Positions 1 to 64,000 of a stretch of DNA of 64,000 bases are shown here, in pieces. Numbering within the stretch: the stretch's first letter is position 1; each line of letters starts with the position of its first letter. The position numbers were made by a program, and so were the translations under genes. The DNA comes from a virus (taxonomy: Duplodnaviria; Heunggongvirae; Uroviricota; Caudoviricetes), in IMG/VR virus record IMGVR_UViG_2925939204_000001; one strand, given 5' to 3'. A model generated the notes under the pieces. It did not search any database and was not told the origin of the DNA. It was given only the letters and a program-made list of their open reading frames with translations.

Positions 1-191
1 TGGTTATAGCAGAAAAATTGGCTATGCCTAATGACCGGCACAAGGTCATAGCCAGCCTCGATCTGGTGACAAACAGATACTGGGAAACAGAGGAACTACA
101 TGAGGCGGGAGTAATTCGTGACCTGATGGAGAATTCCGTTCCCCGCCGCTATCGTGCAGGGAACGGCATCTCCGTGGTTAAAGGTGTTTAA
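1..191 (+). CDS. 3' end of a gene truncated by the window edge, unknown function
   Basis: Open frame from window start to TAA at 189-191 (..RYRAGNGISVVKGV*); no recognisable motif. Confidence 0.3.
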   Translation, partial: VIAEKLAMPNDRHKVIASLDLVTNRYWETEELHEAGVIRDLMENSVPRRYRAGNGISVVKGV

Positions 192-580
192 AGCTCACCT
201 GCGCGCTGTTTTTCAAGCACAGATTTAACATTTGGCGCTTTCCCTTTAAAAGAATGGAAAGTGCCACATTTTTCTGTTTTAACCTCGCGCAGAGCTTCGC
301 CATCGGCGTTCTGCCATTGATGGGATAATGTCATATCACCGCGAGAAGGAACATCCAGCGAGTACAGCGTGTAAGTTCCCCCCATCTCCGCATACTCCTG
401 GAACACATAGCTCATTACGTCAGATTCAGTTTTTCGGTGTGCGTTATCAACCTTATTCCCATTCAGAAATATGGCATCTGGATAGATTTTTATATCAAAC
501 CTACCGCACTTAACTTGTAAATTTCCGGCGCTCGCGATCAAAGGGAAAGACGCCAGTAAAGCAATAGCCAATCTTTTCAA
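188..580 (-). CDS. small secreted/periplasmic protein, unknown function
   Basis: ORF track; N-terminal signal-peptide-like MKRLAIALLASFPLIASA, two Cys in mature part. Confidence 0.5.
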   Translation of the reverse strand: MKRLAIALLASFPLIASAGNLQVKCGRFDIKIYPDAIFLNGNKVDNAHRKTESDVMSYVFQEYAEMGGTYTLYSLDVPSRGDMTLSHQWQNADGEALREVKTEKCGTFHSFKGKAPNVKSVLEKQRAGEL

Positions 581-600
581 TTCTGCCTCCGCTGCGTAAC

Positions 601-1224
601 TTATTGCCCGTATTTTTTACACCATTGCTCTGCCATTTGTTTGGCTAAAGGCCCGGCTACTGCACTGTATTCTGCTGTTTTACTTTGCACACATGAAGCA
701 GATGGTTTTTTATTTCGCTGCTCGGTTAGTTTGCGCTCATAAGCCATCATGCTATCGAACCCGGCAATATCACTTTGGCGAAGCATTCCCTTTTTAACCA
801 AAAATTGCTGCCCCTCGGGCACCAGCGCAAGCATAAAAAGTGGTTGTAATAACTCACCTAATCCTTGCTGGCGATACACTTCGAATTGCTGCCATCCCTG
901 ACTTAATCTGGAAAGAGTATCTTTGGTTGAATAACCTGTTTTTGTTATAGCTTTGTCCGTCAGATATGCTGTATATGCAAAAACGCAAAAGTCAGTTTTA
1001 CCAATAAACTGAGTTCCAACAGGCCGTAATGGAATGCCCTCTCTCTTGCAAAAGTCCATAATTGCCGCTTGTGAATGATCCCCACCAGCGTTATTCATAA
1101 CCTGCTGCCCTGCCCTGAATTGTGCAGGTAACGCAGTTGCATTGGCTGTATTAACAGATACGCATCCCAACATAGCCGCGAGCGCGGTCCCTAAAACCCT
1201 TAACTTCACTACACCGTCCTTCAT
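601..1224 (-). CDS. secreted/periplasmic protein, unknown function
   Basis: ORF track; hydrophobic signal-like N-terminus (LRVLGTALAAMLGCVSVNTANA); co-directional with 188..580. Confidence 0.5.
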   Translation of the reverse strand: MKDGVVKLRVLGTALAAMLGCVSVNTANATALPAQFRAGQQVMNNAGGDHSQAAIMDFCKREGIPLRPVGTQFIGKTDFCVFAYTAYLTDKAITKTGYSTKDTLSRLSQGWQQFEVYRQQGLGELLQPLFMLALVPEGQQFLVKKGMLRQSDIAGFDSMMAYERKLTEQRNKKPSASCVQSKTAEYSAVAGPLAKQMAEQWCKKYGQ

Positions 1225-1439
1225 GTAAACAAAATGAAGTTTTATGTTACAAAAACAATCAACTACATCAACATGATTTAGGCCAAATTTCGGTCAAAAA
1301 ATAAAATCCACAAAAAGTGGTTGACACTATTTTGGAAATCACAAACTGCACATAATCCATCGCGCTAACGGCTCCCGTTGAAGGTTCTTTTGACGATTAA
1401 CTTTCAGCCGAAGCGCGGTAGGGAGTCATAACGCCAAAG

Positions 1440-1466
1440 CAGGCCGCCATGTGCGGCCTTTTTTTG
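1440..1466 (+). terminator. rho-independent terminator hairpin (GGCCGC-CATGT-GCGGCC then T7) about 26 nt before the next start codon
   Basis: Perfect 6-bp GC stem plus TTTTTTT read directly at 1442-1465. Confidence 0.55.
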
Positions 1467-1492
1467 TATCCGTCATCCGTGGAGGAAGGACA

Positions 1493-2146
1493 ATGGAAAA
1501 GATCGCAATATTCAGCCTGACCACCAGCAAGCCTCAAATGCTCACTGCAATACTGAAAGACGGTGCTCTCATTATTAACGAAGTAAAACCCCTTCCCGCG
1601 TCAGCATTGGAGCAAAAGCAAAAAATTCCTCCAGCCATAGCAGCCCTGCGGAAAAGCAAATTTAAGGTACTGGTAGACGAAATTACGCCAACGATCTCCG
1701 CTGGCACCGGAGCAAGCCAGGTGACTCTCAAGACCCGTCATGCCGATGGCAGAGCAGCAATCATCGTCGGGATGGAAAGATACAGAGAGTTAAAACTCCA
1801 GAAGCTATTATCCCTGCCGCAAAATAACAAAGGTGCTTTCGAAATCCCCGACTCTATCGTTGATACCGAATACAACGGTAACGGAGAAGAAGTCTACAGG
1901 GTGAACTGGCAGGATATCAGGCCGGAGCATATTCTGATGATCCTGTGTTGCTACGCGACCGTATACCACAACGTTGCCAGTGCGGATTACGTAGAGCAGA
2001 TGACCGGTACAGTCGATAAAGAGCAAAAAACAGGCATACTCGCTTCGTTCCTTTCCATTATTGGGCATGAAAAAGTTAAAGCAGGCACCTCCCAGCCAAA
2101 GTCACTGGCTGGGAAAGAAGTTGATGAAGATACCGTGATACTTTGA
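1493..2146 (+). CDS. hypothetical protein (about 217 aa)
   Basis: ATG at 1493 preceded by GGAGGAAGG; the ORF track start at 1451 is a GTG inside the terminator and is rejected. Confidence 0.55.
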   Translation: MEKIAIFSLTTSKPQMLTAILKDGALIINEVKPLPASALEQKQKIPPAIAALRKSKFKVLVDEITPTISAGTGASQVTLKTRHADGRAAIIVGMERYRELKLQKLLSLPQNNKGAFEIPDSIVDTEYNGNGEEVYRVNWQDIRPEHILMILCCYATVYHNVASADYVEQMTGTVDKEQKTGILASFLSIIGHEKVKAGTSQPKSLAGKEVDEDTVIL

Positions 2147-2474
2147 TCACATTAGTAGCTTTGTTAACTCCCTCAATACCAGGTAGAAGAGTAACAAAAA
2201 TATTGACGCGAGTATTTGAGTGGTCAATGAAGCGTTCATAAACAGATCAATTAGCATTAATAATTCGAAGATAACATCCATGTCATTCACTCCGTTTAAT
2301 TTTTAATCTAATGCCAGCAAATGAAGCTGGCCCCCGCATAAAGATTAATGAAAGTCACTTGTCACCAGTGAGGGGATTTATGAACCACATCCCCCTGAAC
2401 TGGTGGCCTGTCTGTTTCTCGCATTTCACACCCTGCATACAGTTTCCCCCAGGTTATGACTGAGAGGCTTTGTT

Positions 2475-2804
2475 ATGGGCTATAGCAGACTCGACGATAG
2501 GTACATTGAAGACGATATTTTTCGTGCGCTGTTTCACCAGGAAATGATTAAGCGGGTATCGGAGTATCACTCTGATAATTTCCAGTACACGATAAAGATT
2601 GATGAAGTATATCGTTCAGACCTTGCAGCCTACAGGGCGTATGGCAATGCAGATTTGCGCTGGGTATTCCGGGTGCTGGTGGGCCATGAGTCAGAAATGG
2701 AAGAAATGCCCGCCGGGACCACGTTAACTCTTCCTGATGTGGCATGGCTGAGGAACAAGATCCGTGATTACGCGAGCGCGGAACCGGAGATAGAAAATGC
2801 CTGA
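2475..2804 (+). CDS. hypothetical protein, translationally coupled to the next gene
   Basis: ORF track; ATGCCTGA overlap with the 2797 start. Confidence 0.5.
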   Translation: MGYSRLDDRYIEDDIFRALFHQEMIKRVSEYHSDNFQYTIKIDEVYRSDLAAYRAYGNADLRWVFRVLVGHESEMEEMPAGTTLTLPDVAWLRNKIRDYASAEPEIENA

Positions 2805-3990
2805 TTTCCTGAAAAACCAGGACGGGCGCTATATCACTGACGGCCTGTCCTCTAAGGACTTCACGCGTTTATTCGAGCTTATCAGGAAAGAACAAACCCG
2901 TAAGCGCCGACAAGCTCACCGGACGCTGACGCCAGGTAGACTGAGGAACAAATCCGCCGAAGATATTCTCAAGTTAGGGAAGAAAAAAGGCGGCACGTTC
3001 TTCACGCGAGACGACCTGAAAGGTTTCGAAAAGCTACGGAGTAAAACGCGCGAAAAATATGACAGCAAGACGGCTGGCATCACATACGCCCAGCTGGTGG
3101 CATCCAGCCAGGCAATCGATATTAAGCGTGCAAATAACGCCGTGGATGACGGATCTGGTATCAAAAGAGCTACACCCGTATCTCTTCGCCACAACGTGAT
3201 TAATATCCGCGTAGAAGCATCGGATATATCCGTCCACCAGCACCATATCGTCCGGATACGCTTTGAAGAATGGGATCAGATGGTCGATAACATCGCAGAA
3301 GACGATAAATCAGCTCTGAAAATCACTAAATCACTGTGCGCCGGGCGGGTGTCTTTCGATTGTGACTGTGGTCGTCATCAATACTGGTATCGTTACATCG
3401 CTACTGCGGGTAACTTTGCCCTGGCCCCGCCAAAAGAATACGCCTATCCAAAAGTTCGCAACCCGAAGCTGCAAGGCGTCGCCTGTAAACACGTGATCCA
3501 CTCAATGACGCGGTTACAGTCCGCCAGTTGGCAAATGAGTATTGCTCGTGCGCTACAAAAGGCTGCAACGCAAATTGCATTTGGTGACGATCGCCGCCGT
3601 ACAACCAAACACTTCTCAAAAGAAGACGAGAAGGAGTTTAATCGCAATCGTAGCAGTAAAACGAACGTTGAAGCCGCCAAACGCGAATGGAGGCTCTATC
3701 AGAAGCGCCAGGCAGCTTTAAGTACAAAACTGGCAAAGGACAACGGCAAGATCGACAAACTACGTGACCAATTGACCAAGGCCAGAAAGTTGTCAGATGC
3801 ACAGAAAAAACGGGCGGCAGCAAAAGAAGCGGCCTTGCAACGTGAGAAACAGAAAAACAAGGAGCTTCAGCAACGCCTTGCCGATCAGTTCGCACTGAAG
3901 AAGCAGGCGTTCATTGATGCGCTTGTCATGGCTGGAACACCACCAGCACAAGCTGAAAAAATGTTCATGGAGTATGTAAAAAAAGCATAA
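2797..3990 (+). CDS. SWIM-type zinc-finger protein with a highly charged coiled-coil C-terminus
   Basis: CxCx(n)CxH pattern FDCDCGRHQYW...GVACKHVIH; K/R/E-rich C-terminal 120 aa. Confidence 0.5.
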   Translation: MPDFLKNQDGRYITDGLSSKDFTRLFELIRKEQTRKRRQAHRTLTPGRLRNKSAEDILKLGKKKGGTFFTRDDLKGFEKLRSKTREKYDSKTAGITYAQLVASSQAIDIKRANNAVDDGSGIKRATPVSLRHNVINIRVEASDISVHQHHIVRIRFEEWDQMVDNIAEDDKSALKITKSLCAGRVSFDCDCGRHQYWYRYIATAGNFALAPPKEYAYPKVRNPKLQGVACKHVIHSMTRLQSASWQMSIARALQKAATQIAFGDDRRRTTKHFSKEDEKEFNRNRSSKTNVEAAKREWRLYQKRQAALSTKLAKDNGKIDKLRDQLTKARKLSDAQKKRAAAKEAALQREKQKNKELQQRLADQFALKKQAFIDALVMAGTPPAQAEKMFMEYVKKA

Positions 3991-3997
3991 ACCACAC

Positions 3998-4034
3998 ATA
4001 GCCTAGCTGCCTAGGCTAGGCTTTCATCTTTTTG
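3998..4034. terminator. hairpin AGCCTAG-ctgc-CTAGGCT followed by a T-tract, between convergent genes
   Basis: Inverted repeat at 4000-4017 then ...tttcatctttttg. Confidence 0.45.
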
Positions 4035-4752
4035 AAAAATCAATTTCCGTTTTATCAAATAAATTTGAAATATCAGCAACCAATTTATTAAAATCATGAT
4101 CGCCATTATAAAGCGAAGTCTTCTTTATTGCCATTACAAAATCATATAACTTTTCTGGGGAGTCAATACCAACCCCTCTACTTTTAAAAAGCTCAATGAT
4201 AACTCCAACATCATCATATAATAACTTTATTGCCGCCATAATCTCTTTTTGCTGCCTAAGCAATCTCTCAAGTTCATTTTTATTTTCATCCATAATTCTT
4301 TTGTTGAATTGTGTATCATTAATACTTTTTATTATTTCAGCCTCTTTTATTTGCAACGCCTTTCTTTTATTTTGATCCATGTCAGCATCCAAATACCTTA
4401 TCTCTGTGTATATTTTACTTGTTAGCTTTGATACGCAAAGAGTGACAATCGGAGCTGCAATTGATGCAATAATTCCAAAAATAAATGGCAAGAAAAAATG
4501 ATAAAACCAAGGAGACAAAACGCCTTCATAAACTAGAGGAATCTTACCTCCAACAAATGTTACAGATAAAGTATATAGGATATCATCCTTTGACTTCATC
4601 AATATTAGTATATCTTTCCAATTAATAATTAGAAAAGAAATTAATATATATGCAAACACTTTATTAAAAAGCTTGTCTTTTATGGCATCTCCAAAAGATA
4701 CTTTGATTAGATCATTTTCAGTCAATTTTTCTGTTGATGAATCTGTATTCAT
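4024..4752 (-). CDS. AT-rich membrane protein (two predicted TM helices) with cytoplasmic coiled-coil; candidate abortive-infection/exclusion effector
   Basis: Strongly AT-rich coding region versus neighbours; hydrophobic segments VFAYILISFLIINW and WFYHFFLPFIFGIIASIAAPIVTLCV; K/E-rich heptad C-terminus. Confidence 0.5.
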   Translation of the reverse strand: MNTDSSTEKLTENDLIKVSFGDAIKDKLFNKVFAYILISFLIINWKDILILMKSKDDILYTLSVTFVGGKIPLVYEGVLSPWFYHFFLPFIFGIIASIAAPIVTLCVSKLTSKIYTEIRYLDADMDQNKRKALQIKEAEIIKSINDTQFNKRIMDENKNELERLLRQQKEIMAAIKLLYDDVGVIIELFKSRGVGIDSPEKLYDFVMAIKKTSLYNGDHDFNKLVADISNLFDKTEIDFSKR

Positions 4753-4814
4753 ATAAACTACCGTGATTTCTAATATCTATTTTATGAAAATAGCTGTCAT
4801 CCAGACCGCCAAAC

Positions 4815-5174
4815 TCAAATACCAACCAAGCTTTCAAGAGGAATGCCAAACTGGGAATGTAAACGGCGAATCATAGGTAACGTCAAATTTCGTGTCCCAT
4901 TTAGCACTTCGTAAACACGATTTGACTTACCAATCGCCGGCTCCAGATCCTTCACGGTCAGCCCTTGCTGTTCCATACGGAATTTAATGGCCTCAATAGG
5001 TGATGGTGGCTCAATTGGGTAATGTTTTTTCTCGTACTCCTCAATGAGAAGACTCATAACCTCAAAGAAATCACCTTCCGGAGTATTCATTTCCGGTTCG
5101 TTATCGAACATCGGTTCGACCGCACGCAGTGCGGCCTCATAATCTTGTTCTGTACGGATAGGTTTAATGTTCAT
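4815..5174 (-). CDS. HigA-like HTH regulator/antitoxin (N-terminal domain plus C-terminal HTH, YgjM/COG5499 architecture), no cognate toxin adjacent
   Basis: C-terminal segment GLTVKDLEPAIGKSNRVYEVLNGTRNLTLPMIRRLHSQFGIPLESL matches the HigA C-terminal HTH pattern. Confidence 0.55.
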   Translation of the reverse strand: MNIKPIRTEQDYEAALRAVEPMFDNEPEMNTPEGDFFEVMSLLIEEYEKKHYPIEPPSPIEAIKFRMEQQGLTVKDLEPAIGKSNRVYEVLNGTRNLTLPMIRRLHSQFGIPLESLVGI

Positions 5175-5186
5175 TAATTACAAAGG

Positions 5187-5220
5187 AAAGCCCACTTGCT
5201 AAGTGGGCTTTTTGTATGTG
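5187..5220. terminator. palindromic hairpin AAAGCCCACTT-gcta-AGTGGGCTTT separating higBA from the downstream HTH gene
   Basis: Perfect 10-bp inverted repeat flanked by U-rich sequence on both strands. Confidence 0.5.
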
Positions 5221-5230
5221 TTTTACTATA

Positions 5231-5569
5231 TCAGGCTGCTTTTTTATTCAGGTTCCGCTGAGAAATAAATTTTTCAGCAGTATTGATACGACTTAACTCT
5301 TCCTGGACGCGCATATCATTTTCGACTTCCCACAGATCTACTGCGGTCTGAAGATTAATCCAAAAATCTACAGAAGTATCGAATGCTTTTGCCAGGCGAT
5401 ATGCCATATCCATCGTTAGCTTACGATTGTTATTAACAAGAGCGCTTACGGTGTTACGATGAACATGAAGTATTTCTGCTAACTCGTTGATCTTCAGCTC
5501 TAACGGCTCCAGGTATTCGTACAGCAGGATATCACCTACGGTCGTCGGTTTTCTGGTTGCCTGTTTCAT
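5231..5569 (-). CDS. higA: HigA-family antitoxin (XRE HTH, COG3093-type)
   Basis: HTH region LAEILHVHRNTVSALVNNNRKLTMDMAYRLAKAFDTSVDFWINLQ; directly downstream of the HigB-like toxin. Confidence 0.75.
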   Translation of the reverse strand: MKQATRKPTTVGDILLYEYLEPLELKINELAEILHVHRNTVSALVNNNRKLTMDMAYRLAKAFDTSVDFWINLQTAVDLWEVENDMRVQEELSRINTAEKFISQRNLNKKAA

Positions 5570-5639
5570 TTTTTGCCCTTACTAGCGTGCGTATTAAGTG
5601 GACTCTGGTCAGAACCCGGTCCGTAACCGGGTATCTGTT

Positions 5640-5942
5640 TTAGTATTTGTGAGGGTCGAGATACAAGTCCTCGGCCTTTCCGTTAACCCACTTAAAAATT
5701 AACCTATATTGCTTATTCACCCTTACTGATGAATAGCCATTTAGCTTCCCTGACAGTTCCTCATACCGATTACCTGGTGGTGATCTTAAATCCTTACAGG
5801 TAGTTGCGGCATTGATAATGTCCAACTTCCGTGACAATGTCATATGAATATCAGGAGGTATCTTTCTATGTGGTGTTGAAAATTCAAAAAAATCATCAAG
5901 CCACGCATCCCTGAAATCCTTTATGTTAATTTTTTTGGTCAT
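5640..5942 (-). CDS. higB: HigB toxin (RelE/ParE fold, plasmid maintenance killer family)
   Basis: C-terminal pattern NRYEELSGKLNGYSSVRVNKQYRLIFKWVNGKAEDLYLDPHKY typical of HigB; toxin-upstream-of-antitoxin order. Confidence 0.8.
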   Translation of the reverse strand: MTKKINIKDFRDAWLDDFFEFSTPHRKIPPDIHMTLSRKLDIINAATTCKDLRSPPGNRYEELSGKLNGYSSVRVNKQYRLIFKWVNGKAEDLYLDPHKY

Positions 5943-6104
5943 TAGTCATTTGATCCTCCGTGATGATTACCGAATGCCATAACTATAGCGCACCGTTGCA
6001 CTGTGCGCAAGTGCATTTTATGAATTCCCCCTCCTTCATCCAAAATCACAATCTCCCGAAAATCTTCCTTTCGATACCTGACAGATCGACCTTTGAGGAT
6101 GCTT

Positions 6105-6896
6105 ATGGGCCGTTTTGACGAATGGTTTGCTGACGATGCAAACCTGGCAAGTAAGGAGTCAGAACATGACAGCACGCAGAGAGAAACGCCAGCGCCGATT
6201 GAAGCGAATGCAGGAGGCGCGCCGGAACATGGCAATACCGGTTCGGATTCATTCAGCATTCTGGAAGAGCAACCCGCCGCCAAAGCTGATAGCCATGATA
6301 ATTTTGCTGATAGCAACGGTGGCCTTACTCCGGATGCTGGCGAATCAGATATAGCCATACTTCCATCTTCCCTGGCTGGCAGAGAACCGACTCCACAGTT
6401 AAAAGCACGCTATAACGGGCATAAAGCCTTTAACGACCAAATCCGCGCAGACTGGATGCTGATTATTGAATCCAGCCCAGACGCGTTTCAGGCTCTCTTA
6501 TATCGACCAGATGTTGGCACATATGGGGTAGTCAGCGACGAAACAGGAGAAGAGTCATTCACTGAACTGGATAACAACCAACGCGAACTGACTTACCAGG
6601 AACCTGAAATCGTTTATGTGCTGGATAACCCTGACGGGCGTGACTCTTTCCATGCGATTGACGCAGACGGTGAGCAGGATGGCTTAACCGATGATGTTCT
6701 GATTCTGCGTATTGCAGCAAATAACGTCCCCGTCGGCTCAATTCTTGAATGGAATGAAGAGATGGTAAACGGCGTAGCGCGCCGCTGGTGGTACGTGCAC
6801 CGTATTTTTAGCTACGGCACACAGCATGTTGGTTCGCTTTACTACTGCATACCTGCCAGGAATTTTGATACGACTCAAAACGGAGTGATCGAATGA
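6105..6896 (+). CDS. phage protein with acidic low-complexity N-terminal half
   Basis: ORF track (6093); ATG at 6105 has better GAGG spacing. Confidence 0.5.
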   Translation: MGRFDEWFADDANLASKESEHDSTQRETPAPIEANAGGAPEHGNTGSDSFSILEEQPAAKADSHDNFADSNGGLTPDAGESDIAILPSSLAGREPTPQLKARYNGHKAFNDQIRADWMLIIESSPDAFQALLYRPDVGTYGVVSDETGEESFTELDNNQRELTYQEPEIVYVLDNPDGRDSFHAIDADGEQDGLTDDVLILRIAANNVPVGSILEWNEEMVNGVARRWWYVHRIFSYGTQHVGSLYYCIPARNFDTTQNGVIE

Positions 6897-7660
6897 CTTC
6901 AAATAAAACCCTCCTGGCGCGAACAGGTGAATGGCAAACCTCACGTACAGGAAAATTCCAGACCACGGGCTTTGAAAACGTGGATAACGCGTTTGCGACG
7001 CTAATCAGCAACATTTTTTCTGATATCTTACTGGTGGCCCCCGCGCCGGAAGAAAAACGCTTTGCGTCATTCCTGAATCGTCCACCAGCAGAGCGTGTCT
7101 ATGTGGCCCGTTTCGACAATGCGATCGAGTTTCTTAAAGCAGTTCGTCGCGCAAATGCCGGGCAAGGGAGAAAACCTGAAAACCAGAACATTAACCGGGA
7201 TGCTCTCCCCCTGGTCAATATCTCACGCACTATGGATATCAATTATATCAACGATGATCAGCAGATTGACCGCAAAAAAGTAGCCAGTTTTTGCGAACCG
7301 GATACCGGAATGCCTTTAGCAGAACTGGAATACACCCAGGCCATTCTGACGTATGACGTTACGTTAATGGCAACTGATAAAGCGACCATGAGTCTGATGT
7401 GTAATTCGCTGGGCGCACGGCTTCGCCTGATGACAGGTACACAATTTGAAGCAACCACTCACCTTGTTCGTGTCCCGGTCCCGCTGATTTGCTCGATACA
7501 GGATGCCAAAGAAGTCGGCTTTACGGATGTTTCAGCACCAATTGGAGAAGAGCGTATTTATGCCACACAAGCGCCGATAAGTGTGATTGCAGACGTGATC
7601 ACAGCATGGGAGTTGGACGCAAAACGTATTATTACCGAAACCTCGATATCTATGGGGTGA
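6893..7660 (+). CDS. phage structural protein (baseplate candidate)
   Basis: ORF track; overlapping-stop coupling within the 6105-9294 operon. Confidence 0.4.
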   Translation: MTSNKTLLARTGEWQTSRTGKFQTTGFENVDNAFATLISNIFSDILLVAPAPEEKRFASFLNRPPAERVYVARFDNAIEFLKAVRRANAGQGRKPENQNINRDALPLVNISRTMDINYINDDQQIDRKKVASFCEPDTGMPLAELEYTQAILTYDVTLMATDKATMSLMCNSLGARLRLMTGTQFEATTHLVRVPVPLICSIQDAKEVGFTDVSAPIGEERIYATQAPISVIADVITAWELDAKRIITETSISMG

Positions 7661-7663
7661 TAA

Positions 7664-8644
7664 GTGGCCCAGGAGTTACAACAATATTTTCTACAGTCAG
7701 TGCTCATTAACGATAACAAAGTGCCACGAGACTGGATTTTTACCGCAGTATATGTAGAAAAAACCAGCCTCAAAGCCCCTTTGCTAAAACTGGAAATTCA
7801 TGACGCTACCGGCACCGTAATTGATGACTGGAAAGCCAAATACGGTGCATCGCTGGTGGCTGAAATGGGCGATCCAAACGGTAATGCAGGCACTTTTAAA
7901 ACAGATTTCTTTGTTACGTCTGCAATGCTGGCTGGTGATGTTGTTACCGTTATTGCTGTCAGTGAAGACGTGCGCAGGTTTAAGATCCCCTCCCCGCGCA
8001 CAAATTTACATACCAACAAAACACCAGACGCTATATTCAAGGCATATTCCGGCAAACTTAAAATTACCAGCAGCGTGCTAAAACGCGCAGTTACATATCA
8101 TCTGAATGCCGGTGACAAACCGTCAAAAATGCTTTCGGAGATAGCGCGAGACAAAGGTGCATTGTGTTGGGTATGTCGGGGGGAATTTAACTTTTACACC
8201 CTGGCTGATCTGATGAAGCAAACGCCATCATTTACCTACGAGGGGAATAACCCTAAAGCAGAATACACTTTGTCCAAAATGCGCCTACTCCAACAGGAAC
8301 ATGCGACAACAGCAAAGAATCAATATCGTTTTGTTGGGTATTCCATGACCGATGGCTACGTCGAATATGGCGATAGCTCACTCCCAGTGCGTTATATATC
8401 CGACTCTGATATGGAAACTCTTCGCAATATGCAGCTGTCTCTCGTCCCCAAAATGGATATAGAAGTCGCAGGCAATCCTGATATAAAACCGGGGATGGTA
8501 ATAGAGATTATCGTATACCGCTATGACCAGGAAAACCGCATTGATGAATCAATGCCCCGTAAGCTGATAGTAAAAAATGTTGCGCACTTTGAGGACCGCG
8601 TAGGCTACACAACACGAATGATATTGGGAGTGCCTAACAAATGA
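7664..8644 (+). CDS. phage structural protein (baseplate candidate)
   Basis: ORF track; operon context. Confidence 0.4.
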   Translation: MAQELQQYFLQSVLINDNKVPRDWIFTAVYVEKTSLKAPLLKLEIHDATGTVIDDWKAKYGASLVAEMGDPNGNAGTFKTDFFVTSAMLAGDVVTVIAVSEDVRRFKIPSPRTNLHTNKTPDAIFKAYSGKLKITSSVLKRAVTYHLNAGDKPSKMLSEIARDKGALCWVCRGEFNFYTLADLMKQTPSFTYEGNNPKAEYTLSKMRLLQQEHATTAKNQYRFVGYSMTDGYVEYGDSSLPVRYISDSDMETLRNMQLSLVPKMDIEVAGNPDIKPGMVIEIIVYRYDQENRIDESMPRKLIVKNVAHFEDRVGYTTRMILGVPNK

Positions 8645-9294
8645 AGCGTAGAGCGCAAATTGTTGGAACTGTGCACCCGGCAGGGCTTATGCGTGCTCAA
8701 GTCCGTGTTTTACCTGACTGGAATGGCGTTCCTGATGACGATCTACCCTGGGCGGAATACCAGTTACCCATCGGGAACGCTTTTGTACCTACAGTCAAAG
8801 GTGACCTGGTCTGGGTAGAGTTTCCTTATTTAGATGTTAACGGTCGAATAGACACCAGACGCCCAATGATAGTTGGTGCCGCTCAGGATGCACCGGGAGG
8901 AATTCCAAACGTTGCACCAGAAGCATCTGGTAAAGGCAACGGCTGGACGCCGCCGGAAGTAGATGGAGCACCTCCCCGCCCCCAAATCTCAGCAACGAAA
9001 GACTTCGTTATTCACCGCAACAATATTCTTGAAGTACGAACTGCTGGTGGCGGCTATGAAATTGCCAATACGGCAGCAGGCTCAAGGATTGGCATGAATG
9101 AGTCCGGGCAGATATATATCATTGGTCCGGCTGATGTAATCGTGAATGCAGGAGGGAGTGTTAACGTCAAATCAGCCAACAACATCAATGTTAATGGGGA
9201 AAATATAGCTGTCACCGCTAACGGAGACATAGCTTTCAAGGCAGGAGGAACCTTTCAGGCCACTGCTGGCAACTTCGATTTCAAGAAAGGATAG
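8641..9294 (+). CDS. baseplate central spike protein (gpV-like)
   Basis: N-terminal OB-fold-like region and C-terminal repeated beta-helix motifs (NVNGENIAVTANGDIAFKAGGTFQATAGNFDF). Confidence 0.6.
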   Translation: MKRRAQIVGTVHPAGLMRAQVRVLPDWNGVPDDDLPWAEYQLPIGNAFVPTVKGDLVWVEFPYLDVNGRIDTRRPMIVGAAQDAPGGIPNVAPEASGKGNGWTPPEVDGAPPRPQISATKDFVIHRNNILEVRTAGGGYEIANTAAGSRIGMNESGQIYIIGPADVIVNAGGSVNVKSANNINVNGENIAVTANGDIAFKAGGTFQATAGNFDFKKG

Positions 9295-9303
9295 AAAATG
9301 CAC

Positions 9304-9347
9304 CCATTTGTGTTAGATAATTAATATGTATTTTCTAACACAAATGG
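9304..9347. promoter_or_regulatory. perfect 14-bp inverted repeat CCATTTGTGTTAGA-N16-TCTAACACAAATGG just upstream of the rdgC-like gene; member of a dispersed TGTGTTAGAAAA motif family
   Basis: Read directly; same core recurs at seven or more other intergenic sites. Confidence 0.5.
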
Positions 9348-9353
9348 TGAGAC

Positions 9354-10259
9354 ATGAGATCAGTCGCTTTCAAAAATATCTTCATCTATCGTCTTTCACG
9401 CGAAGTTAGCTGGGATACTGCAGAAGTAAATGCAGCCCTTAGCAAGTTTGTGTTTACCCCATGCGGTTCTCAGGATATGGCTAAAGCTGGTTGGACCTCC
9501 GTTCTTGGTGACAACCTCACCCATGAATACCAGGGTTTTCTTCTGATACAGCATAAACGAGAGGAAAAAATCCTACCTTCTCAAGTGCTCAAAGAAGAGT
9601 TACAGAAAAAAATCCTGACACTTGAAGAAGAGCAAGACAGAAAGCTGAAGAAGACCGAAAAAGATTCGCTGAAGGATGAAGTGCTTCACTCTCTTCTTCC
9701 TCGTGCTTTCACGAGAAAATCACTCGCCAAAATCCTGATCGACCGCAGCAACCATCTGGTATTCGTTGAGGCAAGCAGCGCCAAAAAGGCAGAGGACCAG
9801 CTGGCTTTATTGCGAAAATCGCTCGGCAGCCTGCCTGTCATTCCATTCACACCACGCGAACCGCTGGAAATTACAATGACCGAGTGGTTTAAAAACGGCT
9901 TCCCTGCCGGATTTACAGCAGGTGAAGACGCCACATTAAAGGGTCTGCTCGATAATGGTGGTGCCGTTCGCTGCAACAAAGTTGATCTACAGTCCGACGA
10001 GATTATGTCTCACATTGAGGCGGGGAAAGTAGCTACGACCGTTGCAATTAACTGGATGGACCGCGCGTCGTTCAGAGTCAACGATGATATGAGTATCAAA
10101 GCCCTGACATTCTGTGATGATCTCTATGACCAGAACGACGATATCGACCGGGAGGATGTAGCACAACGATTTGATGCTGATTTCGTGCTCTTTACGGGCG
10201 AATTATCTGCACTGTTTAACGCGCTGGTGGAGGCCATTGGCGGTGAAGCAGAACGTTAA
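9354..10259 (+). CDS. rdgC: recombination-associated protein RdgC homologue (P1 HrdC-like)
   Basis: Near colinear similarity to E. coli RdgC as recalled ([34 protein letters not shown], [15 protein letters not shown]). Confidence 0.85.
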
Positions 10260-12399
10260 CCTTCGATATGGTTCAGTTTGCAGTGGAATTGAAGCCGCGA
10301 GCATTGCCTGGGAACCGTTGGGTATGCGTCCGGCGTGGTTTGCTGAAATTGAGCCTTTTCCATCTGCCGTTCTTGCGCACCGCTGGCCTCATATCGCCAA
10401 CCTTGGCGATATGACAAAACTTGCCAAAAAAGTCCTGGCTGGGGAAATCGAATCCCCTGATGTGCTCGTCGGGGGAACACCTTGTCAGGCATTCAGTATC
10501 GCGGGATTACGTGGTGGGCTTGATGATGAGCGCGGCGCGCTAACTTTGAAGTATGTGGAGCTTGCAAATGCAATTGACGACAAACGGTCTGAGTCCTTCC
10601 TCAAACCGACAGTTATCGTCTGGGAAAATGTCCCAGGAGTCCTGTCATCGGCAGATAACGCCTTCGGATGTTTCCTTGCCGGATTGGCTGGAGAAGATGC
10701 ACCATTTGAACCAGGTGATCGACCTGAATCAGGAAAAAGTAACGCGTTCTGGCGGTGGGATGGCAAAACCGGTTGCCATGCTCCAAAGTGGCCGCAGTGT
10801 GGTTGTATTTATGGACCGCAGCGAAAGGTGGCCTGGAGAATACTTGATGCCCAATACTTCGGAGTGGCACAACGACGCCGACGCGTGTTTGTTGTCGCAA
10901 GTGCTCGAACAGACCTCGATCCCGCAACGGTACTTTTTGAGTTCGAAGGCGTGCGCCGGGATATTGCGCCGAGCAGAGGCGAGGGGAAGGAAGTTGCCGG
11001 AAATGTTGGAAATGGCATTAAAAGCGGGAGCCATTGGGATAACCCTGTAAATCCTCACCCGACACTTGCCCGATCGCACAATACCGGCGGGACGGGTGCA
11101 AGCAACCAGGAGATTTTTTCACAGCGCGGAAGTGGGCTTGTCGGTGCTTACCGGATGGTAGCATTTGGTGAGTATGCGGATGATGAGGCGGCTTCCACGG
11201 TCAAGGCCAGAGATTTTAAGGATGCAACCGACCTGGCTGTTTTTGACAGTGCGAACGTCGGAGTGGCAGTACGTCGCTTAACGCCTGTCGAGTGCGAACG
11301 CCTGCAGGGCTTTCCTGACGGGCACACGTTGATCCCTACGGAAAAGCGTAAAAAAGTTTCTTCAGATGAACTGGCATACCTTCGCAATCACTATCCAGAT
11401 TTAAGCGAAGAAGAGGCCGCGATGCTTGCAGCTGACGGACCGCGTTACAAAGCGATCGGCAACAGCATGGCAGTTCCTGTTATGCAATGGATAGGGTGTC
11501 GCATTCTTGCGACCGTAGCGGATAAACAGCAAAAAACAATAAATACCATTACCTACACAAGAAAACTCCGGACTCCGGATGAATATGAACGCCCAATATT
11601 CAAATGGGTAGGCGGTAAATTCTCAGAGTTGCCTACAGTGCTTGAGCATCTACCACACGGCAAGCGGTTAATAGAACCATTCGTTGGTGGCGGTTCCGTA
11701 TTTACGAATGCAGGATTTCGCCACAACCTGCTTAATGATATTAACGGTGACCTGATTAACTTCTATCAGACATTGCAGCGAGAGGGACATTCGCTCGTCA
11801 CGCTGGCATATAGTTTTTTCAAAAATTACAACAACGCTGACGCTTACCTCGAAGTGCGCGAGGCATTTAACAGAGGAAAGTATGACCAGCTACATCATGC
11901 TGCCGCCTTTTTGTACCTTAATCGGCACTGTTTTAATGGCGTAACGCGGTACAACCAAAATGGCGAGTTCAACGTGGGGTATGGCAAATACAAAGCGCCC
12001 TACTTCCCACATGCAGAGATGGAGGCATTTTTGGCTGATGACGTACTCAAAAACACGTCCTTTGTATCAGGTGACTTTGCTGGCGTCATCGAGGCGGCTG
12101 GTGAAGGCGATGTGATTTTTTGCGATCCGCCGTATGAACCGCTGCCGGATACAGAAGGGTTTACCAGTTATTCAGGAAATAGCTTCCGTTTCGACGAACA
12201 GAAACGGCTGGTATCTCTATTGGTGGAAGCCCACCAGCGCGGCGCTAAGGTAGTGATAACAAATAGTGGTGCGCCAAACATCCGTGAACTATATGAACGA
12301 AACGGGTTTAAAGTACATCATATGGCAGCCAGACGGTCGGTGTCCTGCAAGGCGTCAACACGTGTAGTTGCTAACGATATAATTGCAATAATGAAGTAA
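10243..12399 (+). CDS. bifunctional DNA methyltransferase: N-terminal C5-cytosine MTase fused to C-terminal Dam-type N6-adenine MTase (P1 Dmt-like)
   Basis: C5 motifs [30 protein letters not shown]; Dam motifs KWVGGK and DPPY; GTG at 10243 after GGAGG is the likely start (ORF opens at 10171). Confidence 0.85.
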
Positions 12400-12431
12400 A
12401 AAACGCCGCAGTAGCGGCGTTTACTTTTTTA
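12398..12431. terminator. bidirectional rho-independent terminator (ACGCCGC-agta-GCGGCGT flanked by A/T tracts) between dmt and glnS
   Basis: Read directly at 12403-12420 with T-tract 12421-12430 and A-tract upstream. Confidence 0.6.
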
Positions 12432-12447
12432 TGTGGCGAAATACCTA

Positions 12448-14109
12448 TTAACCTAACTTCGCCCAGGTATCACGCAGCCCAACGGTGCGGTTAAATACCG
12501 GTTTTTCCGCCGTAGAATGGCGGCTGTCGAGGCAGAAATAACCTTCACGCTCAAACTGGAATGCTTTACCCGCTACCGCTTCTTTCAGCGACGGTTCAGC
12601 AAAACCCTGTTTGATCACCAGCGATTCCGGGTTAATCACCGACAGGAAATCATCCGCAGCACCTGGGTTCGGCACGCTGAACAGACGATCGTACAGGCGG
12701 ATTTCAACCGGCAGCGCATGTGCCGCGCTCACCCAGTGAATAACGCCTTTCACTTTACGACCATCTGCCGGATCTTTGCTTAAGGTGTCGGCGTCATAAG
12801 TACAGAAGATGGTGGTGATATTGCCTTCGGCATCTTTCTCCACGCGTTCAGCCTTAATGACGTAAGCATTACGCAGACGCACTTCTTTACCCAGCACCAG
12901 ACGTTTGTACTGCTTGTTAGCTTCTTCGCGGAAATCGGCGCGGTCGATCCAAATCTCACCGCTAAACGGCACCTGACGGCTACCCATTTCCGGTTTGTTT
13001 GGATGGTTCGGCATGGTGACCATTTCGCCTTCGCCCTGGTAGTTTTCGATAACCAGTTTCACCGGATCGATAACCGCCATTGCGCGCGGCGCATTTTCGT
13101 TGAGATCTTCACGGATGCAGGATTCCAGCGACGCCATCTCAATGGTGTTGTCCTGCTTGGTCACGCCGATGCGTTTGCAGAACTCACGAATAGAAGCCGC
13201 AGTGTAACCACGACGACGCAGACCGGAAATGGTCGGCATACGCGGGTCATCCCAGCCTTCAACGTGCTTGTCGGTCACCAGCAGGTTCAGCTTACGCTTG
13301 GACATCACAGTGTATTCCAGATTCAGGCGCGAAAATTCGTACTGGCGCGGGTGAACAGGAATGGTGATGTTGTCCAGTACCCAGTCATACAGACGACGGT
13401 TGTCCTGGAACTCAAGCGTACACAGAGAGTGCGTAATACCTTCCAGCGCATCGCTGATGCAGTGGGTGAAGTCGTACATCGGGTAGATGCACCACTTGTT
13501 GCCAGTCTGGTGATGTTCAGCAAACTTAATGCGGTACAGCACCGGGTCGCGCATCACGATAAACGGCGAAGCCATGTCGATTTTCGCACGCAGGCAGGCT
13601 TTACCTTCTTCAAAACCACCGGCACGCATTTTTTCGAACAGCGCCAGGTTCTCTTCAACGCTGCGGTCGCGGTACGGGCTGTTTTTACCCGGCTGCGTCA
13701 GGGTGCCGCGGTATTCGCGGATCTGTTCCGGCGTCAGTTCGTCAACATACGCCAGGCCTTTGTTGATCAGTTCAACAGCATAGGCATGGAGTTTGTCAAA
13801 ATAATCGGAGGAGTAACGGATGTTGCCAGACCAGTGAAAACCTAACCATTCAACGTCGTTTTTAATCGACTCGACGTACTCGATATCTTCTTTTACCGGG
13901 TTAGTGTCGTCGAAACGCAGGTTGCACTGGCCTTTATAGTCCTGGGCGATCCCGAAGTTCAGGCAGATAGATTTCGCATGACCAATATGCAGATAGCCAT
14001 TCGGTTCCGGCGGGAAACGGGTATGTACTGTGGTGTGCTTACCACTGGCCAGATCTTCATCGATGATCTGACGAATAAAGTTAGTCGGGCGGGCTTCTGC
14101 CTCACTCAT
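12448..14109 (-). CDS. glnS: glutaminyl-tRNA synthetase
   Basis: Full-length 553-aa product nearly identical to enterobacterial GlnRS as recalled; HIGH motif ([12 protein letters not shown]) and KMSKS-like VMSKR. Confidence 0.95.
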
Positions 14110-14261
14110 TGTGGATTCCTCAAAGCGTAAACAACGTATAACAGCGTATGATCTTATAAGCCGAATAGGCTGACAACCACTAGTTGATTAGAAATTACTT
14201 TCTATCGTTATTTCAATAATGAGCTTTTTCATGAAGCCCACTTTTGCGCATAAGTAAATTA

Positions 14262-14340
14262 ATGACAAATGGTACACAATTGGAACCAAAAAGGATGTAA
14301 AGGTGCACCAAATTAGTGGTGTATTGGTGCACCTTTGGTT
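14262..14340. repeat. cluster of degenerate TGGTGCACCA-like palindromic half-sites including a perfect 13-bp inverted repeat; candidate centromere/operator
   Basis: aaaggtgcaccaa-N12-ttggtgcaccttt at 14299-14337; tggtacaca, ttggaacca, tggttcaag nearby. Confidence 0.4.
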
Positions 14341-14377
14341 CAAGACTTTTTAAGTTCTAAAACCAACCTGAAAGACT

Positions 14378-14665
14378 TTATTTTGCTTCCTCAGACTCCG
14401 CTAACATGAGGATAGCATGGCGGATCATATTCAATTTGCTGCGATTATGCTTTTTGCTCAACGCATCAAGTACCTGGTACTCGTATTCATTGAAACCAAC
14501 ACGAATAGATTTAAAATCACGTGGAGCGTCCTTATCGAGCACTTTGTTGTCTTCTGGTTGCTCACCCGGCACCAAATCAGCCTTACTTGCAAAATCCTCA
14601 ATTCGGCGTTCAAGATCGGGGTCTTTTACTTCGGGGGCTTTTACCGATTTACGAGGCTTAATCAC
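14378..14665 (-). CDS. ParG-like ribbon-helix-helix partition/centromere-binding protein
   Basis: Small protein directly downstream of and overlapping the ParA-like gene; C-terminal RHH-like SIRVGFNEYEYQVLDALSKKHNRSKLNMIRHAILML. Confidence 0.6.
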   Translation of the reverse strand: MIKPRKSVKAPEVKDPDLERRIEDFASKADLVPGEQPEDNKVLDKDAPRDFKSIRVGFNEYEYQVLDALSKKHNRSKLNMIRHAILMLAESEEAK

Positions 14666-15299
14666 TTAATAACTCCTTAACCAACATCTGGATTTCACCT
14701 TTAGCTTTCCCGTTGTCCATCTCAACAACGCCCTTCCCTTCAGCCATGCAATCGCGGTAAACCTTACGATCACGAATGATGGTTTTCAGCAACTTCAGTT
14801 GCGGATATTCAGCCAGGTACTCTTTGGCCTCATTGGTTTCATTCACAACCGGATTGGATGGGGCCATTGTTAAGACTGCGAACGCCTTAATGCTAGGATT
14901 AGGCATCAGGTCCAAAGCCTCTTCAAACACTTCAACAAAGTGTGCCAGCGTGTCTAAATCTGGTTGAGATGGTCTGAATGGGACCAACACAATATCTGCA
15001 GCGGTTATGCCTGTACGCATCTCTTTGCTATCGCGCCCGGCTGTATCAACAACAACAAATTCATAACGCTTATCCAGATCGAGAAGTGTTTCTCGAATAT
15101 TACCAAACTTCTGGACACAATGAATTACAGGAGAAACCTCTGCCGTGTTACGGTCAGCTGCCCAGCGGGCAGCTGTTCCTTGCTTGTCTGCATCTAGTAA
15201 CACTACATCCTTATTTGCGCGGGCAAGCTCCGCACAGATGTTTACGCTTGTGGTTGATTTTCCACAGCCACCTTTTTGGCTGACTACCAATATAATCAT
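14658..15299 (-). CDS. parA: ParA/ParF-type partition ATPase (small type Ib Walker ATPase)
   Basis: Deviant Walker A KGGCGKST; ATG at 15299 with GAGGAA RBS (ORF track opens at 15329). Confidence 0.85.
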   Translation of the reverse strand: MIILVVSQKGGCGKSTTSVNICAELARANKDVVLLDADKQGTAARWAADRNTAEVSPVIHCVQKFGNIRETLLDLDKRYEFVVVDTAGRDSKEMRTGITAADIVLVPFRPSQPDLDTLAHFVEVFEEALDLMPNPSIKAFAVLTMAPSNPVVNETNEAKEYLAEYPQLKLLKTIIRDRKVYRDCMAEGKGVVEMDNGKAKGEIQMLVKELLSD

Positions 15300-15460
15300 A
15301 TCCGTTCCTCGGTGTGATTTTGGTATCAAAACGGTTCCAGATAAGAGCCTTTTTGATGCGGGACAGGCTCTATAATGGAGTCATGAATGTTTGGCAAAGT
15401 ATAACATCAATCAGACCAAATACACCTTATATTGCATCCTATTTAACACGAAATCAGCCC

Positions 15461-15512
15461 TAAATTGGAACCAGATACAAAATTGCACCATAACAGCACC
15501 TAAATGGTGCCA
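15461..15512. repeat. three tandem AAATTGGAACCA-like repeats upstream of the ParA-like gene; candidate centromere/operator
   Basis: taaattggaacca, aaaattgcacca, taaatggtgcca at about 18-bp spacing. Confidence 0.4.
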
Positions 15513-15586
15513 GTTCAACACTAATTAGACACCATTAAGGCACAAAAAGGGCTGCAATTTGCAGCCTTAAACCAGCACATCTTCTG

Positions 15587-15931
15587 TCAATCAGGTAGAG
15601 AGTCAGCCAGATTGCGCGCCGACGCGCTTTTGGCAACAACTTGCTCCTTCACTGGCTCAATGGAGGCAGGGCGCTCCTCAACCGCAGCTGGTAGTTCCAG
15701 GAAGGATGCCAGCATTTTTCGGATCAGCTCCGGGTTATTGTCTTCGGTCAGCAGGGAAGCCAGTAATCCTGGAAGCCTGCTATCGACTTCTCCCAGCGCA
15801 AGCCCTGCCAACAATGCAGTTCTTGCCATATCGCTATGTTTTTTTATCTTCTCGCTCGCCGCCTTTTCATTGGCATAAGCCTCTGGGCGAAGATAAATCA
15901 TCACTTTCTTACGTTCCTGAGACATGGACAT
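15587..15931 (-). CDS. parR: ParR/StbB-like centromere-binding protein of a type II partition system
   Basis: Directly downstream of parM; ALLAGLAL motif region resembles R1 ParR. Confidence 0.7.
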   Translation of the reverse strand: MSMSQERKKVMIYLRPEAYANEKAASEKIKKHSDMARTALLAGLALGEVDSRLPGLLASLLTEDNNPELIRKMLASFLELPAAVEERPASIEPVKEQVVAKSASARNLADSLPD

Positions 15932-15937
15932 ACCTCG

Positions 15938-16894
15938 TTAACCGATTGCTTTCAGGCCATGAACAAGAGCAAGTTGCGGGTCATCCGCCACGAAGAAACG
16001 GTCATCACGAATATTAACTTGCTCGCGAATTGCATCTGCCACCAGCGGTGCGCCACCACCGATCACCATGACATGCGTATATCCTTTAAAGTCGCCAATC
16101 ACATCAAGAACGCGGGTACGCAGACGGTCAATGCTTGCGGCAATGGCCTTTTTCACATCACCAATCGCTGATGGGTCATTGATATTGTCGTTCAGATAAT
16201 CTTCATCGTGGCGGTTAATAATGAGCTGATCAACATTGTAATTTGACGTTTCGGTATTGGCTCTGGCAAGTGCTTGCCTTACTTCCCTGGTAACCAGAGA
16301 GACGCCAAGATTCGAATCGCCAAAAACACGGGAAACTGCCGTCATTTGCCCGGCGACCATTGAAACATCAAGGGTAGTTCCACCCAAATCGACGATAAGA
16401 ATAGAATGGGCAGGGTTCAGATTGTCGCACAGGCCAATTCCTGCCGGAATAGACTCCGGTCGTACCGTAACTTTCTTAATCGTGAACACATTGCCTTTAT
16501 TCAGCGTGACGGGGCGCATAAGGCTGGCTTTCTTGCGCTCGATGTTATCGAGATTGTATTGCGCGTCGTCGTCGTAAAACTCCGCCAGAGGCAGCGTGAC
16601 CACAATTTCTACTTCCTGCGGCTCAATGCCACTTGTCAGCAGGGCATGGTGAACAGCCAGGACGTTAAGCGGGCTGTATTGCCATTCCACGTTATTCGTC
16701 GGCAGAACATCTGGCGAGATCAAATCATACGAATACTTTTCGTCGTCAATGACATAGTTAAACGGCTTGCCAGCACCAAATGTTGCTGACCATCCGCGCT
16801 TAAAGCTGTTAGGGCTGATGTGAGTGCGAGTTTCCCCGTCGTGCTCCCACAGCATTTTGATATTGGTTGAACCATCATCGATAAAAATGCGCAT
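15938..16894 (-). CDS. parM: ParM/StbA actin-like partition ATPase
   Basis: Strong similarity to R1 StbA as recalled (FIDDGSTNIK, ISPNSFKR, VDLGGTTLD, HVMVIGGGA); start at MRIFIDDG. Confidence 0.9.
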   Translation of the reverse strand: MRIFIDDGSTNIKMLWEHDGETRTHISPNSFKRGWSATFGAGKPFNYVIDDEKYSYDLISPDVLPTNNVEWQYSPLNVLAVHHALLTSGIEPQEVEIVVTLPLAEFYDDDAQYNLDNIERKKASLMRPVTLNKGNVFTIKKVTVRPESIPAGIGLCDNLNPAHSILIVDLGGTTLDVSMVAGQMTAVSRVFGDSNLGVSLVTREVRQALARANTETSNYNVDQLIINRHDEDYLNDNINDPSAIGDVKKAIAASIDRLRTRVLDVIGDFKGYTHVMVIGGGAPLVADAIREQVNIRDDRFFVADDPQLALVHGLKAIG

Positions 16895-16920
16895 CTTCTT
16901 GCTCCACTTCTGAGACACAT

Positions 16921-17074
16921 TTGAGAATCAAAATGTAATTTTAAAAGAGAAGCACCCAAAAATCCACACCAAACGAGATAAAGAAGAGCGATTGTTGAGT
17001 TTATTTTGAGAATATCTTGATCACCCACCGAATGATGGTCTGACAGTGAGATTTATTTGAGAACGAATTGAGAA
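16921..17074. repeat. candidate parC-like centromere: five copies of TTGAG(A/T)(A/T) upstream of parM
   Basis: TTGAGAA at 16921, 17006, 17057, 17068 and TTGAGTT at 16994. Confidence 0.4.
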
Positions 17075-17160
17075 TGCAAAAATATTCCGAAATTTAACTC
17101 TCCGTTTGAATGACGAAATAACAAAGTGATGACAATAGGAGGATAACCAGGAGGTGAAGA

Positions 17161-17445
17161 ATGAGCGCAATAGCCACCAGCGACACCCTTTGTTCTGGTC
17201 ACGGAGGATTTCCGCCGCGACTGGTAGCTGAAACCGTTCCCTGGTTCACCGTTAACGGTAAGCCAGTTGTTGTAGATGGTGCCATGTTTCCCAGTCACAC
17301 TGACGGTAACAGTGCACATCCAGGGGCAGCTGTATCGACGCGAGTATGGTTTTCGATAGGTGGAAAGGGAGTTGTCTGTGTAGGCGATCCGCTTTCTTGT
17401 GGTTCTGTTATCGCCAACGGCGAGGATATTTTTCAGGTTGCATAA
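17161..17445 (+). CDS. PAAR-domain spike-tip protein
   Basis: About 94 aa with CSGHGGFP and INGKP-like repeats typical of PAAR; strong RBS AGGAGG. Confidence 0.6.
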   Translation: MSAIATSDTLCSGHGGFPPRLVAETVPWFTVNGKPVVVDGAMFPSHTDGNSAHPGAAVSTRVWFSIGGKGVVCVGDPLSCGSVIANGEDIFQVA

Positions 17446-18251
17446 TGCTTGATTCAATAGGTGAAGTTAAAGCCTTCAAAATTCTGTCAGATGCCGGTAT
17501 CTCTACACCAGAATCTATAACCATAAGCCGGGCAGCTTCTGTAAAAGCCTCATCGCTCGCCAGCGCCATACAGGGAATAGTTCACGCCGATAAAACCTAT
17601 CCTGATTCTGTTTCGGCCTGGACTACTCAATTGCTTGGCTTTTCTGAACAGCTCAATGAGGCCAGCAAAGCGTCTTCATCACTGGCTGATTCTCTTTCCC
17701 CATACACCAAGCCATCAGAGCTGTTACAGATGAAGATTGGCTGGGAATGCTACGCAAAAGGTAACGAGCTGACCCCCATACCTGCTTTCGCCCTTGTTGA
17801 GGGAATGGGGAATGTTTCCATTCCGCAATCTCTAACGGACGCATTGACGGCGCTAAAACTTGATGCTCTGAAAACCGCCATGAACGCCATTAACGCAAAA
17901 ATTGAAGCTGCCGGAAGTGCTGGTGGTGGTGATAGCAATGGTGGACAGGGTGGTGCTGGGGGCGCTCAGGCTCCAGTCATTACTCAGGATGAAATTGATG
18001 CTTTACGGGAAGCAGTGACAGCCGCCGAAGCTTTACTCTCCGAAATTAACTCAGCAAGTGAGAGTGTCGTAGCCCTTACAGGTCGCATTAAAACGTCAAC
18101 CACTCAGGCAACCAAAGGTTTAGAGAACGCTGTCGCCATCACGTTAACTGGTTCTCTACTGGATGATGCAGTAATGAGTCCGGCACTCAGTTTAATCATG
18201 CCACAAGGCGTTATCGATGCGCTCCAAAAGAACACCAAAAAGGAACCATAG
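17445..18251 (+). CDS. hypothetical protein with Gly-rich linker, coupled to the PAAR gene (TAATG overlap)
   Basis: ORF track; ATG at 17445. Confidence 0.45.
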   Translation: MLDSIGEVKAFKILSDAGISTPESITISRAASVKASSLASAIQGIVHADKTYPDSVSAWTTQLLGFSEQLNEASKASSSLADSLSPYTKPSELLQMKIGWECYAKGNELTPIPAFALVEGMGNVSIPQSLTDALTALKLDALKTAMNAINAKIEAAGSAGGGDSNGGQGGAGGAQAPVITQDEIDALREAVTAAEALLSEINSASESVVALTGRIKTSTTQATKGLENAVAITLTGSLLDDAVMSPALSLIMPQGVIDALQKNTKKEP

Positions 18252-18306
18252 CAACACCACTTAGGCACACAAAAGGATGTAAATTGGCACATGTTTAACA
18301 CCAAAA

Positions 18307-18780
18307 ATGAACCTGAAGAGGATGGTTTTGAAAAAGATAATTTTGATTGTAATTGCGCTTTTAGCCATTTCTGGAATTTACCGAACAACGACGGCAGTTA
18401 TCGAACACATCAGGTATGTCCGATCGCTTGAAGACTCAAAATCACAACTGGAAAGCACGAACAACACGCTTTCTGCCGCATTACAGTTAAGTGAGAACGC
18501 TCGCTCAGCCATGCTGACCGAAAACGAAAGAATTAAAGCACTGGAAAAGGAGTACCAGCGCAAAACAGCAGAACTGAATGCCAACCTAATCAAACAACGA
18601 GAGGAAAGCCAGAATGAAATCACTCGCCTTGAAAATGCGTTACGCCGTGCTGGGATTAACGATGTGCGTGTGCCTGATGACGTTATCAGGATGCAGCGGG
18701 AACGGGCAAAAGCCATCAACCAGCGTGCCAGTGAAAATTACCGTAGAAGCCACCAGCAAGCCGCAGGCAAATCTGATTGA
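18307..18780 (+). CDS. i-spanin-like protein (N-terminal TM plus periplasmic coiled-coil)
   Basis: TM segment IILIVIALLAISGIY followed by charged heptad region. Confidence 0.5.
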   Translation: MNLKRMVLKKIILIVIALLAISGIYRTTTAVIEHIRYVRSLEDSKSQLESTNNTLSAALQLSENARSAMLTENERIKALEKEYQRKTAELNANLIKQREESQNEITRLENALRRAGINDVRVPDDVIRMQRERAKAINQRASENYRRSHQQAAGKSD

Positions 18781-18940
18781 TTACTCCCCTTGTTTAGTGC
18801 CAGAGGACACGCCAGTGCTGTTAAACAAGTATCCGACATACGCTGAACAGTTATTCAGCACGATCGACGAATGCAACCAACGAAACGCACTGAATAACCA
18901 AAGAAACAGGGAGATTTGGGAAGGGAAGGGGCGGCAGTGA
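18614..18940 (+). CDS. o-spanin-like outer-membrane lipoprotein, overlapping the i-spanin in another frame
   Basis: Lipobox LTLSGC after a signal sequence; overlapped Rz/Rz1-type architecture. Confidence 0.45.
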   Translation: MKSLALKMRYAVLGLTMCVCLMTLSGCSGNGQKPSTSVPVKITVEATSKPQANLIDYSPCLVPEDTPVLLNKYPTYAEQLFSTIDECNQRNALNNQRNREIWEGKGRQ

Positions 18941-18966
18941 GCTTCACAAAATCTATATAGCTATTT

Positions 18967-19000
18967 TATGTTAGAAAAATAATTTGAATTTTCGAACATA
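18967..19000. promoter_or_regulatory. operator-like inverted repeat TATGTTAGAAAA-N10-TTTTCGAACATA upstream of the immunity module 1 promoter
   Basis: Read directly; member of the TGTGTTAGAAAA family. Confidence 0.45.
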
Positions 19001-19031
19001 AACAATAAAATAAATCATCAAAAATTTGATG

Positions 19032-19060
19032 TTGATCTTCCATGTTTTCAGGCTTATATT
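19032..19060 (+). promoter_or_regulatory. sigma70-type promoter of immunity module 1 (TTGATC, 17-bp spacer, TATATT)
   Basis: Hexamers and spacing read directly; identical promoter at 52682-52710. Confidence 0.55.
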
Positions 19061-19139
19061 CACGCCGTTGCAGCAAATTCTGCGACCGGGTTTAGCAGCC
19101 TGAATGTACATGCGGACAACCGCAGATATCCGATATTGC

Positions 19140-19258
19140 GGTATTTTTGTGTCCGTAAAACCATGTTACGCCCGAATTATGGTGGGGCGTGATGGGGAGG
19201 CTTCGGCCTGCTGGTTTCATGTACGCCAGTCTGCTAACCCCGTCACGTCCTGCCACCC
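19140..19258 (+). ncRNA. c4: c4-like antisense regulatory RNA of an immI-like operon (module 1)
   Basis: RNA elements b' (catgtac, 19218-19224) and a' (ctgctaac, 19231-19238) are complementary to a1/b1 (19090-19112) and to a2/b2 (19259-19296) overlapping the icd RBS, as in the P1 c4 system. Confidence 0.55.
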
Positions 19259-19307
19259 GTTTAGCAGCGGGTAGCAGGTTGTTAAACCTGTACATGAGGC
19301 CGTAACT

Positions 19308-19523
19308 ATGGTTAATGCCAATCCTTGCGCACGCCCGGAATTTATCTGGCGCTTTTATTCCTGCACAAAACACACCTACATCAGCGTAATGGCAGCTACT
19401 GAGGCTGAAGCGCGTTCATTTCTTCCTACAGATCCATGCATTTTTGCCGCTCGCTTTAAACTCGATGCTCTGGACGTTTTGACCTACTGGAACCGCCCAA
19501 TGAACTGCGTGGAGGTGCATTAA
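19308..19523 (+). CDS. icd: Icd-like small protein (host cell division inhibitor family)
   Basis: N-terminal RPEFIWRF motif; position between c4-like RNA and ant; RBS overlapped by the b2 antisense target. Confidence 0.6.
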   Translation: MVNANPCARPEFIWRFYSCTKHTYISVMAATEAEARSFLPTDPCIFAARFKLDALDVLTYWNRPMNCVEVH

Positions 19524-20521
19524 TGGACGCAGTAACTATCAATAACAAACCATTCCCGACTCTCGAATATAAAAATCAGCGTGTAGTGACCTTTGAGATG
19601 ATTGATGAGGTGCACGAACGTGTTGATGGGGCAGCCAGGGGAACATTTAAGCGAAACAGAAGTCGTTTCATTGAAGGGGTGGATACTTATGTTATTGATT
19701 ATTCTGAAAAGGGCTTTTTAAGCCCATTTGGAATTGATGTCCCCCCGCGCGGTTTGCGCGTGTTCACTGAGTCCGGCTATCTGATGATTGTTAAGTCATT
19801 CAATGACGATCTGGCCTGGCAAGTGCAACGTGAGCTGGTAAACAGCTATTTTCGTATTAAGCAATTAATACCGGAGCACTCACCGCTAAAATCAAAAGCC
19901 GAAATCCTGGCCGAAATGGCGCAAATGCATCTTGAGCATGAACGCCGGATCAACGCCGTAAATGCCCAGGTAGCCGAGGTATCAGCACAAGTATCGATGG
20001 TCGCTGAAACACTCGAGCAAATCAAGAAAGGCAATATTCCGGAAGGCTACATTGGCTACCGCCAGCTGGCGGCGAAATGTGGCCTGACTGAAGCAAAATG
20101 TCGCAACCTGGTCAACGCTTACCGGATTCCCACCGATACGCATGAGTTTTTAACTCCCGATGGTTTGCTTGCGCGACGCTCCATTGTGGCCCTGGCCCCC
20201 TTCCGGAAAGCCTTTAAGCAGGTGATGTCGGAGGCAGAACCACGCAATAAACGCTGGTATCATCCAAAGATGGGGATGTTTCAGGCAATCCACCATCCTG
20301 TGCCTGAAAGCCCAAAGGATAATCTGTCACTACATACCGTCAGAGAGAAGATCAGGACTGGATACGCAACAGTGTGTCGTCGTTCTTCCTGGCCTGAAGG
20401 TATATGGGTGTGGCCCGAAGGTGGATCACGAAAGCACTGGCGCACTATCCGGGACGGGAAAATCCATGCTATTGATTTAGCGCCAGAGGATATTGTTGCT
20501 ACGGACTGGATTGTTAGTTAA
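19523..20521 (+). CDS. ant: antirepressor Ant with C-terminal DUF2829 (Tad2-like) domain
   Basis: TAATG-coupled to icd; central region identical to the module 2 Ant (IKKGNIPEGYIGYRQLAAKCGLTEAKCRNLVNAYRIPTDTHEFLTP); last ~65 aa homologous to the free-standing ORF 53885..54085. Confidence 0.7.
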   Translation: MDAVTINNKPFPTLEYKNQRVVTFEMIDEVHERVDGAARGTFKRNRSRFIEGVDTYVIDYSEKGFLSPFGIDVPPRGLRVFTESGYLMIVKSFNDDLAWQVQRELVNSYFRIKQLIPEHSPLKSKAEILAEMAQMHLEHERRINAVNAQVAEVSAQVSMVAETLEQIKKGNIPEGYIGYRQLAAKCGLTEAKCRNLVNAYRIPTDTHEFLTPDGLLARRSIVALAPFRKAFKQVMSEAEPRNKRWYHPKMGMFQAIHHPVPESPKDNLSLHTVREKIRTGYATVCRRSSWPEGIWVWPEGGSRKHWRTIRDGKIHAIDLAPEDIVATDWIVS

Positions 20522-20529
20522 TTACTGTT

Positions 20530-20556
20530 GCCCCGGCCTGTCCGGGGCTTTCGTGA
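20530..20556 (+). terminator. rho-independent terminator GCCCCGGCC-tgt-CCGGGGC then T-rich
   Basis: Read directly after the ant stop; near-identical terminator at 54089-54116. Confidence 0.55.
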
Positions 20557-20961
20557 CTAAAAATCTGTTCGCTGTCGCCATGCGTTTTTTAACTCAGGAA
20601 TATCCGCCATTTCAATTAACTTGCGAAGTCCAGCACTGACTTTCCCATTGCCAACCATAGCAAGCCAATCTCTTACTGCTTTCGGCATGTAGAGCGTTGC
20701 AGTTACCGGCTCTTCAACCCTGGCAGGACATCCGCATACAGGCCATTTAACTGATTCCATAACTTCGGATGCCGGGGTGAGGGCGGGGACATTGAGTATA
20801 TCTCTACCAGAAAACTGGATAACGATCCGTTCAGCGAGCGAGAGTATCTCACTTTCGGCAAGAATTGATGCCAACTGCGCCTCAACAAGAAAGCGACTTG
20901 TTGTGTTCAGAGAGTGGCTCTTAGCGCCATTTTTATACGAAACAAAGATTCGATACGCCAT
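20557..20961 (-). CDS. hypothetical protein, possible regulator
   Basis: ORF track; operator-like motif TGTGTTAGAAAA (20975-20986) lies in its upstream region. Confidence 0.4.
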   Translation of the reverse strand: MAYRIFVSYKNGAKSHSLNTTSRFLVEAQLASILAESEILSLAERIVIQFSGRDILNVPALTPASEVMESVKWPVCGCPARVEEPVTATLYMPKAVRDWLAMVGNGKVSAGLRKLIEMADIPELKNAWRQRTDF

Positions 20962-21119
20962 AACTCTAATGATTTGTGTTAGAAAACTAAAATTAAATCA
21001 CATAACAACATGCGTGTTAATAGATTTTATTTTACTAAACCTATTGACTAAATCACAAAGTAGGTATTGTTAGCCCGTCAAAAGAACCTTCACGCCGCGC
21101 CCGAATTTAGGGCTTAACC

Positions 21120-22817
21120 GTGAATAAAAACATTCAGCCAGCTCGTGATCGCGAGCGCGAGATTATGAATCGGGCGGCAAGCGTCATGGCTATGACCGTC
21201 GATCCGACCACCGATGCAGCAGGCAACATGATTGCTGACCAGGCAGTAATGATGGAAAACCTGGATAAAGCAATCCAGAAAGTGCCTATGTTTGAAGGCG
21301 TAAATCCAGAGGTCGCTCGTCAGATCACTGGTGGGTGGGCTATGTCTCTGCATGAGTATAAACGTCAACATGGTCATTACCCGGCAAGTGACATCCTGGC
21401 GAACGCACACATGGCTCTTGAGCGCCTGATGACTGAATGTGCCAGTGATACCCATGAAGGCACGGGTAAGGCAATGTTTGAGTCTGTCGCGCAATCAATG
21501 CGTAGCTCTGACGGCGTAATGAAAGTTGCTCAATATGCTGCTCTAATTCTGCCTGCCTCTCTGGGCGCTGCTACCAGTGATGCCTGTACTTTTGTTCCTT
21601 GTGATCGTGACGAGTCAAATATTTATGAACTGGTCAACGTAGCAGGCACAAAATTCGGCACCTTCAAACAAGGTGACGAACTGAATATGCAGTCAGCTGG
21701 TGTTTATTCTCAAATGAAGCGCCTGTATACCCTTTCCACTAAAGGGGATGGCAGCACCAAAACCTTCCAGTTCGACATCCAAAATTTTGAGGGACAATCC
21801 TGCCCGCTTCGCGCTGGTTATAACAAACTGCTGATCAACCGCAAACCGTCCAAAGTTGACGACGGCGATGGCAACCTTTATTTCAATGCTAAAGACAGCA
21901 AAGGTAATGCTTTCTCAGCGACTGCCAAAGTTGCCTATGACACTGGTGTCATTGACATTACATTTACCCAGGCTCCGCCAGTAGGTACTGAAATTGCTGT
22001 TCAGGTCGAAATTAACATCGAGCGCAATCCAAGCCTGATTCCGGTGATCAACCAGGCTATGCGTAAGTACGAAGTTCGTCCGTCCCAGTACGTACTTGCT
22101 TCCGAACACACGGTAATGTCCGCATCCGATTTAAGCCGTGAGCACGGCCTTGAATTAGCGGCACTTCAGTTCTCCGCGATGCGTAACTGGATCTCCCATG
22201 AAACCGACATCATGCGTCTGCGCACCCTGGTATTCCATACCGTTTATGGTCGTGAATTTGATGTGGCTCTGCCGGAAGCTCAAAACTATGAGTCCTGGGT
22301 CGGCCTCCTGCGTCACGCAGTAAACGCTCTGTCTCAAGAAATGGCAAATCGTACCCTGACAACGGGTATTCGTGGCGGCTTTGCTGGTAGTGACGCCGCG
22401 AACTTCCTGCGCTCTCTGCCTCCACAGCACTTCCAGATCGCACCAGGTTACGTTCAGTCGCCGTATGTACAGTACATCGGCACCCTGTTTGGCACGATTC
22501 GTATTTACGAAGTGCCGCAACCTGTCTGTGAGCAATTCCTGGCACAGGGATATGACTTCGGGCTGGATGACATCTTCTTCTATGGGCGTGGCGAAGGCAT
22601 CGGTAAAGCCGGTCTGATTGCTGGTGATGCAGTCCCAGCAATCCCTTACGTTCACGAAACCAATCCGTCTCTCGTTAACCGTACCACTCTCTGGGGCAGT
22701 GCCATCAACGAAGTACATCCTCGCAACGGTGAAAACTACTTCACCCGCCTGCGTCTGACTCGTGCCAAAGAAGGTGCTATCGACATGCTGACAGGCAAGG
22801 TTAACGAAAAAAAGTGA
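21120..22817 (+). CDS. major virion structural protein (major capsid candidate)
   Basis: 565-aa ORF followed by an Ig-like (Big_2) domain gene; assignment by size and context only. Confidence 0.45.
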   Translation: MNKNIQPARDREREIMNRAASVMAMTVDPTTDAAGNMIADQAVMMENLDKAIQKVPMFEGVNPEVARQITGGWAMSLHEYKRQHGHYPASDILANAHMALERLMTECASDTHEGTGKAMFESVAQSMRSSDGVMKVAQYAALILPASLGAATSDACTFVPCDRDESNIYELVNVAGTKFGTFKQGDELNMQSAGVYSQMKRLYTLSTKGDGSTKTFQFDIQNFEGQSCPLRAGYNKLLINRKPSKVDDGDGNLYFNAKDSKGNAFSATAKVAYDTGVIDITFTQAPPVGTEIAVQVEINIERNPSLIPVINQAMRKYEVRPSQYVLASEHTVMSASDLSREHGLELAALQFSAMRNWISHETDIMRLRTLVFHTVYGREFDVALPEAQNYESWVGLLRHAVNALSQEMANRTLTTGIRGGFAGSDAANFLRSLPPQHFQIAPGYVQSPYVQYIGTLFGTIRIYEVPQPVCEQFLAQGYDFGLDDIFFYGRGEGIGKAGLIAGDAVPAIPYVHETNPSLVNRTTLWGSAINEVHPRNGENYFTRLRLTRAKEGAIDMLTGKVNEKK

Positions 22818-22964
22818 TGGTGGCGAACGTGTCGGTATCACCAACGTCACTTGACGTAGATGAAGGTGAAACTATCGCCGCGAACACTTCAAAGGCACAG
22901 AAAAAAACAAAGCAGAAGTAAGGCAAAAACACGCCCCTGATTAAGGGGCGGTAAGGAGAAAAAA

Positions 22965-23243
22965 ATGGCAAACATTCAAGTAACTATCACGCCACCTGAC
23001 GCAACAGACAAATCTTTCACTGTTGAGTCAGATCACCCTGATATTGTCCAGGTTGATGGCACTACATGTACCGCTCTTAAGGCCGGGCAGGCAGTGCTGA
23101 CAATCAAAACAAATGACGGCAATAAAACCGCACAGTGCACAGTCACTGTTAGGGAGGCACATAAAAGCGTAAGCACCGTCAGTGTTGAACCAACTACGAA
23201 AGAAGTAACTGTAGGCGATAACTTCACGGTAAGCGAATCCTGA
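22965..23243 (+). CDS. Ig-like (Big_2) domain protein, candidate capsid decoration protein
   Basis: Beta-rich pattern IQVTITPPDATDKSFTVESDHPDIVQVDGTTCTALKAGQAVLTIKTNDGNKTAQCTVTV; strong RBS TAAGGAG. Confidence 0.55.
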   Translation: MANIQVTITPPDATDKSFTVESDHPDIVQVDGTTCTALKAGQAVLTIKTNDGNKTAQCTVTVREAHKSVSTVSVEPTTKEVTVGDNFTVSES

Positions 23244-23310
23244 TCAGAGGCTGCCCATTAACCGTGGGCAGCCTTGCCTCGTTCTCTCGCTTTAGAGGAT
23301 AAGAACCAGC

Positions 23311-24969
23311 ATGAATAAGATTAGTTTTTCGGTAGGGCAGGCAGCTGGCGTTGCTGTAATGTCAGTAAATGCTGACGCTAACCTCACCAATACCAGCGGT
23401 GGCGCATCCGTCTTTGCTGGGCTTGTAATATCGCGTCGTGGCGCACCGGGTAAGGTACTGAAAGTTGACGATACGACTTATCAAAGCGTATTAGGTTCAC
23501 CGATTCACCCTCGCCTGGGCGCGGCATTTGAACCATATCGCCACGTGGAGCGTGCAGTAAAAGGCGGCTCTGGATATGTCGTTCGAGTTTGCGCTAAAGA
23601 CATGAAGGTGCCGGGTATTTCTGTTTCCGTTGTGGGCAAAGCAAAAGCGGCAAAGGCGAGCAAAGAACTTTCCGTTGAACCTACTGAAACCACAGCAAAT
23701 CTAGGTGACACATTAAGCGTTGGTGTTGCTCCAACTGCAACGACTCAATCAGTGACCTTCACACCCAAAGAGACGCCCCAGATTAAAGGTGGAGAGAAGG
23801 CATTATTCTTCATCAAAGATGGTGATGCATCTCAAAATCGCACGTTATCACTAACTCGCGATGATGAAGAAAGCAAACTCTTTACGCTGACGCTGAAAGA
23901 AAAACAAACCGATGGGTCCATTGAGGTGCTGGAAAGCCACCAAGTGTCTTTCAATCCAGAAGGCACCAACGACATGGGCCAACCAGCATGGATTCCGACA
24001 CTGCTTGAAAGCCAGTCCGCTCGCATTGGTGCCGTACTGGCAGATAATGCAGAAGCATCCGCTGCTCAACTCATTTTTGAGGATGTGGCTTTTGAAGGTG
24101 GTACTGATGGAAATCTGTCCGAAATTGCCGCTGCAGACTATCTGGAAGCATTAAAGGTTCTCGAAGCTTCAGAGGTTAATTACACCGCATTGCTGTCATT
24201 GGGTTGTTATGACGCATCCGCCTTAGCCGCAATCAAAAAGCTGGCTGAAGATGTTCGCGTAGACATGTTCTATGACCTGAAGGGCAACCAGACACCTGAA
24301 AACGCTATTTCAGAAGCGAAAAGCCATAGTTTTGGCGGCTCACATCAACCAAGCCGTTACTACTTCCCGCTCTCCTGCCGAGATACTTTCACTGGAATGA
24401 ATGTCGTCTATGGCATTAGCTGCGACGCATTCGTAGCGAAGGCAAAAGGAGTGGCGCTGGTACCGGATGTTGGTGGTTGGCATTACGCACCGGCAGGTAT
24501 ATCACGCGCGATTATTGATCGACAGAACATTGCCCGAATTCCAAATATCGGTGCAGTTGATCGTGAAGCGTTCGTTCTTGCGCGCATTAATCCAGTTTCA
24601 GTTGCTGCTGACGGGTCCGTTTACATTGACGACTCTTTAACAACTTACAGCAAAAACAACTATCTGCGATTCCAGCATGTGTCTTCCTTGATGAACGCCA
24701 TCGCCAGAGATTTCTATGAAGTAGCTCAGGCGATTAAGCACGAACCGGATGGCATTACCAAAGAAGCGCTAATGAAAGCAATGACTGAATTGCTTGACCG
24801 TTACGTTGCAGCCGGTGCGCTGGTTACTCCACGTGACAAGTCCCAGGGTGAAGATCCATATGTTGTTCAGGTTGTCCAAAAGGACATCGATCTGTGGGAA
24901 GTGCCCTGGTCTGTTTGTCCGACCGGTACAGCTCGCCGAATCGCCGGTAAGCCAATTCTGATGCGCTGA
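23311..24969 (+). CDS. phage structural protein (tail sheath candidate)
   Basis: 552 aa; C-terminal region loosely resembles sheath C-terminal domains; followed by a tube-sized gene. Confidence 0.4.
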   Translation: MNKISFSVGQAAGVAVMSVNADANLTNTSGGASVFAGLVISRRGAPGKVLKVDDTTYQSVLGSPIHPRLGAAFEPYRHVERAVKGGSGYVVRVCAKDMKVPGISVSVVGKAKAAKASKELSVEPTETTANLGDTLSVGVAPTATTQSVTFTPKETPQIKGGEKALFFIKDGDASQNRTLSLTRDDEESKLFTLTLKEKQTDGSIEVLESHQVSFNPEGTNDMGQPAWIPTLLESQSARIGAVLADNAEASAAQLIFEDVAFEGGTDGNLSEIAAADYLEALKVLEASEVNYTALLSLGCYDASALAAIKKLAEDVRVDMFYDLKGNQTPENAISEAKSHSFGGSHQPSRYYFPLSCRDTFTGMNVVYGISCDAFVAKAKGVALVPDVGGWHYAPAGISRAIIDRQNIARIPNIGAVDREAFVLARINPVSVAADGSVYIDDSLTTYSKNNYLRFQHVSSLMNAIARDFYEVAQAIKHEPDGITKEALMKAMTELLDRYVAAGALVTPRDKSQGEDPYVVQVVQKDIDLWEVPWSVCPTGTARRIAGKPILMR

Positions 24970-25012
24970 TTTATAACCCCCGCTAAATGATGCGGGGGAG
25001 AGAGGTTTGAAT

Positions 25013-25747
25013 ATGAAAAATTATACTGCTGATCCGTTTATGCGTGCGATTTTCGGTTCTGGCTGCTTTGAAAGCGGTGATAAATCCACTCAGGACAATA
25101 ATGATAACGCCATGCTGGAAAGCGCAGGACAGAAAGGAAAGGACACTCAACCAAAGCCCAAAGACGACATTGAAACCGCGATGATGGAAGCGGTTGAATC
25201 CCGTGCACAAGGTGATATGCGCAGCCTGGCAGCGTCCATGCTTGCTGGTTGGGTTGAAGATGGTGATCCGGAGGCTGACTCATTTGATGCATTAGCAATC
25301 ACTATGGCTGGCCTGGCTGATATCGATGAAGGCACCGATTTCACCGATGAACAAATCGATGCTTATAACGATGCTCTCGCAGCTCTTGCTGATGCAGCTG
25401 TTGCGCTTGGCGCTGATCAGGACGATGTAACCGAAATGATCGACGATGAAGATGACTCAGCTGCCGAACGTGTTTATGACGCTCTTTCCGAAAGCGACAC
25501 CGACATGATGGAAACAGCTATTGCCATTTACACCGTTGCTGGTGGTGATAGCGCAATGCTGGAAGCGGTACGTAAAAAAGTGGTTCGTGATGGCAAGGTT
25601 ACCATCATCCGTAAACGCCCGCGTCCTCGCCGCATGACGTCATTGCAAAAACAGGCGCTGAAAAAAGCACGCCGCAAAGCACATACATCCGTAGCGAATA
25701 TCAACCGCAAAAAATCAATGCGCATTCGCAAAAAACGCGGTTTGTAA
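25013..25747 (+). CDS. acidic protein with basic C-terminal tail (scaffold/internal protein candidate)
   Basis: ATG at 25013 after GGGGGAGAGAGG; D/E-rich body, KR-rich C-terminus. Confidence 0.45.
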   Translation: MKNYTADPFMRAIFGSGCFESGDKSTQDNNDNAMLESAGQKGKDTQPKPKDDIETAMMEAVESRAQGDMRSLAASMLAGWVEDGDPEADSFDALAITMAGLADIDEGTDFTDEQIDAYNDALAALADAAVALGADQDDVTEMIDDEDDSAAERVYDALSESDTDMMETAIAIYTVAGGDSAMLEAVRKKVVRDGKVTIIRKRPRPRRMTSLQKQALKKARRKAHTSVANINRKKSMRIRKKRGL

Positions 25748-25795
25748 GTGACATAGGCCGCCTGCAAAGGTGGCCTCTACCTGGGAGAAATAGCT

Positions 25796-26392
25796 GTGTA
25801 TTGCGGAGCAAGTTTAGCTGATGGCATAAGCCCTTTTTTAAAGGTTTATATTATAAACGAGTCCAATACAGATATGGTGGTCGGCTATATTGGAGAAGGT
25901 TCGTCGGCGGAATTAGCATCACTATGGCAATCCCCATTTGAAGATAAAGCTATGGGAAGTTTGTTAGGCTCAATTAGTGAAGCAGCGTCATCATTTGCCA
26001 GCATAGTTCAAAATTTAAGTGGACTGACAAGCAAAAGCCGATTCAATTCCACGTTAATCTGGGAAGGACAACAGCCACCAGAGTTCAATCTTGTGCTGGA
26101 TTTCTTAGCAACATCCAATGCAAAAATTGAAGTTAATGACGCAATTACAACCTTATTGAAAATGGCCTCTCCAGAGTTAAATGACGTTGCGCCAATGGGA
26201 AGGATTCCTGAAACAGTCACAATTAATATTGGCAGAAACGTCCTGCTAACTGGCGTTGTTATCAAAAGCGTGAGTTACCAACTGGACGCCCCGCGCACAC
26301 CAGAAGGCTATTTCACTCATAACACGGTAACCCTGCAATGCAGCGGTAATACATCGATCAACCGTAGCAATATCTCATCTGTTTTTGTGTAG
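25796..26392 (+). CDS. hypothetical phage structural protein
   Basis: ORF track; start codon uncertain. Confidence 0.4.
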   Translation: MYCGASLADGISPFLKVYIINESNTDMVVGYIGEGSSAELASLWQSPFEDKAMGSLLGSISEAASSFASIVQNLSGLTSKSRFNSTLIWEGQQPPEFNLVLDFLATSNAKIEVNDAITTLLKMASPELNDVAPMGRIPETVTINIGRNVLLTGVVIKSVSYQLDAPRTPEGYFTHNTVTLQCSGNTSINRSNISSVFV

Positions 26393-26400
26393 GAGTATTT

Positions 26401-26892
26401 ATGTCCGGTTTTGCAAATACAAAAGCCGATATGGCCTTTCTAAAATCCCGGTTTAATAAAAACCTGGCTGCAGGCGAAAAACTTATTGGTTCTGAATATT
26501 GGATGACCATTAAGGGTTACGAACATCTGTCTGTACTTGTTCGTTCCACTCAGTTACCAGAAATGACACGCGAAGATGTGGAGGATTACGCCCCTGGCGG
26601 CATGAAATTCAACCAGCACGGACCATTACGCAACTCTGGTGAATTTCAGGTCACATGCGCGGAAACTATCGAAGGCGCAGTTCTCGCCGCTGTAAAACAG
26701 ATGGTATACGGAAAAGAATATCTGGAAATTACCTTACAGGCGGCGGCTGAATCGAATAGCGGTAACCATAAAGGTCTGATCCGCACATATTCTCATTGCA
26801 AAGTGTATTCCGACGCCGTGGACTTCTCATCCGAAGACGTAACGGCGGTCGTTAAACCTTCCCTGCGCATTGTTTACAACTGGGCGGAATAA
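26401..26892 (+). CDS. phage tail tube candidate
   Basis: 163 aa, position after sheath candidate; no decisive motif. Confidence 0.35.
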   Translation: MSGFANTKADMAFLKSRFNKNLAAGEKLIGSEYWMTIKGYEHLSVLVRSTQLPEMTREDVEDYAPGGMKFNQHGPLRNSGEFQVTCAETIEGAVLAAVKQMVYGKEYLEITLQAAAESNSGNHKGLIRTYSHCKVYSDAVDFSSEDVTAVVKPSLRIVYNWAE

Positions 26893-26946
26893 TCCCTATC
26901 CCGCCCTTGTGGCGGGAACATCCTTGTTATTGAGTTGTAGGCAACA

Positions 26947-27498
26947 ATGACACCAATTGAATTATTAGAAAGCGTTAAAGAGCGATTTAATCCGCTGCTT
27001 GTGCGTGAAGAAGAAACGTTGAAAGCATTCCTGATCAAAGCTCTGACCACGTATCAGGACAGGGCAGGGGTAGTGAAAACGTTAAAACTTGAAAAAGCTG
27101 GTGGTACTGCAATCCCGTTGCCAGAAGATTATCTCTCTTTGGTTCATGTTACCGACAACAACGGCTTGTTGGTCTATTCGGATGAATTATCCGGATTTAT
27201 TGAATTAGAACTAACAGGTTCAGAACGCTGGCCTTTTCGAATGCTGTATCTGGTTAATCTACGCGACAGAGAGCTGGATGAATGGCAAGTGCCTCCTGCA
27301 ATCATTGGAATGCTGGAGGAATATCTGGAGGCGCTTATCAATGTAAGAAATGTCGCCCGGCAGCGTAGAGCGTCCATCGACGGGAAATTTGACTACTCCG
27401 ATCTGCCCGATGAAGCCACGCTATATGCCCGCGTGCAGGAGATTGAGGAAAAAATGTCCTCAAACCGGGCCATTATTCCGGGGGCTACCATTTTTTAA
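26947..27498 (+). CDS. hypothetical phage protein
   Basis: ORF track. Confidence 0.45.
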   Translation: MTPIELLESVKERFNPLLVREEETLKAFLIKALTTYQDRAGVVKTLKLEKAGGTAIPLPEDYLSLVHVTDNNGLLVYSDELSGFIELELTGSERWPFRMLYLVNLRDRELDEWQVPPAIIGMLEEYLEALINVRNVARQRRASIDGKFDYSDLPDEATLYARVQEIEEKMSSNRAIIPGATIF

Positions 27499-27513
27499 CG
27501 CTGGAGGCGCAGA

Positions 27514-28221
27514 GTGAGTATTTTCAGCAGCGTTGGTAGAACGTTGACCACCGCATTGTCATTTAACACGAAATCATTCACCAGCAACCTCATTAGCGAC
27601 ATTCTTGATAAAGCCATATCAGGCGGCGGGGTAAGCGGGAATTACAGTAGCGATATTGCCTACGGGAAAAATATTGTTGCTGCCGCTATGCGTATCCGTT
27701 ACGCCCAGGGGTGGCAGTGGACCGTTGAAGTGGATGGTCTGAACGGCTTCGATATGTTCGTGAAGGATATCACCTACAGCAGTGGGAACATCGAGACAGA
27801 AAGCAAGGTGATCGGCAGCGTAGAATTCAGCAAGCCAACCTATGTTAGCGCCGGACCGGTCACTATGACCGTGAGGGATACCGAAGATGGCAAGATCATG
27901 GACTGGTTCAAAGAGCGTCGTTCTCGTGTAACAAATCCTGATGGAACAATAAACCTTCCTCCGGAATATCTGATGAAAATCCGTGTCTACCGGGTAACTC
28001 AGGACGGCGGAAAAGAACTGGAAGAAGAAATGCGCGTATTTCCTACTCAACTTGGGGAAATCACCCGCTCACGTGATCAGGTGTCAGAGTTCTTGTCATA
28101 CCCAATCACTTTCCAGAAATACACATCCGCAGGCTCAGGTGTTTCTGCTTTGGTCAACGGTGCCGCTGGCATGGCTACAAGTGCGTTAAAGGGGGCTGTG
28201 AGTGGAGTGATCAAATTCTGA
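27514..28221 (+). CDS. hypothetical phage protein
   Basis: GTG start after GGAGG; ORF track. Confidence 0.45.
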   Translation: MSIFSSVGRTLTTALSFNTKSFTSNLISDILDKAISGGGVSGNYSSDIAYGKNIVAAAMRIRYAQGWQWTVEVDGLNGFDMFVKDITYSSGNIETESKVIGSVEFSKPTYVSAGPVTMTVRDTEDGKIMDWFKERRSRVTNPDGTINLPPEYLMKIRVYRVTQDGGKELEEEMRVFPTQLGEITRSRDQVSEFLSYPITFQKYTSAGSGVSALVNGAAGMATSALKGAVSGVIKF

Positions 28222-28310
28222 ATAGCTTTAATTATGTGTGCTGGAGGGTTGCTCATTTCCCGTCAGCACCCACGACCTCAACGATAGCGGGTAGGGAAGG
28301 TAGCGCAATG

Positions 28311-28607
28311 TTGAGGGCATTTTTTACATCATCAATCCATCAGCAATGAAGGCATTCTTTACATATTTCAATAATATCAATCAGTTAACACAGTGAATGA
28401 TAATAAAAAAGCGCAATAAGAATGCACGATACGCACGATATTGGTTGAGGGCGATTTTTACATAATCCTTACATATCAATATGTTATATAAAAACACAAC
28501 TTGCTAATAACGAGATACATGCAATTAAGATGTAAAAATTGCCCTCAATTGCCGATCGTTAAGGGCAAATTCTACACCTTGAGAGGGGTGTAAAAATTGC
28601 CCTTAAG
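28311..28607. repeat. iteron cluster downstream of repA (copy-control locus candidate): five or more copies of the ~19-bp TGAGGGCAA-T-TTACA(CC) iteron in both orientations
   Basis: Copies at about 28311, 28445, 28529 (inverted), 28558, 28588 (inverted). Confidence 0.6.
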
Positions 28608-29391
28608 ACTGCTGATAGGTAAATTTTATCCTGGTAACTTTGCCGCCTTCCGTCACCTCTGAGAAGACTATTTTCATTTTTGTATTTTTTTCAATCTCTG
28701 CTACAGCCTTCGTTAAAAAACTTCTCTTAAATTCGGCATACCGCTGATAGCTTTTTGGTAACCCATAACGCTCCCGCATCCATTCGACGCCAAGTATGGC
28801 AAAGCCGCTTCCATCATCCTTCCTGTACTGGCATAAGGACTCATAAAGCCGCATAGAATAAGGATTTGTAAGGCGAGATACTTCGGTAAAATTCAGCCTT
28901 GTGAATCTCTTATCAAGCAGAGTAAAAAACGGCATGAGATATGGATTAAGATGAATAATGTAAGTCCCGCGCCGTGGTGAATAGGCATCCTTAATCATCC
29001 AGGGATAAGACTCATAACTGTCTTCTGATTCGGTCGATTCATCAGGGTTATATATCGTAACTTTCTTCTCGCTAAGACCTGAAATGGCCTTACGAATATC
29101 CTTGCTGGCTTCAGCAGAGGGCAAATTATACATCTCTGCATATTCGTTGACCGTCAACTCACAGGCACCTGAACCAAGAACGCCATCCTTAGAAGCATAG
29201 CGAAGTCTTCCCACCACAATAAACAACAGTCGCTTTTGGTCGCGAGTCAGGTGATAAGCAGCCTCCGTGATCTCATTGGCTTGTGCCAGACTACGACTAA
29301 TAGGTGTCGCTGACTCAATCAGGCTGACGGCTTTTGCTGTTAATTCCGCTCTGTTCATAACCCTGTGTGATCCTTCAAATGGTGAGGGCAA
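28603..29391 (-). CDS. repA: plasmid replication initiator, Rep_3 family (F RepE-like)
   Basis: Similarity to F RepE as recalled (EAAYxLxRDQKR, SAEASKDIR, YESxPW, NPYxMRLYESLCQYRK, DGSG, LPxSYQR); probable true start is the internal ATG at 29358. Confidence 0.85.
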   Translation of the reverse strand: MPSPFEGSHRVMNRAELTAKAVSLIESATPISRSLAQANEITEAAYHLTRDQKRLLFIVVGRLRYASKDGVLGSGACELTVNEYAEMYNLPSAEASKDIRKAISGLSEKKVTIYNPDESTESEDSYESYPWMIKDAYSPRRGTYIIHLNPYLMPFFTLLDKRFTRLNFTEVSRLTNPYSMRLYESLCQYRKDDGSGFAILGVEWMRERYGLPKSYQRYAEFKRSFLTKAVAEIEKNTKMKIVFSEVTEGGKVTRIKFTYQQS

Positions 29392-29500
29392 TTTTTACAC
29401 CACTTTGAGGGCAATTACTACACCTTTTGAGGGCAAATCTTACACCTTCTGAGGGCAAATCTTACACCGATCGTATTTAATTGAGGGCAAATCTTACACC
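29383..29500. repeat. five direct 19-bp iterons TGAGGGCAA(A/T)T(C/T)TTACACC at 22-24 bp spacing upstream of repA (origin)
   Basis: Copies at 29383, 29406, 29428, 29450, 29482; inverted copy at 29623. Confidence 0.75.
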
Positions 29501-29660
29501 AGCCTCCTCTACAGCCCGCGCCACTACTGGCCCCAGCGACGCCTAAAAAGGATCTAAAAAGGATTAAAAATGGAAAAAGGTTTATAAAAATACTCTGTGG
29601 ATATGTGAGTAGCGTCACTTAAGGTGTAAAAATCACCCTCAATAATCGCTTCTCGACCGG
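29500..29660. other. AT-rich origin-like region with A-tract heptamer repeats, GATC sites and a DnaA-box-like TGTGGATAT
   Basis: aaaaaggatctaaaaaggattaaaaatggaaaaagg at 29545-29580; tgtggatat at 29596-29604. Confidence 0.45.
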
Positions 29661-29746
29661 CAAAGATCTTCATTCAATCCCCATCGCAAATCACACACTC
29701 CCTATCCTCTGGAAAATGAACAGATACCTGCTTTTCGGAGGAATAA

Positions 29747-30568
29747 TTGAACATTCCAAAATTCCCATTGCCTTCCCGTCCTGAGACAGAAATTCAGTTC
29801 CACGCCCCTACCGTGAAGGATGCGCTGAAATATTCTGACCTGAACCCGGCAGAAGATGAGGCAACGACTACAGAGTACCTTAACTCTATGCAGGATGGTG
29901 AAATTAACGACAGTGCTAACTGGACAGTTCAGGACCGCAGAACTGCTCTTTGGTGGATATTTGTTAATTCGCGCCCCGATGCAGTAATGACCTACTCCTA
30001 TGAGTGCAGTCACTGCGGTAATACGCATCATGCAGATATTAACCTGAGCGACCTGGCCCAAACAGTAGAAATACTCACTGTACCTCCTTACGTGAAAACC
30101 AACGTACCAGTAAATGGAGTACCAACTGACTGGATACTTAAACCATTAACCGGGAAAGGCGCGGAACTCCTTGAACGAATGCGAGCGTCACTTCCTGATA
30201 TGAAAACTCCCGAATACAGTGCTGGCGTAGCACGGATGCGAATTGCTGAACTCGCTTTATGCACGGCGCTTGAAGACGATCCGGAGGACTTCACGCAGGC
30301 CGCTAACCGACGCTTTGACATCATTGAAAGCATGGCGCTTGAAACCGAATTTACCCCGCTTGTGGCTCGCATACAGCTTATGCAAAAAGACCTACGCCAC
30401 GGCCTGAAAATGTCTATTGAGAGAGGCTCAAGCCGACTGATCCTGCCTCCGCAACATTGCAAAAACGCTAAGGAGGGTGCAGATGTGACAACCACACTGT
30501 ACGTCCCCTTTCTCAATAGAGAGTTTATCCCATCAATTAGATCTGAATGGATGGCTAACCATTATTAA
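29747..30568 (+). CDS. hypothetical protein
   Basis: ORF track. Confidence 0.45.
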   Translation: MNIPKFPLPSRPETEIQFHAPTVKDALKYSDLNPAEDEATTTEYLNSMQDGEINDSANWTVQDRRTALWWIFVNSRPDAVMTYSYECSHCGNTHHADINLSDLAQTVEILTVPPYVKTNVPVNGVPTDWILKPLTGKGAELLERMRASLPDMKTPEYSAGVARMRIAELALCTALEDDPEDFTQAANRRFDIIESMALETEFTPLVARIQLMQKDLRHGLKMSIERGSSRLILPPQHCKNAKEGADVTTTLYVPFLNREFIPSIRSEWMANHY

Positions 30569-30622
30569 CAACCTGACTCTGTATGGATATCAGCCCGTTA
30601 GTGACGTTGAACAATTGCCACA

Positions 30623-33600
30623 ATGGCGAGCACTCCATATGTCAAAAGCCCTGGAAGAAAAATACAAAGCTCAAGCCGGGAAACGTTGATCGCCGCTGGC
30701 AAAAGAGAGGTTATTTTGAAAGAGAATAAAGACCGTATCGCAATAATTGACGCTATTCAGGGGGCGAGCACAAACGAACTTAACGCTCTTGCTGAGATCA
30801 AAGACGCCATTCTCTCTGGTAGAGGGTCTATAACTCAACTTGGTGAAAATCAAGGTAATGTAAGTCAAAGACTATCCCGTAGACTCATAGCAAGCGAACC
30901 CTATGTCTCTGATGATGCCAAGAATACCCAAGCTAACCCATATATAAAACGCCTTCCGATGAAAAAAGGGAGGACGCAGATCAACAACGGAGAAGAACGT
31001 CTCATTGTTGCAACCAACACATCAGAGCGCGTTCATTTTGCGTCATCACGCCAGTCAGCCCAAAAGTTGAAAGGTTCTGTGCCAGTAGCCGCTAATTCTG
31101 CTCCTCTTGAACCACAATCCCCCCAAAGCCAAAAAGGACCGCTTCGGGATAGTAACGGACGCTTTGTATCCCAGAAAAACAACGAAGATATAGCCAGAAA
31201 AAAAGAATGGCAGAAAGCACGTAAGGCTGACGCCAAACTACAAGAAGGCTTCCTCCGAAAATTAGGCTCCATTATAGGGGTAGATGGCAATCAGTCTTCC
31301 AGTGAAGAGTCTTTAACAGATGCCGCAGGTGTTGGCGCTGGTGGTCCGTTGTGGATGGCTGCTCGCGGCATGTACGACATTACTAAAGAGATCACAGGTA
31401 AAGCAGAATCTCTTAAAGAATGGGTAGAAAAGGGGAAAGGTGAGGCTTCACCTTCGAAAGCGACATCTCCAGCTATCACTTATCCGGCGGTGGTGAACAC
31501 TCAAAAAGCAACCTCTGCAACAGCATTTAATACTGCTGTTGAGACAAAATCAGCACAAGCAGTAGAAGAGCAAACAAAAATTCTTCAGACCAATGACAAC
31601 AAAATCATTGATGGTCTGGAAAATGTCTCCGACGAAGTAGTTAAGCTACGCAAATCAGTATCTTCTGGGGATAAGTTCGGCTTAAGTGATCTCTGGAAAA
31701 ATCGAGCAAGCAGAAGAAATAAAATCAATATTGGCGATCAGGCTGGTAAAAATAAACGGAACAAACCGAAAAGGAAAGGTCGCAATCTGGGGAAAAAAGC
31801 CCTTTCTGTTGGTGAAAAAGCCGCTGCCGGAACCGCTGCTGCTGGAGCTGGTGCCGGAGCTGCAAAGGCTGTTAAAACAAAGGTTAGTAAAGCCAAAGAC
31901 ATCAGCACCACAAGCGACGCATCTAAGGGTATTGCTAAAGAAACAAAAAACACAACAAAGGCAGTTAAGCCAGCAGGTGTTGTTGCCGAAGAGGCCACAA
32001 TTAAAACAGGTGAAACTGTTGCAAAGAAAAAAACCGAATCCTTAGCCCTCAAAAGTGCTGCAAAAATAGGTGTTAAATCAGCTGCTTCTACAGCTGCAAG
32101 AGCTATCCCGATCATCGGCTCGGTGGCTATGGCGGGATATGACGCTATAGATGGTTACACTGATACAGATGCGCAAAAGGCAGCCTTTGGATTAAGTGAC
32201 GATGATGCTGTATCCGAACAGCAAAAAACGGCTTACGCAACAGCTAATGTGCTCGATATGGGGGGCTTGGTGTCGGGCGCAACTAACTTGATAGGGAAAG
32301 GAATTTCTGCGCTAGGATTTGAAAGAGCAGGTGAAAAACTTCAGGATTTTGATACCGGAGATATTGCTCGTGGTGTTAACGGCGCGGTAGATATCACCAA
32401 ATCTGTTTTTGGTAGCCTTAAGGATACATTTTTATCCACTGACGAAAACACGAAACAAGTAAAAAAAGCTGTTGAAGACGGCACCAAAAAAACTGTCGAT
32501 GCGATTCATTCTCTAGGTGAACAATTACAAGGTGGGCGTAATGGCGAGGATGGAGTTGGTGAGCACGGGTATACTTCTCCAACTGAATTTAGTGCACCTG
32601 CCAACAACACCATTGCAGCGGATCTGAATATTGGTGGCAGCAACGCTAAAAACCGCAATTACCGAAATAATAATCTCGGCAATCTTGTTTTTGCCAACCA
32701 GGAAGGGGCGATACTGGAATCGCCAAATGCAAAAGGTGAACAACGTTTTGCGCGATTTAACACACCTGAAGAAGGGATCAGGGCACTGGCAAACCAGGTT
32801 TCCAGCTATTACAACGGCACCAGTGCCGCAGCGGGATATCAGAAGTTGCAGACGGTATCCAGCATCATTTCAAAATGGGCACCGCCAAATGAGAACAATA
32901 CTAACCAATACATTGATAACGTCAGTAAATATCTTGGTGTATCGCCTAATGAAAAAATAGATGTCAGCAAACCAGAGGTTATGACGCAATTAGTTCGTGC
33001 AATTGCGACGAAAGAAGGCGGAAATCCGGCAGTTAATAATGAGTTCATTAAGAACGCACTTGGAGCATTTAACACAAACACTGGTCGATGGGAGGGACAA
33101 TTCTCTGACGAAACATTGGCGCGGATTAATAAAATTCAGAAAGAAAATGGTGGTCAGCTAATTGCCCGCGATTCGCAATATAGTGTTGGTCGTAAGGTAA
33201 AATATGCTAATGGAAAATCTCCAGCTCAACCAGTTTTGAATGCCGTTCCGACAGCAACACAACAGCCAATTGAGGTTGCACAACATGCCCAGGCAGTCAA
33301 AAAGCCACAAAAAACAGGCAACCAACCACAACCGATTAATCCAGAGAGCGCTGATGTTAATACCGGCTCTCCATCGAGTTTGCTTGAGCGGTTAATCGCA
33401 ATAAATGAAAGCGGAATCAGTGGTGCAAGTAATTTATTTGGCGGCGCGGCTACCAGCCTTGCTGGAACAAGTCTGGACCTGGTAAAGGATTTTGCGTTGG
33501 CTACTTCGTTTGGTTCTATATCTTCGCTTTCCGAAAAAGCGAAAGGAATGGATCAGGCTCTTACTGAAAAGATATCCGGCTTAACCGGTAAATCTTTTGG

Positions 33601-34828
33601 ATTTAAAAAAGCTTCTCAAGTGGCTGATATCGCAACAGCCATACAACAAAAACGCACTGTTAATCACGATACAGAAATCATTGATCTACTTCCGGGAGAT
33701 CAAGTATCCCCTTTTACTCCGAAAACCCCACAGCAGGAGCAGGCTCTAGCAATCAGCCAGGCTATGGAGGGCTTTTCGTCTGCAGCGCCAGCACCGAAAA
33801 CCCCACAGCAGGAGCAGGCTCTAGCAATCAGCCAGGCTATGGAGGGCTTTTCATCTGCAGCGCCAGCACCGAAAACCCCACAGCAGGAGCAGGCTCTAGC
33901 AATCAGCCAGGCTATGGCGGGCTTTTCATCTGCAGCACCAGCACCGAAAACCCCACAGCAGGAGCAGGCTCTAGCAATCAACCAGGCTATGGCGGGCTTT
34001 TCGTCTGCAGCGCCAGCACCGAAAACCCCACAGCAGGAGCAGGCTCTAGCAATCAGCCAGGCTATGGCGGGCTTTTCATCTGCAGCACCAGCACCGAAAA
34101 CCCCACAGCAGGAGCAGGCTCTAGCAATCAACCAGGCTATGGCGGGAGCTGCGCCAGTAGTTACCTCTGGAAAACGAACTGTCACGGCACCAAGTGATGT
34201 GCAGATTTATGACAACGGCTACAAGGTGGTTACAGGTGAGGATAAGAGCTTCTTTGGTTCGCTATTTGATTCCACGGTGTCAGGGCTTAAACAGGCAGGG
34301 ACCGCAGTAATTCCTGCCGTTGGCGATAACCTTTCACGACTTGTTGGGGGGATTGATAGTACAGGGATATTGAACGATCTTGTAATGCAGTCTACTGGGC
34401 AGAATAGTGCGATTGCGCGAGCTATTAGCCCATTAACAAGAAATGTTGGAGACTGGCTGAATGGAGGGATTCAACAAACCGCTAATAGCATTAGGGGAAT
34501 AGCAACTGGTGCCAATAACGCCATATTTGGCTCTGCTTCAGCTGTGCAAGAACCTTTTCTTGCTATGCCGCCACAACTCCCTACTGTAACCGATCTCGCA
34601 CGAAGCGGAATAAGACAACCATTAACTACTGACACTATAAATAACGATCCTGCTATGTTGAAGGCGCTGGATAACATCTGCTCTATCCTGAACGATCTGC
34701 TGAATGTGAACAAGAACAATACAAAAGGCGATCCGGATAATGTTGTCAAAACATCGCAGCCGCAGCCGCGACCACGTGCGAGCACAACTATTAATGACCA
34801 GTCGCTGGATGCTCTGCTTGAGGATTAA
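30623..34828 (+). CDS. tape-measure-like protein with internal tandem repeats
   Basis: 1401 aa; Ala/Lys-rich segments; six 25-aa tandem repeats; position upstream of baseplate/tail-fibre genes. Confidence 0.55.
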   Translation: MASTPYVKSPGRKIQSSSRETLIAAGKREVILKENKDRIAIIDAIQGASTNELNALAEIKDAILSGRGSITQLGENQGNVSQRLSRRLIASEPYVSDDAKNTQANPYIKRLPMKKGRTQINNGEERLIVATNTSERVHFASSRQSAQKLKGSVPVAANSAPLEPQSPQSQKGPLRDSNGRFVSQKNNEDIARKKEWQKARKADAKLQEGFLRKLGSIIGVDGNQSSSEESLTDAAGVGAGGPLWMAARGMYDITKEITGKAESLKEWVEKGKGEASPSKATSPAITYPAVVNTQKATSATAFNTAVETKSAQAVEEQTKILQTNDNKIIDGLENVSDEVVKLRKSVSSGDKFGLSDLWKNRASRRNKINIGDQAGKNKRNKPKRKGRNLGKKALSVGEKAAAGTAAAGAGAGAAKAVKTKVSKAKDISTTSDASKGIAKETKNTTKAVKPAGVVAEEATIKTGETVAKKKTESLALKSAAKIGVKSAASTAARAIPIIGSVAMAGYDAIDGYTDTDAQKAAFGLSDDDAVSEQQKTAYATANVLDMGGLVSGATNLIGKGISALGFERAGEKLQDFDTGDIARGVNGAVDITKSVFGSLKDTFLSTDENTKQVKKAVEDGTKKTVDAIHSLGEQLQGGRNGEDGVGEHGYTSPTEFSAPANNTIAADLNIGGSNAKNRNYRNNNLGNLVFANQEGAILESPNAKGEQRFARFNTPEEGIRALANQVSSYYNGTSAAAGYQKLQTVSSIISKWAPPNENNTNQYIDNVSKYLGVSPNEKIDVSKPEVMTQLVRAIATKEGGNPAVNNEFIKNALGAFNTNTGRWEGQFSDETLARINKIQKENGGQLIARDSQYSVGRKVKYANGKSPAQPVLNAVPTATQQPIEVAQHAQAVKKPQKTGNQPQPINPESADVNTGSPSSLLERLIAINESGISGASNLFGGAATSLAGTSLDLVKDFALATSFGSISSLSEKAKGMDQALTEKISGLTGKSFGFKKASQVADIATAIQQKRTVNHDTEIIDLLPGDQVSPFTPKTPQQEQALAISQAMEGFSSAAPAPKTPQQEQALAISQAMEGFSSAAPAPKTPQQEQALAISQAMAGFSSAAPAPKTPQQEQALAINQAMAGFSSAAPAPKTPQQEQALAISQAMAGFSSAAPAPKTPQQEQALAINQAMAGAAPVVTSGKRTVTAPSDVQIYDNGYKVVTGEDKSFFGSLFDSTVSGLKQAGTAVIPAVGDNLSRLVGGIDSTGILNDLVMQSTGQNSAIARAISPLTRNVGDWLNGGIQQTANSIRGIATGANNAIFGSASAVQEPFLAMPPQLPTVTDLARSGIRQPLTTDTINNDPAMLKALDNICSILNDLLNVNKNNTKGDPDNVVKTSQPQPRPRASTTINDQSLDALLED
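33719..34143 (+). repeat. 5.7 tandem copies of a 75-bp coding repeat (PKTPQQEQALAI(S/N)QAM(E/A)GFSSAAPA) inside the tape-measure-like gene
   Basis: Exact 75-bp periodicity with a few substitutions. Confidence 0.9.
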
Positions 34829-34833
34829 TACTG

Positions 34834-35208
34834 ATGCTTTACGAAATAGACGCAAGACTTCAAACGAATGAGAGCGGTGTCATTATTGCAGAAGGAAGTA
34901 CCGCAGCATGGATGGCCCGACTTGACGAGTGGCTACGAACCCCTGAAGGGAGTGTTTATGGTTTACCCTCTTGGGGGAGTCCAATGGAAGAATTTAAGCA
35001 CGAACCATTCGGTTCTGAAACTTCGCATATAGTTGAAGTGGCTATCGAAGGGAGAATGATGACAAAACTACGACAAGACCTACCCGGTTTAGATGTTCAG
35101 GGGATTCGCTGTACATCCATTTCTGAAGATTCTTTATTAATCAGTTTTTATGCGAAAGGTGGGAGCATGGATATTGTTATGCAGAAATCAAGCGAGGTGG
35201 GTGCGTGA
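34834..35208 (+). CDS. baseplate protein candidate (gpW/gp25-like size)
   Basis: ORF track; operon position. Confidence 0.35.
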   Translation: MLYEIDARLQTNESGVIIAEGSTAAWMARLDEWLRTPEGSVYGLPSWGSPMEEFKHEPFGSETSHIVEVAIEGRMMTKLRQDLPGLDVQGIRCTSISEDSLLISFYAKGGSMDIVMQKSSEVGA

Positions 35209-36635
35209 CGATTACCGAATTACTCGACAAATTTAATACCAAGCTGAATGAAAATCCCTGGTGGTCACGGTTTGTAAACAGTCAGTTTGTACAGATGCAG
35301 GCGGTGTTCGGTGCGCAGGTGATTTATATTGCACGCACATTTGCAAGTCGTGCTCTGACCGAGGGATTTATTTCAACTGCCACACGGAGAGCAAGCATTT
35401 TAGCGGGAGCTGAAGACCGCAGTTACGTCGGGAGATTTGTGAGTGCTTCATACGGCACAACTTCGATAACGAATAAAACAGATCGGGATATAACGTTGCC
35501 TGCGGGAGCTGAGTTGCTTGCCAGCGACCAAACGCCACTTGCAATTATTAACAGTGTTGTTGTTCCAGCCGGGGGGGCTGTACACGGTGTCGAAACCAAA
35601 CAGCATGAAGCTGTGAGCGTGACATTTGATGTTGAAAAAGAAACCCCCTTTCTTACGCTGTTGCTTTCCAGGGAACTGACAAAAGAAGTGTCCAGCCTCG
35701 ATGTTACTGTGATTATTAATGGTGCAGAAGAGAAATGGACCTACAACCCATTATTTCGAATGTCAAGGGACAAGAGCAAACACTATGTATTGGCATATAA
35801 GCCAACGGAACAACTTGGCGTTAAATTTGGCGATGGTTCTATGGGTATGATGCCGCCAGCTGGGTGCCAGGTGCGAATTGATGTAATGGCAAGCCTCGGT
35901 GACTACACTTTGGCTGAAGGTCAAAAGTTAGAACCTGCTGGAAATATTGCGCAATATGTGGAGTCACTGGAATTTAAAACCGATTCGATTATTACCGGAG
36001 GCGGTGGAATGGAAACCACAGAAGAAACCCGAAACCGTGCACAGTATTATGTTGCCTACGATGAACAAGTCGTATGGGGAGGTGATTATCGTCAATTCAT
36101 TCAGAACGCGGTACACGGTACGTCATGGCTTAACGTTTGGGGTGAAGCGTTACAAGAAAAAATAACCGGATTTGATGTGCGCAACATCAATAAGATTTTC
36201 TTTTGTGGGCATAAGCCGGGCGTAAGCCAGGAACAATTAAAGTCAGAAATACTTAAATCCCTGGAGAATGTGCCAAATGAATTGAACAAGCGGTTCGAAT
36301 ATGTGGACACAAATGAACAGCCATTTACTATAAATTTCACAGGTATTGCACGTAAAAACGTTCTGATAGATGACGCCAAAAACGCCATTAAAAAGGCGTT
36401 AGAGGATAATTTTGGTCGTGATTCATCTTCATTTAGTTTGTTGTTACAGAGTGATGATGATTCCCAGCAATGCTATGCGCAGGTAAAAGTTAAAGATATT
36501 TGGCGTGTTATAGAATCACTGGATATGTTTCTCTCTTACGATATTACAACACAGAATATGAAGGATGCTGTTTACTTCAATGACTTTATTTATCTTGACG
36601 TAAATTCATCTGCATTCAATATTTCCTATCCGTAA
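35205..36635 (+). CDS. baseplate protein candidate (gpJ-like size)
   Basis: ORF track; overlapping-stop coupling. Confidence 0.35.
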   Translation: MTITELLDKFNTKLNENPWWSRFVNSQFVQMQAVFGAQVIYIARTFASRALTEGFISTATRRASILAGAEDRSYVGRFVSASYGTTSITNKTDRDITLPAGAELLASDQTPLAIINSVVVPAGGAVHGVETKQHEAVSVTFDVEKETPFLTLLLSRELTKEVSSLDVTVIINGAEEKWTYNPLFRMSRDKSKHYVLAYKPTEQLGVKFGDGSMGMMPPAGCQVRIDVMASLGDYTLAEGQKLEPAGNIAQYVESLEFKTDSIITGGGGMETTEETRNRAQYYVAYDEQVVWGGDYRQFIQNAVHGTSWLNVWGEALQEKITGFDVRNINKIFFCGHKPGVSQEQLKSEILKSLENVPNELNKRFEYVDTNEQPFTINFTGIARKNVLIDDAKNAIKKALEDNFGRDSSSFSLLLQSDDDSQQCYAQVKVKDIWRVIESLDMFLSYDITTQNMKDAVYFNDFIYLDVNSSAFNISYP

Positions 36636-36645
36636 TGAGGCTGAA

Positions 36646-37491
36646 ATGAAAGAGAATTGGTTTAAGGAGCGGTTAACTAAAGCAAAACAGGATTCTAAGC
36701 TCTGGAGCGCCTTTATAGGCGCTTTACATGAAGTCTGGGATGAAGCTGTAGAACCAATATTAACAAGAATAAGTAACAGAAAATCCTTCTTCACTATGGA
36801 CAGTGAGGATATGGATGCCCGCATTGCTGAATACGGGCGTTTTTTCGTTATCACTGAAAAAGATAAGGCCCGTAGGCCAATGCTTCTGGCACAACGTTTA
36901 GATGAAGTGCACTTTAAAGGCACTATCCTGCCTATTGAGCAGACATTCTGGCGTGAATTCGGTTGTATTCCTGTAAGTTGGGAACCGCTGTATGCTCCTG
37001 TAAATATAGAAAAACACCCCTATGGTTCATATTTTGCGACCGAAATAGAGATACCAACTGCACAGTCTCAATTCGGTGAGTTCTTCCTGACATCAAGGGG
37101 GCTGGTCGTTGTTGATCAGAACAAGCTATATCGCTCATATGGAGAGCAGGATCGAGAAGCTGCTGTGCAGAAATTGTTATCTGACTTCGAAACAGTAATA
37201 GCCCCATTGTTGCCATTGCATATTATTTTTGATGGCGTCTCGTTTCGGCTTAGTGCAGTATTCCCTGAAGTGGCAGAAATACTAAATTGCTTGTCTACGG
37301 ATATTTCGGTAATTGAAGGTGTTTATGTTACTGAGAGTATGGCTGATATGCTATCCCATAGTGATACCTCCTGCCAGGCAGACAATATTTCTCTTAACGC
37401 CATACCGAACCGAACGGCAGAAAAGCAATTACATCTTGATGTAACCCCACTCGATGCGTGGCCTTTGGATTACCACCTTCAACCTGTTTAA
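36646..37491 (+). CDS. baseplate/tail protein candidate
   Basis: ORF track. Confidence 0.35.
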   Translation: MKENWFKERLTKAKQDSKLWSAFIGALHEVWDEAVEPILTRISNRKSFFTMDSEDMDARIAEYGRFFVITEKDKARRPMLLAQRLDEVHFKGTILPIEQTFWREFGCIPVSWEPLYAPVNIEKHPYGSYFATEIEIPTAQSQFGEFFLTSRGLVVVDQNKLYRSYGEQDREAAVQKLLSDFETVIAPLLPLHIIFDGVSFRLSAVFPEVAEILNCLSTDISVIEGVYVTESMADMLSHSDTSCQADNISLNAIPNRTAEKQLHLDVTPLDAWPLDYHLQPV

Positions 37492-37582
37492 TAATTCTTC
37501 CCCCGCATTTGGGGGAACAACGGAAATCACAAACTGAGCATACTCTCCTTTGGTTCATTGCTTATGAAGGGGCTATGTTCGT

Positions 37583-38029
37583 ATGGCTGAAAATTTAAAG
37601 GCAAGAGATGGTAACCGCCTGTATAAGGCGCAATTGCTTTCCTACTATTATTCACGCCGCGCTGAGTCGGCGATCGGCAAAGGTGCGCGTTTTGTTATCT
37701 CTAAGGCGTATTGGTGCAAATCTAGTCTGGTAACTGCTAATGGTGCAGGAGGCTGGAATATAGCGGACATTCCACTCGATTTTAAATTGAGTAAAGCTCA
37801 ACAGTTTGCTGTGTCCGATCTGATATTGTCCAGTGTGGATGGGATTATCACTATCAATGCAGCCTTCCCTCAAGAAAGAATGCCGGATAACACGCCTTAC
37901 GACTTTAACACGCTTGTGCTTGTTGATGCTGAGGAACAGGCTTTTGCTGTGCTTTGCACCCAGCAAGACACCCTCTATAAAGGTAAACGTTACAGTATTC
38001 TCATGACAATCGAGCAAGTTGAGGGTTGA
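37583..38029 (+). CDS. hypothetical tail protein
   Basis: ORF track; stop overlaps the tail-fibre start. Confidence 0.35.
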   Translation: MAENLKARDGNRLYKAQLLSYYYSRRAESAIGKGARFVISKAYWCKSSLVTANGAGGWNIADIPLDFKLSKAQQFAVSDLILSSVDGIITINAAFPQERMPDNTPYDFNTLVLVDAEEQAFAVLCTQQDTLYKGKRYSILMTIEQVEG

Positions 38030-41016
38030 TTATGAATGCTGATAAAACGAACAACATAATGACACTATCCTCTGGTGTCTCACAGCCGTTGCTTGCTGAT
38101 GTTCAATATTTCGAACTCTATAGTAGTCTGGCTCTTAACAGAAAACTAAAAAATATTGTTTTGCCTGGCTTTTACTGTGGATTTGAACCGGTTCCCGGCA
38201 CAGGGTTGAGTGTCCGTATAACTTCTGAAAACTCAGAAGGTAAAGGGGCTGCTTCAGTAGATGTAAATAATGTTCAGATATCCGTTCAGCAAATAGAAGA
38301 TGTGACTGTCTCGGTAAAGGCAGGGGCTACCAACATTATTGTGCTGGAAGCCAATTTTGAACATGGTGTAAAAACGACACAGGTAGATAGCGCATCTTTT
38401 GTCAGTGCTGCAAGAATTTACGCGCGTACGGACAATACTATTGGGCAGAATCAAATTGAATTATGTCGAGTTATCGTGCCTAGCGGCGCAACGGCTGTGA
38501 CTAAAGAAATGATTGTGCTTAAATACCGGGTTAACCGTGCTGTTGGTGTCGAATTCTCTAATGAAATAAGCAGTACAGAAGAAAGAAAAGCGGCTACACC
38601 TCTGGCTGTCAAAACTCTCCATGATTTGGTTGATACAAAAGCCCCGATCAACAGCCCGAATCTGACAGGAACGCCAACAACACCAACAGCGACACAGGGG
38701 ACTAATAATACCCAGATCGCAAGCACGGCTTTCGTTATGGCCGCGATTGCCGCACTTGTAGATTCGTCACCTGATGCACTTAACACTCTGAACGAACTGG
38801 CCGCCGCGCTTGGTAATGATCCGAACTTTTCCGCGACAGTGACTCGCCTGATTGGGGAAAAAGTTGCCAAAGATGGCGACACCATGGAAGGTAAACTTAA
38901 TCTGCCGCAGACCTCTGCATTCGGCATCAATACCGACAACAGACTGGGGGGGAACTCTCTGACGCTGGGCGATCACGATACCGGAATTAAACAGGAAGGA
39001 GACGGCGTATTGTCCGTGTTCGCCAACGGCCAGCGTGTGTTCCTTTTCACGGAAAGAAGTATTACCTCATTAAAAGAGCTTCTGATAGGTGATGCACGTT
39101 ATAGCACCGGTGGTGATGTGTATGGCAGTCAGTGGGGAGACGGTTGGTTGAGTTCCTGGTTAAGTGCCCGCTTTGCAGAGTGTGCCAACGCCAGCCATAA
39201 CCACCCTTGGAGCCAGATTACCGACGTACCAGCAGCCAGCCTCACTCAGAGCGGCATTGTACAACTTAGTAGTGCCACCAACAGCACTTCTGAAACATTA
39301 GCTGCAACGCCAAAAGCGGTTAAAGCTGCATACGATCTAGCAGCCGGAAAGGCACCATCCAGTCATACACATCCCTGGAATCAGATCACCGGTGTGCCAA
39401 CAGCTTCATTGACAGCGAAAGGCATCACTCAGCTCAGTAGTGCCACTAACAGCACGTCCGAAGTGCTGGCCGCCACACCGAAAGCTGTCAAGGCCGCATA
39501 TGACCTGGCTAACGGGAAGTATACGGCCCAGGATGCAACCACGACACAAAAAGGGATAGTTCAGCTCAGTAGCGACACCAACAGCACTTCTGAAACATTA
39601 GCTGCAACGCCAAAAGCGGTTAAAGCTGCATACGATCTAGCAGCCGGAAAGGCACCATCCAGTCATACACATCCCTGGAATCAGATCACCGGTGTGCCAA
39701 CAGCTTCATTGACAGCGAAAGGCATCACTCAGCTCAGTAGTGCCACTAACAGCACGTCCGAAGTGCTGGCCGCCACACCGAAAGCTGTCAAGGCCGCATA
39801 TGACCTGGCTAACGGGAAGTATACGGCCCAGGATGCAACCACGACACAAAAAGGGATAGTTCAGCTCAGTAGCGACACCAACAGCACTTCTGAAACATTA
39901 GCTGCAACGCCAAAAGCGGTTAAAGCTGCATACGATCTAGCAGCCGGAAAGGCACCATCCAGTCATACACATCCCTGGAATCAGATCACTAGTGTGCCAA
40001 CAGCTTCATTGACAGCGAAAGGCATCACTCAGCTCAGTAGCGACACCAACAGCACGTCCGAAGTGCTGGCCGCCACACCGAAAGCTGTCAAGGCCGCATA
40101 TGACCTGGCTAACGGGAAGTATACGGCCCAGGATGCAACCACGACACAAAAAGGGATAGTTCAGCTCAGTAGCGACACCAACAGCACTTCTGAAACATTA
40201 GCTGCAACGCCAAAAGCGGTTAAAGCTGCATACGATCTAGCAGCCGGAAAGGCACCATCCAGTCATACACATCCCTGGAATCAGATCACTAGTGTGCCAA
40301 CAGCTTCATTGACAGCGAAAGGCATCACTCAGCTCAGTAGCGACACCAACAGCACGTCCGAAGTGCTGGCCGCCACACCGAAAGCTGTCAAGGCTGCATA
40401 TGATTTGGCTAATGGAAAGCAAGCGGCAGACACTACGCTCACTGCTCTAGCGGCACTAGCTACAGCAGCAGATAAACTCCCTTATTTCACAGGGGTTGAT
40501 CGTGCCGCGTTAACTGCATTGACAAGTGTTGGACGCGCCATTCTTGGTAAGACCAGTATTCAGAGCGTTCTTGATTACCTTCAATTGGGAGAAGCGGCAA
40601 AAAGGGGCGTGGGCACCGGTAGCAATCAACTCCCTGACATGTCCGCATTTGGTATGTCGCGAAACGGACAAACTGCCTGGGATATTCTCCCAAATGGTAT
40701 GATTCGACAGGCTGGCACTGTGACACTGACACCAGTTGGTAACTTCAACGCGCAGGTGCTTGGTGGGGTGACGTACTACACCCATTACTACAGGATTAAT
40801 TTCCCCAGACAATTCCCAAATGCACAAATAGCAACGCTGGCTACACTAGCGAGTTACGCCTATTCGAACCAGGCAACAATGGCTGGAAAATCACTGGCAA
40901 CGCATCGCGATACTGATTCTGGCACTGACGTATCAAGAACGCGATTCACTGTGGCGTATACGACACCCAATCTCGGCGAAATACCGACAGTGCATTTTGA
41001 ATCAATAGGGTACTAA
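38026..41016 (+). CDS. tail fibre protein with tandem tail-fibre repeats
   Basis: 996 aa; repeated ATPKAVKAAYDLA and HTHPW motifs typical of enterobacterial phage tail-fibre repeats. Confidence 0.8.
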   Translation: MIMNADKTNNIMTLSSGVSQPLLADVQYFELYSSLALNRKLKNIVLPGFYCGFEPVPGTGLSVRITSENSEGKGAASVDVNNVQISVQQIEDVTVSVKAGATNIIVLEANFEHGVKTTQVDSASFVSAARIYARTDNTIGQNQIELCRVIVPSGATAVTKEMIVLKYRVNRAVGVEFSNEISSTEERKAATPLAVKTLHDLVDTKAPINSPNLTGTPTTPTATQGTNNTQIASTAFVMAAIAALVDSSPDALNTLNELAAALGNDPNFSATVTRLIGEKVAKDGDTMEGKLNLPQTSAFGINTDNRLGGNSLTLGDHDTGIKQEGDGVLSVFANGQRVFLFTERSITSLKELLIGDARYSTGGDVYGSQWGDGWLSSWLSARFAECANASHNHPWSQITDVPAASLTQSGIVQLSSATNSTSETLAATPKAVKAAYDLAAGKAPSSHTHPWNQITGVPTASLTAKGITQLSSATNSTSEVLAATPKAVKAAYDLANGKYTAQDATTTQKGIVQLSSDTNSTSETLAATPKAVKAAYDLAAGKAPSSHTHPWNQITGVPTASLTAKGITQLSSATNSTSEVLAATPKAVKAAYDLANGKYTAQDATTTQKGIVQLSSDTNSTSETLAATPKAVKAAYDLAAGKAPSSHTHPWNQITSVPTASLTAKGITQLSSDTNSTSEVLAATPKAVKAAYDLANGKYTAQDATTTQKGIVQLSSDTNSTSETLAATPKAVKAAYDLAAGKAPSSHTHPWNQITSVPTASLTAKGITQLSSDTNSTSEVLAATPKAVKAAYDLANGKQAADTTLTALAALATAADKLPYFTGVDRAALTALTSVGRAILGKTSIQSVLDYLQLGEAAKRGVGTGSNQLPDMSAFGMSRNGQTAWDILPNGMIRQAGTVTLTPVGNFNAQVLGGVTYYTHYYRINFPRQFPNAQIATLATLASYAYSNQATMAGKSLATHRDTDSGTDVSRTRFTVAYTTPNLGEIPTVHFESIGY
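39250..40430 (+). repeat. about four near-identical tandem 300-bp repeats within the tail-fibre gene
   Basis: Identical 60-nt lines recur at 39541, 39841 and 40141. Confidence 0.9.
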
Positions 41017-41018
41017 AT

Positions 41019-41252
41019 ATGGAGAATATCTATTTCAGCCCAACGACCGTTGGTTTTTATGTTTCTGAACAAGAGCGACCTGATGATGCGGTTGAAGTCT
41101 CGCCAGAGGTGGAGGCATTTTTGAGGGAGTGTGTTATCTGGGGAGCGGATACATTTAACGTAGAGCGAGATGCAGCAACGGTGACATATCCAACAGAACT
41201 GCTTGAATATGTCACCACCTACAACGCCCCCGTTAAATATCCTGCGGATTGA
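41019..41252 (+). CDS. short ORF with tail-fibre-assembly-like N-terminus ([14 protein letters not shown]...PDDAVEV) lacking the conserved Tfa C-terminal domain
   Basis: N-terminal motif resembles Tfa chaperones; ends 77 aa in, overlapping the convergent Tfa pseudogene. Confidence 0.4.
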
Positions 41253-41643
41253 CAGGCCATACGGGTTTTGCTGTATCAACGCGCATCAGCAAGACCCGGT
41301 ATTTTTTCCATTCAGATAACGCGGCGGTTTCTTCTGCCGTCGCGATTTCCGCATCAAAAGCATCCTGTCTCTAGGCTATTTCCTTATCAGCCATAGAACG
41401 CAATACCGTTCTTTTCTGTTCAGCCTGAATAATCTGTTGTTCAGCGGAGAGTGGCGGGATATCAATCCACGCAGGATTACCATTTTTATCAGCCCCCAGC
41501 GTTTTGCCTTGTGGCGCTACGCCTGTGTAAATTGCCATTGTTTCATCATCAACATCAACGCCATTTTCAGGCCATGAACCGGCGCTGATATATACCTCTT
41601 TTAGTGCTTTCGGATAGAAAGAGCCTTTATAAAATTTATTCAT
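41233..41643 (-). pseudogene. tail fibre assembly (Tfa) gene interrupted by an in-frame TAG (41371-41373)
   Basis: N-terminal 90 codons then TAG then 45 codons in the same frame ending with the conserved Tfa C-terminus [36 protein letters not shown]. Confidence 0.55.
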
Positions 41644-41835
41644 TCTTAATACCCCAGCGCGATAAAACAACAATCTTTGGTGCCCTCTCCGGATGGCGAC
41701 CAGTTCTGAATACTGATATGCGTTCTGCTGGCAATACGCACATTCATCGCGGCATTGTAGCCAGATGTTCCACGGTTTCCGGTCGCAAATAAGCCTGCAT
41801 AGGGAAAAGCAAATGGTAAGCCGCTCTAACTGCTA

Positions 41836-42012
41836 TACGACCAAGGCTTCATCTCTGGAAAACATACGCAGAACCTTTTTTAACCCTTGGCGTTTAGCCT
41901 TTTTGCCACTCGCTTTGCCCTCAAAAATTAGCTCACATCCTGCGCTTTCAAGGGGGCGTTGCAAAGCGGTGTTTTGGTCATTTGTTGATATGCGAATGTA
42001 TCTAATAAGCAT
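41836..42012 (-). pseudogene. N-terminal fragment of a Cin/Gin/Hin-type serine DNA invertase, stopped by TAG where Trp is expected and degenerate thereafter
   Basis: MLIRYIRISTNDQNTALQRPLESAGCELIFEGKASGKKAKRQGLKKVLRMFSRDEALVV* aligns with invertase N-termini including the catalytic Ser; next codons QLERL match the expected W-KLDRL. Confidence 0.6.
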
Positions 42013-42117
42013 ATGTCTCCCCTTGTATGTTAAGGAAGGAGATTTTAGAAGATGTCCTGTAAGGAAATAACAAACTGACTAAGGTAGTGGCGCATTAGAT
42101 GTTATTTCTGGAGGGGT

Positions 42118-42444
42118 ATGTTTGCAGATTATGAAAATCTGGCTGTAGTAGTCATAACATCCCTACTAAGTGGAACCGGCGTATTCCTTCTCGGAGTTAG
42201 AGACGGGCGCATTTCTGCGTCCCTGCTCAATCTTGCGAGTGAATTGTTTACTGCGGTAACAGCCGGGCTTGCGGGGTATGGGGTGGCGGTTAGCCAAGAA
42301 TGGCCTGAAGGTATCATTTTCTGCGTTGTTCTGATTGCCAGTAACAACGGTAGTGAAATTTTACAGGGCTTGAAGTCCAGAGCTAGTAACGTCTTGAATC
42401 TCTTAAGCGTAATAGCGAATGGGGGAAAAGGTGGAGAGAAATAA
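42118..42444 (+). CDS. holin-like small membrane protein (three predicted TM segments)
   Basis: 108 aa with three hydrophobic stretches and charged C-terminus. Confidence 0.4.
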   Translation: MFADYENLAVVVITSLLSGTGVFLLGVRDGRISASLLNLASELFTAVTAGLAGYGVAVSQEWPEGIIFCVVLIASNNGSEILQGLKSRASNVLNLLSVIANGGKGGEK

Positions 42445-42890
42445 TGGGTAACTTTGGAAATTATTTCATTTTTATCATGGCATTTGTTGCCATCATTGAC
42501 CGTTTCATTTTTCGTCGCAAGAGTGTTGAGATTTTGAGTATTGGTGACGCTGTAGTGAAAGAATCCGCTATAGCATTTCCTGTTTCGCTACGTGTTAAGC
42601 GAAGCTGGTTCAGCAATGCTCAAATCGAATATTGGTTGCAAGACCTGAAAAATCCATCTGTGGTTATTTCAGGGAAAACGCGACCAGTTGACGCTTCAAA
42701 ACGCGGTGAGAGAGAAGAGTATTTGCTCATCGATACGAAATATCTTGAGCCAACGAAGTGGGATCTGAAAGTCACATTGACTAACGGTAACTGCCGACTG
42801 AATCCGCTTTATCGCATTTTCCCTATCAATGACTGCATAGAGCGCCAGTTTACGATCGAAAAGCGTGAAGGAGACTGGGATGTCAAATAA
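42444..42890 (+). CDS. membrane-anchored protein (antiholin/lysis-associated candidate)
   Basis: N-terminal TM FIFIMAFVAIIDRFIF; coupled start (TAATG). Confidence 0.3.
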   Translation: MGNFGNYFIFIMAFVAIIDRFIFRRKSVEILSIGDAVVKESAIAFPVSLRVKRSWFSNAQIEYWLQDLKNPSVVISGKTRPVDASKRGEREEYLLIDTKYLEPTKWDLKVTLTNGNCRLNPLYRIFPINDCIERQFTIEKREGDWDVK

Positions 42891-43500
42891 GAATAATTAT
42901 GTTCTTCTTAATTATGATGAGTTAAACGAAAAGGGGCTGGCAAAACTCGTCAAAGAAATCAGCAAAGGTGGTTACAAGATAGCGAGGGTGATCCCTGCAA
43001 GTAATGGCAGGAAGAAAGATGGGATCATGACGCGCACGTTTACCCTTATTGGTATTGATGAACAGACAATGGAAGTTCAGGTTAACGATACCGGTGATAT
43101 ATCTGGGATCAAACTGAATGGTAAAACAGTACCGTTCAAGCCAGTAAAAACAATGTCGTCTTTGGGGCAATCTCTTGCGGCTTTATTTAATCGTGGAGCA
43201 ACTTCTTTCCAGAAGTCATTAGCTCGAAAACTTGCTCGTGCAGCAAAAAATATTGACGACGGAAATAAGAAGCGGCAGGGAGTTAAATCTAGCGCTCAGA
43301 AATTAGCTGAAGCGAAAGAATCACGTGATGCACTCCGTGAAGATATCGCTAATGCTAACGACAAACTGTCTAAACTCCAGAGCAAGTCAGACAAAGTAAT
43401 GCAAGATACGGGTAATGTTAAAGCTGCCTTGTCTCAGGAAGTAGCTAAGACACGTGCTCTTAAAGAAGAAATCGCGCGCCTGGAGGATGAGCATGATTAA
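42880..43500 (+). CDS. coiled-coil protein, candidate Hdf-like component of a Dar-type anti-restriction operon
   Basis: ATG at 42880 after GGAG; size and order relative to the following large gene. Confidence 0.3.
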   Translation: MSNKNNYVLLNYDELNEKGLAKLVKEISKGGYKIARVIPASNGRKKDGIMTRTFTLIGIDEQTMEVQVNDTGDISGIKLNGKTVPFKPVKTMSSLGQSLAALFNRGATSFQKSLARKLARAAKNIDDGNKKRQGVKSSAQKLAEAKESRDALREDIANANDKLSKLQSKSDKVMQDTGNVKAALSQEVAKTRALKEEIARLEDEHD

Positions 43501-45430
43501 CAATCCTTTACGAATTAATATTCAGTCTACTTTTGCTGATACGATCCCCGGCTATATGCCAAGTCGCTGGTCTTCAGAAGAATTAAGCGAAGATGACCTG
43601 ATTTTTGAGGCGGCGACCTTAGAAGATATTGAGCTTGCCTATATGGGCAATGAAATTCTGGTTGTGTCTGACGAAGCTATGTTTGAGTCCATAACTACAA
43701 CCAGAATTCGGTTAGCTCAAACAATGCGAGCTTTCGTCCGTGCGCTGAATCGTGGCCTGAATGGTACGAATATTATGGCAGGGACTGATGAAGCTGGGAC
43801 CGATGAAAATGGACGTAATTGTATTGGTGGTGCGATTATCGGTCGTGTACGTCGGGTAGCTAATATCCCTGTTTTGACCGCGCAGATACCGCTTACTGAC
43901 GGGCAGAGTACAAGCATAATTTTCCACTCTCCAACAGCTGACGGGGCAAAAATAAAGAGTAACGACGAGCTTGTTGCATTTCAGTTTTTACTTAATAAGC
44001 GTAACGTAACTCACGTTGTCGCCCCGATTGGTGGGAGAGATGTTTCTTTAAGCCAGGTATGCCAGGCGCTATCTAATTTGATTGAGCGTAACAGCGAAAA
44101 ATTTAAGAAAGCAAAAGAGCGCCAGGATAAAATGAAGGCAGATATTGAGAGTTATCTCAATGAAGCAGATAAACTGGCAGAAGAACGGTCAATAATGATT
44201 GATCAGGTGGACGTTGCGCAACGTGGGCTGACTGAAAAGCGTGCTGCTCTTACGGAGATGCAAAAAAAACTTGATGCCCAGAAAGCCATCAACGAGGAAT
44301 TACAAGAAAAACGCGATAAATTGTTGTCTGCTAAAGGTGAAAAAACGAAGGAACGAGCGTTTAGTGACCAGCTGCGACATGTAAAACATAATCTTGCCAT
44401 TGACGGAAAAACAGTGCTGGATAATGGCGCTGAAGTTAATTATATCACGTCCGGCAGTGACAATTTCGTTACGATAATAGCACCTGAAGGTAAATTCAGT
44501 ATTGATGCCAGTGCTGTCAAAGGAGGCAGTTTGGCAGATGCTGCAACCAAATTACTTAAAGCCTACCGAGAGCATAACGCAGATAAATATAAAGTTGATG
44601 TGTTACCAGGCCAGCAGGAAGACCCCGAACCACCACAGACAGACCCCGAGACGAACCCAGTATCACAACCAGAGAGCCAGGATGTAGGTAAATACCACTA
44701 TGCACTTCAATCTCGCCCGGCTGGTGTTGGTGCTGTGCCGGATGGAAATAAAGCCGTGCTTGATCGTCCTGACCAGGCTGATCAGTATTACGAATATGCT
44801 CGTCACGGTATCATTACGTATGACCGTAAACTGACAGATGAAGAAGTCAGCCAGTACGAGTTGCTCTATCTTCCTGATGAAGATGAGCTGAAAGATTTTG
44901 CAGACCAATTGGTTGCGTCCAGCATGTCGAAACATATTGATGGCTATGTGGACCTGTTTGGCAGTGACCTGAAAACATTCAAGGCGCAAGTGAAAATTCT
45001 TTTCCGCAAAGAGTTTCCGAACGTGGCTTATCCGCTTGGTGATGGGGAGAACCTTTTCATTATGGACGTATATAACGCCCTTCAAAATCATTCAAACGAA
45101 GCAACGCCAGAGCCTGAATTAGCACCTGTAGTTGAGCCAGAATCCCACCCACAAACAGAACCAGAGCAACAGCCAACGCCGGAAGACGCTGGAGAAGCGG
45201 CAACTGAAGCAGATCAGGAAGCAGATAAAGCGTTGGAGTACCTTAAATCCGTCCCGGTGCAGTTTACATCCCGCGATCTGACGGTAATCAGTGCCGAACT
45301 TGACCATGTGCAGGAAGCTGCAAACGCTCTTATCAGTGCTGGTCGATACGACGAGAACGAATCAACGGTTGGCGCAGCAGTTGACTACCTGATCAACATC
45401 CTGGCTGAAATTCAGCAGGGAGGTGCTTAA
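43493..45430 (+). CDS. large acidic coiled-coil protein, candidate DarA-like packaged anti-restriction protein
   Basis: About 646 aa; operon order after lysis-like genes as in the P1 dar operon; no sequence-level confirmation. Confidence 0.3.
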   Translation: MINNPLRINIQSTFADTIPGYMPSRWSSEELSEDDLIFEAATLEDIELAYMGNEILVVSDEAMFESITTTRIRLAQTMRAFVRALNRGLNGTNIMAGTDEAGTDENGRNCIGGAIIGRVRRVANIPVLTAQIPLTDGQSTSIIFHSPTADGAKIKSNDELVAFQFLLNKRNVTHVVAPIGGRDVSLSQVCQALSNLIERNSEKFKKAKERQDKMKADIESYLNEADKLAEERSIMIDQVDVAQRGLTEKRAALTEMQKKLDAQKAINEELQEKRDKLLSAKGEKTKERAFSDQLRHVKHNLAIDGKTVLDNGAEVNYITSGSDNFVTIIAPEGKFSIDASAVKGGSLADAATKLLKAYREHNADKYKVDVLPGQQEDPEPPQTDPETNPVSQPESQDVGKYHYALQSRPAGVGAVPDGNKAVLDRPDQADQYYEYARHGIITYDRKLTDEEVSQYELLYLPDEDELKDFADQLVASSMSKHIDGYVDLFGSDLKTFKAQVKILFRKEFPNVAYPLGDGENLFIMDVYNALQNHSNEATPEPELAPVVEPESHPQTEPEQQPTPEDAGEAATEADQEADKALEYLKSVPVQFTSRDLTVISAELDHVQEAANALISAGRYDENESTVGAAVDYLINILAEIQQGGA

Positions 45431-45804
45431 TGACTATCTCTGTTTTAGACCGTCTGAAATTGGGTAAAGAGCTATCAGATTTAATGCAGGCGCAGAAAAC
45501 CGCGCCAGTATTACAACGCGTCGCAATTGGTAAGCAGATTGTTGATCTGATGCTTAAGCTGGGGCTGGGTGCTGCCGCTCAACCGATATCGGAACCGCAA
45601 CCGCACCCACAGTCTGATCCTGTTGCAGATGAAGTTCCTAAGATAGTGACTGACTTCCTGGGCGGTGTGTTCACAAAGTCCACACAAATGGAATTTATTG
45701 ATGCGCTGCGTGGGATCTCAAACTATGTTGGCGAGTTCCTTACGTTGGAGCAGGCTAAAGAGCAGACCATCGGTTGGGTTAAAGCCAACGGATATGCCGG
45801 ATAA
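45430..45804 (+). CDS. hypothetical protein (DdrA-like by position)
   Basis: ORF track; TAATG coupling with the upstream gene. Confidence 0.35.
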   Translation: MTISVLDRLKLGKELSDLMQAQKTAPVLQRVAIGKQIVDLMLKLGLGAAAQPISEPQPHPQSDPVADEVPKIVTDFLGGVFTKSTQMEFIDALRGISNYVGEFLTLEQAKEQTIGWVKANGYAG

Positions 45805-45834
45805 TCCAAAGGGGCTGAAATACCCCTTTCACTT

Positions 45835-47225
45835 ATCCAGTGCGCCATAAAACCCCGTCCTTCAGGGCGGGGATATAAGGCGCGGTTTTCCACCTAAATT
45901 TTTTTGTTTAAAATAGCGGGATGAAACGACTACAGGCATTTAAATTCCGGTTAAGACCAGATGGTCAACAGGAGCGAGAAATGAGGCGCTTCGCGGGAGC
46001 TTGTCGTTTCGTTTTCAATCGTGCTCTGGCGCTTCAGAATGAGAATCATGAAGCCGGGAACAAATATATTCCTTACACAAAAATGGCTTCCTGGCTGATT
46101 GAGTGGAAAAATGCCTCTGAAACGCAATGGCTTAAAGATTCTCCCTCACAGCCATTGCAGCAATCACTGAAAGACCTTGAGCGGGCCTACAAAAATTTCT
46201 TCCAGAAGCGTGCGGCTTTCCCCCGATTCAAAAAGCGGGGACAGAATGATGCATTCCGCTACCCGCAGGGCGTTAAGCTCGATCAGGAAAACAGCCGTAT
46301 TTTTCTGCCGAAACTGGGCTGGATGCGCTACCGGAACAGCCGTCAGGTCACGGGTGTTGTGAAAAATGTCACTGTCAGCCAGTCCTGCGGTAAGTGGTAC
46401 ATCAGTATTCAGACAGAAAGTGAAGTATCAACTCCGGTTCACCCTTCAGCATCAATGGTCGGGCTGGATGCTGGCGTGGCTAAACTCGCCACGCTGTCAG
46501 ATGGCACAGTCTTTGAGCCTGTAAACAGTTTTCAGAAAAACCAGAAGAAGCTGGCGAGACTTCAGCGACAGTTAAGCCGCAAGGTCAAATTCAGCAACAA
46601 CTGGCAGAAGCAGAAACGCAAAATACAGCGACTGCATTCCTGTATCGCAAATATCCGCAGGGACTACCTTCACAAAGTCACAACGACCGTCAGCAAAAAC
46701 CACGCAATGATAGTCATTGAGGATTTGAAGGTCAGCAACATGTCAAAGTCAGCAGCGGGTACGGTCAGCCAGCCGGGGCGCAATGTCCGGGCAAAATCAG
46801 GTTTAAACCGTTCGATACTGGATCAGGGCTGGTATGAAATGCGCCGCCAGCTTGAGTACAAGCAGCTCTGGCGTGGCGGTCAGGTGCTTGCTGTTCCGCC
46901 AGCGTACACAAGCCAGCGTTGCGCGTACTGTGGTCATACAGCGAAAGAAAATCGCCTGTCACAAAGTAAATTCGAGTGCCGGGCATGTGGATATACAGCG
47001 AACGCCGATATAAACGGCGCTCGTAACATTTTAGCGGCGGGACACGCCGTTCTTGCCTGTGGAGGGATGGTGCAGTCAGGCCGCCCGTTGAAGCAGGAAC
47101 CCACCGAAATGATTCAGGCAACAGCCTGAGCGTAGCAGGAATCCATGTTCTTGAGGGCGTGGAGGATGTCAACTGTTCTCACATAAATCACACACTTTTT
47201 ACACTTCCAGCTTTCTCTATAGGGG
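45835..47225 (+). mobile_element. IS200/IS605-family element carrying only tnpB, with subterminal hairpins; boundaries approximate
   Basis: TnpB ORF flanked by imperfect hairpins (AACCCCGTCC-ttca-GGGCGGGG at 45851-45874) and no TnpA gene. Confidence 0.55.
45921..47129 (+). CDS. tnpB: TnpB (OrfB) RNA-guided endonuclease, apparently intact
   Basis: RuvC-like residues in GLDAGV, IVIEDLK and [10 protein letters not shown]; C-terminal zinc finger CAYCGH...CRACG. Confidence 0.85.
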
Positions 47226-47235
47226 GGAGTGTATT

Positions 47236-48621
47236 TTGAACAAGTCAGTTACTTCTGCGCTTTCCGAGGCCGCAGATATTAACAGCGTCATTGCTCTGGT
47301 TTCTTCATTAGAGAGGAAAGAAACACGCCTTGGGCGAAGTAGCTACGTAGTCACCAGCAAAGGTGCAGAGGTAAAGACGGCTTTTAAGGTCGTTGATGCC
47401 AGCAGTCTGATCATTTCGAACAACCTTGACGGTACGATTAACCTGGCCTTCCCGGAAGAACTCCAACCACGAGATCGTACCCGGCTATCCAGCAAACTCC
47501 AGGTTAACCGTATTGCCTCCAATTTACGCCCGGCACAATTAACGGATTCCGGTATGAGCAGCCACGGAGCGCCGATAGTTGGTCCGGACAACGTTGTAGA
47601 ATCCGGCAACGGAAGGAGTATGGGTATCTGGCGTGCCTATGAGCAAGGACAGGCGGATGAGTATCGCCAGTACCTGATCGACCATGCGAAAGAGTTTGGT
47701 CTGAATCCTGACGAAATTTCGCAAATGTCTATGCCCGTACTGGTGCGAGAAAGACTCACAGATGTAGACCGCGCTCAATTTGCCCGCGATTCAAACATTA
47801 GCGATCTGCAAGAGATGGCAGCAAGTGAAAAAGCGTATGCGGATGCGCAATTTCTCACTGAGAGCGTCATGGCGCTATTTAATCCTTCAGATGATGGAAA
47901 TCTGCTGGCGCGGTCCAATGATGCGTTTATTCGTGCGTTTTTGCGCGAAATTGGCGATACAGCGACGGCAGGCTTGCTTACTGCCGATGGGCGTCCCACG
48001 AAACAGCTTATCGATCGCATCCAGAATGCAATTTTTGCCAAAGCGTACAAGGATGAAAGGCTTGTTCGGCTGGTGTCGGAAGAGCCAGATCCGGAAATGC
48101 GTAATATCCTGACCGCATTAAATACGGCAGCCAGCGATTTTGCGCAAATGCAGTCGCTGTCTGGCGACGCTCACCATGACGCAGTAACAGGCTTAGTGGA
48201 CGGTATAGAGCAGGTTAATGGCCTGGATACACAGGCGATAGCAGCACTCCAGGAAGCAATTAATCTTGTACGTGAAGCCAAAGACAACGGTCAGGCCGTT
48301 GAAGAAGTGATCGCCCAAAGGGGGTTATTCGGCGACAGTACACCGGAAGCTGAGGCATTGGCGCTATTCATCGTAGCAAATAATCGCAGTGCGAAGCGTA
48401 TGGGGGCCGCATTCAAAAAAATGGCGCAAAAAATCAACGACGAGCTGACTCATAAACAACAGGCATTGGGCGATATGTTCGGCGGTGGCGATGTTGATCT
48501 GCGTCGTATTTTGTCTGCTGTATCTGATGAAATTGAGGGTGAATTTGGCGAAGGGAAAGGTCTGAACTTTGCTATGCTTGAAAATTCTACAGATCTAAAT
48601 AATTGCAGTATGGAAAACTAA
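47236..48621 (+). CDS. hypothetical phage protein (DdrB-like by position)
   Basis: TTG start after GGGGGGAG; ORF track. Confidence 0.4.
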   Translation: MNKSVTSALSEAADINSVIALVSSLERKETRLGRSSYVVTSKGAEVKTAFKVVDASSLIISNNLDGTINLAFPEELQPRDRTRLSSKLQVNRIASNLRPAQLTDSGMSSHGAPIVGPDNVVESGNGRSMGIWRAYEQGQADEYRQYLIDHAKEFGLNPDEISQMSMPVLVRERLTDVDRAQFARDSNISDLQEMAASEKAYADAQFLTESVMALFNPSDDGNLLARSNDAFIRAFLREIGDTATAGLLTADGRPTKQLIDRIQNAIFAKAYKDERLVRLVSEEPDPEMRNILTALNTAASDFAQMQSLSGDAHHDAVTGLVDGIEQVNGLDTQAIAALQEAINLVREAKDNGQAVEEVIAQRGLFGDSTPEAEALALFIVANNRSAKRMGAAFKKMAQKINDELTHKQQALGDMFGGGDVDLRRILSAVSDEIEGEFGEGKGLNFAMLENSTDLNNCSMEN

Positions 48622-48685
48622 ACCAACCGCTGAAATCACATACTGATTATGCTGCCGCAAAACTGGAAACAATTTGCGGTGATTC

Positions 48686-50368
48686 ATGGCAACGAAAGAC
48701 AAAAACAAAGGCTTTCTGTCAGCATTGAAGAAAGCCTTCAACGGTGGTGATGTTACGCCCGCCGATCCGGTCGTTTTTACGAGCGGGCATAGTGTCGTTG
48801 CTCGTTCCGGCCTGTCTGCTTTACGTCCAGGTATACTGGGGAGCAACAGCGATGGCATGACGAGTGCAGCAGATTCAATTTCTTTATCCGCTGAACTGCC
48901 CGGCGAGCGCCTGCAAAAGTACAACATCCTGGAAACGATGGCTAAAAGCCCGACTATCTCGACGGCTTTAAACATTCACATTGCACATGCGCTTGCGCCT
49001 TCAAAAAAAACCGGACAAGCATTCATCCTTTCGCCAAAGGATGGTTCCGATGCCGAGGCAGTAAGTAGATGTGAAGAGTTAACCGCTGATTTGGGGGCGA
49101 TGATTAATGACGGACTTCCTTCATGGGCCATGATTATGGCTATCTTTGGGGTGTCTTATGTCCGACCTTATGCTGAACAGGGCAGGGGGATAACAGGCAT
49201 TGAGTCCAGTTATTACACTCTGCCACACTTCGTCCAGGAGTTTTATCGTGGTAGCCAGCTGGTAGGTTTCAGTGGTGATTACATTCTGGATACGCATAGT
49301 TTGCGCAGAGTAATAACCGAACCGTGGAATCTGGTTTCCATGAAAAATCCCTATTGGACGCCACAGCATAAAGTTATTCCGGTTAGCTACGGCACAAAAG
49401 GGTACTCACTGTTAAGTGATCAGGCTGATAAGCCGTTAATGGAGACGCAGAATTACGGAACTTCATTCCTGGAATACAGCTATGAACCTTACCTTAATTT
49501 ATGTGCTTCGCTCGCCGCGCTGAAATCAACGCGAAATAATGCAGCCAAAATTGACCGCCTGATTGCTCTTACGACGAACACACTGGACCCGGTTAATGCG
49601 GCGAACTATACGCGTGGCGTCAGCCAGGCATTGAAGCGTCATAGTGACCTGGTGGCGCAAAGGTCGATTAATGCCAACGCTATTCCGACTGTGCTTAACC
49701 ATCTGATACCTGTTATGGGAGACGGGAAGAACGGCATCACCATTGATACGCAATCCATACCCGCAGATATCAGTGGTATCGAAGACGTTATGTTTCACCT
49801 CCGGCAGCTTGCTGCAAGCCTCGGCATTGACGCAACAATGCTTGGCTGGGCTGATCAGATGAGCGGAGGGCTTGGAGAAGGCGGCTGGCAGCAAACTGCT
49901 ATCCAGGCTGCATTGCGTGCGAACTGGATCAGACAGGCCGCCCAGCGAACTATTTATCGGCTTCTGGACATTCACCTCGCTTATAAATACGGCAAGGTTT
50001 ACACCGAAACAAACCGCCCTTATGACGTGCAATTCAACTCAATGAACACTGCTATCCAGGAAGAGGAAAACCGAGAACTGGATGCACGCGCCAACTTTGT
50101 TGCTGTCATCTCCCAAATTATGGACCAGATCCAGAACAACCCGAAACTGGCTGGTAGTGACGCGTTTATGCGTTATCTGTTCACCGAGCAGTTGCACATC
50201 GACGATGACACTCTCAACACCATGATCAAAGAGTTTAAGGCGAATGAATCAGAGCAAAACAGCGAGCATGGTATGTACGAATCCGCGCCGTTGTCGTCCG
50301 GTGACGATCCGGAAAACTGGACGCCAGAACAGTTAATAAACTTTGCAAAATTTGTGATGAGCAATTAA
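48686..50368 (+). CDS. phage morphogenesis protein (portal candidate)
   Basis: 560 aa; followed by a 332-aa gene; assignment by size and order only. Confidence 0.35.
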   Translation: MATKDKNKGFLSALKKAFNGGDVTPADPVVFTSGHSVVARSGLSALRPGILGSNSDGMTSAADSISLSAELPGERLQKYNILETMAKSPTISTALNIHIAHALAPSKKTGQAFILSPKDGSDAEAVSRCEELTADLGAMINDGLPSWAMIMAIFGVSYVRPYAEQGRGITGIESSYYTLPHFVQEFYRGSQLVGFSGDYILDTHSLRRVITEPWNLVSMKNPYWTPQHKVIPVSYGTKGYSLLSDQADKPLMETQNYGTSFLEYSYEPYLNLCASLAALKSTRNNAAKIDRLIALTTNTLDPVNAANYTRGVSQALKRHSDLVAQRSINANAIPTVLNHLIPVMGDGKNGITIDTQSIPADISGIEDVMFHLRQLAASLGIDATMLGWADQMSGGLGEGGWQQTAIQAALRANWIRQAAQRTIYRLLDIHLAYKYGKVYTETNRPYDVQFNSMNTAIQEEENRELDARANFVAVISQIMDQIQNNPKLAGSDAFMRYLFTEQLHIDDDTLNTMIKEFKANESEQNSEHGMYESAPLSSGDDPENWTPEQLINFAKFVMSN

Positions 50369-50381
50369 CCGGAGGGAAATA

Positions 50382-51380
50382 ATGCAATCACTGAATACTG
50401 TTACGGATCGCTTCTCCCTGGTAGAGAAAATCCGCAAACACACACCGCAGAACAACCGAAATTACGTCATTCAGTCGGTACGAGACACATTCAACTCGCC
50501 AGAAACAAAAGAGCGTATCGCGCTGGGTGAGATGTATGGTTATTACGGTCATGGTCGCCGGGCGATGCACTATAACAAAACGAAAAGCCTGAACTTGCCG
50601 GAAGTCTCTGTTGTGATGGTAGATGGGAAGCCTGTTGTATTGGAGAACGTGCCGTCAAACAGGACTATCAACATTTCGATTGACGACAACGGCATTGTTA
50701 CTCATACGCAGGAAATACTGGATACAGACACCGGGCGTATTGTTCAGGGCATGATTAATTCTGGTGCTGGTGGTTGGTCGTGGGCTACATCTGGCCCAGA
50801 TTCATCGGTATCCCTGGTAAAGTCTTTCCACGGCTTTGATTACGTAACTGTGCCTAACTATATCAGCCTCGACAAGAAAAGCCTGATGCTTGAATCAGCA
50901 GAAGAGCGCGATGCGGCTATTCATGCAGCACTTATCGAACAAGGTTTTACCGATAACGCTGCTACGGATCTGGTTCACCACTTTTCAGCAATGAAAAATC
51001 AGCAAGCCATGCTCGAATCTGCACATCGTGAAGCCCTGGAATCAGAATTGATGCTCCTTGAAGTGGAAAACATACAGCTTCGAGATAAGCTGCGCGCTCA
51101 AACAGCGATGATGGAAAGCCAGGGGGAAAATGCAAAGCAATGCCGCCGGATTTTGCGTGACGCTATCCAGGAAATGCCTGTTTTTATCAGCGCAGAACAG
51201 CGCCGGGCGCTCTGCCGTATGCAGTCTGAAGATGATGCCCGCATAGTGGCTGCGATGCTTGAATCTCTTGGGGCAAATGCTACTTATGGCTTACCGGTAT
51301 CAGGCAAGAAAGAACCAGAGTTATCACCGAAGGAGAACAAAAACACCACCCCGTTACTCTTCGTTTCCAGAAGGGGGTGA
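50382..51380 (+). CDS. phage morphogenesis protein (head protease/scaffold candidate)
   Basis: ORF track. Confidence 0.3.
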   Translation: MQSLNTVTDRFSLVEKIRKHTPQNNRNYVIQSVRDTFNSPETKERIALGEMYGYYGHGRRAMHYNKTKSLNLPEVSVVMVDGKPVVLENVPSNRTINISIDDNGIVTHTQEILDTDTGRIVQGMINSGAGGWSWATSGPDSSVSLVKSFHGFDYVTVPNYISLDKKSLMLESAEERDAAIHAALIEQGFTDNAATDLVHHFSAMKNQQAMLESAHREALESELMLLEVENIQLRDKLRAQTAMMESQGENAKQCRRILRDAIQEMPVFISAEQRRALCRMQSEDDARIVAAMLESLGANATYGLPVSGKKEPELSPKENKNTTPLLFVSRRG

Positions 51381-51486
51381 TCGCCTCGTTAAGTTAAATT
51401 TCTAACATAGTGTATTTATATACACTGTTGATCCTGGTGGATGGGATCGAGTAGGATCGCGGTCACTGCTCCGGTAGCGACTGCCA

Positions 51487-51521
51487 AAAAAGCAAAAGCC
51501 GCTGAGAAGCGGCTTTTTGGG
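51487..51521 (+). terminator. rho-independent terminator AAGCCGCT-gaga-AGCGGCTT then TTTTGGG
   Basis: Read directly. Confidence 0.55.
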
Positions 51522-51580
51522 TGTATAAATCCACTGCCATAGATTTATACGGTAGATAGATTTTTTCACGGAACTATCTG

Positions 51581-52543
51581 GTGAGTATTTTAAATTCAGT
51601 TTCAGTAACTTTCAACACTTCTGAGTATAAAAACAACACTGAATACCACAAAAAAATCAAAGGTCATCAGTTGAGTTTTTTTGCTCGTCATAGCGGTCTT
51701 CTTTCCCCTTCACATAGCGCCATTATTGCCGAGTTCGCCAACCTGGCAGGGGCTACCGATGAATACATGATCCGTCGCTCATATGCTGATATGTCCGAGA
51801 TTACAGGACGCAGTATTTCTACTGTGCGCCGGGCATTTGCTGAAGCGACGAAGTGCGGAATGCTTGTTAAGCAACATCAGGTAGCGAATAACAATGCCCA
51901 GGTGTGTAACGTATATCGGTTTACGACACAATTTCTCCACTTCATTCATGTAGCAATGGAGATAGGGGGTAAGCAGGGCATCAAATTTGCCAACGCCACA
52001 AAACTGGTTAAGCAGTTGATTTCAAAGGTTCGTTATTTTTTTGAAACTGGGAACCCCCTGTTCAAATTGAACAAGTCCCCCCATGTTCAAAATGAACAGC
52101 CAATAGAAAATAAGAGTCACTCTATAGCCAAAAGAAGAGAAAGATCATGCGCGGTTCAGCCAAAGGCTTCACCAGCAGATAGTTCTCAAGCGGATAATGG
52201 GGGACTGGATAAAAAACCAGTAATCAGGGAAGAACATACCAACCACTGCCTGGCGGCGGCAAAAGCGAGAGCTGCAAAGCGTCGTTCAGACGAGGGTCAC
52301 GCAAAACGGCAGGCTCTGTATCGTACCGCTGAAAAGCTGGCAAAAAAATTTGCATGGATACGTAGTGCAGCTACCGCAGTGAATAAGCCTAAACAATCCA
52401 GTGCCCTGGATTTCTCAATGGATTATTCTGGCTCCCAGGGGTGTGCAACCATTGGTGAAGCCTTTGACCTGATGAAACAGCGTGGCTATCGGTCTGAATT
52501 TGACCGTGAGGATTGGTCAATCCCGGCTGGCTTTAGGGGATGA
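51581..52543 (+). CDS. HTH-containing protein, candidate replication/regulatory protein (RepL-like by position upstream of immunity module 2)
   Basis: HTH-like ITGRSISTVRRAFAEATKCGMLV; start codon uncertain; inverted repeats GTATAAATC/GATTTATAC upstream. Confidence 0.35.
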   Translation: MSILNSVSVTFNTSEYKNNTEYHKKIKGHQLSFFARHSGLLSPSHSAIIAEFANLAGATDEYMIRRSYADMSEITGRSISTVRRAFAEATKCGMLVKQHQVANNNAQVCNVYRFTTQFLHFIHVAMEIGGKQGIKFANATKLVKQLISKVRYFFETGNPLFKLNKSPHVQNEQPIENKSHSIAKRRERSCAVQPKASPADSSQADNGGLDKKPVIREEHTNHCLAAAKARAAKRRSDEGHAKRQALYRTAEKLAKKFAWIRSAATAVNKPKQSSALDFSMDYSGSQGCATIGEAFDLMKQRGYRSEFDREDWSIPAGFRG

Positions 52544-52595
52544 CCTGTGCGTCTACAAAACATCCCAATGATCGGAAAATGCTCGCTCGATAATT

Positions 52596-52630
52596 TGTGT
52601 TAGAAAATTAATTTGCTGTTTCTAAATCGG
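52596..52630. promoter_or_regulatory. operator-like site TGTGTTAGAAAA-N-TTTCTAA upstream of the immunity module 2 promoter
   Basis: Read directly. Confidence 0.45.
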
Positions 52631-52681
52631 AATGTATGATCTGCATCATCGACTGAAGTCATCCATTGCTGAAATTTTTAG

Positions 52682-52710
52682 TTGATCTTCCATGTTTTCA
52701 GGCTTATATT
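52682..52710 (+). promoter_or_regulatory. sigma70-type promoter of immunity module 2 (TTGATC, 17-bp spacer, TATATT)
   Basis: Identical to the module 1 promoter. Confidence 0.55.
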
Positions 52711-52789
52711 CATGCCGTCGTAGCAAATTCTGCGACCAGGTTTGACAGCCTGAATGTTAGTGCGGACAACCGCAGATTTCCGATATTGC

Positions 52790-52907
52790 GGTATTTTTGT
52801 GTCCGTAAACCGCGTTACGCCCGAATTATGGTGGGGCGTGATGGGGAGGCTTCGGCCTGCTGGTTTCACTAACGCCAGTCTGTCAACCCTGTCACGTCCT
52901 GCCACCT
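52790..52907 (+). ncRNA. c4: c4-like antisense regulatory RNA, module 2, with altered specificity
   Basis: b' cactaac (52867-52873) and a' ctgtcaac (52880-52887) complementary to a1/b1 (52740-52762) and a2/b2 (52908-52945); compensatory changes relative to module 1. Confidence 0.55.
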
Positions 52908-52956
52908 GTTTGACAGCGGGTAGCAGGTTGTTAAACCTGTTAGTGAGGCCGTAACT

Positions 52957-53181
52957 ATGGTTAATGCCAATCCTTGCTCACGTCCAGAATTCATCTGGCG
53001 TTTCCACTCCCTGCAAAAACACTGCGATCACTTCGCAATTGCCGCAACCGAAAAAGAAGCCCGTTCTCTGATCCCTGATCAGTATGGTGTTCTTACTGGT
53101 CGTTTCTCTACTTCCCCACAACCAAACACTAATCCCTGGTATCGCAATATTACCAATCCCGGAATTGCGGAGGCACACTGA
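52957..53181 (+). CDS. icd: Icd-like small protein, module 2
   Basis: MVNANPCSRPEFIWRF N-terminus; paralogue of 19308..19523. Confidence 0.6.
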   Translation: MVNANPCSRPEFIWRFHSLQKHCDHFAIAATEKEARSLIPDQYGVLTGRFSTSPQPNTNPWYRNITNPGIAEAH

Positions 53182-53888
53182 TGGAAATCTGCATTCTTGA
53201 AAAGCCATCAATGACCAGCATTGAGATCGCTGAGCTGGTGGGAAGTCGCCCTGATAACGTTAAACGCACTATTGAACGCTTGAGTAAATCAGGTGTTATT
53301 CCACTTCCTCCAATGGAGGTTTCCGAAAATATCAATAACTTAGGATTTAAAGTTAAAAATTCACACTACGTCTTCGAAGGCGAGCAAGGCAAGCGTGACA
53401 GTATCATTGTCGTTGCGCAGCTTTCTCCCGAATTTACCGCCCGGCTGGTGGACCGCTGGCGCGAACTGGAAGAACAAGCACGCCAGCCGTTGACCGAAAT
53501 AGAGATGATCGCCGCAATGGCTGCAAATGCAGTTCAGCAGCAAAAGCGGCTTCATGTTGTTGAGTCAAAGGTTAGCCAGGTGGTAGAAACCGTTGAGCAA
53601 ATCAAGAAAGGCAATATGCCGGAAGGCTACATTGGCTACCGCCAGCTGGCGGCGAAATGTGGCCTGACTGAAGCCAAATGCCGTAACCTTGTCAACGCTT
53701 ACCGGATTCCCACCGATACGCATGAGTTTTTAACTCCAGAGGGGGTATTGTCGCGTCGTTCCATCGTGGCCTTATCTCCCTTCATGAATGCTTTTAACCG
53801 GATGATGTCGGAGGCTGAACACCGAGGAAAACGCTGGTATCACCCCAAAATGGGGCAATTCCAGGTGATCGGTTGGGGAGGTGAGTGA
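53181..53888 (+). CDS. ant: antirepressor Ant with Rha-like N-terminal domain and shared Ant core
   Basis: N-terminal SIEIAELVGSRPDNVKRTIERL (Rha-like HTH); central region identical to module 1 Ant. Confidence 0.7.
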   Translation: MEICILEKPSMTSIEIAELVGSRPDNVKRTIERLSKSGVIPLPPMEVSENINNLGFKVKNSHYVFEGEQGKRDSIIVVAQLSPEFTARLVDRWRELEEQARQPLTEIEMIAAMAANAVQQQKRLHVVESKVSQVVETVEQIKKGNMPEGYIGYRQLAAKCGLTEAKCRNLVNAYRIPTDTHEFLTPEGVLSRRSIVALSPFMNAFNRMMSEAEHRGKRWYHPKMGQFQVIGWGGE

Positions 53889-54085
53889 TGGACATCATGC
53901 AGGCGGTAAAAAAAATCAGGGAAGGACAGGCTGAAGTGTGCCGCCGTAAAGCATGGAGTATTGATGTATGGGCCTGGCCTGATAATTACTCTACTACCGG
54001 ATGGTTTTGTATTAATGGACTCAAGATCCGGGAAGTTTATTTATCGACGGCTGATATAGTCGGTAATGATTGGATCGTGACTTGA
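53885..54085 (+). CDS. DUF2829-like small protein (candidate Tad2-type anti-defence sponge), coupled to ant
   Basis: 66 aa with N-terminal AxxKIReGxxVCRRKAW and C-terminal ADIVGNDWIV pattern; homologous to the C-terminal 65 aa of the module 1 Ant. Confidence 0.45.
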   Translation: MMDIMQAVKKIREGQAEVCRRKAWSIDVWAWPDNYSTTGWFCINGLKIREVYLSTADIVGNDWIVT

Positions 54086-54088
54086 AGC

Positions 54089-54116
54089 GTGATGCCCCGG
54101 CCTGGCCGGGGCTTTT
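54089..54116 (+). terminator. rho-independent terminator GCCCCGGCC-tgg-CCGGGGC then TTTTTTC
   Basis: Read directly. Confidence 0.6.
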
Positions 54117-54117
54117 T

Positions 54118-54603
54118 TCATGCCTCATTAGTTGAGGTTGCTGCGTCTCCGACTGGTAACAGAGCGGTATTGCGTGGTTCGCCAGCAGGCCAGCGATAGC
54201 CAGACACTCTTGATGTTGGGAATGCGCGAATATTAACCGCATCCCCCTGGTTCCCACCCAGGACAAGCAGATCGCCATTGGCGCGGCGTCCGACAACGAA
54301 GCCTACGTGCCCACCGCCTACGCGGGTAAATACAACGATACATCCGTATGCCGGTGTATCTAATTTCTCGCCCCAATCCAGATAGGATTTTGCCGACTCA
54401 AATCTTGTTGAGCGGATGCCTACACGTTCCAGCATTGCACCGACAAATGCTGCGCACCACGGCGTTTCATCGTCTTTAATTCCGCCGCGCTTGATGTCGC
54501 GCCAGAACTGAACGATTTCAGGGTTGTGTTTAGCGCCTTTTATTTCAGTCAGGCCAATGTGCTTACGGGCTTCAATTAGCCAGCGAGGTTCAATGTTTGC
54601 CAT
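54118..54603 (-). CDS. putative cell-wall peptidase (NlpC/P60-CHAP-like phage protein)
   Basis: Candidate catalytic Cys in TPWCAAFVGAM; strong RBS; family assignment from memory. Confidence 0.45.
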   Translation of the reverse strand: MANIEPRWLIEARKHIGLTEIKGAKHNPEIVQFWRDIKRGGIKDDETPWCAAFVGAMLERVGIRSTRFESAKSYLDWGEKLDTPAYGCIVVFTRVGGGHVGFVVGRRANGDLLVLGGNQGDAVNIRAFPTSRVSGYRWPAGEPRNTALLPVGDAATSTNEA

Positions 54604-54678
54604 ATTTTTCTCCCGGTCATGGGTTAATAAGTAGGCAAACTATGGGGAGTATGTGATTTTGACGGTAGTATCGTCCCC

Positions 54679-57600
54679 GTGAAAATAACATTCTCCATAC
54701 CCTCTCAACCGTACCGCATAGCGGAATTTTTACGGTTTAGAGGGGGAAATCCTTTGGACAAACTACTTCATTCAATCAGTGAAGCCTCCAGCTTAGGCGA
54801 ACTGATTGAAATTGTTAGTCGGTTGCATAAATTACGAGCTGTTGCGACCTTTGGCGTCAGGAAAGCCGATGGCGTCAGTATTCAGAAAACACGCCGGGCA
54901 GCAAACAATGCCGCAGTAAATCTTCTTAATTCCCTTCCGCCCGGCTTCGATGGGGCGAAATTAACTGACGAACAACGTCAGATTCTTGCCGGGTATACCG
55001 GTGAAGGCGGCCTGACAGATGGTGAGGGCAGCCAATACGAATACTACACGCCACAGTTTATGGCTGAAGGTATATGGGATCTGTTTGCTGACTACGGTAT
55101 TGATGGCGGGCACGTACTGGAACCATCAGCGGGCACAGGTATTTTCCAGGAGACAAAACGACAGGGCATGATAATGACCAGCGCCGAACTGTCTCCGATT
55201 TCCGGTCGAATAAACCAGCTTTTGCACCCGGAAGACGATGTGAATATCGGGGCGTTTGAGGCGCTGGCGGCGAAAGACGCAATGTATGATCACGCTGTTG
55301 GTAACGTACCGTTTGGTGAAGGGCGTTCCGGTGTCGCCGGGCTTGATCCGGCATATGCAAACGAGAAGAACGTTGGCAATTACTTTGTGCTGCGCACGAT
55401 CGACAAGGTTAAGCCTGGTGGGCTTATCGTATTGGTGGTGCCGAATGGCATGACCGATGGTGCGAAATATAAAAAATTGCGCGATAAAGTCAGCCGTAAA
55501 GCGGAATTTTTGGGCGCGCATCGTATGCCTTCCGGTACGTTCAGTGAATCAGGTACAGATACCGTGGTGGACGTATGGGTATTGCGTAAACACCCGGAAG
55601 CCTTCCTGGAGATGATCCCCGATACGGATGATTCGACGCTCAAATCGGCAAACGTCCTTTGGGATACCTTCCTCAAAGGAAAATGGTTTACAACCGAAGG
55701 GAAGCGATTTGTTTACGGCGACATGGAACGTACCAGCTTCCGCAATACCCTGGTGGTGAAAAAAGACGGTCGTGTATCCAATGAGTCGATGAAAACCGCG
55801 CTATCTCGTCGCTTTGATAGTCGCATCAATTGGGATTTGCTCGGCGTAACTACTCAGGCATGGCAGGGCGCGAAAGTGGGCGATAAACGCCTTGTAGGCG
55901 GTATCTGGCATGAGTTTGATGGTCTGAAATGGGTTAAGGACACGACAACCAAATCCTCCGCGCTTGATGTAAGTCGATATGGTGTTTCGACGTTTGGCGA
56001 TCTGCAGATCGCGTTTCAGTCAACAAATGGCATTCTGGCTTTGTCATGGGACCAGATATCGGCGATCGCGTCTGACTACCCATCGGTTGTCAGTGATGAA
56101 GTGGCAGCAATGATTCGCTTTGCTGGCAAGCAGCGAGAAAAAGACAGGGAGCGCGTTATGCGCGGTGCACTGATAGGTCAGTTGATCAACAAGGCACTTG
56201 ATTTGCGTAACCTGGGGGTGAACGTTGATGACAAACTGGCAGATGCATCCCGCCTGGCGGCAGCAGAAGTTGCGAAGTATGGACCACCGCACGCGATTAA
56301 GCTGAATGGGCTTGCTGAAGCTGGCGCTAAAAACTGGATGACGTTCACTGGCAATGTGAAACAGGATGGTTCCACTTCTGACCTTCTGGCAGGGCGACTT
56401 GATGTAACGGATGGTGCTGCCGGTATTGACTTTACGCGTCCTGAACAAGTGATAGCACATCTTTTTAGTGATGTAGCCCTTAATCCTATAACGCTTGGCG
56501 ACTTTCGTGAGGCGTTTGCTGGTGAACTGCCAGAGGACGACGACGCGGCCCTTGAATACCTGGCGAAATTTGATGATATCGCTATTGATGGGTATGGCTG
56601 TCTGCTGCCGATGGACCGCGCCACCAGCGGCGATGTTGCAACCAAAACAGCACTGCTGGTGGGCTGGCGTGATGCGTCAACAGGTGAGCAGAAAGCGAAC
56701 TTTGAGCGTCAGTTGGCGAAAATCGAAGAGAAACGCATTTTCACGCCACTAAATAAAGTCACCGTTAATCTGAATGCCCGCTGGCTGGATCGCCGCTTGA
56801 TAAAAGAGTTCCTGGCAGAGCAGGGCTATGACGAGTTTAAGTACACTGAACCTGATCTGAAGGTCGTCGATGGCATTCTGGTATCTCCGGACGATTACGA
56901 AGGTAAGGACGGTGTATTTACCGGCTACCAGCTACGAACCGTAAACGGCAAAAACGGGAATGAGTTCAAGAAGGCCAACAATAAAGACGGCTTCCTGAAC
57001 CAGTTAGAAAACTACCTGAACGGTGTTAAACCGCGTGGGCAGAATGCTAACGAGTACCTGGATAAAATTGCTCAACTGGAAGTTAGCTTTAACGACTGGT
57101 TACGCACCCACCCGCAGGCGGATCAGATAGCCCGTGACTATAACGACGCATTCAATGGTTTCATTCCGTTCACACATTCTGACGCACCGCTAGGCCTGGA
57201 AGGGATTAGTGGAAAGCGCATTCCTCTGACTTATCAGAATGAAGAAGTTCGCCGCTTGTCAGAAGATGGGCGTGGCATCATGGGATTTGGTACCGGGCTG
57301 GGTAAAACCACGACCGCGCTTGCGCTTGAGGCGTATAACTTCGAAACAGGTCGCACTAAACGCACGTGTATTGTTGTTCCGAAGGCGGTTTATCAGAACT
57401 GGTATCACGAGGCACAGAGTTTCTACAGTGCTGATGCCTTCGCCAATATGATGTTTATCGGTTTGGATGAAGTTCGTGATGACGGCGGAAATATTCTTAC
57501 CGCGCCAGTGCTTGATGAAAATGGCGAACCACGCCTCGACAGTAACGGGCAGCCTCTTACCAGAAATGTTGTGAAAGAGTCCGCCAGCGCCGTTATCGTT

Positions 57601-60600
57601 CAGCGCATGAACATGATCCCGTCGTCAAATTGGCGAACGGTCATCATGACAAAAGAACAATTCGCGTCTATCCCGCTACGAGAAAAAACCATCGAGGAGA
57701 ACTCACAGCAAGCTGTCTTTAATGCTGTGGAAATGGGGCGTCTTGACCTGGCCTCCGGTAAACACCGTGATGCGCAGAAGAAGAACAAGATTAAGGATCA
57801 GGCCGCGAATACCGGTACAACGAAGAAGCAGAATATCCCGTACTTTGAGGATATGAACTTCGATAGCGTGATTGCCGACGAGGGGCATAACTACCGCAAC
57901 TCCTTTAATGCCGGGCGTGAAGCGGGACAACTGGCATATTTGCCTAACCCGGCAGTATCCAAGATGGCCCGCGACATGGCTGTAAAAGCTGCGTACATGA
58001 TGAAACGCAACAACGGGCGTGGTGTAGTCATGCTGACGGCAACTCCGCTGGTGAACAGTCCGATTGATGCCTTCAACATGCTGTCTACTGTCATTCCGCA
58101 GGAAGAGTGGATGCGCATGGGTATTGTTACGCCGGATGATTTCGTTCGCGTGTTCGGCAAAACAGCCACAGTTCAGGTTCAGAAAATTTCCGGTGAGGTG
58201 GAAGAGAAGCAGGGGCTGGTGGGCTTCCAGAACCTTGATGGTCTGCGTGGTATTTTCCACCGTTGGACCACTCTGAAGACTGCCGCAGATGTCGGAGCGA
58301 CGGTTAAAATTCCCGATATCATCGAGAACACCTTGCAGATCCCGATGACAGGGGAGCAGGAGGCTGCTTATGAAGAGCTTCGTAAGCGTGCTCAGGAGTT
58401 AAGTCGCAATGATGAGCTGACAGTCGATGAAAACGGGCATATCACTAACGACAAACCGGATGATTTCATCTTCTCCATCATCCGCGACATGGATAAGGTT
58501 GCTATAGATCCGGATCTGTATGCCAGTGCGATTACATTCCAGTTCCCCGTTGAGCTTGCAGACAAGGTAAAAGCTATTGCTGATGCCCTGCCAAAAGTCG
58601 CAGGCGGTAAAGTGGCAGATGATGCAGACGAGGCCGAAGAAGACGGCGCTGGTGGACTGGTCAGTACGCGTACCAGCAAGGTAGTGAAGACCACCTTTAG
58701 TGCACATCCGGCGCATGTTGAAATACGCGCCAGCATTGAACTGGAAGCTGAAATACTGAAGGCCATTGCTGCCGCCGGGATTGATCTGCAGCAGGTATCA
58801 CACCCCATCCCACCGAAGTATGCCGCGCTGATCGAAAACCTTCGTGAAGGTCTGAAGAACGGTAAACAAATTGTCTTCATTGATGAAAAAGCCCAGCACC
58901 AGAAGCTGCGCCGTATTATCGCCAGTGCACTGCAAATGCCGGAGCAGGAGATAGGCATTATCAATGCGACGACCGTTAGCCAAGCTGGCGGCATCAAGCT
59001 GAAGAAGGTGAATAAACCGACTGAACCTACTCCGAATAAAAACGGTGAATACAAAGAAGGGGCATGGGAAACCTACTACAGCAAACTTGCCCAATATGAG
59101 GATTATCTCTCAGCTAAAAATGATGCTGGCCTTGAGGGCATGGAAGGTATTGCCGCCGACTATAACGAAGGTCGCACGCGCATCATAATCTGTAACAAGA
59201 AGGCTGAAGTAGGTATTAACCTGCACATCGGGACAACCGATATCCACCACCTGACACTACCCTGGACACCAGCCAGTATCGACCAACGAAATGGTCGCGG
59301 TGCGCGCGTAGGGTCACCGCAAGAGAAGGTCAATGTTCACTACTATTGTGGCAAAGGCACATTCGATGACTTCCGTCTGGATACGCTTAAACGTAAGAAA
59401 GACTGGATCAAGATGGTGATGACCTCCGACATGTCAGAGATCGCCAATGGTGATGCGGATGATGCTGATGAACGCGCCATTATGCTGGCGGCAAACCCGG
59501 AAGAACGCCGCGCAATCATGGCTCGCCAGGCGCAAGAGCGTGAAGAACGTCTGAAACTGAAAGCACAGCGCGAGGCCAACAATGCTCTCGATATCTACCT
59601 GAAAGCGGCAAACGCCGCCGGAAAAGATATCGGCATGATGGAGACAGAACTGAAAAGCGCGATGGAACAGATAGAGTATTACCAGCGAAATCTTGACGAC
59701 CTGATAAAAGCGGGTACGAACAGGAATGGGCAAAAATACGCACTTGAGCAGTTGAGTAGCTACAGAAAACGTGCGCGGGTGCTGCGGTTTGCGATCACCA
59801 GGGCAAAAGACGCGGATACCATAATGAAACGCTCTCGTGGTGATGTGGAGCGCGCTATTAAGTCTGGTGTGCTGGATATCAGTATCGATGTTATTCAGAA
59901 CCCACAGGAGTATATGCGCACTGACAAGAATATCCTGTTGCATAAAGGTAGTTATTACCGTGCAGTCATTGATGATCGCGAAACAACAGCGATTGTCCGG
60001 GTGGAAAAAATTGACGGTGAAAAAGCACAATACCTCTGCCGTATCGCCTGGCTGGATAGAGCAAGTCGTTACGCTCGAGCACCGGGGTCAATCGTTACAT
60101 TGCCGTTTGACTCTGTGATTGAAGCGGTAACTTTTGAAGAGGGGGTAGCTGAATCGCGCGCAACGGCTGCGCGAGGTGTTCAGTGCCACCAGCTATCAAC
60201 AATACTTACTCGCGATCAGTTCTATGATGCTATTCGCAATGGGGTAATGAATGTTATTGCTGGTAAACCTGGTAATGCATGGGGCGGTGGGTCAGCTATT
60301 AAATACTGGGCATATCGCACAGATGATGGTCAGATCGCGCTGTCATCGGCCTATGATGGCGTGATAGGCCAAAAAATCGGGCGAGCATCGGATATAGCAC
60401 CTGAGCGATGGATATATCCTGATGGCAACGACGAGGCGCTGAAGCGTGAAGTAGCAAAAATACAAGCCAGTGATAACCCGCTGAATATCGTGGACGGCGA
60501 GGGATTCCTCCAGGCATTGTATGGGTATGATTACATCCAGGGAATGCAGGCATGGGGCGCACAGGCAACGATGGATGATGTTGCCCAGGAGTTCGAAAAC

Positions 60601-61590
60601 TGGATGGCTGGGCGTGGTCTGTCAGGTCGTTCGCTTAATAAAGTCACTTCTGAAGATATTCTTAGCTTGTTCCGCAAACCGTCCGGAGAAGGTCTGGAAT
60701 CATTCTGGAGGACCGTGCTGGCATACCGTTTATTCCAGGGCAGGATGAAAGCCTTTAGCAATATCGATGATATTGAACGGATGTTTAATCAGGTCAAGAT
60801 CGCGAAAATTAAGGCGAAGATCGAAAAAACACGTTCTGCGCTGGTGGCCTGGCGCGATGCATTGTTTGAGCAATATAAATCACTCAGTGATGCAGATGGA
60901 TGGGCGGCATTGGAACAGCTGGCGAATAATGGGGTAGATGGAGCTAAACTCGCCATTGTTCAGGCTGATAACCCCCTGGAATCACCGGCAGCACAGTGGA
61001 TTAAGGTGGGGGCTGTCATCAATGCATTTGATGAAAAACACATTAGTAAGGACGATTTTGCTGATGCTGTTTCTGTTAATCGCCTGGTAGAAATGGCTAC
61101 CCGCCGCGCCCGTGAGTTGAAAGACGGCGACTATGTGAATGAGTTGCCGGATACGCTCAAATCGGCAACGTGGCAGGACTATGTATCGCTGAAAAACGGC
61201 GGGGCCACTGAATCAGAGATCGCGGAAAGGCTTGAGCAGGCTGAAAGCAAAAGAGAAGAGCAGGCGGCAGTGGCTGAAGCCAGAGCTGATGAAGCGGCGA
61301 ATGATGACTATATCATTGTGGTTAATGATAAGCCGATTCGCGCTAAGGCGCGTGTTCGCGGGCGCTGGTGGAGCGTCAGCGAGGACGTTGGCGCGGTTTA
61401 TCTCATTGCCGACCAACCAGGTTCCTCGACAATACGGAACGCCAAAGACGCGATTAAGAAGATTGGCGGGCGTTTCTGGAATTTTGAAGCAAACCCGGTT
61501 GCTGATGTGAACTTTGACCGTCCTGCATGGATGGTATCTACGCGTTACTCGGTAGATGAACTGCGTAAAATAATCGCCGATGCGGCCTAA
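54679..61590 (+). CDS. darB: giant DarB-like methyltransferase-helicase (candidate packaged anti-restriction protein)
   Basis: N-terminal MTase motifs VLEPSAGTGIF and GNVPFG; helicase motifs GFGTGLGKTT, DEGHNYRN, LTATPLVNSP, QRNGRGAR; start may be the TTG at about 54754 after AGAGGGGGA. Confidence 0.7.
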   Translation: MKITFSIPSQPYRIAEFLRFRGGNPLDKLLHSISEASSLGELIEIVSRLHKLRAVATFGVRKADGVSIQKTRRAANNAAVNLLNSLPPGFDGAKLTDEQRQILAGYTGEGGLTDGEGSQYEYYTPQFMAEGIWDLFADYGIDGGHVLEPSAGTGIFQETKRQGMIMTSAELSPISGRINQLLHPEDDVNIGAFEALAAKDAMYDHAVGNVPFGEGRSGVAGLDPAYANEKNVGNYFVLRTIDKVKPGGLIVLVVPNGMTDGAKYKKLRDKVSRKAEFLGAHRMPSGTFSESGTDTVVDVWVLRKHPEAFLEMIPDTDDSTLKSANVLWDTFLKGKWFTTEGKRFVYGDMERTSFRNTLVVKKDGRVSNESMKTALSRRFDSRINWDLLGVTTQAWQGAKVGDKRLVGGIWHEFDGLKWVKDTTTKSSALDVSRYGVSTFGDLQIAFQSTNGILALSWDQISAIASDYPSVVSDEVAAMIRFAGKQREKDRERVMRGALIGQLINKALDLRNLGVNVDDKLADASRLAAAEVAKYGPPHAIKLNGLAEAGAKNWMTFTGNVKQDGSTSDLLAGRLDVTDGAAGIDFTRPEQVIAHLFSDVALNPITLGDFREAFAGELPEDDDAALEYLAKFDDIAIDGYGCLLPMDRATSGDVATKTALLVGWRDASTGEQKANFERQLAKIEEKRIFTPLNKVTVNLNARWLDRRLIKEFLAEQGYDEFKYTEPDLKVVDGILVSPDDYEGKDGVFTGYQLRTVNGKNGNEFKKANNKDGFLNQLENYLNGVKPRGQNANEYLDKIAQLEVSFNDWLRTHPQADQIARDYNDAFNGFIPFTHSDAPLGLEGISGKRIPLTYQNEEVRRLSEDGRGIMGFGTGLGKTTTALALEAYNFETGRTKRTCIVVPKAVYQNWYHEAQSFYSADAFANMMFIGLDEVRDDGGNILTAPVLDENGEPRLDSNGQPLTRNVVKESASAVIVQRMNMIPSSNWRTVIMTKEQFASIPLREKTIEENSQQAVFNAVEMGRLDLASGKHRDAQKKNKIKDQAANTGTTKKQNIPYFEDMNFDSVIADEGHNYRNSFNAGREAGQLAYLPNPAVSKMARDMAVKAAYMMKRNNGRGVVMLTATPLVNSPIDAFNMLSTVIPQEEWMRMGIVTPDDFVRVFGKTATVQVQKISGEVEEKQGLVGFQNLDGLRGIFHRWTTLKTAADVGATVKIPDIIENTLQIPMTGEQEAAYEELRKRAQELSRNDELTVDENGHITNDKPDDFIFSIIRDMDKVAIDPDLYASAITFQFPVELADKVKAIADALPKVAGGKVADDADEAEEDGAGGLVSTRTSKVVKTTFSAHPAHVEIRASIELEAEILKAIAAAGIDLQQVSHPIPPKYAALIENLREGLKNGKQIVFIDEKAQHQKLRRIIASALQMPEQEIGIINATTVSQAGGIKLKKVNKPTEPTPNKNGEYKEGAWETYYSKLAQYEDYLSAKNDAGLEGMEGIAADYNEGRTRIIICNKKAEVGINLHIGTTDIHHLTLPWTPASIDQRNGRGARVGSPQEKVNVHYYCGKGTFDDFRLDTLKRKKDWIKMVMTSDMSEIANGDADDADERAIMLAANPEERRAIMARQAQEREERLKLKAQREANNALDIYLKAANAAGKDIGMMETELKSAMEQIEYYQRNLDDLIKAGTNRNGQKYALEQLSSYRKRARVLRFAITRAKDADTIMKRSRGDVERAIKSGVLDISIDVIQNPQEYMRTDKNILLHKGSYYRAVIDDRETTAIVRVEKIDGEKAQYLCRIAWLDRASRYARAPGSIVTLPFDSVIEAVTFEEGVAESRATAARGVQCHQLSTILTRDQFYDAIRNGVMNVIAGKPGNAWGGGSAIKYWAYRTDDGQIALSSAYDGVIGQKIGRASDIAPERWIYPDGNDEALKREVAKIQASDNPLNIVDGEGFLQALYGYDYIQGMQAWGAQATMDDVAQEFENWMAGRGLSGRSLNKVTSEDILSLFRKPSGEGLESFWRTVLAYRLFQGRMKAFSNIDDIERMFNQVKIAKIKAKIEKTRSALVAWRDALFEQYKSLSDADGWAALEQLANNGVDGAKLAIVQADNPLESPAAQWIKVGAVINAFDEKHISKDDFADAVSVNRLVEMATRRARELKDGDYVNELPDTLKSATWQDYVSLKNGGATESEIAERLEQAESKREEQAAVAEARADEAANDDYIIVVNDKPIRAKARVRGRWWSVSEDVGAVYLIADQPGSSTIRNAKDAIKKIGGRFWNFEANPVADVNFDRPAWMVSTRYSVDELRKIIADAA

Positions 61591-61626
61591 CAGATAAGGA
61601 GCGGCCCCAACTGGGGCCGAATTTGA

Positions 61627-62061
61627 ATGACGACATTAATTGACACTGTAAAACAGACGGAATCCTACCTTGAGGACATTTTGCCGCAGGCGCTCAATGG
61701 CAGGAGTGAAGAGGCGTTTCTGGATGCATATCTGAAAGGCATGGTGGAAAGGCTGAAACGAGATCCACAGCTTTATCACCTTTATGGGCCGTGGTGGCCT
61801 GCGCTTAAAACGTTATTGCTGGAGCGCGGCGACATATCATTTGGACAAGTTGTAGATAGTGATGTGGCAGAGATCTACAAAATGAGTCGCCCGGCGCTTA
61901 CGGTTTTGGCTGGGCATCTGTATTCGAGCGATCGCCTGGAAAATGACGCGGTATACAATCCTGTTCATGCTCTGGAAGTCGCACCTTATGCCGATGATAC
62001 AGAGCCATACGTGTACACAAGTTACGACGAGTCTATAGAGAAATATCGAATTATGGGGTAG
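61627..62061 (+). CDS. hypothetical protein
   Basis: ORF track. Confidence 0.45.
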   Translation: MTTLIDTVKQTESYLEDILPQALNGRSEEAFLDAYLKGMVERLKRDPQLYHLYGPWWPALKTLLLERGDISFGQVVDSDVAEIYKMSRPALTVLAGHLYSSDRLENDAVYNPVHALEVAPYADDTEPYVYTSYDESIEKYRIMG

Positions 62062-62063
62062 CC

Positions 62064-62324
62064 ATGCGAAAGAATCGTAGGTTTACGGTCGAAGACCTAA
62101 AGGAATATTCCATATCGAAGGGGTATATCCTTGAGTTCCACCGATACAAGAAGGTTTTTACGCTGCGAAAAGCAGAAAACCCTGCGAACTGGAGCTGGAT
62201 ATACTTTCCTCACACCGATGATAAGTTGGTAGAACTTGTTGATGATTTAACCTATGAAGGTTGGTTGATCGCAATCGACAAGACAATCAAAGAATTATCC
62301 GAACAGGATAAAATAACCCTTTAA
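62064..62324 (+). CDS. hypothetical protein
   Basis: ORF track. Confidence 0.45.
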   Translation: MRKNRRFTVEDLKEYSISKGYILEFHRYKKVFTLRKAENPANWSWIYFPHTDDKLVELVDDLTYEGWLIAIDKTIKELSEQDKITL

Positions 62325-62327
62325 AAA

Positions 62328-62367
62328 TAACAGGTTGGGTAAATGCCATGCGATTTACCCAACCTGT
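62328..62367. terminator. perfect 16-bp-stem hairpin AACAGGTTGGGTAAAT-N8-ATTTACCCAACCTGTT
   Basis: Read directly; U-rich flank on the minus strand. Confidence 0.4.
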
Positions 62368-62460
62368 TGATTAAGGTCACTCTTTACTCTAAAAGCAAAT
62401 CCGACCTGTTGCATATAGACCATCCTTGAGTAGTATCTCTCTTGTTTTACAAATCTAACG

Positions 62461-62955
62461 TTGTTGTTATTATTTCGCATATTTACTATCAATGTGTGTG
62501 TTAGAAAAATAGCGCGAAAGAGAAGGCGTCGCAGTGAATATTCTGAAACATCCCCACATGCCGCAGCTCTTAGAGAACTGGAGAAAAACCCAGATCTAAT
62601 CAAAAGGAACCATGAGCATTACGAGCAGGTTCGCGTCCTGGACTGGATGTATCGCAATATGCGTTATGTGTATGAGCATACTCACGCCACTCCAAACGGT
62701 GGCCTGCGAGGCATAAGGACGGCAATAAAAATGGTGGCAGAGGGCCAAAAGAAGGGATATCCCGATCTTTCTATAGACCTTGCTTGTGGGGGATACCACG
62801 GAATGCGCATTGAGATGAAACATGGGAGAAATCGCCTGACTCCCGAACAACTCGTCTGGATGACTCGCCTCACAGAAGCCGGTTACTACTGCTTTGAGGC
62901 GCGCAGTGCCGCTGAAGCCATAAAAGCTATCACGGAGTATGTTTGTCTTGATTAA
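62461..62955 (+). CDS. VRR-NUC domain nuclease (PD-(D/E)xK); true start likely internal
   Basis: GYPDLSIDL...GMRIEMKHG motif pattern; operator-like TGTGTTAGAAAA at 62497-62508 upstream. Confidence 0.5.
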   Translation: MLLLFRIFTINVCVRKIARKRRRRSEYSETSPHAAALRELEKNPDLIKRNHEHYEQVRVLDWMYRNMRYVYEHTHATPNGGLRGIRTAIKMVAEGQKKGYPDLSIDLACGGYHGMRIEMKHGRNRLTPEQLVWMTRLTEAGYYCFEARSAAEAIKAITEYVCLD

Positions 62956-62969
62956 ACGGAGAAATCGTT

Positions 62970-63170
62970 TTGCGTTTACTTAACGTGGCAGAACTTATCC
63001 CTGCAGGAACTAATGCTATCGCTCGTCGTCGCTCATGGCAGCAGGCTCTATGTATTGAGATCTCGAAACGTATCAATGGAAGTTTTGAAGCTCGCAATAT
63101 TGTTACTGGCGATAAGGTTCACATAACCCCGGAAAGTGCAAGCGCTGATGATTGGGAGTTTGTACATTGA
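62970..63170 (+). CDS. hypothetical small protein
   Basis: ORF track. Confidence 0.4.
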   Translation: MRLLNVAELIPAGTNAIARRRSWQQALCIEISKRINGSFEARNIVTGDKVHITPESASADDWEFVH

Positions 63171-63466
63171 GCAAAAAATATTATGTGAGTCTGGCGTTCG
63201 CTGACGATGCGGGGAGGACGCGGAGTATCACGTTGAGCACACCGGTTAAGGCTGTGACAGCACCGTTAATCCGTGAAGCTCTCAGAGAGCTGGAATTGGG
63301 GGAAAACTCGGCACTGTTGTCGGTTAGTTGGTTCGGGAAAATGTCAGAGAAACAATACGTGGATGGAGTTACCCCAATAACAGTAATGAGGCTACTTTCA
63401 TTGCTGCAATGGGCCATCGTACCTGTATTTATCGCGTATCTTATTTATCAGGCTGCAACACAGTAA
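63152..63466 (+). CDS. small protein with C-terminal TM segment; start codon uncertain
   Basis: ORF track; hydrophobic C-terminus LLSLLQWAIVPVFIAYLIY. Confidence 0.35.
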   Translation: MGVCTLSKKYYVSLAFADDAGRTRSITLSTPVKAVTAPLIREALRELELGENSALLSVSWFGKMSEKQYVDGVTPITVMRLLSLLQWAIVPVFIAYLIYQAATQ

Positions 63467-63471
63467 TTGCA

Positions 63472-63500
63472 TAAAAACCCGCCAATTAGCGGGTTTTTTG
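63472..63500 (+). terminator. rho-independent terminator AAACCCGC-caatta-GCGGGTTT then TTTTG
   Basis: Read directly. Confidence 0.6.
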
Positions 63501-63579
63501 TTTATTGCATCTTCCGATACTGTCATCAAACTAATAAAATATGTTAGAAAACTAATTTAACAAAGTAACGGGAATAGCA

Positions 63580-64000
63580 ATGAGTCAACACACTGATACT
63601 TCTAATCTGGAAATTATCTCGACAGCAATTGAAACGCTGCGCACACAAATCGCTCTTATACAGAAACGGAATCCGGGTGATGACCTGTCAAAGCGACTGC
63701 ACGAGAGTGTCATTGCCACTACAGATAACCTGGTGGCGGAAATCAACAAGCTGCTTGATGATGGGGCAGTTGATTACAATAAGCTGGTGGATCAGTTTGA
63801 GGAATACCAACAAGCCGTTAATGATGGCTTGATCCGTTTTTCACAAGTCACAGGCGTATCAGCGACAGTTGAAAGCCTGGGTGATGCAGTTAATCAATTT
63901 GCCGCGAATATGCGTAATGAGATCGGCAATCTGGAAGCGCGTCTTGAACAGGCAAATACACTGCGTAAATCTGCCGAAGCCGATTTGAACCGTTACAAAA
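63580..64000 (+). CDS. coiled-coil protein, 5' part (runs off the window end)
   Basis: ATG at 63580, open to the window end; not in the ORF track because no stop is reached; preceded by an ATGTTAGAAAA motif. Confidence 0.45.
   Translation, partial: MSQHTDTSNLEIISTAIETLRTQIALIQKRNPGDDLSKRLHESVIATTDNLVAEINKLLDDGAVDYNKLVDQFEEYQQAVNDGLIRFSQVTGVSATVESLGDAVNQFAANMRNEIGNLEARLEQANTLRKSAEADLNRYK

What the first reader, a model, noticed from the sequence alone, without database searches (positions are those of the whole stretch)
53885..54085. DUF2829 (Tad2-like) domain linked to both antirepressor operons
The 66-aa ORF (MMDIMQAVKKIREGQAEVCRRKAW...ADIVGNDWIVT) and the last ~65 aa of the module 1 Ant (...VREKIRTGYATVCRRSSW...EDIVATDWIVS, about 20320-20521) share the pattern recalled for DUF2829 proteins, the family that includes the Thoeris anti-defence sponge Tad2. 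An immune-signal sponge co-expressed with, or fused to, an antirepressor is an unusual arrangement.
Basis: inference. Interest (0 to 1): 0.7.

Follow-up and report, generated by a model that had tools for sequence, protein, structure and literature searches.

The report
Minimal Tad2-like domain in immI operons
A P1/D6-type phage-plasmid carries two copies of a very small, highly divergent relative of the phage anti-immunity protein Tad2, one fused to and one translationally coupled to its antirepressor-like genes, both behind the C4 antisense-RNA switch; key ligand-contact residues of Tad2 are missing, so what it binds is unknown.

Summary
The ORF at 53885-54085 (likely start ATG 53888, 65 aa) and the last ~65 aa of the 332-aa Ant-like protein (20324-20518) are paralogues: 45% identity, E=8e-17.

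The Tad2/DUF2829 link is real but remote:
- Pfam PF11195 is the only or top hit, but below threshold (14.5 bits against 25). A distant family member reaches 23.9 bits.
- Profile-profile alignment is full length (probability 90%, P=1.7e-6; the best of 60 shuffles scores half as much).
- The model of the fused copy did not retrieve Tad2.

The "sponge" reading is not supported as stated. Two of four gcADPR contact residues that are invariant in canonical DUF2829 (N26, W73) are replaced. The insertion that forms the dimer interface and the cyclic-dinucleotide pocket is absent.

New findings:
- Every copy checked with Rfam lies in a C4 antisense-RNA operon.
- In two distant plasmids the gene directly follows C4, with no icd or ant.
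- Ant2 plus the ORF is a split form of the fused architecture (TGATG overlap).
- The fused copy is under strong purifying selection (dN/dS 0.10). The split copy is not (about 0.6).

The family is tiny and confined to enterobacterial phage-plasmids. I rate it a new variant of a known kind, function unresolved.

The parts
19054..19106 (+). a1/b1 target sites of C4 RNA, immI module 1
   Evidence: Rfam RF03163, 53.5 bits against a gathering score of 46.7. A promoter-like site lies at 19032-19060.
19175..19260 (+). C4 antisense RNA, module 1
   Evidence: Rfam RF01695, 71.7 bits against a gathering score of 45.
19308..19523 (+). icd-like gene, module 1 (71 aa)
   Evidence: ORF. Its N-terminus MVNANPCARPEFIWRF matches P1 Icd. 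The a2/b2-like repeats GTTTAGCAGC and TGTACATGAGG lie between C4 and its start codon.
19523..20521 (+). Ant-like protein 1 (332 aa): ORF6N N-domain, shared Ant core, Pro-rich linker, Tad2-like C-domain
   Evidence: Pfam ORF6N 46.4 bits. PHROGs phrog_1726 and phrog_63 'anti-repressor', with phrog_7385 at residues 273-331. The core is 67% identical to Ant2.
20324..20518 (+). Tad2-like domain, fused copy (residues 268-332 of Ant1)
   Evidence: BLASTP E=8e-17 to the 66-aa ORF. Family HMM 122.7 bits. The Ant-C subgroup aligns with DUF2829 in hhalign at P=4.9e-4 over the full length. dN/dS is 0.10 across 15 alleles. AF2 pLDDT is 81, with the same order of secondary-structure elements, but Foldseek found no Tad2 match.
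52704..52756 (+). a1/b1 target sites of C4 RNA, immI module 2
   Evidence: Rfam RF03163, 54.4 bits. A promoter-like site lies at 52682-52710.
52824..52909 (+). C4 antisense RNA, module 2
   Evidence: Rfam RF01695, 68.8 bits. The c4-icd region is 93% identical to that of P1.
52957..53181 (+). icd-like gene, module 2 (74 aa)
   Evidence: ORF. The D6 orthologue is annotated Icd-like.
53181..53888 (+). Ant-like protein 2 (235 aa): Rha/wHTH N-domain plus shared Ant core, ending exactly where Ant1 continues into the linker and Tad2-like domain
   Evidence: Pfam HTH_24 and Phage_pRha. phrog_63 E=1.4e-47. The alignment to Ant1 ends at ...HPKMGQFQVI.
53888..54085 (+). Tad2-like protein, free-standing copy (65 aa from ATG 53888; 66 aa if GTG 53885 is used)
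54094..54112 (+). Intrinsic terminator closing the module-2 operon
   Evidence: An 8-bp all-GC stem followed by a T run, 9 nt after the ORF stop.

Best explanation
The window holds two paralogous copies of a minimal (~65 aa), highly divergent Tad2-fold (DUF2829-related) domain. The domain is dedicated cargo of the C4-antisense-RNA-gated immI operons of D6-like P1-type phage-plasmids.

Shown:
- Both copies are the last coding element of a c4-icd-ant operon.
- One copy is the C-terminal domain of the Ant-like protein.
- The other is the same architecture split at the same junction and translationally coupled (TGATG), followed by a terminator.

Inferred from P1 immI biology: the protein is made only when C4 repression is absent, that is, just after entry into a naive cell or on derepression, together with Icd and Ant.

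Inferred, and the weakest step: it acts as an oligomeric binder of a small nucleotide-derived molecule other than gcADPR, in a remodelled pocket. The pocket keeps W24 and D57 (Tad2 W25 and D79) and adds the family-specific C-R-R and W-x-W-P residues. This would give an early anti-defence function timed by the C4 switch. It is not a canonical gcADPR or cyclic-dinucleotide sponge.
For: Homology and fold:
- PF11195 is the only or top Pfam hit, over the full length. P0010 scores 23.9 bits.
- hhalign gives 90% probability, P=1.7e-6, well clear of the reversed and shuffled controls. Each of three subgroups aligns full length on its own at P=1e-4 to 5e-4.
- Foldseek's top two hits are SPO1 Tad2 (probability 0.99 and 0.95).
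- The order of secondary-structure elements (alpha1, four strands, short helix, last strand) matches the published Tad2 topology.

Operon context:
- C4 plus a1b1 lie upstream in both window modules and in L004 and L005. A C4 RNA lies upstream in D6 module 1 and five IMG/VR loci checked with Rfam. 23 further split-type loci match the window's a1b1-C4 DNA by blastn.
- In L004 (the same protein is recorded from a Raoultella ornithinolytica plasmid) and L005, the gene directly follows C4. A b-site repeat sits at or just upstream of its ribosome-binding region (clear in L005, degenerate in L004), and no icd or ant is present. The protein therefore works without Ant.
- A terminator follows the ORF.

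A real, constrained domain: the fused copy has dN/dS 0.10 at dS 0.45.

Early, transient expression suits anti-defence sponges (discussion in 10.1101/2023.05.01.538930). Canonical DUF2829 domains are often C-terminal parts of larger phage proteins.
Against: - Pfam's gathering threshold is not reached by any family member.
- The window's Ant1 C-terminus has no PF11195 hit, and its better AF2 model (pLDDT 81) did not retrieve Tad2 with Foldseek.
- Tad2 ligand contacts N26 and W73, invariant in 15/15 canonical sequences, are S/P/H and V/I/Y/F here.
- The beta2-beta3 insertion is absent. It carries helix alpha2 (the V-dimer interface) and, in long Tad2s, the cyclic-dinucleotide pocket.
- Li et al. 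report that only about 1% of Tad2s lack an intact gcADPR site, so this family is an outlier.
- The free-standing copy evolves almost neutrally (dN/dS about 0.6; truncated variants P0002, P0003 and P0012 exist).
- The fusion, the split at a fixed junction and the presence of one copy per Ant fit an Ant-linked role equally well.
- No binding or phenotype data exist.
Confidence: 0.4

Rival explanations
1. The domain is part of the antirepressor machinery itself. It would be the oligomerisation module, or the module that binds the C1-type repressor, of the D6-type Ant. It can work as a domain, as a separate subunit (compare the two-subunit P1 Ant1/Ant2 complex), or alone as a small antirepressor in plasmids where it is the only C4-controlled gene.
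For: - Fusion and split occur at exactly the same junction, with TGATG translational coupling.
- There is one copy per Ant-like gene in both modules.
- It is always inside a C4 operon.
- In L004 and L005 it is the only protein-coding gene placed under C4 control. An immI module without an effector acting on immunity would be hard to explain.
- The fused copy is as constrained as the Ant core (dN/dS 0.10 against 0.08-0.13).
- These Ant-like proteins are unrelated to P1 Ant, so their active part is unknown.
- The Tad2 fold is an obligate homo-oligomer.
Against: - No Tad2-fold antirepressor is known.
- The operon also carries Icd, which is not an antirepressor, so C4 control does not imply antirepressor function.
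- The two copies are only 45% identical while the adjacent Ant cores are 67% identical.
- The split copy is weakly constrained, which is odd for an essential subunit.
- The V-dimer helix alpha2 of Tad2 is missing, so Tad2-style tetramerisation is uncertain.
Confidence: 0.3
2. The domain is a ligand sensor that regulates Ant. Binding of a nucleotide immune signal or other metabolite to the Tad2-like domain would switch antirepressor activity. Host immune activation or stress would thereby be coupled to prophage induction.
For: - A ligand-binding fold is covalently fused to a regulatory protein through a Pro-rich linker (HHPVPESPKDN).
- The family-specific invariant Arg and Trp residues (C19 R20 R21 W24 W29 P32) are compatible with a remodelled nucleotide pocket.
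Against: - This is purely inferential.
- Stand-alone versions exist without Ant (L004, L005).
- The operon is translationally silenced by C4 in lysogens, so the sensor would be absent when it is needed.
Confidence: 0.1
3. The resemblance to Tad2 is not homology. The domain would be an unrelated small alpha+beta module that happens to share the terminal G-x(n)-R-x-x-W and D-W-I-V motifs.
For: - All Pfam scores are below the gathering threshold.
- A profile search of PDB sequences gives Tad2 only E=0.91.
- My own 15-sequence DUF2829 HMM gives under 10 bits.
Against: - hhalign gives a full-length, collinear alignment at P=1.7e-6, with clean reversed and shuffled controls.
- Three subgroups align independently.
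- Two different structure-search programs both put DUF2829 structures first out of 48,000-350,000 chains.
- P0010 falls 1.1 bits short of the Pfam cut-off.
Confidence: 0.1
4. The free-standing ORF (53888-54085) is a decaying by-product of a gene split. Only the fused copy would be functional.
For: - dN/dS is about 0.6 for the ORF, against 0.05 for icd and 0.08 for the Ant core in the same loci.
- Truncated or frameshifted variants are present in databases (P0002, P0003, P0012; L045, L065).
Against: - The ORF is intact in 22 of 22 full-length IMG/VR loci and in about 108 plasmids at 80% identity or more.
- Core motif residues are kept in nearly all alleles.
- The Shine-Dalgarno sequence, the coupled start and the terminator are conserved.
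- dS is low (0.075), so the ratio is noisy.
- The variable sites cluster in loops, which also fits diversifying selection.
Confidence: 0.15

Closest known systems
Tad2 (Thoeris anti-defence 2; SPO1 gp34.65; Pfam PF11195 / DUF2829), including ModTad2, HgmTad2 and AcrIIA7
   Same: - The order of secondary-structure elements is the same: N-terminal helix, antiparallel sheet, and a short helix before the last strand.
- The alignment is collinear over the full length.
- Shared motifs are G17, R22, W25, D79 and the C-terminal D/E-D-W-x-(I/V) (SPO1 numbering).
- Both are small phage-encoded proteins, often found as the C-terminal domain of larger proteins.
- Tad2-family structures are the top structural neighbours of the ORF model.
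   Different: - It scores below the Pfam gathering threshold.
- It has about 65 aa against 72-100 aa, and the whole beta2-beta3 insertion is missing.
- The invariant G-W-N-G-K motif is reduced to W only.
- W73 is replaced by an aliphatic or aromatic residue.
- It has its own invariant C-R-R and W-x-W-P motifs.
- It is confined to enterobacterial P1/D6-type phage-plasmids.
- It sits in a C4-controlled immunity operon and is fused to an Ant-like protein.
- No ligand is known.
P1/P7 immI operon (c4 - icd - ant1/ant2)
   Same: - The C4 RNA, the a1/b1 and a2/b2 sites, and icd are clearly homologous (93% DNA identity for module 2; Rfam hits).
- An Ant-like gene follows icd with an overlapping stop and start.
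   Different: - The Ant-like proteins are unrelated to P1 Ant1/Ant2 (no KilAC domain; BLASTP E=0.38).
- They carry, or are followed by, the Tad2-like domain, which P1 lacks.
- There are two such operons per genome, as in phage D6.
Phage D6 orf17 (YP_009914694, hypothetical) and orf82 / orf18 (Ant)
   Same: These are direct orthologues. orf17 is 92% identical to the ORF. orf82 has the same fused C-terminal domain. orf18 is the counterpart of Ant2.
   Different: - The window's Ant1 has an ORF6N N-domain, where D6 orf82 has a Rha N-domain.
- D6 module 1 has an isrK-like RNA upstream of C4 instead of a c4-a1b1 hit.
- In the two deposited D6 records (MF356679.1, NC_050154.1) orf17 is annotated only as a hypothetical protein, with no Tad2 link.

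Membership tests
Pfam PF11195 Tad2-like (DUF2829) | HMM score at or above the gathering cut-off (25 bits) | tested here: not met
   The ORF scores 14.5 bits, P0001 16.5, P0007 11.9 and P0011 14.0. The window's Ant1 C-terminus gives no hit. P0010 scores 23.9 bits, E=6.2e-5.
Pfam PF11195 Tad2-like (DUF2829) | Full-length profile-profile homology to canonical members | tested here: met
   hhalign of the family against 15 canonical DUF2829 sequences gives probability 90%, P=1.7e-6, over 64 columns. The three subgroups give P=4.9e-4, 1e-4 and 5.4e-4. The reversed control scores 8.7 and the best of 60 shuffles scores 17.9, against 36.3 observed.
Pfam PF11195 Tad2-like (DUF2829) | Tad2 fold (alpha1, antiparallel five-stranded sheet, short helix before the last strand) | tested here: inconclusive
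Pfam PF11195 Tad2-like (DUF2829) | Conserved G-W-N-G-K motif (W25 and N26 contact the ligand) | tested here: not met
   W25 is kept (W24, invariant). N26 becomes S, P or H. G27 and K28 are absent. Canonical sequences keep GWNG in 15/15 and K28 in 13/15.
Pfam PF11195 Tad2-like (DUF2829) | W73 ... S76 ... D79 ligand-contact motif and the C-terminal (D/E)DW motif | tested here: inconclusive
   D79 becomes D57 (invariant), and D84-W85 become D62-W63 (invariant). W73 becomes V, I, Y or F; S76 becomes S, A or T; T78 becomes A, E or N.
Pfam PF11195 Tad2-like (DUF2829) | Homotetramer with inter-protomer pockets; binds gcADPR, His-ADPR or cyclic dinucleotides; inhibits Thoeris or CBASS | not testable with these tools
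   No multimer prediction or biochemistry is available. Helix alpha2, which forms the V-dimer interface, and the cyclic-dinucleotide insertion are missing.
P1-type immI operon | C4 antisense RNA with a1/b1 sites upstream and a2/b2 sites over the first gene's ribosome-binding site | tested here: met
   RF01695 and RF03163 match above their gathering scores in both modules. The repeated a and b sequences lie between C4 and icd.
P1-type immI operon | Antirepressor homologous to P1 Ant1/Ant2 (KilAC, PF03374) | tested here: not met
   P1 Ant1 hits PF03374 at 106 bits. The window's Ant1 and Ant2 do not. BLASTP of Ant2 against P1 Ant1 gives E=0.38. 'Ant' is therefore a positional or PHROG-level label (phrog_63 and phrog_1726).

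The most novel reading that the evidence does not exclude
The Tad2-fold protein is itself the effector of the C4-gated immunity switch. It would be either a new kind of small antirepressor, or a ligand-sensing module that makes antirepressor activity (and hence the lysis-lysogeny decision of P1/D6-type phage-plasmids) respond to a nucleotide signal. In that case the Tad2 fold has been recruited from immune-signal sequestration into phage regulatory circuitry, or the reverse.
Probability: 0.2. Interest if true: 0.85.

Novelty: new variant of a known kind. Interest (0 to 1): 0.55.

Why it matters
Tad2 proteins are the most widespread known sponges of TIR-derived immune signals, and their gcADPR pocket is reported to be almost universally conserved. 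This family is a stripped-down relative that has lost half of that pocket and the whole insertion domain. It is nevertheless under strong purifying selection when fused to an antirepressor-like protein. It is also wired into one of the best-studied phage regulatory switches, P1 immI with its C4 antisense RNA.

- If it binds a different signal, it extends the ligand range and the minimal size of the fold. It would also show that immI operons deliver anti-defence functions at the moment of infection.
- If it works with or as the antirepressor, it identifies the unknown active part of D6-type Ant proteins. These occur in over a hundred E. coli, Salmonella and Shigella phage-plasmids.

Either outcome can be tested directly with D6, a cultivable phage.

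Tried and rejected
Searches that added little:
- phmmer and profile searches of PDB sequences gave no significant Tad2 hit (E=0.91 at best).
- All three word-indexed protein searches and the exhaustive 1.84-billion-representative HMM search stayed inside a tiny family (6 representatives) and never reached bona fide PF11195 proteins. I therefore built a reference DUF2829 alignment from tblastn hits in phage genomes.
- My own HMM from that alignment gave under 10 bits for the family. This is weak, and I replaced it with hhalign.
- The scan of GTDB species representatives found no relative.
- NCBIfam gave nothing.

Ideas I rejected:
- The 81-83-aa 'transcriptional regulator' proteins (P0007, P0008) are not independent stand-alone genes. 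In L022 the ORF starts inside the Ant sequence, and the locus holds a recombinase gene and several large unannotated ORFs that I did not identify, so I read it as a truncated Ant remnant.
- L004 is probably not a deletion derivative of icd-ant. The shared peptide SVMAAT lies over the a2-site region in L004 and is probably coincidental. I did not pursue it.

Failed replication:

Limit on the selection analysis:
- The dN/dS values are pairwise Nei-Gojobori estimates on few, closely related alleles. No tree-based site test was run.

Full report
**1. Observation**

The 66-codon ORF at 53885-54085 (+) and the 332-codon ORF at 19523-20521 (+) exist with the quoted sequences.
- BLASTP of the small ORF against the large one aligns residues 9-66 with residues 275-332. 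There are no gaps, identity is 45%, and E=8e-17.
- The likely start is ATG 53888 rather than GTG 53885. A GGAGG at 53877-53881 lies 6 nt upstream of it. The D6 orthologue orf17 and the database representative P0001 both start with MDIMQ.
- The Ant2 stop and this ATG overlap as TGATG.
- The window is a D6-like, P1-type phage-plasmid. The stretch 52500-54700 is 98% identical to phage D6 and has the same gene order: repL, icd, ant, orf17, a convergent CHAP-domain gene, then darB.

**2. Surroundings**

Rfam finds two C4 antisense RNAs (19175-19260 and 52824-52909). Each is preceded by a c4-a1b1 element (19054-19106 and 52704-52756).
- Each C4 is followed after 47 nt by an icd-like ORF, then by an Ant-like ORF that overlaps the icd stop.
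- The a and b sequences are repeated between C4 and icd, as in P1.
- Module 2 ends with a strong terminator (54094-54112) 9 nt after the small ORF.

The Ant-like proteins:
- They share a core that is 67% identical (Ant2 residues 105-230 against Ant1 residues 124-256). The similarity stops at ...HPKMG(Q/M)FQ(V/A)I.
- After that point Ant1 continues with a Pro-rich linker and the domain. Ant2 ends five codons later and the small ORF begins.
- Module 2 is therefore a split version of the module-1 architecture.
- The N-domains differ: ORF6N in Ant1, and Rha/wHTH in Ant2 and in D6 orf82.
- Neither protein resembles P1 Ant1, which is a KilAC (PF03374) protein. 'Antirepressor' is therefore a positional and PHROG-level inference.

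**3. Is it Tad2-like?**

Pfam:
- PF11195 is the only hit of the small ORF and covers it end to end, but at 14.5 bits (E=0.053) against a 25-bit cut-off.
- Five of eight family members have PF11195 as their top sub-threshold hit.
- The window's Ant1 C-terminus has none.

Family size:
- An exhaustive HMM search of 1.84 billion representatives found only six family representatives.
- Two are more distant stand-alone proteins, P0010 (96 aa) and P0011 (68 aa). P0010 scores 23.9 bits, E=6e-5, on PF11195.

Profile-profile comparison:
- I built an independent alignment of 15 canonical DUF2829 domains. It includes SPO1 Tad2 (gp34.65) and sequences from phages of Bacillus, E. coli, Mycobacterium, Vibrio, Listeria, Rhizobium, an archaeal virus and others.
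- hhalign of the family against it gives probability 90%, P=1.7e-6, over 64 collinear columns.
- Each of the three subgroups aligns full length on its own (P=1e-4 to 5e-4).
- The reversed control scores 8.7 and the best of 60 column shuffles scores 17.9, against 36.3 observed.

Structure:
- The AF2 model of the small ORF (pLDDT 70.5) has the published Tad2 element order.
- Foldseek against the PDB ranks SPO1 Tad2 first and second (probability 0.99 and 0.95, E=0.037, TM 0.53). The next hits have probability below 0.25.
- The model of the fused copy (pLDDT 81) shows the same element order but retrieved no Tad2 with Foldseek. I report this as a failed replication.

Overall, remote homology to DUF2829 is likely (about 85%). 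Curated family membership is not met.

**4. Is it a sponge?**

Published contacts of SPO1 Tad2 with gcADPR are W25, N26, W73 and D79, plus T78, I63 and T65 (10.1101/2023.05.01.538930).
- In my canonical alignment, W25, N26, W73 and D79 are invariant in 15/15 sequences.
- In this family, W25 and D79 are kept (W24 and D57, both invariant). N26 is S, P or H, and W73 is V, I, Y or F. The G-K that follows W-N is absent.
- The whole beta2-beta3 insertion (about 20 aa in SPO1) is missing. It contains helix alpha2, which forms the V-dimer interface. In long Tad2s it also forms the cyclic-dinucleotide pocket (10.1101/2023.11.15.567273).
- That paper states that only about 1% of Tad2s are predicted to lack gcADPR binding.
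- The family has its own invariant residues (C19, R20, R21, W29, P32). These could form a remodelled pocket, but that is inference.

A canonical gcADPR or cyclic-dinucleotide sponge is therefore not supported. A binder of something else is possible.

**5. Comparative evidence**

Distribution:
- tblastn finds the family in 121 plasmids of 23-105 kb (most about 77-105 kb) from E. coli, Salmonella and Shigella, usually with both copies.
- It is also in 43 IMG/VR loci and in phage D6 only among 50,697 phage records.
- None is present in GTDB species representatives.

Link to C4:
- Every locus checked has a C4 RNA upstream.
- L004 is a contig whose P0010 protein is also recorded from a Raoultella ornithinolytica plasmid. 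L005 is a 90-kb contig. In both, the gene directly follows C4, by 44 and 52 nt.
- In L005 the a and b repeats lie between C4 and the start codon. In L004 they are degenerate and no shared 6-mer was found.
- There is no icd and no Ant-like gene in these two loci.
- The module occupies the same slot as window module 1, between the Rz/Rz1 spanin genes and a conserved 130-aa gene, but inverted.
- The domain is therefore a C4-controlled gene in its own right.

Selection:
- The fused domain has dN/dS 0.10 at dS 0.45 across 15 alleles.
- The split copy has dN/dS of about 0.6 at dS 0.075. In the same loci icd has 0.05 and the Ant core 0.08.
- The variable sites lie mostly in predicted loops.
- Truncated variants exist (P0002, P0003, P0012).

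**6. Mechanism**

Shown: the operon structure, the fusion and split, the translational coupling, the C4 linkage, and the constraint on the fused copy.

Inferred from P1 biology: expression occurs only when C4 is absent, that is, at infection or derepression.

My best guess (0.4) is an early-expressed oligomeric binder of a non-gcADPR ligand with an anti-defence role.

The main rival (0.3) is that it belongs to the antirepressor machinery, or is the antirepressor where it stands alone. This rival fits the fusion and the C4-only plasmids at least as well. A sensor role, non-homology, and decay of the split copy are lesser rivals.

**7. Novelty**

- The two D6 records annotate orf17 only as a hypothetical protein, and PHROGs lists the family (phrog_7385) as of unknown function.
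- The literature searches found no paper linking Tad2 to immI or to D6-type Ant.
- C-terminal DUF2829 fusions as such are common. One example is gp12 of the P1-like phage Ro157c2YLVW.

I rate this a new variant of a known kind, with moderate interest.

Noticed in passing
window 62970-63170 (+): A third 66-aa ORF (phrog_7206, E=2.8e-48) lies just after a VRR-NUC gene (62461-62955). It shows a weak full-length resemblance to the Tad2-like family: ...IARRRSW...TPESASADDWEFVH, family HMM 13.4 bits, hhalign probability 27%, P=6.6e-4. It has no Pfam hit. It may be a third, even more divergent relative.
   Followed up: partly
window 53888-54085 versus L024-L044: The free-standing copy has pairwise dN/dS of about 0.6, against 0.05 for icd and 0.08 for the Ant core in the same loci. 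Variable sites cluster at residues 25-27, 30, 35, 46-47, 52 and 58. This indicates relaxed or diversifying selection, and I did not resolve which.
   Followed up: partly
window 19523-20521 and 53181-53888; L023 1189-2232: The 'Ant' proteins of this element have no detectable similarity to P1 Ant1/Ant2 (KilAC). Their shared core (phrog_6610) has no known function. The N-terminal domain is swapped between relatives: ORF6N in the window's Ant1 and Rha in D6 orf82.
   Followed up: partly
L004 3752-4291; L005 3746-4207; L067: In two ~90-kb plasmid-like contigs, the C4 RNA and its targets control only the Tad2-like gene. The L004 protein is also recorded from a Raoultella ornithinolytica plasmid. 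L005 has a small NikA-like RHH gene downstream. Neither locus has icd or ant, and the module is inverted relative to its flanking genes.
   Followed up: partly
L002 2214-2292 and L046, L049, L058, L059: In D6 module 1 and related loci, the C4 RNA is preceded by a match to the isrK Hfq-binding sRNA family (RF01394). In the window, a c4-a1b1 match occupies that position instead.
   Followed up: no
L059-L063 (about 5256-6198): In five IMG/VR loci the Ant1-type gene is split by a frameshift into 212-aa and 120-aa ORFs. This could be a pseudogene, a sequencing error or recoding. I did not examine it.
   Followed up: no
L008 2078-2755 (phage vB_EcoM-Ro157c2YLVW gp12): A P1-like phage (Punavirus) carries a canonical DUF2829 domain (80 bits) as the C-terminus of a 225-aa protein next to ssb. 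Canonical and minimal Tad2-like forms therefore both occur in P1-type elements, at different loci. The window has no canonical copy (six-frame HMM scan).
   Followed up: partly
window 54118-54603 (-) and 54679-61590 (+): A convergent CHAP-domain peptidoglycan hydrolase gene and a 2303-aa DarB-like methyltransferase/helicase gene flank module 2, as in D6.
   Followed up: no
L022 2947-3198 (plasmid NZ_CP080067): The 81-83-aa proteins annotated 'transcriptional regulator' are truncated C-terminal remnants of the Ant1-type gene. The locus holds a recombinase gene and several large unannotated ORFs that I did not identify. No C4 RNA is present.
   Followed up: yes

What the first reader, a model, noticed from the sequence alone, without database searches (positions are those of the whole stretch)
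54679..61590. DarB-like giant methyltransferase-helicase plus fused C5/Dam methyltransferase: stacked anti-restriction functions
A 2303-aa protein combining N6-adenine MTase motifs with a DExH helicase core, together with the 10243..12399 bifunctional MTase and the Dar-like operon at 42880..48621, suggests heavy investment in evading host restriction. These resemble known P1 systems, so novelty is limited, but the start codon and domain order of both methyltransferases deserve verification.
Basis: partly seen in the sequence, partly recalled or inferred. Interest (0 to 1): 0.4.

Follow-up and report, generated by a model that had tools for sequence, protein, structure and literature searches.

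The report
DarB anti-restriction gene of D6-like phage

Summary
The ORF 54679..61590 is real, but the protein is 2278 aa, not 2303. The true start is TTG 54754, which has a GAGGGGG ribosome-binding site, is colinear with P1 DarB residue 1, and is the start chosen by the D6 authors and by PGAP. In D6 and in a 98%-identical MAG the upstream 75 nt is frameshifted and has no in-frame start codon.

The window is a phage D6-like phage-plasmid. Its DarB is 99.2% identical to D6 orf15 ("similar to P1 darB"), the region is 100% identical at nt level to E. coli plasmid NZ_CP020051, and the protein is 43.5% identical to P1 DarB over aa 1-1935.

Domain order: LPD36/capsid-targeting N-terminus; gamma-class N6-adenine MTase (motif IV is NVPF); ~500 aa with no domain call; SNF2 ATPase (GKT, DEGH); then a ~680-aa fast-evolving C-terminal module with no recognisable fold. 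Catalytic motifs are invariant in eight diverse homologues.

All Dar partners are present (Hdf, DarA, DdrA, short DdrB, Ulx). The fused Dmt (GTG 10243..12399; C5 N-terminal, Dam C-terminal) is intact and P1-like; D6 instead has two genes there.

Verdict: already known, low interest. The biochemical mechanism of DarB remains unsolved in the literature.

The parts
54754..61590 (+). darB coding sequence (2278 aa plus stop), TTG start
   Evidence: same start in the D6 annotation and in PGAP; colinear with P1 DarB; no upstream start possible in D6 or L009; TTG conserved in four alleles.
54679..54753 (+).
   Evidence: frameshifted (T5->T6) and GTG->CTG in D6 and L009; no Shine-Dalgarno before GTG 54679.
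54740..54746 (+). Shine-Dalgarno GAGGGGG, 7 nt before the TTG
   Evidence: conserved in D6, CP020051 and L009.
54754..55023 (+). N-terminal ~90 aa: region colinear with the P1 DarB capsid-targeting sequence (first 30 aa), plus LPD36-type helical domain with GxGU motif G83-E-G-G86
   Evidence: PMC9024508 for the P1 targeting sequence; PMC5512222 for LPD36.
55036..55653 (+). Gamma-class N6-adenine DNA methyltransferase domain (aa ~95-300): T99-P100 cap, motif I L122-EPSAGTG-129, motif IV N184-V-P-F187
   Evidence: Pfam N6_Mtase/Eco57I. Motifs invariant in the 7 of 8 homologues that cover this region. AF2 model matches HsdM, M.TaqI, M.BseCI and CamA.
55654..57213 (+). Region aa ~301-820 with no domain call (partly helical in the model, moderately conserved)
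   Evidence: No Pfam hit even at E<=5; 29-46% identity to P1; AF2 pLDDT 70-90 for aa ~400-700.
57214..59553 (+). SNF2-family ATPase/translocase (aa ~821-1600): motif I G846-TGLGKT-852, motif II D1042-EGH-1045, motif III TATP, motif VI Q1511-RNGRGARVG-1520; variable insert ~aa 1250-1350
   Evidence: Pfam SNF2-rel_dom, ResIII, Helicase_C. Partial NCBIfam and PADLOC SNF2 hits. Motifs invariant in 8 homologues.
59554..61587 (+). C-terminal ~680-aa fast-evolving module: long helices, SH3/Tudor-like beta-barrels, helical domain, small beta domain; no enzymatic fold recognised
   Evidence: 19-26% identity to P1. About 16 invariant residues in the 50-aa bins from aa 1601. Only 26 hits in 1.84e9 representatives, and every full-length one is DarB-sized. 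AF2 pLDDT 84.8. No Foldseek hit at E<=1e-3. Allelic classes among D6-type plasmids.
61627..62061 (+). ulx homologue (144 aa), immediately downstream of darB
   Evidence: PHROG 1629 'Ulx-like anti-restriction', 2.6e-58; 46% identity to P1 Ulx; D6 orf14.
42880..43500 (+). hdf homologue
   Evidence: PHROG 1620; 98.5% to D6 orf28, 39% to P1 Hdf.
43493..45430 (+). darA homologue
   Evidence: NCBIfam NF052326 anti_RE_DarA, 1137 bits; 97.8% to D6 orf27, 38% to P1 DarA.
45430..45804 (+). ddrA homologue
   Evidence: PHROG 1855; 34% to P1 DdrA.
47236..48621 (+). Short ddrB-like gene (461 aa; equals the N-terminal ~440 aa of the 995-aa P1 DdrB)
   Evidence: 65% identity to P1 DdrB aa 2-434; 96% to D6 orf25.
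10243..12399 (+). dmt: single-chain bifunctional methyltransferase (718 aa from GTG); C5-cytosine MTase at the N-terminus, Dam (GATC-type N6A) at the C-terminus
   Evidence: Pfam DNA_methylase plus MethyltransfD12; TIGR00571 dam and TIGR00675 dcm; 69% to P1 Dmt, starts colinear; motifs CSGIE, PCQ, ENV, QRRRR, GNS, FVGGGS and DPPY all present.

Best explanation
The ORF is the darB gene of a phage D6-like phage-plasmid, the D6-lineage orthologue of phage P1 DarB. The product is a 2278-aa protein translated from TTG 54754. By homology with P1, its N-terminal ~30 residues direct it into the prohead. Incorporation there depends on the other Dar proteins, all of which this window encodes (Hdf, DarA, DdrA, DdrB-like, Ulx). 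It is ejected into the cell with the DNA and acts only in cis on that DNA to prevent cleavage by type I restriction enzymes of the EcoK/EcoB kind.

Most likely mechanism (inferred, not shown): the DNA-bound protein uses its SNF2 motor to track along the entering duplex. Its EcoKI/TaqI-like N6-adenine methyltransferase modifies the DNA and/or the motor displaces or blocks translocating type I complexes. Both enzymatic modules are intact and under strong purifying selection. The C-terminal third is a folded, non-enzymatic, fast-diverging module, perhaps a docking or specificity surface.

Shown here: identity, gene boundaries, domain order, motif integrity, conservation pattern, and presence of all partner genes. 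Taken from P1 experiments: packaging, co-ejection, cis action and EcoK/EcoB specificity. Inferred: the catalytic mechanism.
For: Identity and synteny: 98.6% nt and 99.2% aa to D6 orf15 'similar to P1 gene darB'; 100% nt to NZ_CP020051; 43.5% aa to P1 DarB over aa 1-1935, starting at residue 1 of both, with the C-termini weakly homologous (E 7e-9); ulx follows directly, as in P1.

Domains: Pfam N6_Mtase, SNF2, ResIII, Helicase_C; PHROG 1685 (full length), 11801 and 10089 'DarB-like antirestriction'; the AF2 model of aa 1-850 matches HsdM, M.TaqI, M.BseCI and CamA (607 hits at E<=1e-3).

Motifs GEGG, TP, LEPSAGTG, GN(V/P)PFG, GTGLGKT, DEGH, TATP and QRNGRGARVG are conserved across eight homologues that are 33-53% identical. 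dN/dS is 0.02-0.07 over aa 351-1600.

All six Dar components are present. Type I target sites are not depleted in the window (EcoKI 9 vs 8.9 expected, EcoBI 11 vs 11.2), which fits reliance on an active countermeasure.

P1 experimental background: the N-terminal 30 aa suffice for capsid targeting, ~40 copies per virion, and DarB inhibits EcoK/EcoB (PMC9024508); cis-only action (PMC12707154); the methylase-SNF2 dyad model (PMC5512222).
Against: No experiment exists for the D6-type protein, and the D6 function is annotation by homology. The mechanism of P1 DarB itself is described as undefined in 2024-2025 papers. Plasmid-borne darB relieves EcoKI restriction through its Chi and EcoKI sites independently of the protein (PMC11109961), so some earlier trans assays are confounded. 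Motif IV is NVPF rather than the canonical NPP(Y/F), and the Pfam MTase score barely passes (20.8 vs 20.4), so methyltransferase activity is plausible but unproven. The D6-lineage DdrB is only the N-terminal half of P1 DdrB, and a tnpB element sits between ddrA and ddrB in this window; either could alter DarB loading.
Confidence: 0.85

Rival explanations
1. DarB protects purely as a stoichiometric DNA-bound shield or structural head protein. On this view the methyltransferase and ATPase folds are relics or serve only for DNA binding, and no catalysis is needed.
For: A review states the hypothesis that Dar may physically obstruct access to the DNA (PMC12707154). About 40-45 copies are packaged per virion. 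Motif IV deviates from NPP(Y/F), and the Pfam MTase score is borderline.
Against: Every catalytic motif of both enzymes is conserved across eight homologues only 33-53% identical, including Walker A GKT, DEGH, motif VI arginines, and the AdoMet-binding EPSAGxG. dN/dS of these regions is 0.02-0.07. One distant member has the canonical NPPF, so NVPF is a tolerated variant. About 40 molecules cannot coat ~90 kb of DNA (inference).
Confidence: 0.1
2. The protein is not an anti-restriction factor. It is instead a defence or restriction-type enzyme of the plasmid prophage (type ISP/III-like, DISARM DrmD/DrmMI-like or BREX-like methylase-helicase) that excludes other invading DNA.
For: Partial hits to DrmD, DpdE, ZorD and BrxHII helicase cores and to type II MTase models. 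The methylase-plus-SF2 architecture is shared with R-M systems (PMC5512222).
Against: All such hits are short core-motif matches far below family cut-offs (44 bits vs 610 for DrmD; <=38 bits in PADLOC). No nuclease domain was detected by Pfam, NCBIfam or PADLOC anywhere in 2278 aa. The protein is colinear with P1 DarB over its full length, with an N-terminus matching the capsid-targeting region, ulx downstream and the Dar head-protein operon present.
Confidence: 0.03
3. Much of the restriction relief attributed to darB comes from its DNA, not the protein. Chi sites combined with type I sites trigger ClpXP-dependent restriction alleviation.
For: PMC11109961 shows this for cloned P1 darB, which has 11 Chi sites: stop-codon and catalytic mutants still relieve EcoKI. 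The window's darB carries 7 Chi sites, and the window has 30 against 1.7 expected.
Against: That effect was shown for resident multicopy plasmids, not for infecting phage DNA. The P1 darB phenotype is cis-acting and linked to virion incorporation of the protein, which depends on other Dar proteins. A 2278-aa ORF with dN/dS of 0.02-0.07 over its enzymatic core is maintained for its protein.
Confidence: 0.02

Closest known systems
Escherichia phage D6 orf15 (ASR76325.1 / YP_009914692.1), annotated 'defense against restriction; similar to P1 gene darB'
   Same: Same gene: 99.2% aa identity with 18 substitutions and no gaps, same 2278-aa length, same TTG start, same neighbours (peptidoglycan hydrolase upstream on the other strand; ulx and orf13 downstream). 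The region is identical at nt level to plasmid NZ_CP020051, where PGAP names the product WP_080028524.1 'SNF2-related protein'.
   Different: In this window the 75 nt upstream happen to be in frame with a GTG, which they are not in D6. Elsewhere the window differs from D6: fused P1-type dmt, tnpB insertion, no orf23/orf24.
Phage P1 DarB (YP_006479.1, 2255 aa), the experimentally studied archetype
   Same: Colinear from residue 1. Same domain order (LPD36, N6A-MTase with NVPF, SNF2 ATPase with DEGH, long C-terminal module). 43.5% identity over aa 1-1935. ulx downstream. Same set of Dar partner genes.
   Different: The C-terminal ~680 aa are only ~22% identical. The genomic position differs: in P1 darB lies next to prt/pro and near res/mod, whereas here it follows the immI-like c4/icd/ant module. 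The partner DdrB is half-length. No experiments have been done on the D6-type protein.
'DNA methylase-helicase dyad' of polyvalent proteins (Iyer et al. 2017, PMC5512222)
   Same: LPD36 with GxGU motif, EcoKI/TaqI-like adenine MTase with a TP-capped helix, and a C-terminal SWI2/SNF2 ATPase, all present in that order.
   Different: That class is defined by domain architecture across many phages and conjugative elements. The C-terminal module here is confined to the narrow P1/D6-type DarB family (26 hits in 1.84e9 representatives).
Type I R-M HsdM (e.g. M.EcoKI) and M.TaqI gamma-class N6-adenine methyltransferases
   Same: Fold of aa ~95-300: Foldseek E 4e-9 to 1e-6, rmsd 3.4 A over 200 columns to M.TaqI. 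Weak sequence match to PDB chain 7eew_A, a type I R-M methyltransferase subunit.
   Different: No HsdS-type specificity subunit or TaqI-type target-recognition domain was identified. Motif IV is NVPF. The domain is fused to an SNF2 motor and packaged in a virion.
Phage P1 Dmt (YP_006537.1, 754 aa), for the second locus 10243..12399
   Same: A single polypeptide with C5-cytosine MTase at the N-terminus and Dam at the C-terminus, a GTG start overlapping the end of hrdC/rdgC, and 69% aa identity.
   Different: The Dam half is D6-type (94% to D6 orf63). D6 itself has an unrelated 226-aa cytosine-methylase-like orf64 plus a separate Dam, so the window is a P1/D6 mosaic here.

Membership tests
P1-type DarB (virion-packaged methylase-SNF2 anti-restriction protein) | Full-length colinearity and significant similarity to P1 DarB | tested here: met
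   BLASTP aa 1-1935 vs P1 1-1924, 43.5% identity, E=0; C-termini E 7e-9. PHROG 1685 matches full length; PHROG 10089 'DarB-like antirestriction' 4e-82.
P1-type DarB (virion-packaged methylase-SNF2 anti-restriction protein) | N-terminal LPD36 domain with GxGU motif (Iyer 2017) | tested here: met
   G83-E-G-G86 within YTGEGG, conserved as G-x-G-G in all 7 full-length homologues. The region is helical in the AF2 model, but at low confidence.
P1-type DarB (virion-packaged methylase-SNF2 anti-restriction protein) | EcoKI/TaqI-like N6-adenine MTase: TP-capped helix, AdoMet motif I, NPP(Y/F) motif IV | tested here: met
   T99-P100 and LEPSAGTG 122-129 are present. Motif IV is N184-V-P-F187, the same as in P1 DarB, and is canonical NPPF in distant member P0038. 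Pfam N6_Mtase 20.8 bits vs cut-off 20.4. Foldseek hits to HsdM and M.TaqI. Strictly, NPP(Y/F) is met only as the family's own NVPF variant.
P1-type DarB (virion-packaged methylase-SNF2 anti-restriction protein) | SWI2/SNF2 ATPase C-terminal to the MTase, with intact motifs I, II, III and VI | tested here: met
   SNF2-rel_dom 46.5 bits, Helicase_C 24.5 bits. GTGLGKT, DEGH, TATP and QRNGRGARVG are invariant in 8 homologues.
P1-type DarB (virion-packaged methylase-SNF2 anti-restriction protein) | ulx immediately downstream, and the Dar head-protein genes (hdf, darA, ddrA, ddrB) in the same genome | tested here: met
   ulx 61627..62061 (PHROG 1629; 46% to P1). hdf, darA (NF052326, 1137 bits), ddrA, and a ddrB-like gene covering the N-terminal half only.
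P1-type DarB (virion-packaged methylase-SNF2 anti-restriction protein) | N-terminal capsid-targeting sequence; protein packaged in the head and ejected with the DNA | not testable with these tools
   Only colinearity of the first 30 residues with the P1 targeting sequence can be shown (PMC9024508).
P1-type DarB (virion-packaged methylase-SNF2 anti-restriction protein) | Cis-acting protection against EcoK/EcoB-type type I restriction | not testable with these tools
   Known for P1 only. Indirect support: type I sites are not depleted in the window.
Defence helicase-methylase systems (DISARM DrmD, Dpd DpdE, Zorya ZorD, BREX BrxHII, type ISP/III R-M) | Whole-protein match above the family cut-off | tested here: not met
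   Best NCBIfam DrmD hit 44.4 bits vs cut-off 610. PADLOC best 38 bits, and matches cover only core helicase motifs.
Defence helicase-methylase systems (DISARM DrmD, Dpd DpdE, Zorya ZorD, BREX BrxHII, type ISP/III R-M) | Nuclease or other effector domain | tested here: not met
   No nuclease family hit in Pfam, NCBIfam, PADLOC or PDB sequence searches. No nuclease fold in the Foldseek results for the models of aa 1-850 and 1600-2278. Residues ~850-1600 were not modelled.
P1 Dmt-type bifunctional DNA methyltransferase (locus 10243..12399) | Single chain with a C5-cytosine MTase N-terminal half and a Dam C-terminal half, both with catalytic motifs | tested here: met
   PF00145 6e-37 plus PF02086 1e-55. 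dam TIGR00571 246.6 bits and dcm TIGR00675 116.1 bits, both above cut-off. PCQ, ENV, QRRRR and DPPY present. 69% identity to P1 Dmt.

The most novel reading that the evidence does not exclude
The C-terminal ~680 aa of DarB may be a swappable specificity or docking module. It is confidently folded (pLDDT 85), has no detectable relative outside DarB-sized proteins, and has no recognisable enzymatic fold. It evolves with 2-5 times higher dN/dS than aa 351-1600. It exists in at least three allelic classes (about 99%, 88-90% and 75% nt identity) among otherwise 94-99% identical D6-type plasmids. If it determines which host restriction or BREX complexes are neutralised, or which head partner DarB docks to, allele exchange would retarget the anti-restriction system.
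Probability: 0.2. Interest if true: 0.45.

Novelty: already known. Interest (0 to 1): 0.15.

Why it matters
It matters little as a discovery. The gene, its P1 homology and its presumed role are already in the D6 GenBank record, and 100%-identical copies sit in RefSeq plasmids.

Practical value:
- A corrected gene model. TTG 54754 gives 2278 aa with the N-terminus intact, and in P1 the N-terminus is the capsid-targeting signal.
- A warning that PGAP's start for the fused Dmt removes C5 motif I.
- A residue-level domain and motif map for mutagenesis of a protein whose mechanism is still unknown.
- The observation that the enzymatic core is strongly constrained while the C-terminal third diversifies and recombines.

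D6-type DarB is found in more than 100 sequenced E. coli, Salmonella and Shigella phage-plasmids. It is therefore relevant to how these elements cross type I restriction barriers.

Tried and rejected
1. P1-type late promoter upstream of darB. A box resembling the P1 '-22' element (ATGTGATTT, then TAGTAT) lies at about 54649-54672, but the pattern AGTGAYTWN4TANNNT gave 3 matches in the window against 3.3 expected, and none at darB. Sigma-70-like and terminator-like sites in 54000-62400 are no more frequent than in shuffles. No promoter claim is made.

2. Pfam at E<=5 on aa 301-820 and aa 1640-2278 gave nothing. A PDB sequence search of the C-terminal region gave only noise (E>0.5).

3. The word-indexed homologue search of the C-terminal region returned only close D6-type fragments. 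The exhaustive HMMER search was needed to reach distant members.

4. Foldseek of the C-terminal model against PDB and BFVD gave no hit at E<=1e-3. There were only generic ~60-aa Tudor/SH3/KOW-like barrels and long-helix (tape-measure-like) similarities, from which no function is inferred.

5. Positive selection on the C-terminal third is rejected as stated: dN/dS is 0.12-0.24, higher than aa 351-1600 but well below 1.

6. The genome-contig scan with the N-terminal 320 aa gave only 3 loci.

7. Piya et al. 2017 (PMC6011833) is not held in the library. Its findings are cited only through papers that quote it.

8. An earlier GATC count of 468 double-counted the palindrome. The corrected count is 234 against 232 expected, so there is no enrichment.

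Full report
**1. The observation**

The window contains an uninterrupted + strand ORF at exactly 54679..61590, 2303 codons from a GTG. An ORF of this length cannot arise by chance. One is an ORF ending at 12399 whose longest form starts at 10171. The other is a run of + strand ORFs between 42865 and 48621.

**2. What the window is**

The 8-kb stretch around the ORF is 98.6% identical to Escherichia phage D6 (MF356679 / NC_050154), a P1-like phage. P1-family phages match only over a ~180-nt patch at ~79% identity. In the plasmid collection, 112 records from E. coli, Salmonella, Shigella and Klebsiella hold at least 80% of the stretch. Two are 100% identical: NZ_CP020051 and NZ_CP021720. The window is therefore a D6-like phage-plasmid.

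In the D6 record the gene is orf15, annotated 'defense against restriction; similar to P1 gene darB'. It is followed by orf14, 'similar to P1 gene ulx'. RefSeq and PGAP call the product 'DEAD/DEAH box helicase family protein' or 'SNF2-related protein'.

**3. Start codon**

Only four in-frame start candidates lie in the first 150 codons: GTG 54679, TTG 54754, TTG 54823 and ATG 55060. Several independent lines point to TTG 54754, giving 2278 aa.

- TTG 54754 is preceded by GAGGGGG at a 7-nt spacing. GTG 54679 has no such site.
- The D6 authors chose the equivalent TTG (2278 aa). PGAP chose the same start on the identical plasmid.
- With this start the protein aligns residue 1 to residue 1 with P1 DarB.
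- In D6 itself, and in a 98%-identical metagenome-assembled contig (L009), the upstream stretch is open for only 11 codons. The GTG is CTG, a T5 run is T6, and no in-frame start exists upstream of the TTG.
- The TTG is conserved in two further, more diverged alleles, CP043277 and CP091837.

The N-terminus matters. [quoted passage not shown]

**4. Anatomy of the protein (numbering of the 2278-aa product)**

Pfam gives N6_Mtase, SNF2-rel_dom, ResIII and Helicase_C, with Eco57I below its cut-off. PHROGs gives a full-length match to phrog_1685, plus phrog_11801 ('DNA methyltransferase', the P1 type) and phrog_10089 ('DarB-like antirestriction').

I assembled eight diverse family members: the window protein, P1 DarB, a Pantoea-type protein, and five others that are 33-53% identical. 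Their alignment has 327 invariant positions. These concentrate in aa 100-350, 800-1250 and 1350-1550.

The features that define the 'methylase-helicase dyad' of Iyer et al. 2017 (PMC5512222) are all present and conserved:

- the LPD36 GxGU motif (G83-EGG)
- the TP cap (T99-P100)
- AdoMet motif I (L122-EPSAGTG)
- motif IV
- SNF2 motifs I (GTGLGKT, K851), II (D1042-EGH), III (TATP) and VI (Q1511-RNGRGARVG)

Motif IV reads GNVPFG rather than NPP(Y/F). The same is true of P1 DarB and five other members, while the most distant member has GNPPFG. NVPF is therefore a family variant, not a lesion.

An AlphaFold2 model of aa 1-850 has mean pLDDT 67, with the MTase core at ~70-85. Its best PDB matches are type I HsdM subunits including M.EcoKI, together with M.TaqI (rmsd 3.4 A over 200 columns), M.BseCI, PacII and CamA. 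There are 607 hits at E<=1e-3. This confirms a gamma-class N6-adenine DNA methyltransferase fold.

Residues ~301-820 have no family match.

No nuclease or other effector domain was detected by Pfam, NCBIfam, PADLOC or PDB sequence search. Matches to defence helicases (DrmD, DpdE, ZorD, BrxHII) are core-motif fragments far below family cut-offs.

**5. The C-terminal third**

Identity to P1 falls from 40-68% in the enzymatic regions to 19-26% after aa 1600. The tails are still homologous: window vs P1 E 7e-9, window vs Pantoea type 28% identity, E 8e-73.

An exhaustive HMMER search of 1.84 billion representatives found only 26 hits. They are fragments or longer proteins, and every full-length one is DarB-sized. 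The module is therefore private to this family.

Its AlphaFold2 model is confident (pLDDT 84.8). It shows long helices, a beta-rich domain, a helical domain and a small beta domain. Neither PDB nor BFVD gives a hit at E<=1e-3, only generic SH3/Tudor-like barrels.

Among ~116 D6-type plasmids the helicase core is uniformly 94-99% identical to the window. The C-terminal region splits into classes: 79 records at >=95%, 31 at 80-95% and 6 at 60-80%. Whole-gene profiles show local drops to 58-67% aa identity confined to aa ~1600-2200.

dN/dS there is 0.12-0.24, against 0.02-0.07 for aa 351-1600. The signal is relaxed constraint and mosaicism, not demonstrable positive selection.

**6. The partners**

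The window encodes homologues of all six P1 Dar proteins.

| Protein | Window coordinates | Identity to P1 | Note |
|---|---|---|---|
| Hdf | 42880..43500 | 39% | |
| DarA | 43493..45430 | 38% | NF052326, 1137 bits |
| DdrA | 45430..45804 | 34% | |
| DdrB-like | 47236..48621 | 65% | covers only the first ~440 of P1's 995 residues, as in D6 |
| Ulx | 61627..62061 | 46% | |
| DarB | 54754..61590 | 43.5% | over aa 1-1935 |

According to the P1 literature, Hdf and DarA enter the head first. The other Dar proteins, DarB included, are excluded from the head when Hdf and DarA are deleted (PMC12810830). DarB is described as the last Dar component added and is present at ~40 copies per virion (PMC9024508).

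**7. How it most likely works**

Established for P1, and taken over here by homology: Dar proteins are packaged, co-ejected with the DNA, and protect only the DNA they travel with. Loss of darB sensitises the phage to EcoK and EcoB.

Shown here: both enzymatic modules of the D6-type protein are intact and strongly constrained. The window does not avoid type I target sites: EcoKI 9 observed vs 8.9 expected, EcoBI 11 vs 11.2, EcoAI 4 vs 6.0. An active countermeasure is therefore plausible.

Inferred: the SNF2 motor translocates DarB along the entering duplex. The methyltransferase modifies the DNA and/or the motor displaces type I complexes (the model of Iyer et al.).

The mechanism is explicitly described as undefined in 2024-2025 papers. 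Plasmid assays are confounded by restriction alleviation driven by Chi and EcoKI sites. The window's darB has 7 Chi sites.

**8. The fused methyltransferase**

From GTG 10243 the ORF encodes 718 aa. It begins [17 protein letters not shown], colinear with P1 Dmt's GTG start ([14 protein letters not shown]). It is 69% identical to P1 Dmt overall.

- The N-terminal half is a C5-cytosine MTase with motifs I, IV (PCQ), VI (ENV), VIII and X.
- The C-terminal half is a Dam MTase with FVGGGS and DPPY.
- The order is the same as in P1. D6's own note says its Dam gene resembles the C-terminal half of P1 dmt.
- PGAP's start on a 98.7%-identical plasmid corresponds to ATG 10324, which would delete C5 motif I.
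- D6 has a different arrangement: an unrelated 226-aa orf64 plus a separate Dam, orf63, which is 94% identical to the window's Dam half. The window is a P1/D6 mosaic here.
- Only about 20 plasmid records cover at least 80% of this arrangement.

Whether Dmt contributes to restriction evasion is not established.

**9. Comparison and verdict**

The finding is the known darB orthologue of the D6 lineage. It meets every sequence-testable criterion of the DarB family. It fails the criteria for defence helicase-methylase systems.

Novelty is 'already known'. The contributions of this check are the corrected start codon, the motif and domain map, and the description of the diverging C-terminal module.

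Noticed in passing
window 45835-47172 (tnpB ORF 45921-47129, + strand): A 1338-bp IS200/IS605-family element carrying only tnpB (NF040570, 386 bits) is inserted right after the ddrA terminator hairpin, between ddrA and ddrB. It is absent from D6. A 92-93% identical copy is annotated next to ddrA (insQ) in the P1-like phages RCS47 and SJ46, and a 93% identical copy also lies in vB_EcoM-813R1, where the adjacent gene is annotated only as hypothetical. This suggests a preferred target site or exchange between phage-plasmids. Rfam found no omega-RNA family hit at gathering threshold.
   Followed up: partly
window 48561-48632, compared with D6 locus L005 5910-7040: D6 orf24 (DUF4145) and orf23, which lie between ddrB and the portal gene (~1.1 kb), are absent from the window and replaced by ~70 bp.
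   Followed up: partly
window 10243-12399, compared with D6 locus L004 2243-3821: dmt is a mosaic. The C5-cytosine half is P1-like and fused to a D6-like Dam half, whereas D6 has an unrelated small orf64 plus a separate Dam. PGAP's start (= window 10324) on a near-identical plasmid removes C5 motif I. A Chi site (10223) lies just upstream of the GTG start.
   Followed up: yes
whole window; darB 54754-61590: Chi (GCTGGTGG) is about 18-fold over-represented: 30 sites (19 on the + strand, 11 on the - strand) against 1.7 expected under a first-order Markov model. Seven of them lie in darB. The literature reports the same enrichment for P1. GATC and the type I target sites (EcoKI, EcoBI, EcoAI) occur at chance frequency.
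   Followed up: partly
window 19054-20521 and 52704-53888: There are two separate immI-like modules. Each has a c4 antisense RNA (RF01695; 71.7 and 68.8 bits) with its a1/b1 target (RF03163), followed by an icd-like small ORF (phrog_1426) and an anti-repressor gene (332 aa and 235 aa). The second module lies just upstream of darB.
   Followed up: partly
window 47236-48621: The ddrB-like gene encodes only 461 aa, matching aa 2-434 of the 995-aa P1 DdrB at 65% identity. The C-terminal half is missing, as it is in D6; the P1 record annotates DdrB as a 'possible metallopeptidase'.
   Followed up: partly
window 12448-14109 (- strand): A full-length glutaminyl-tRNA synthetase gene (glnS; 553 aa) lies next to dmt, as in D6 orf62. 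No tRNA genes lie within the window.
   Followed up: no
window 62329-62368: A 16-bp-stem hairpin lies after the small ORF downstream of ulx (62064-62324, phrog_6844). It is a candidate terminator closing a darB-ulx-orf13 unit, but the scan called it on the - strand and such sites are not enriched over shuffles.
   Followed up: no
locus L010 9430-13584 (- strand): In the Pantoea homologue a 1384-codon ATG-initiated ORF runs antisense inside darB. It is probably a codon-composition artefact and was not examined.
   Followed up: no
window 54118-54603 (- strand): A divergently oriented 161-aa peptidoglycan hydrolase / tail-lysozyme-like gene (phrog_1259; PGAP 'TIGR02594 family protein') lies directly upstream of darB. 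This differs from the P1 arrangement, where prt and pro lie there.
   Followed up: no
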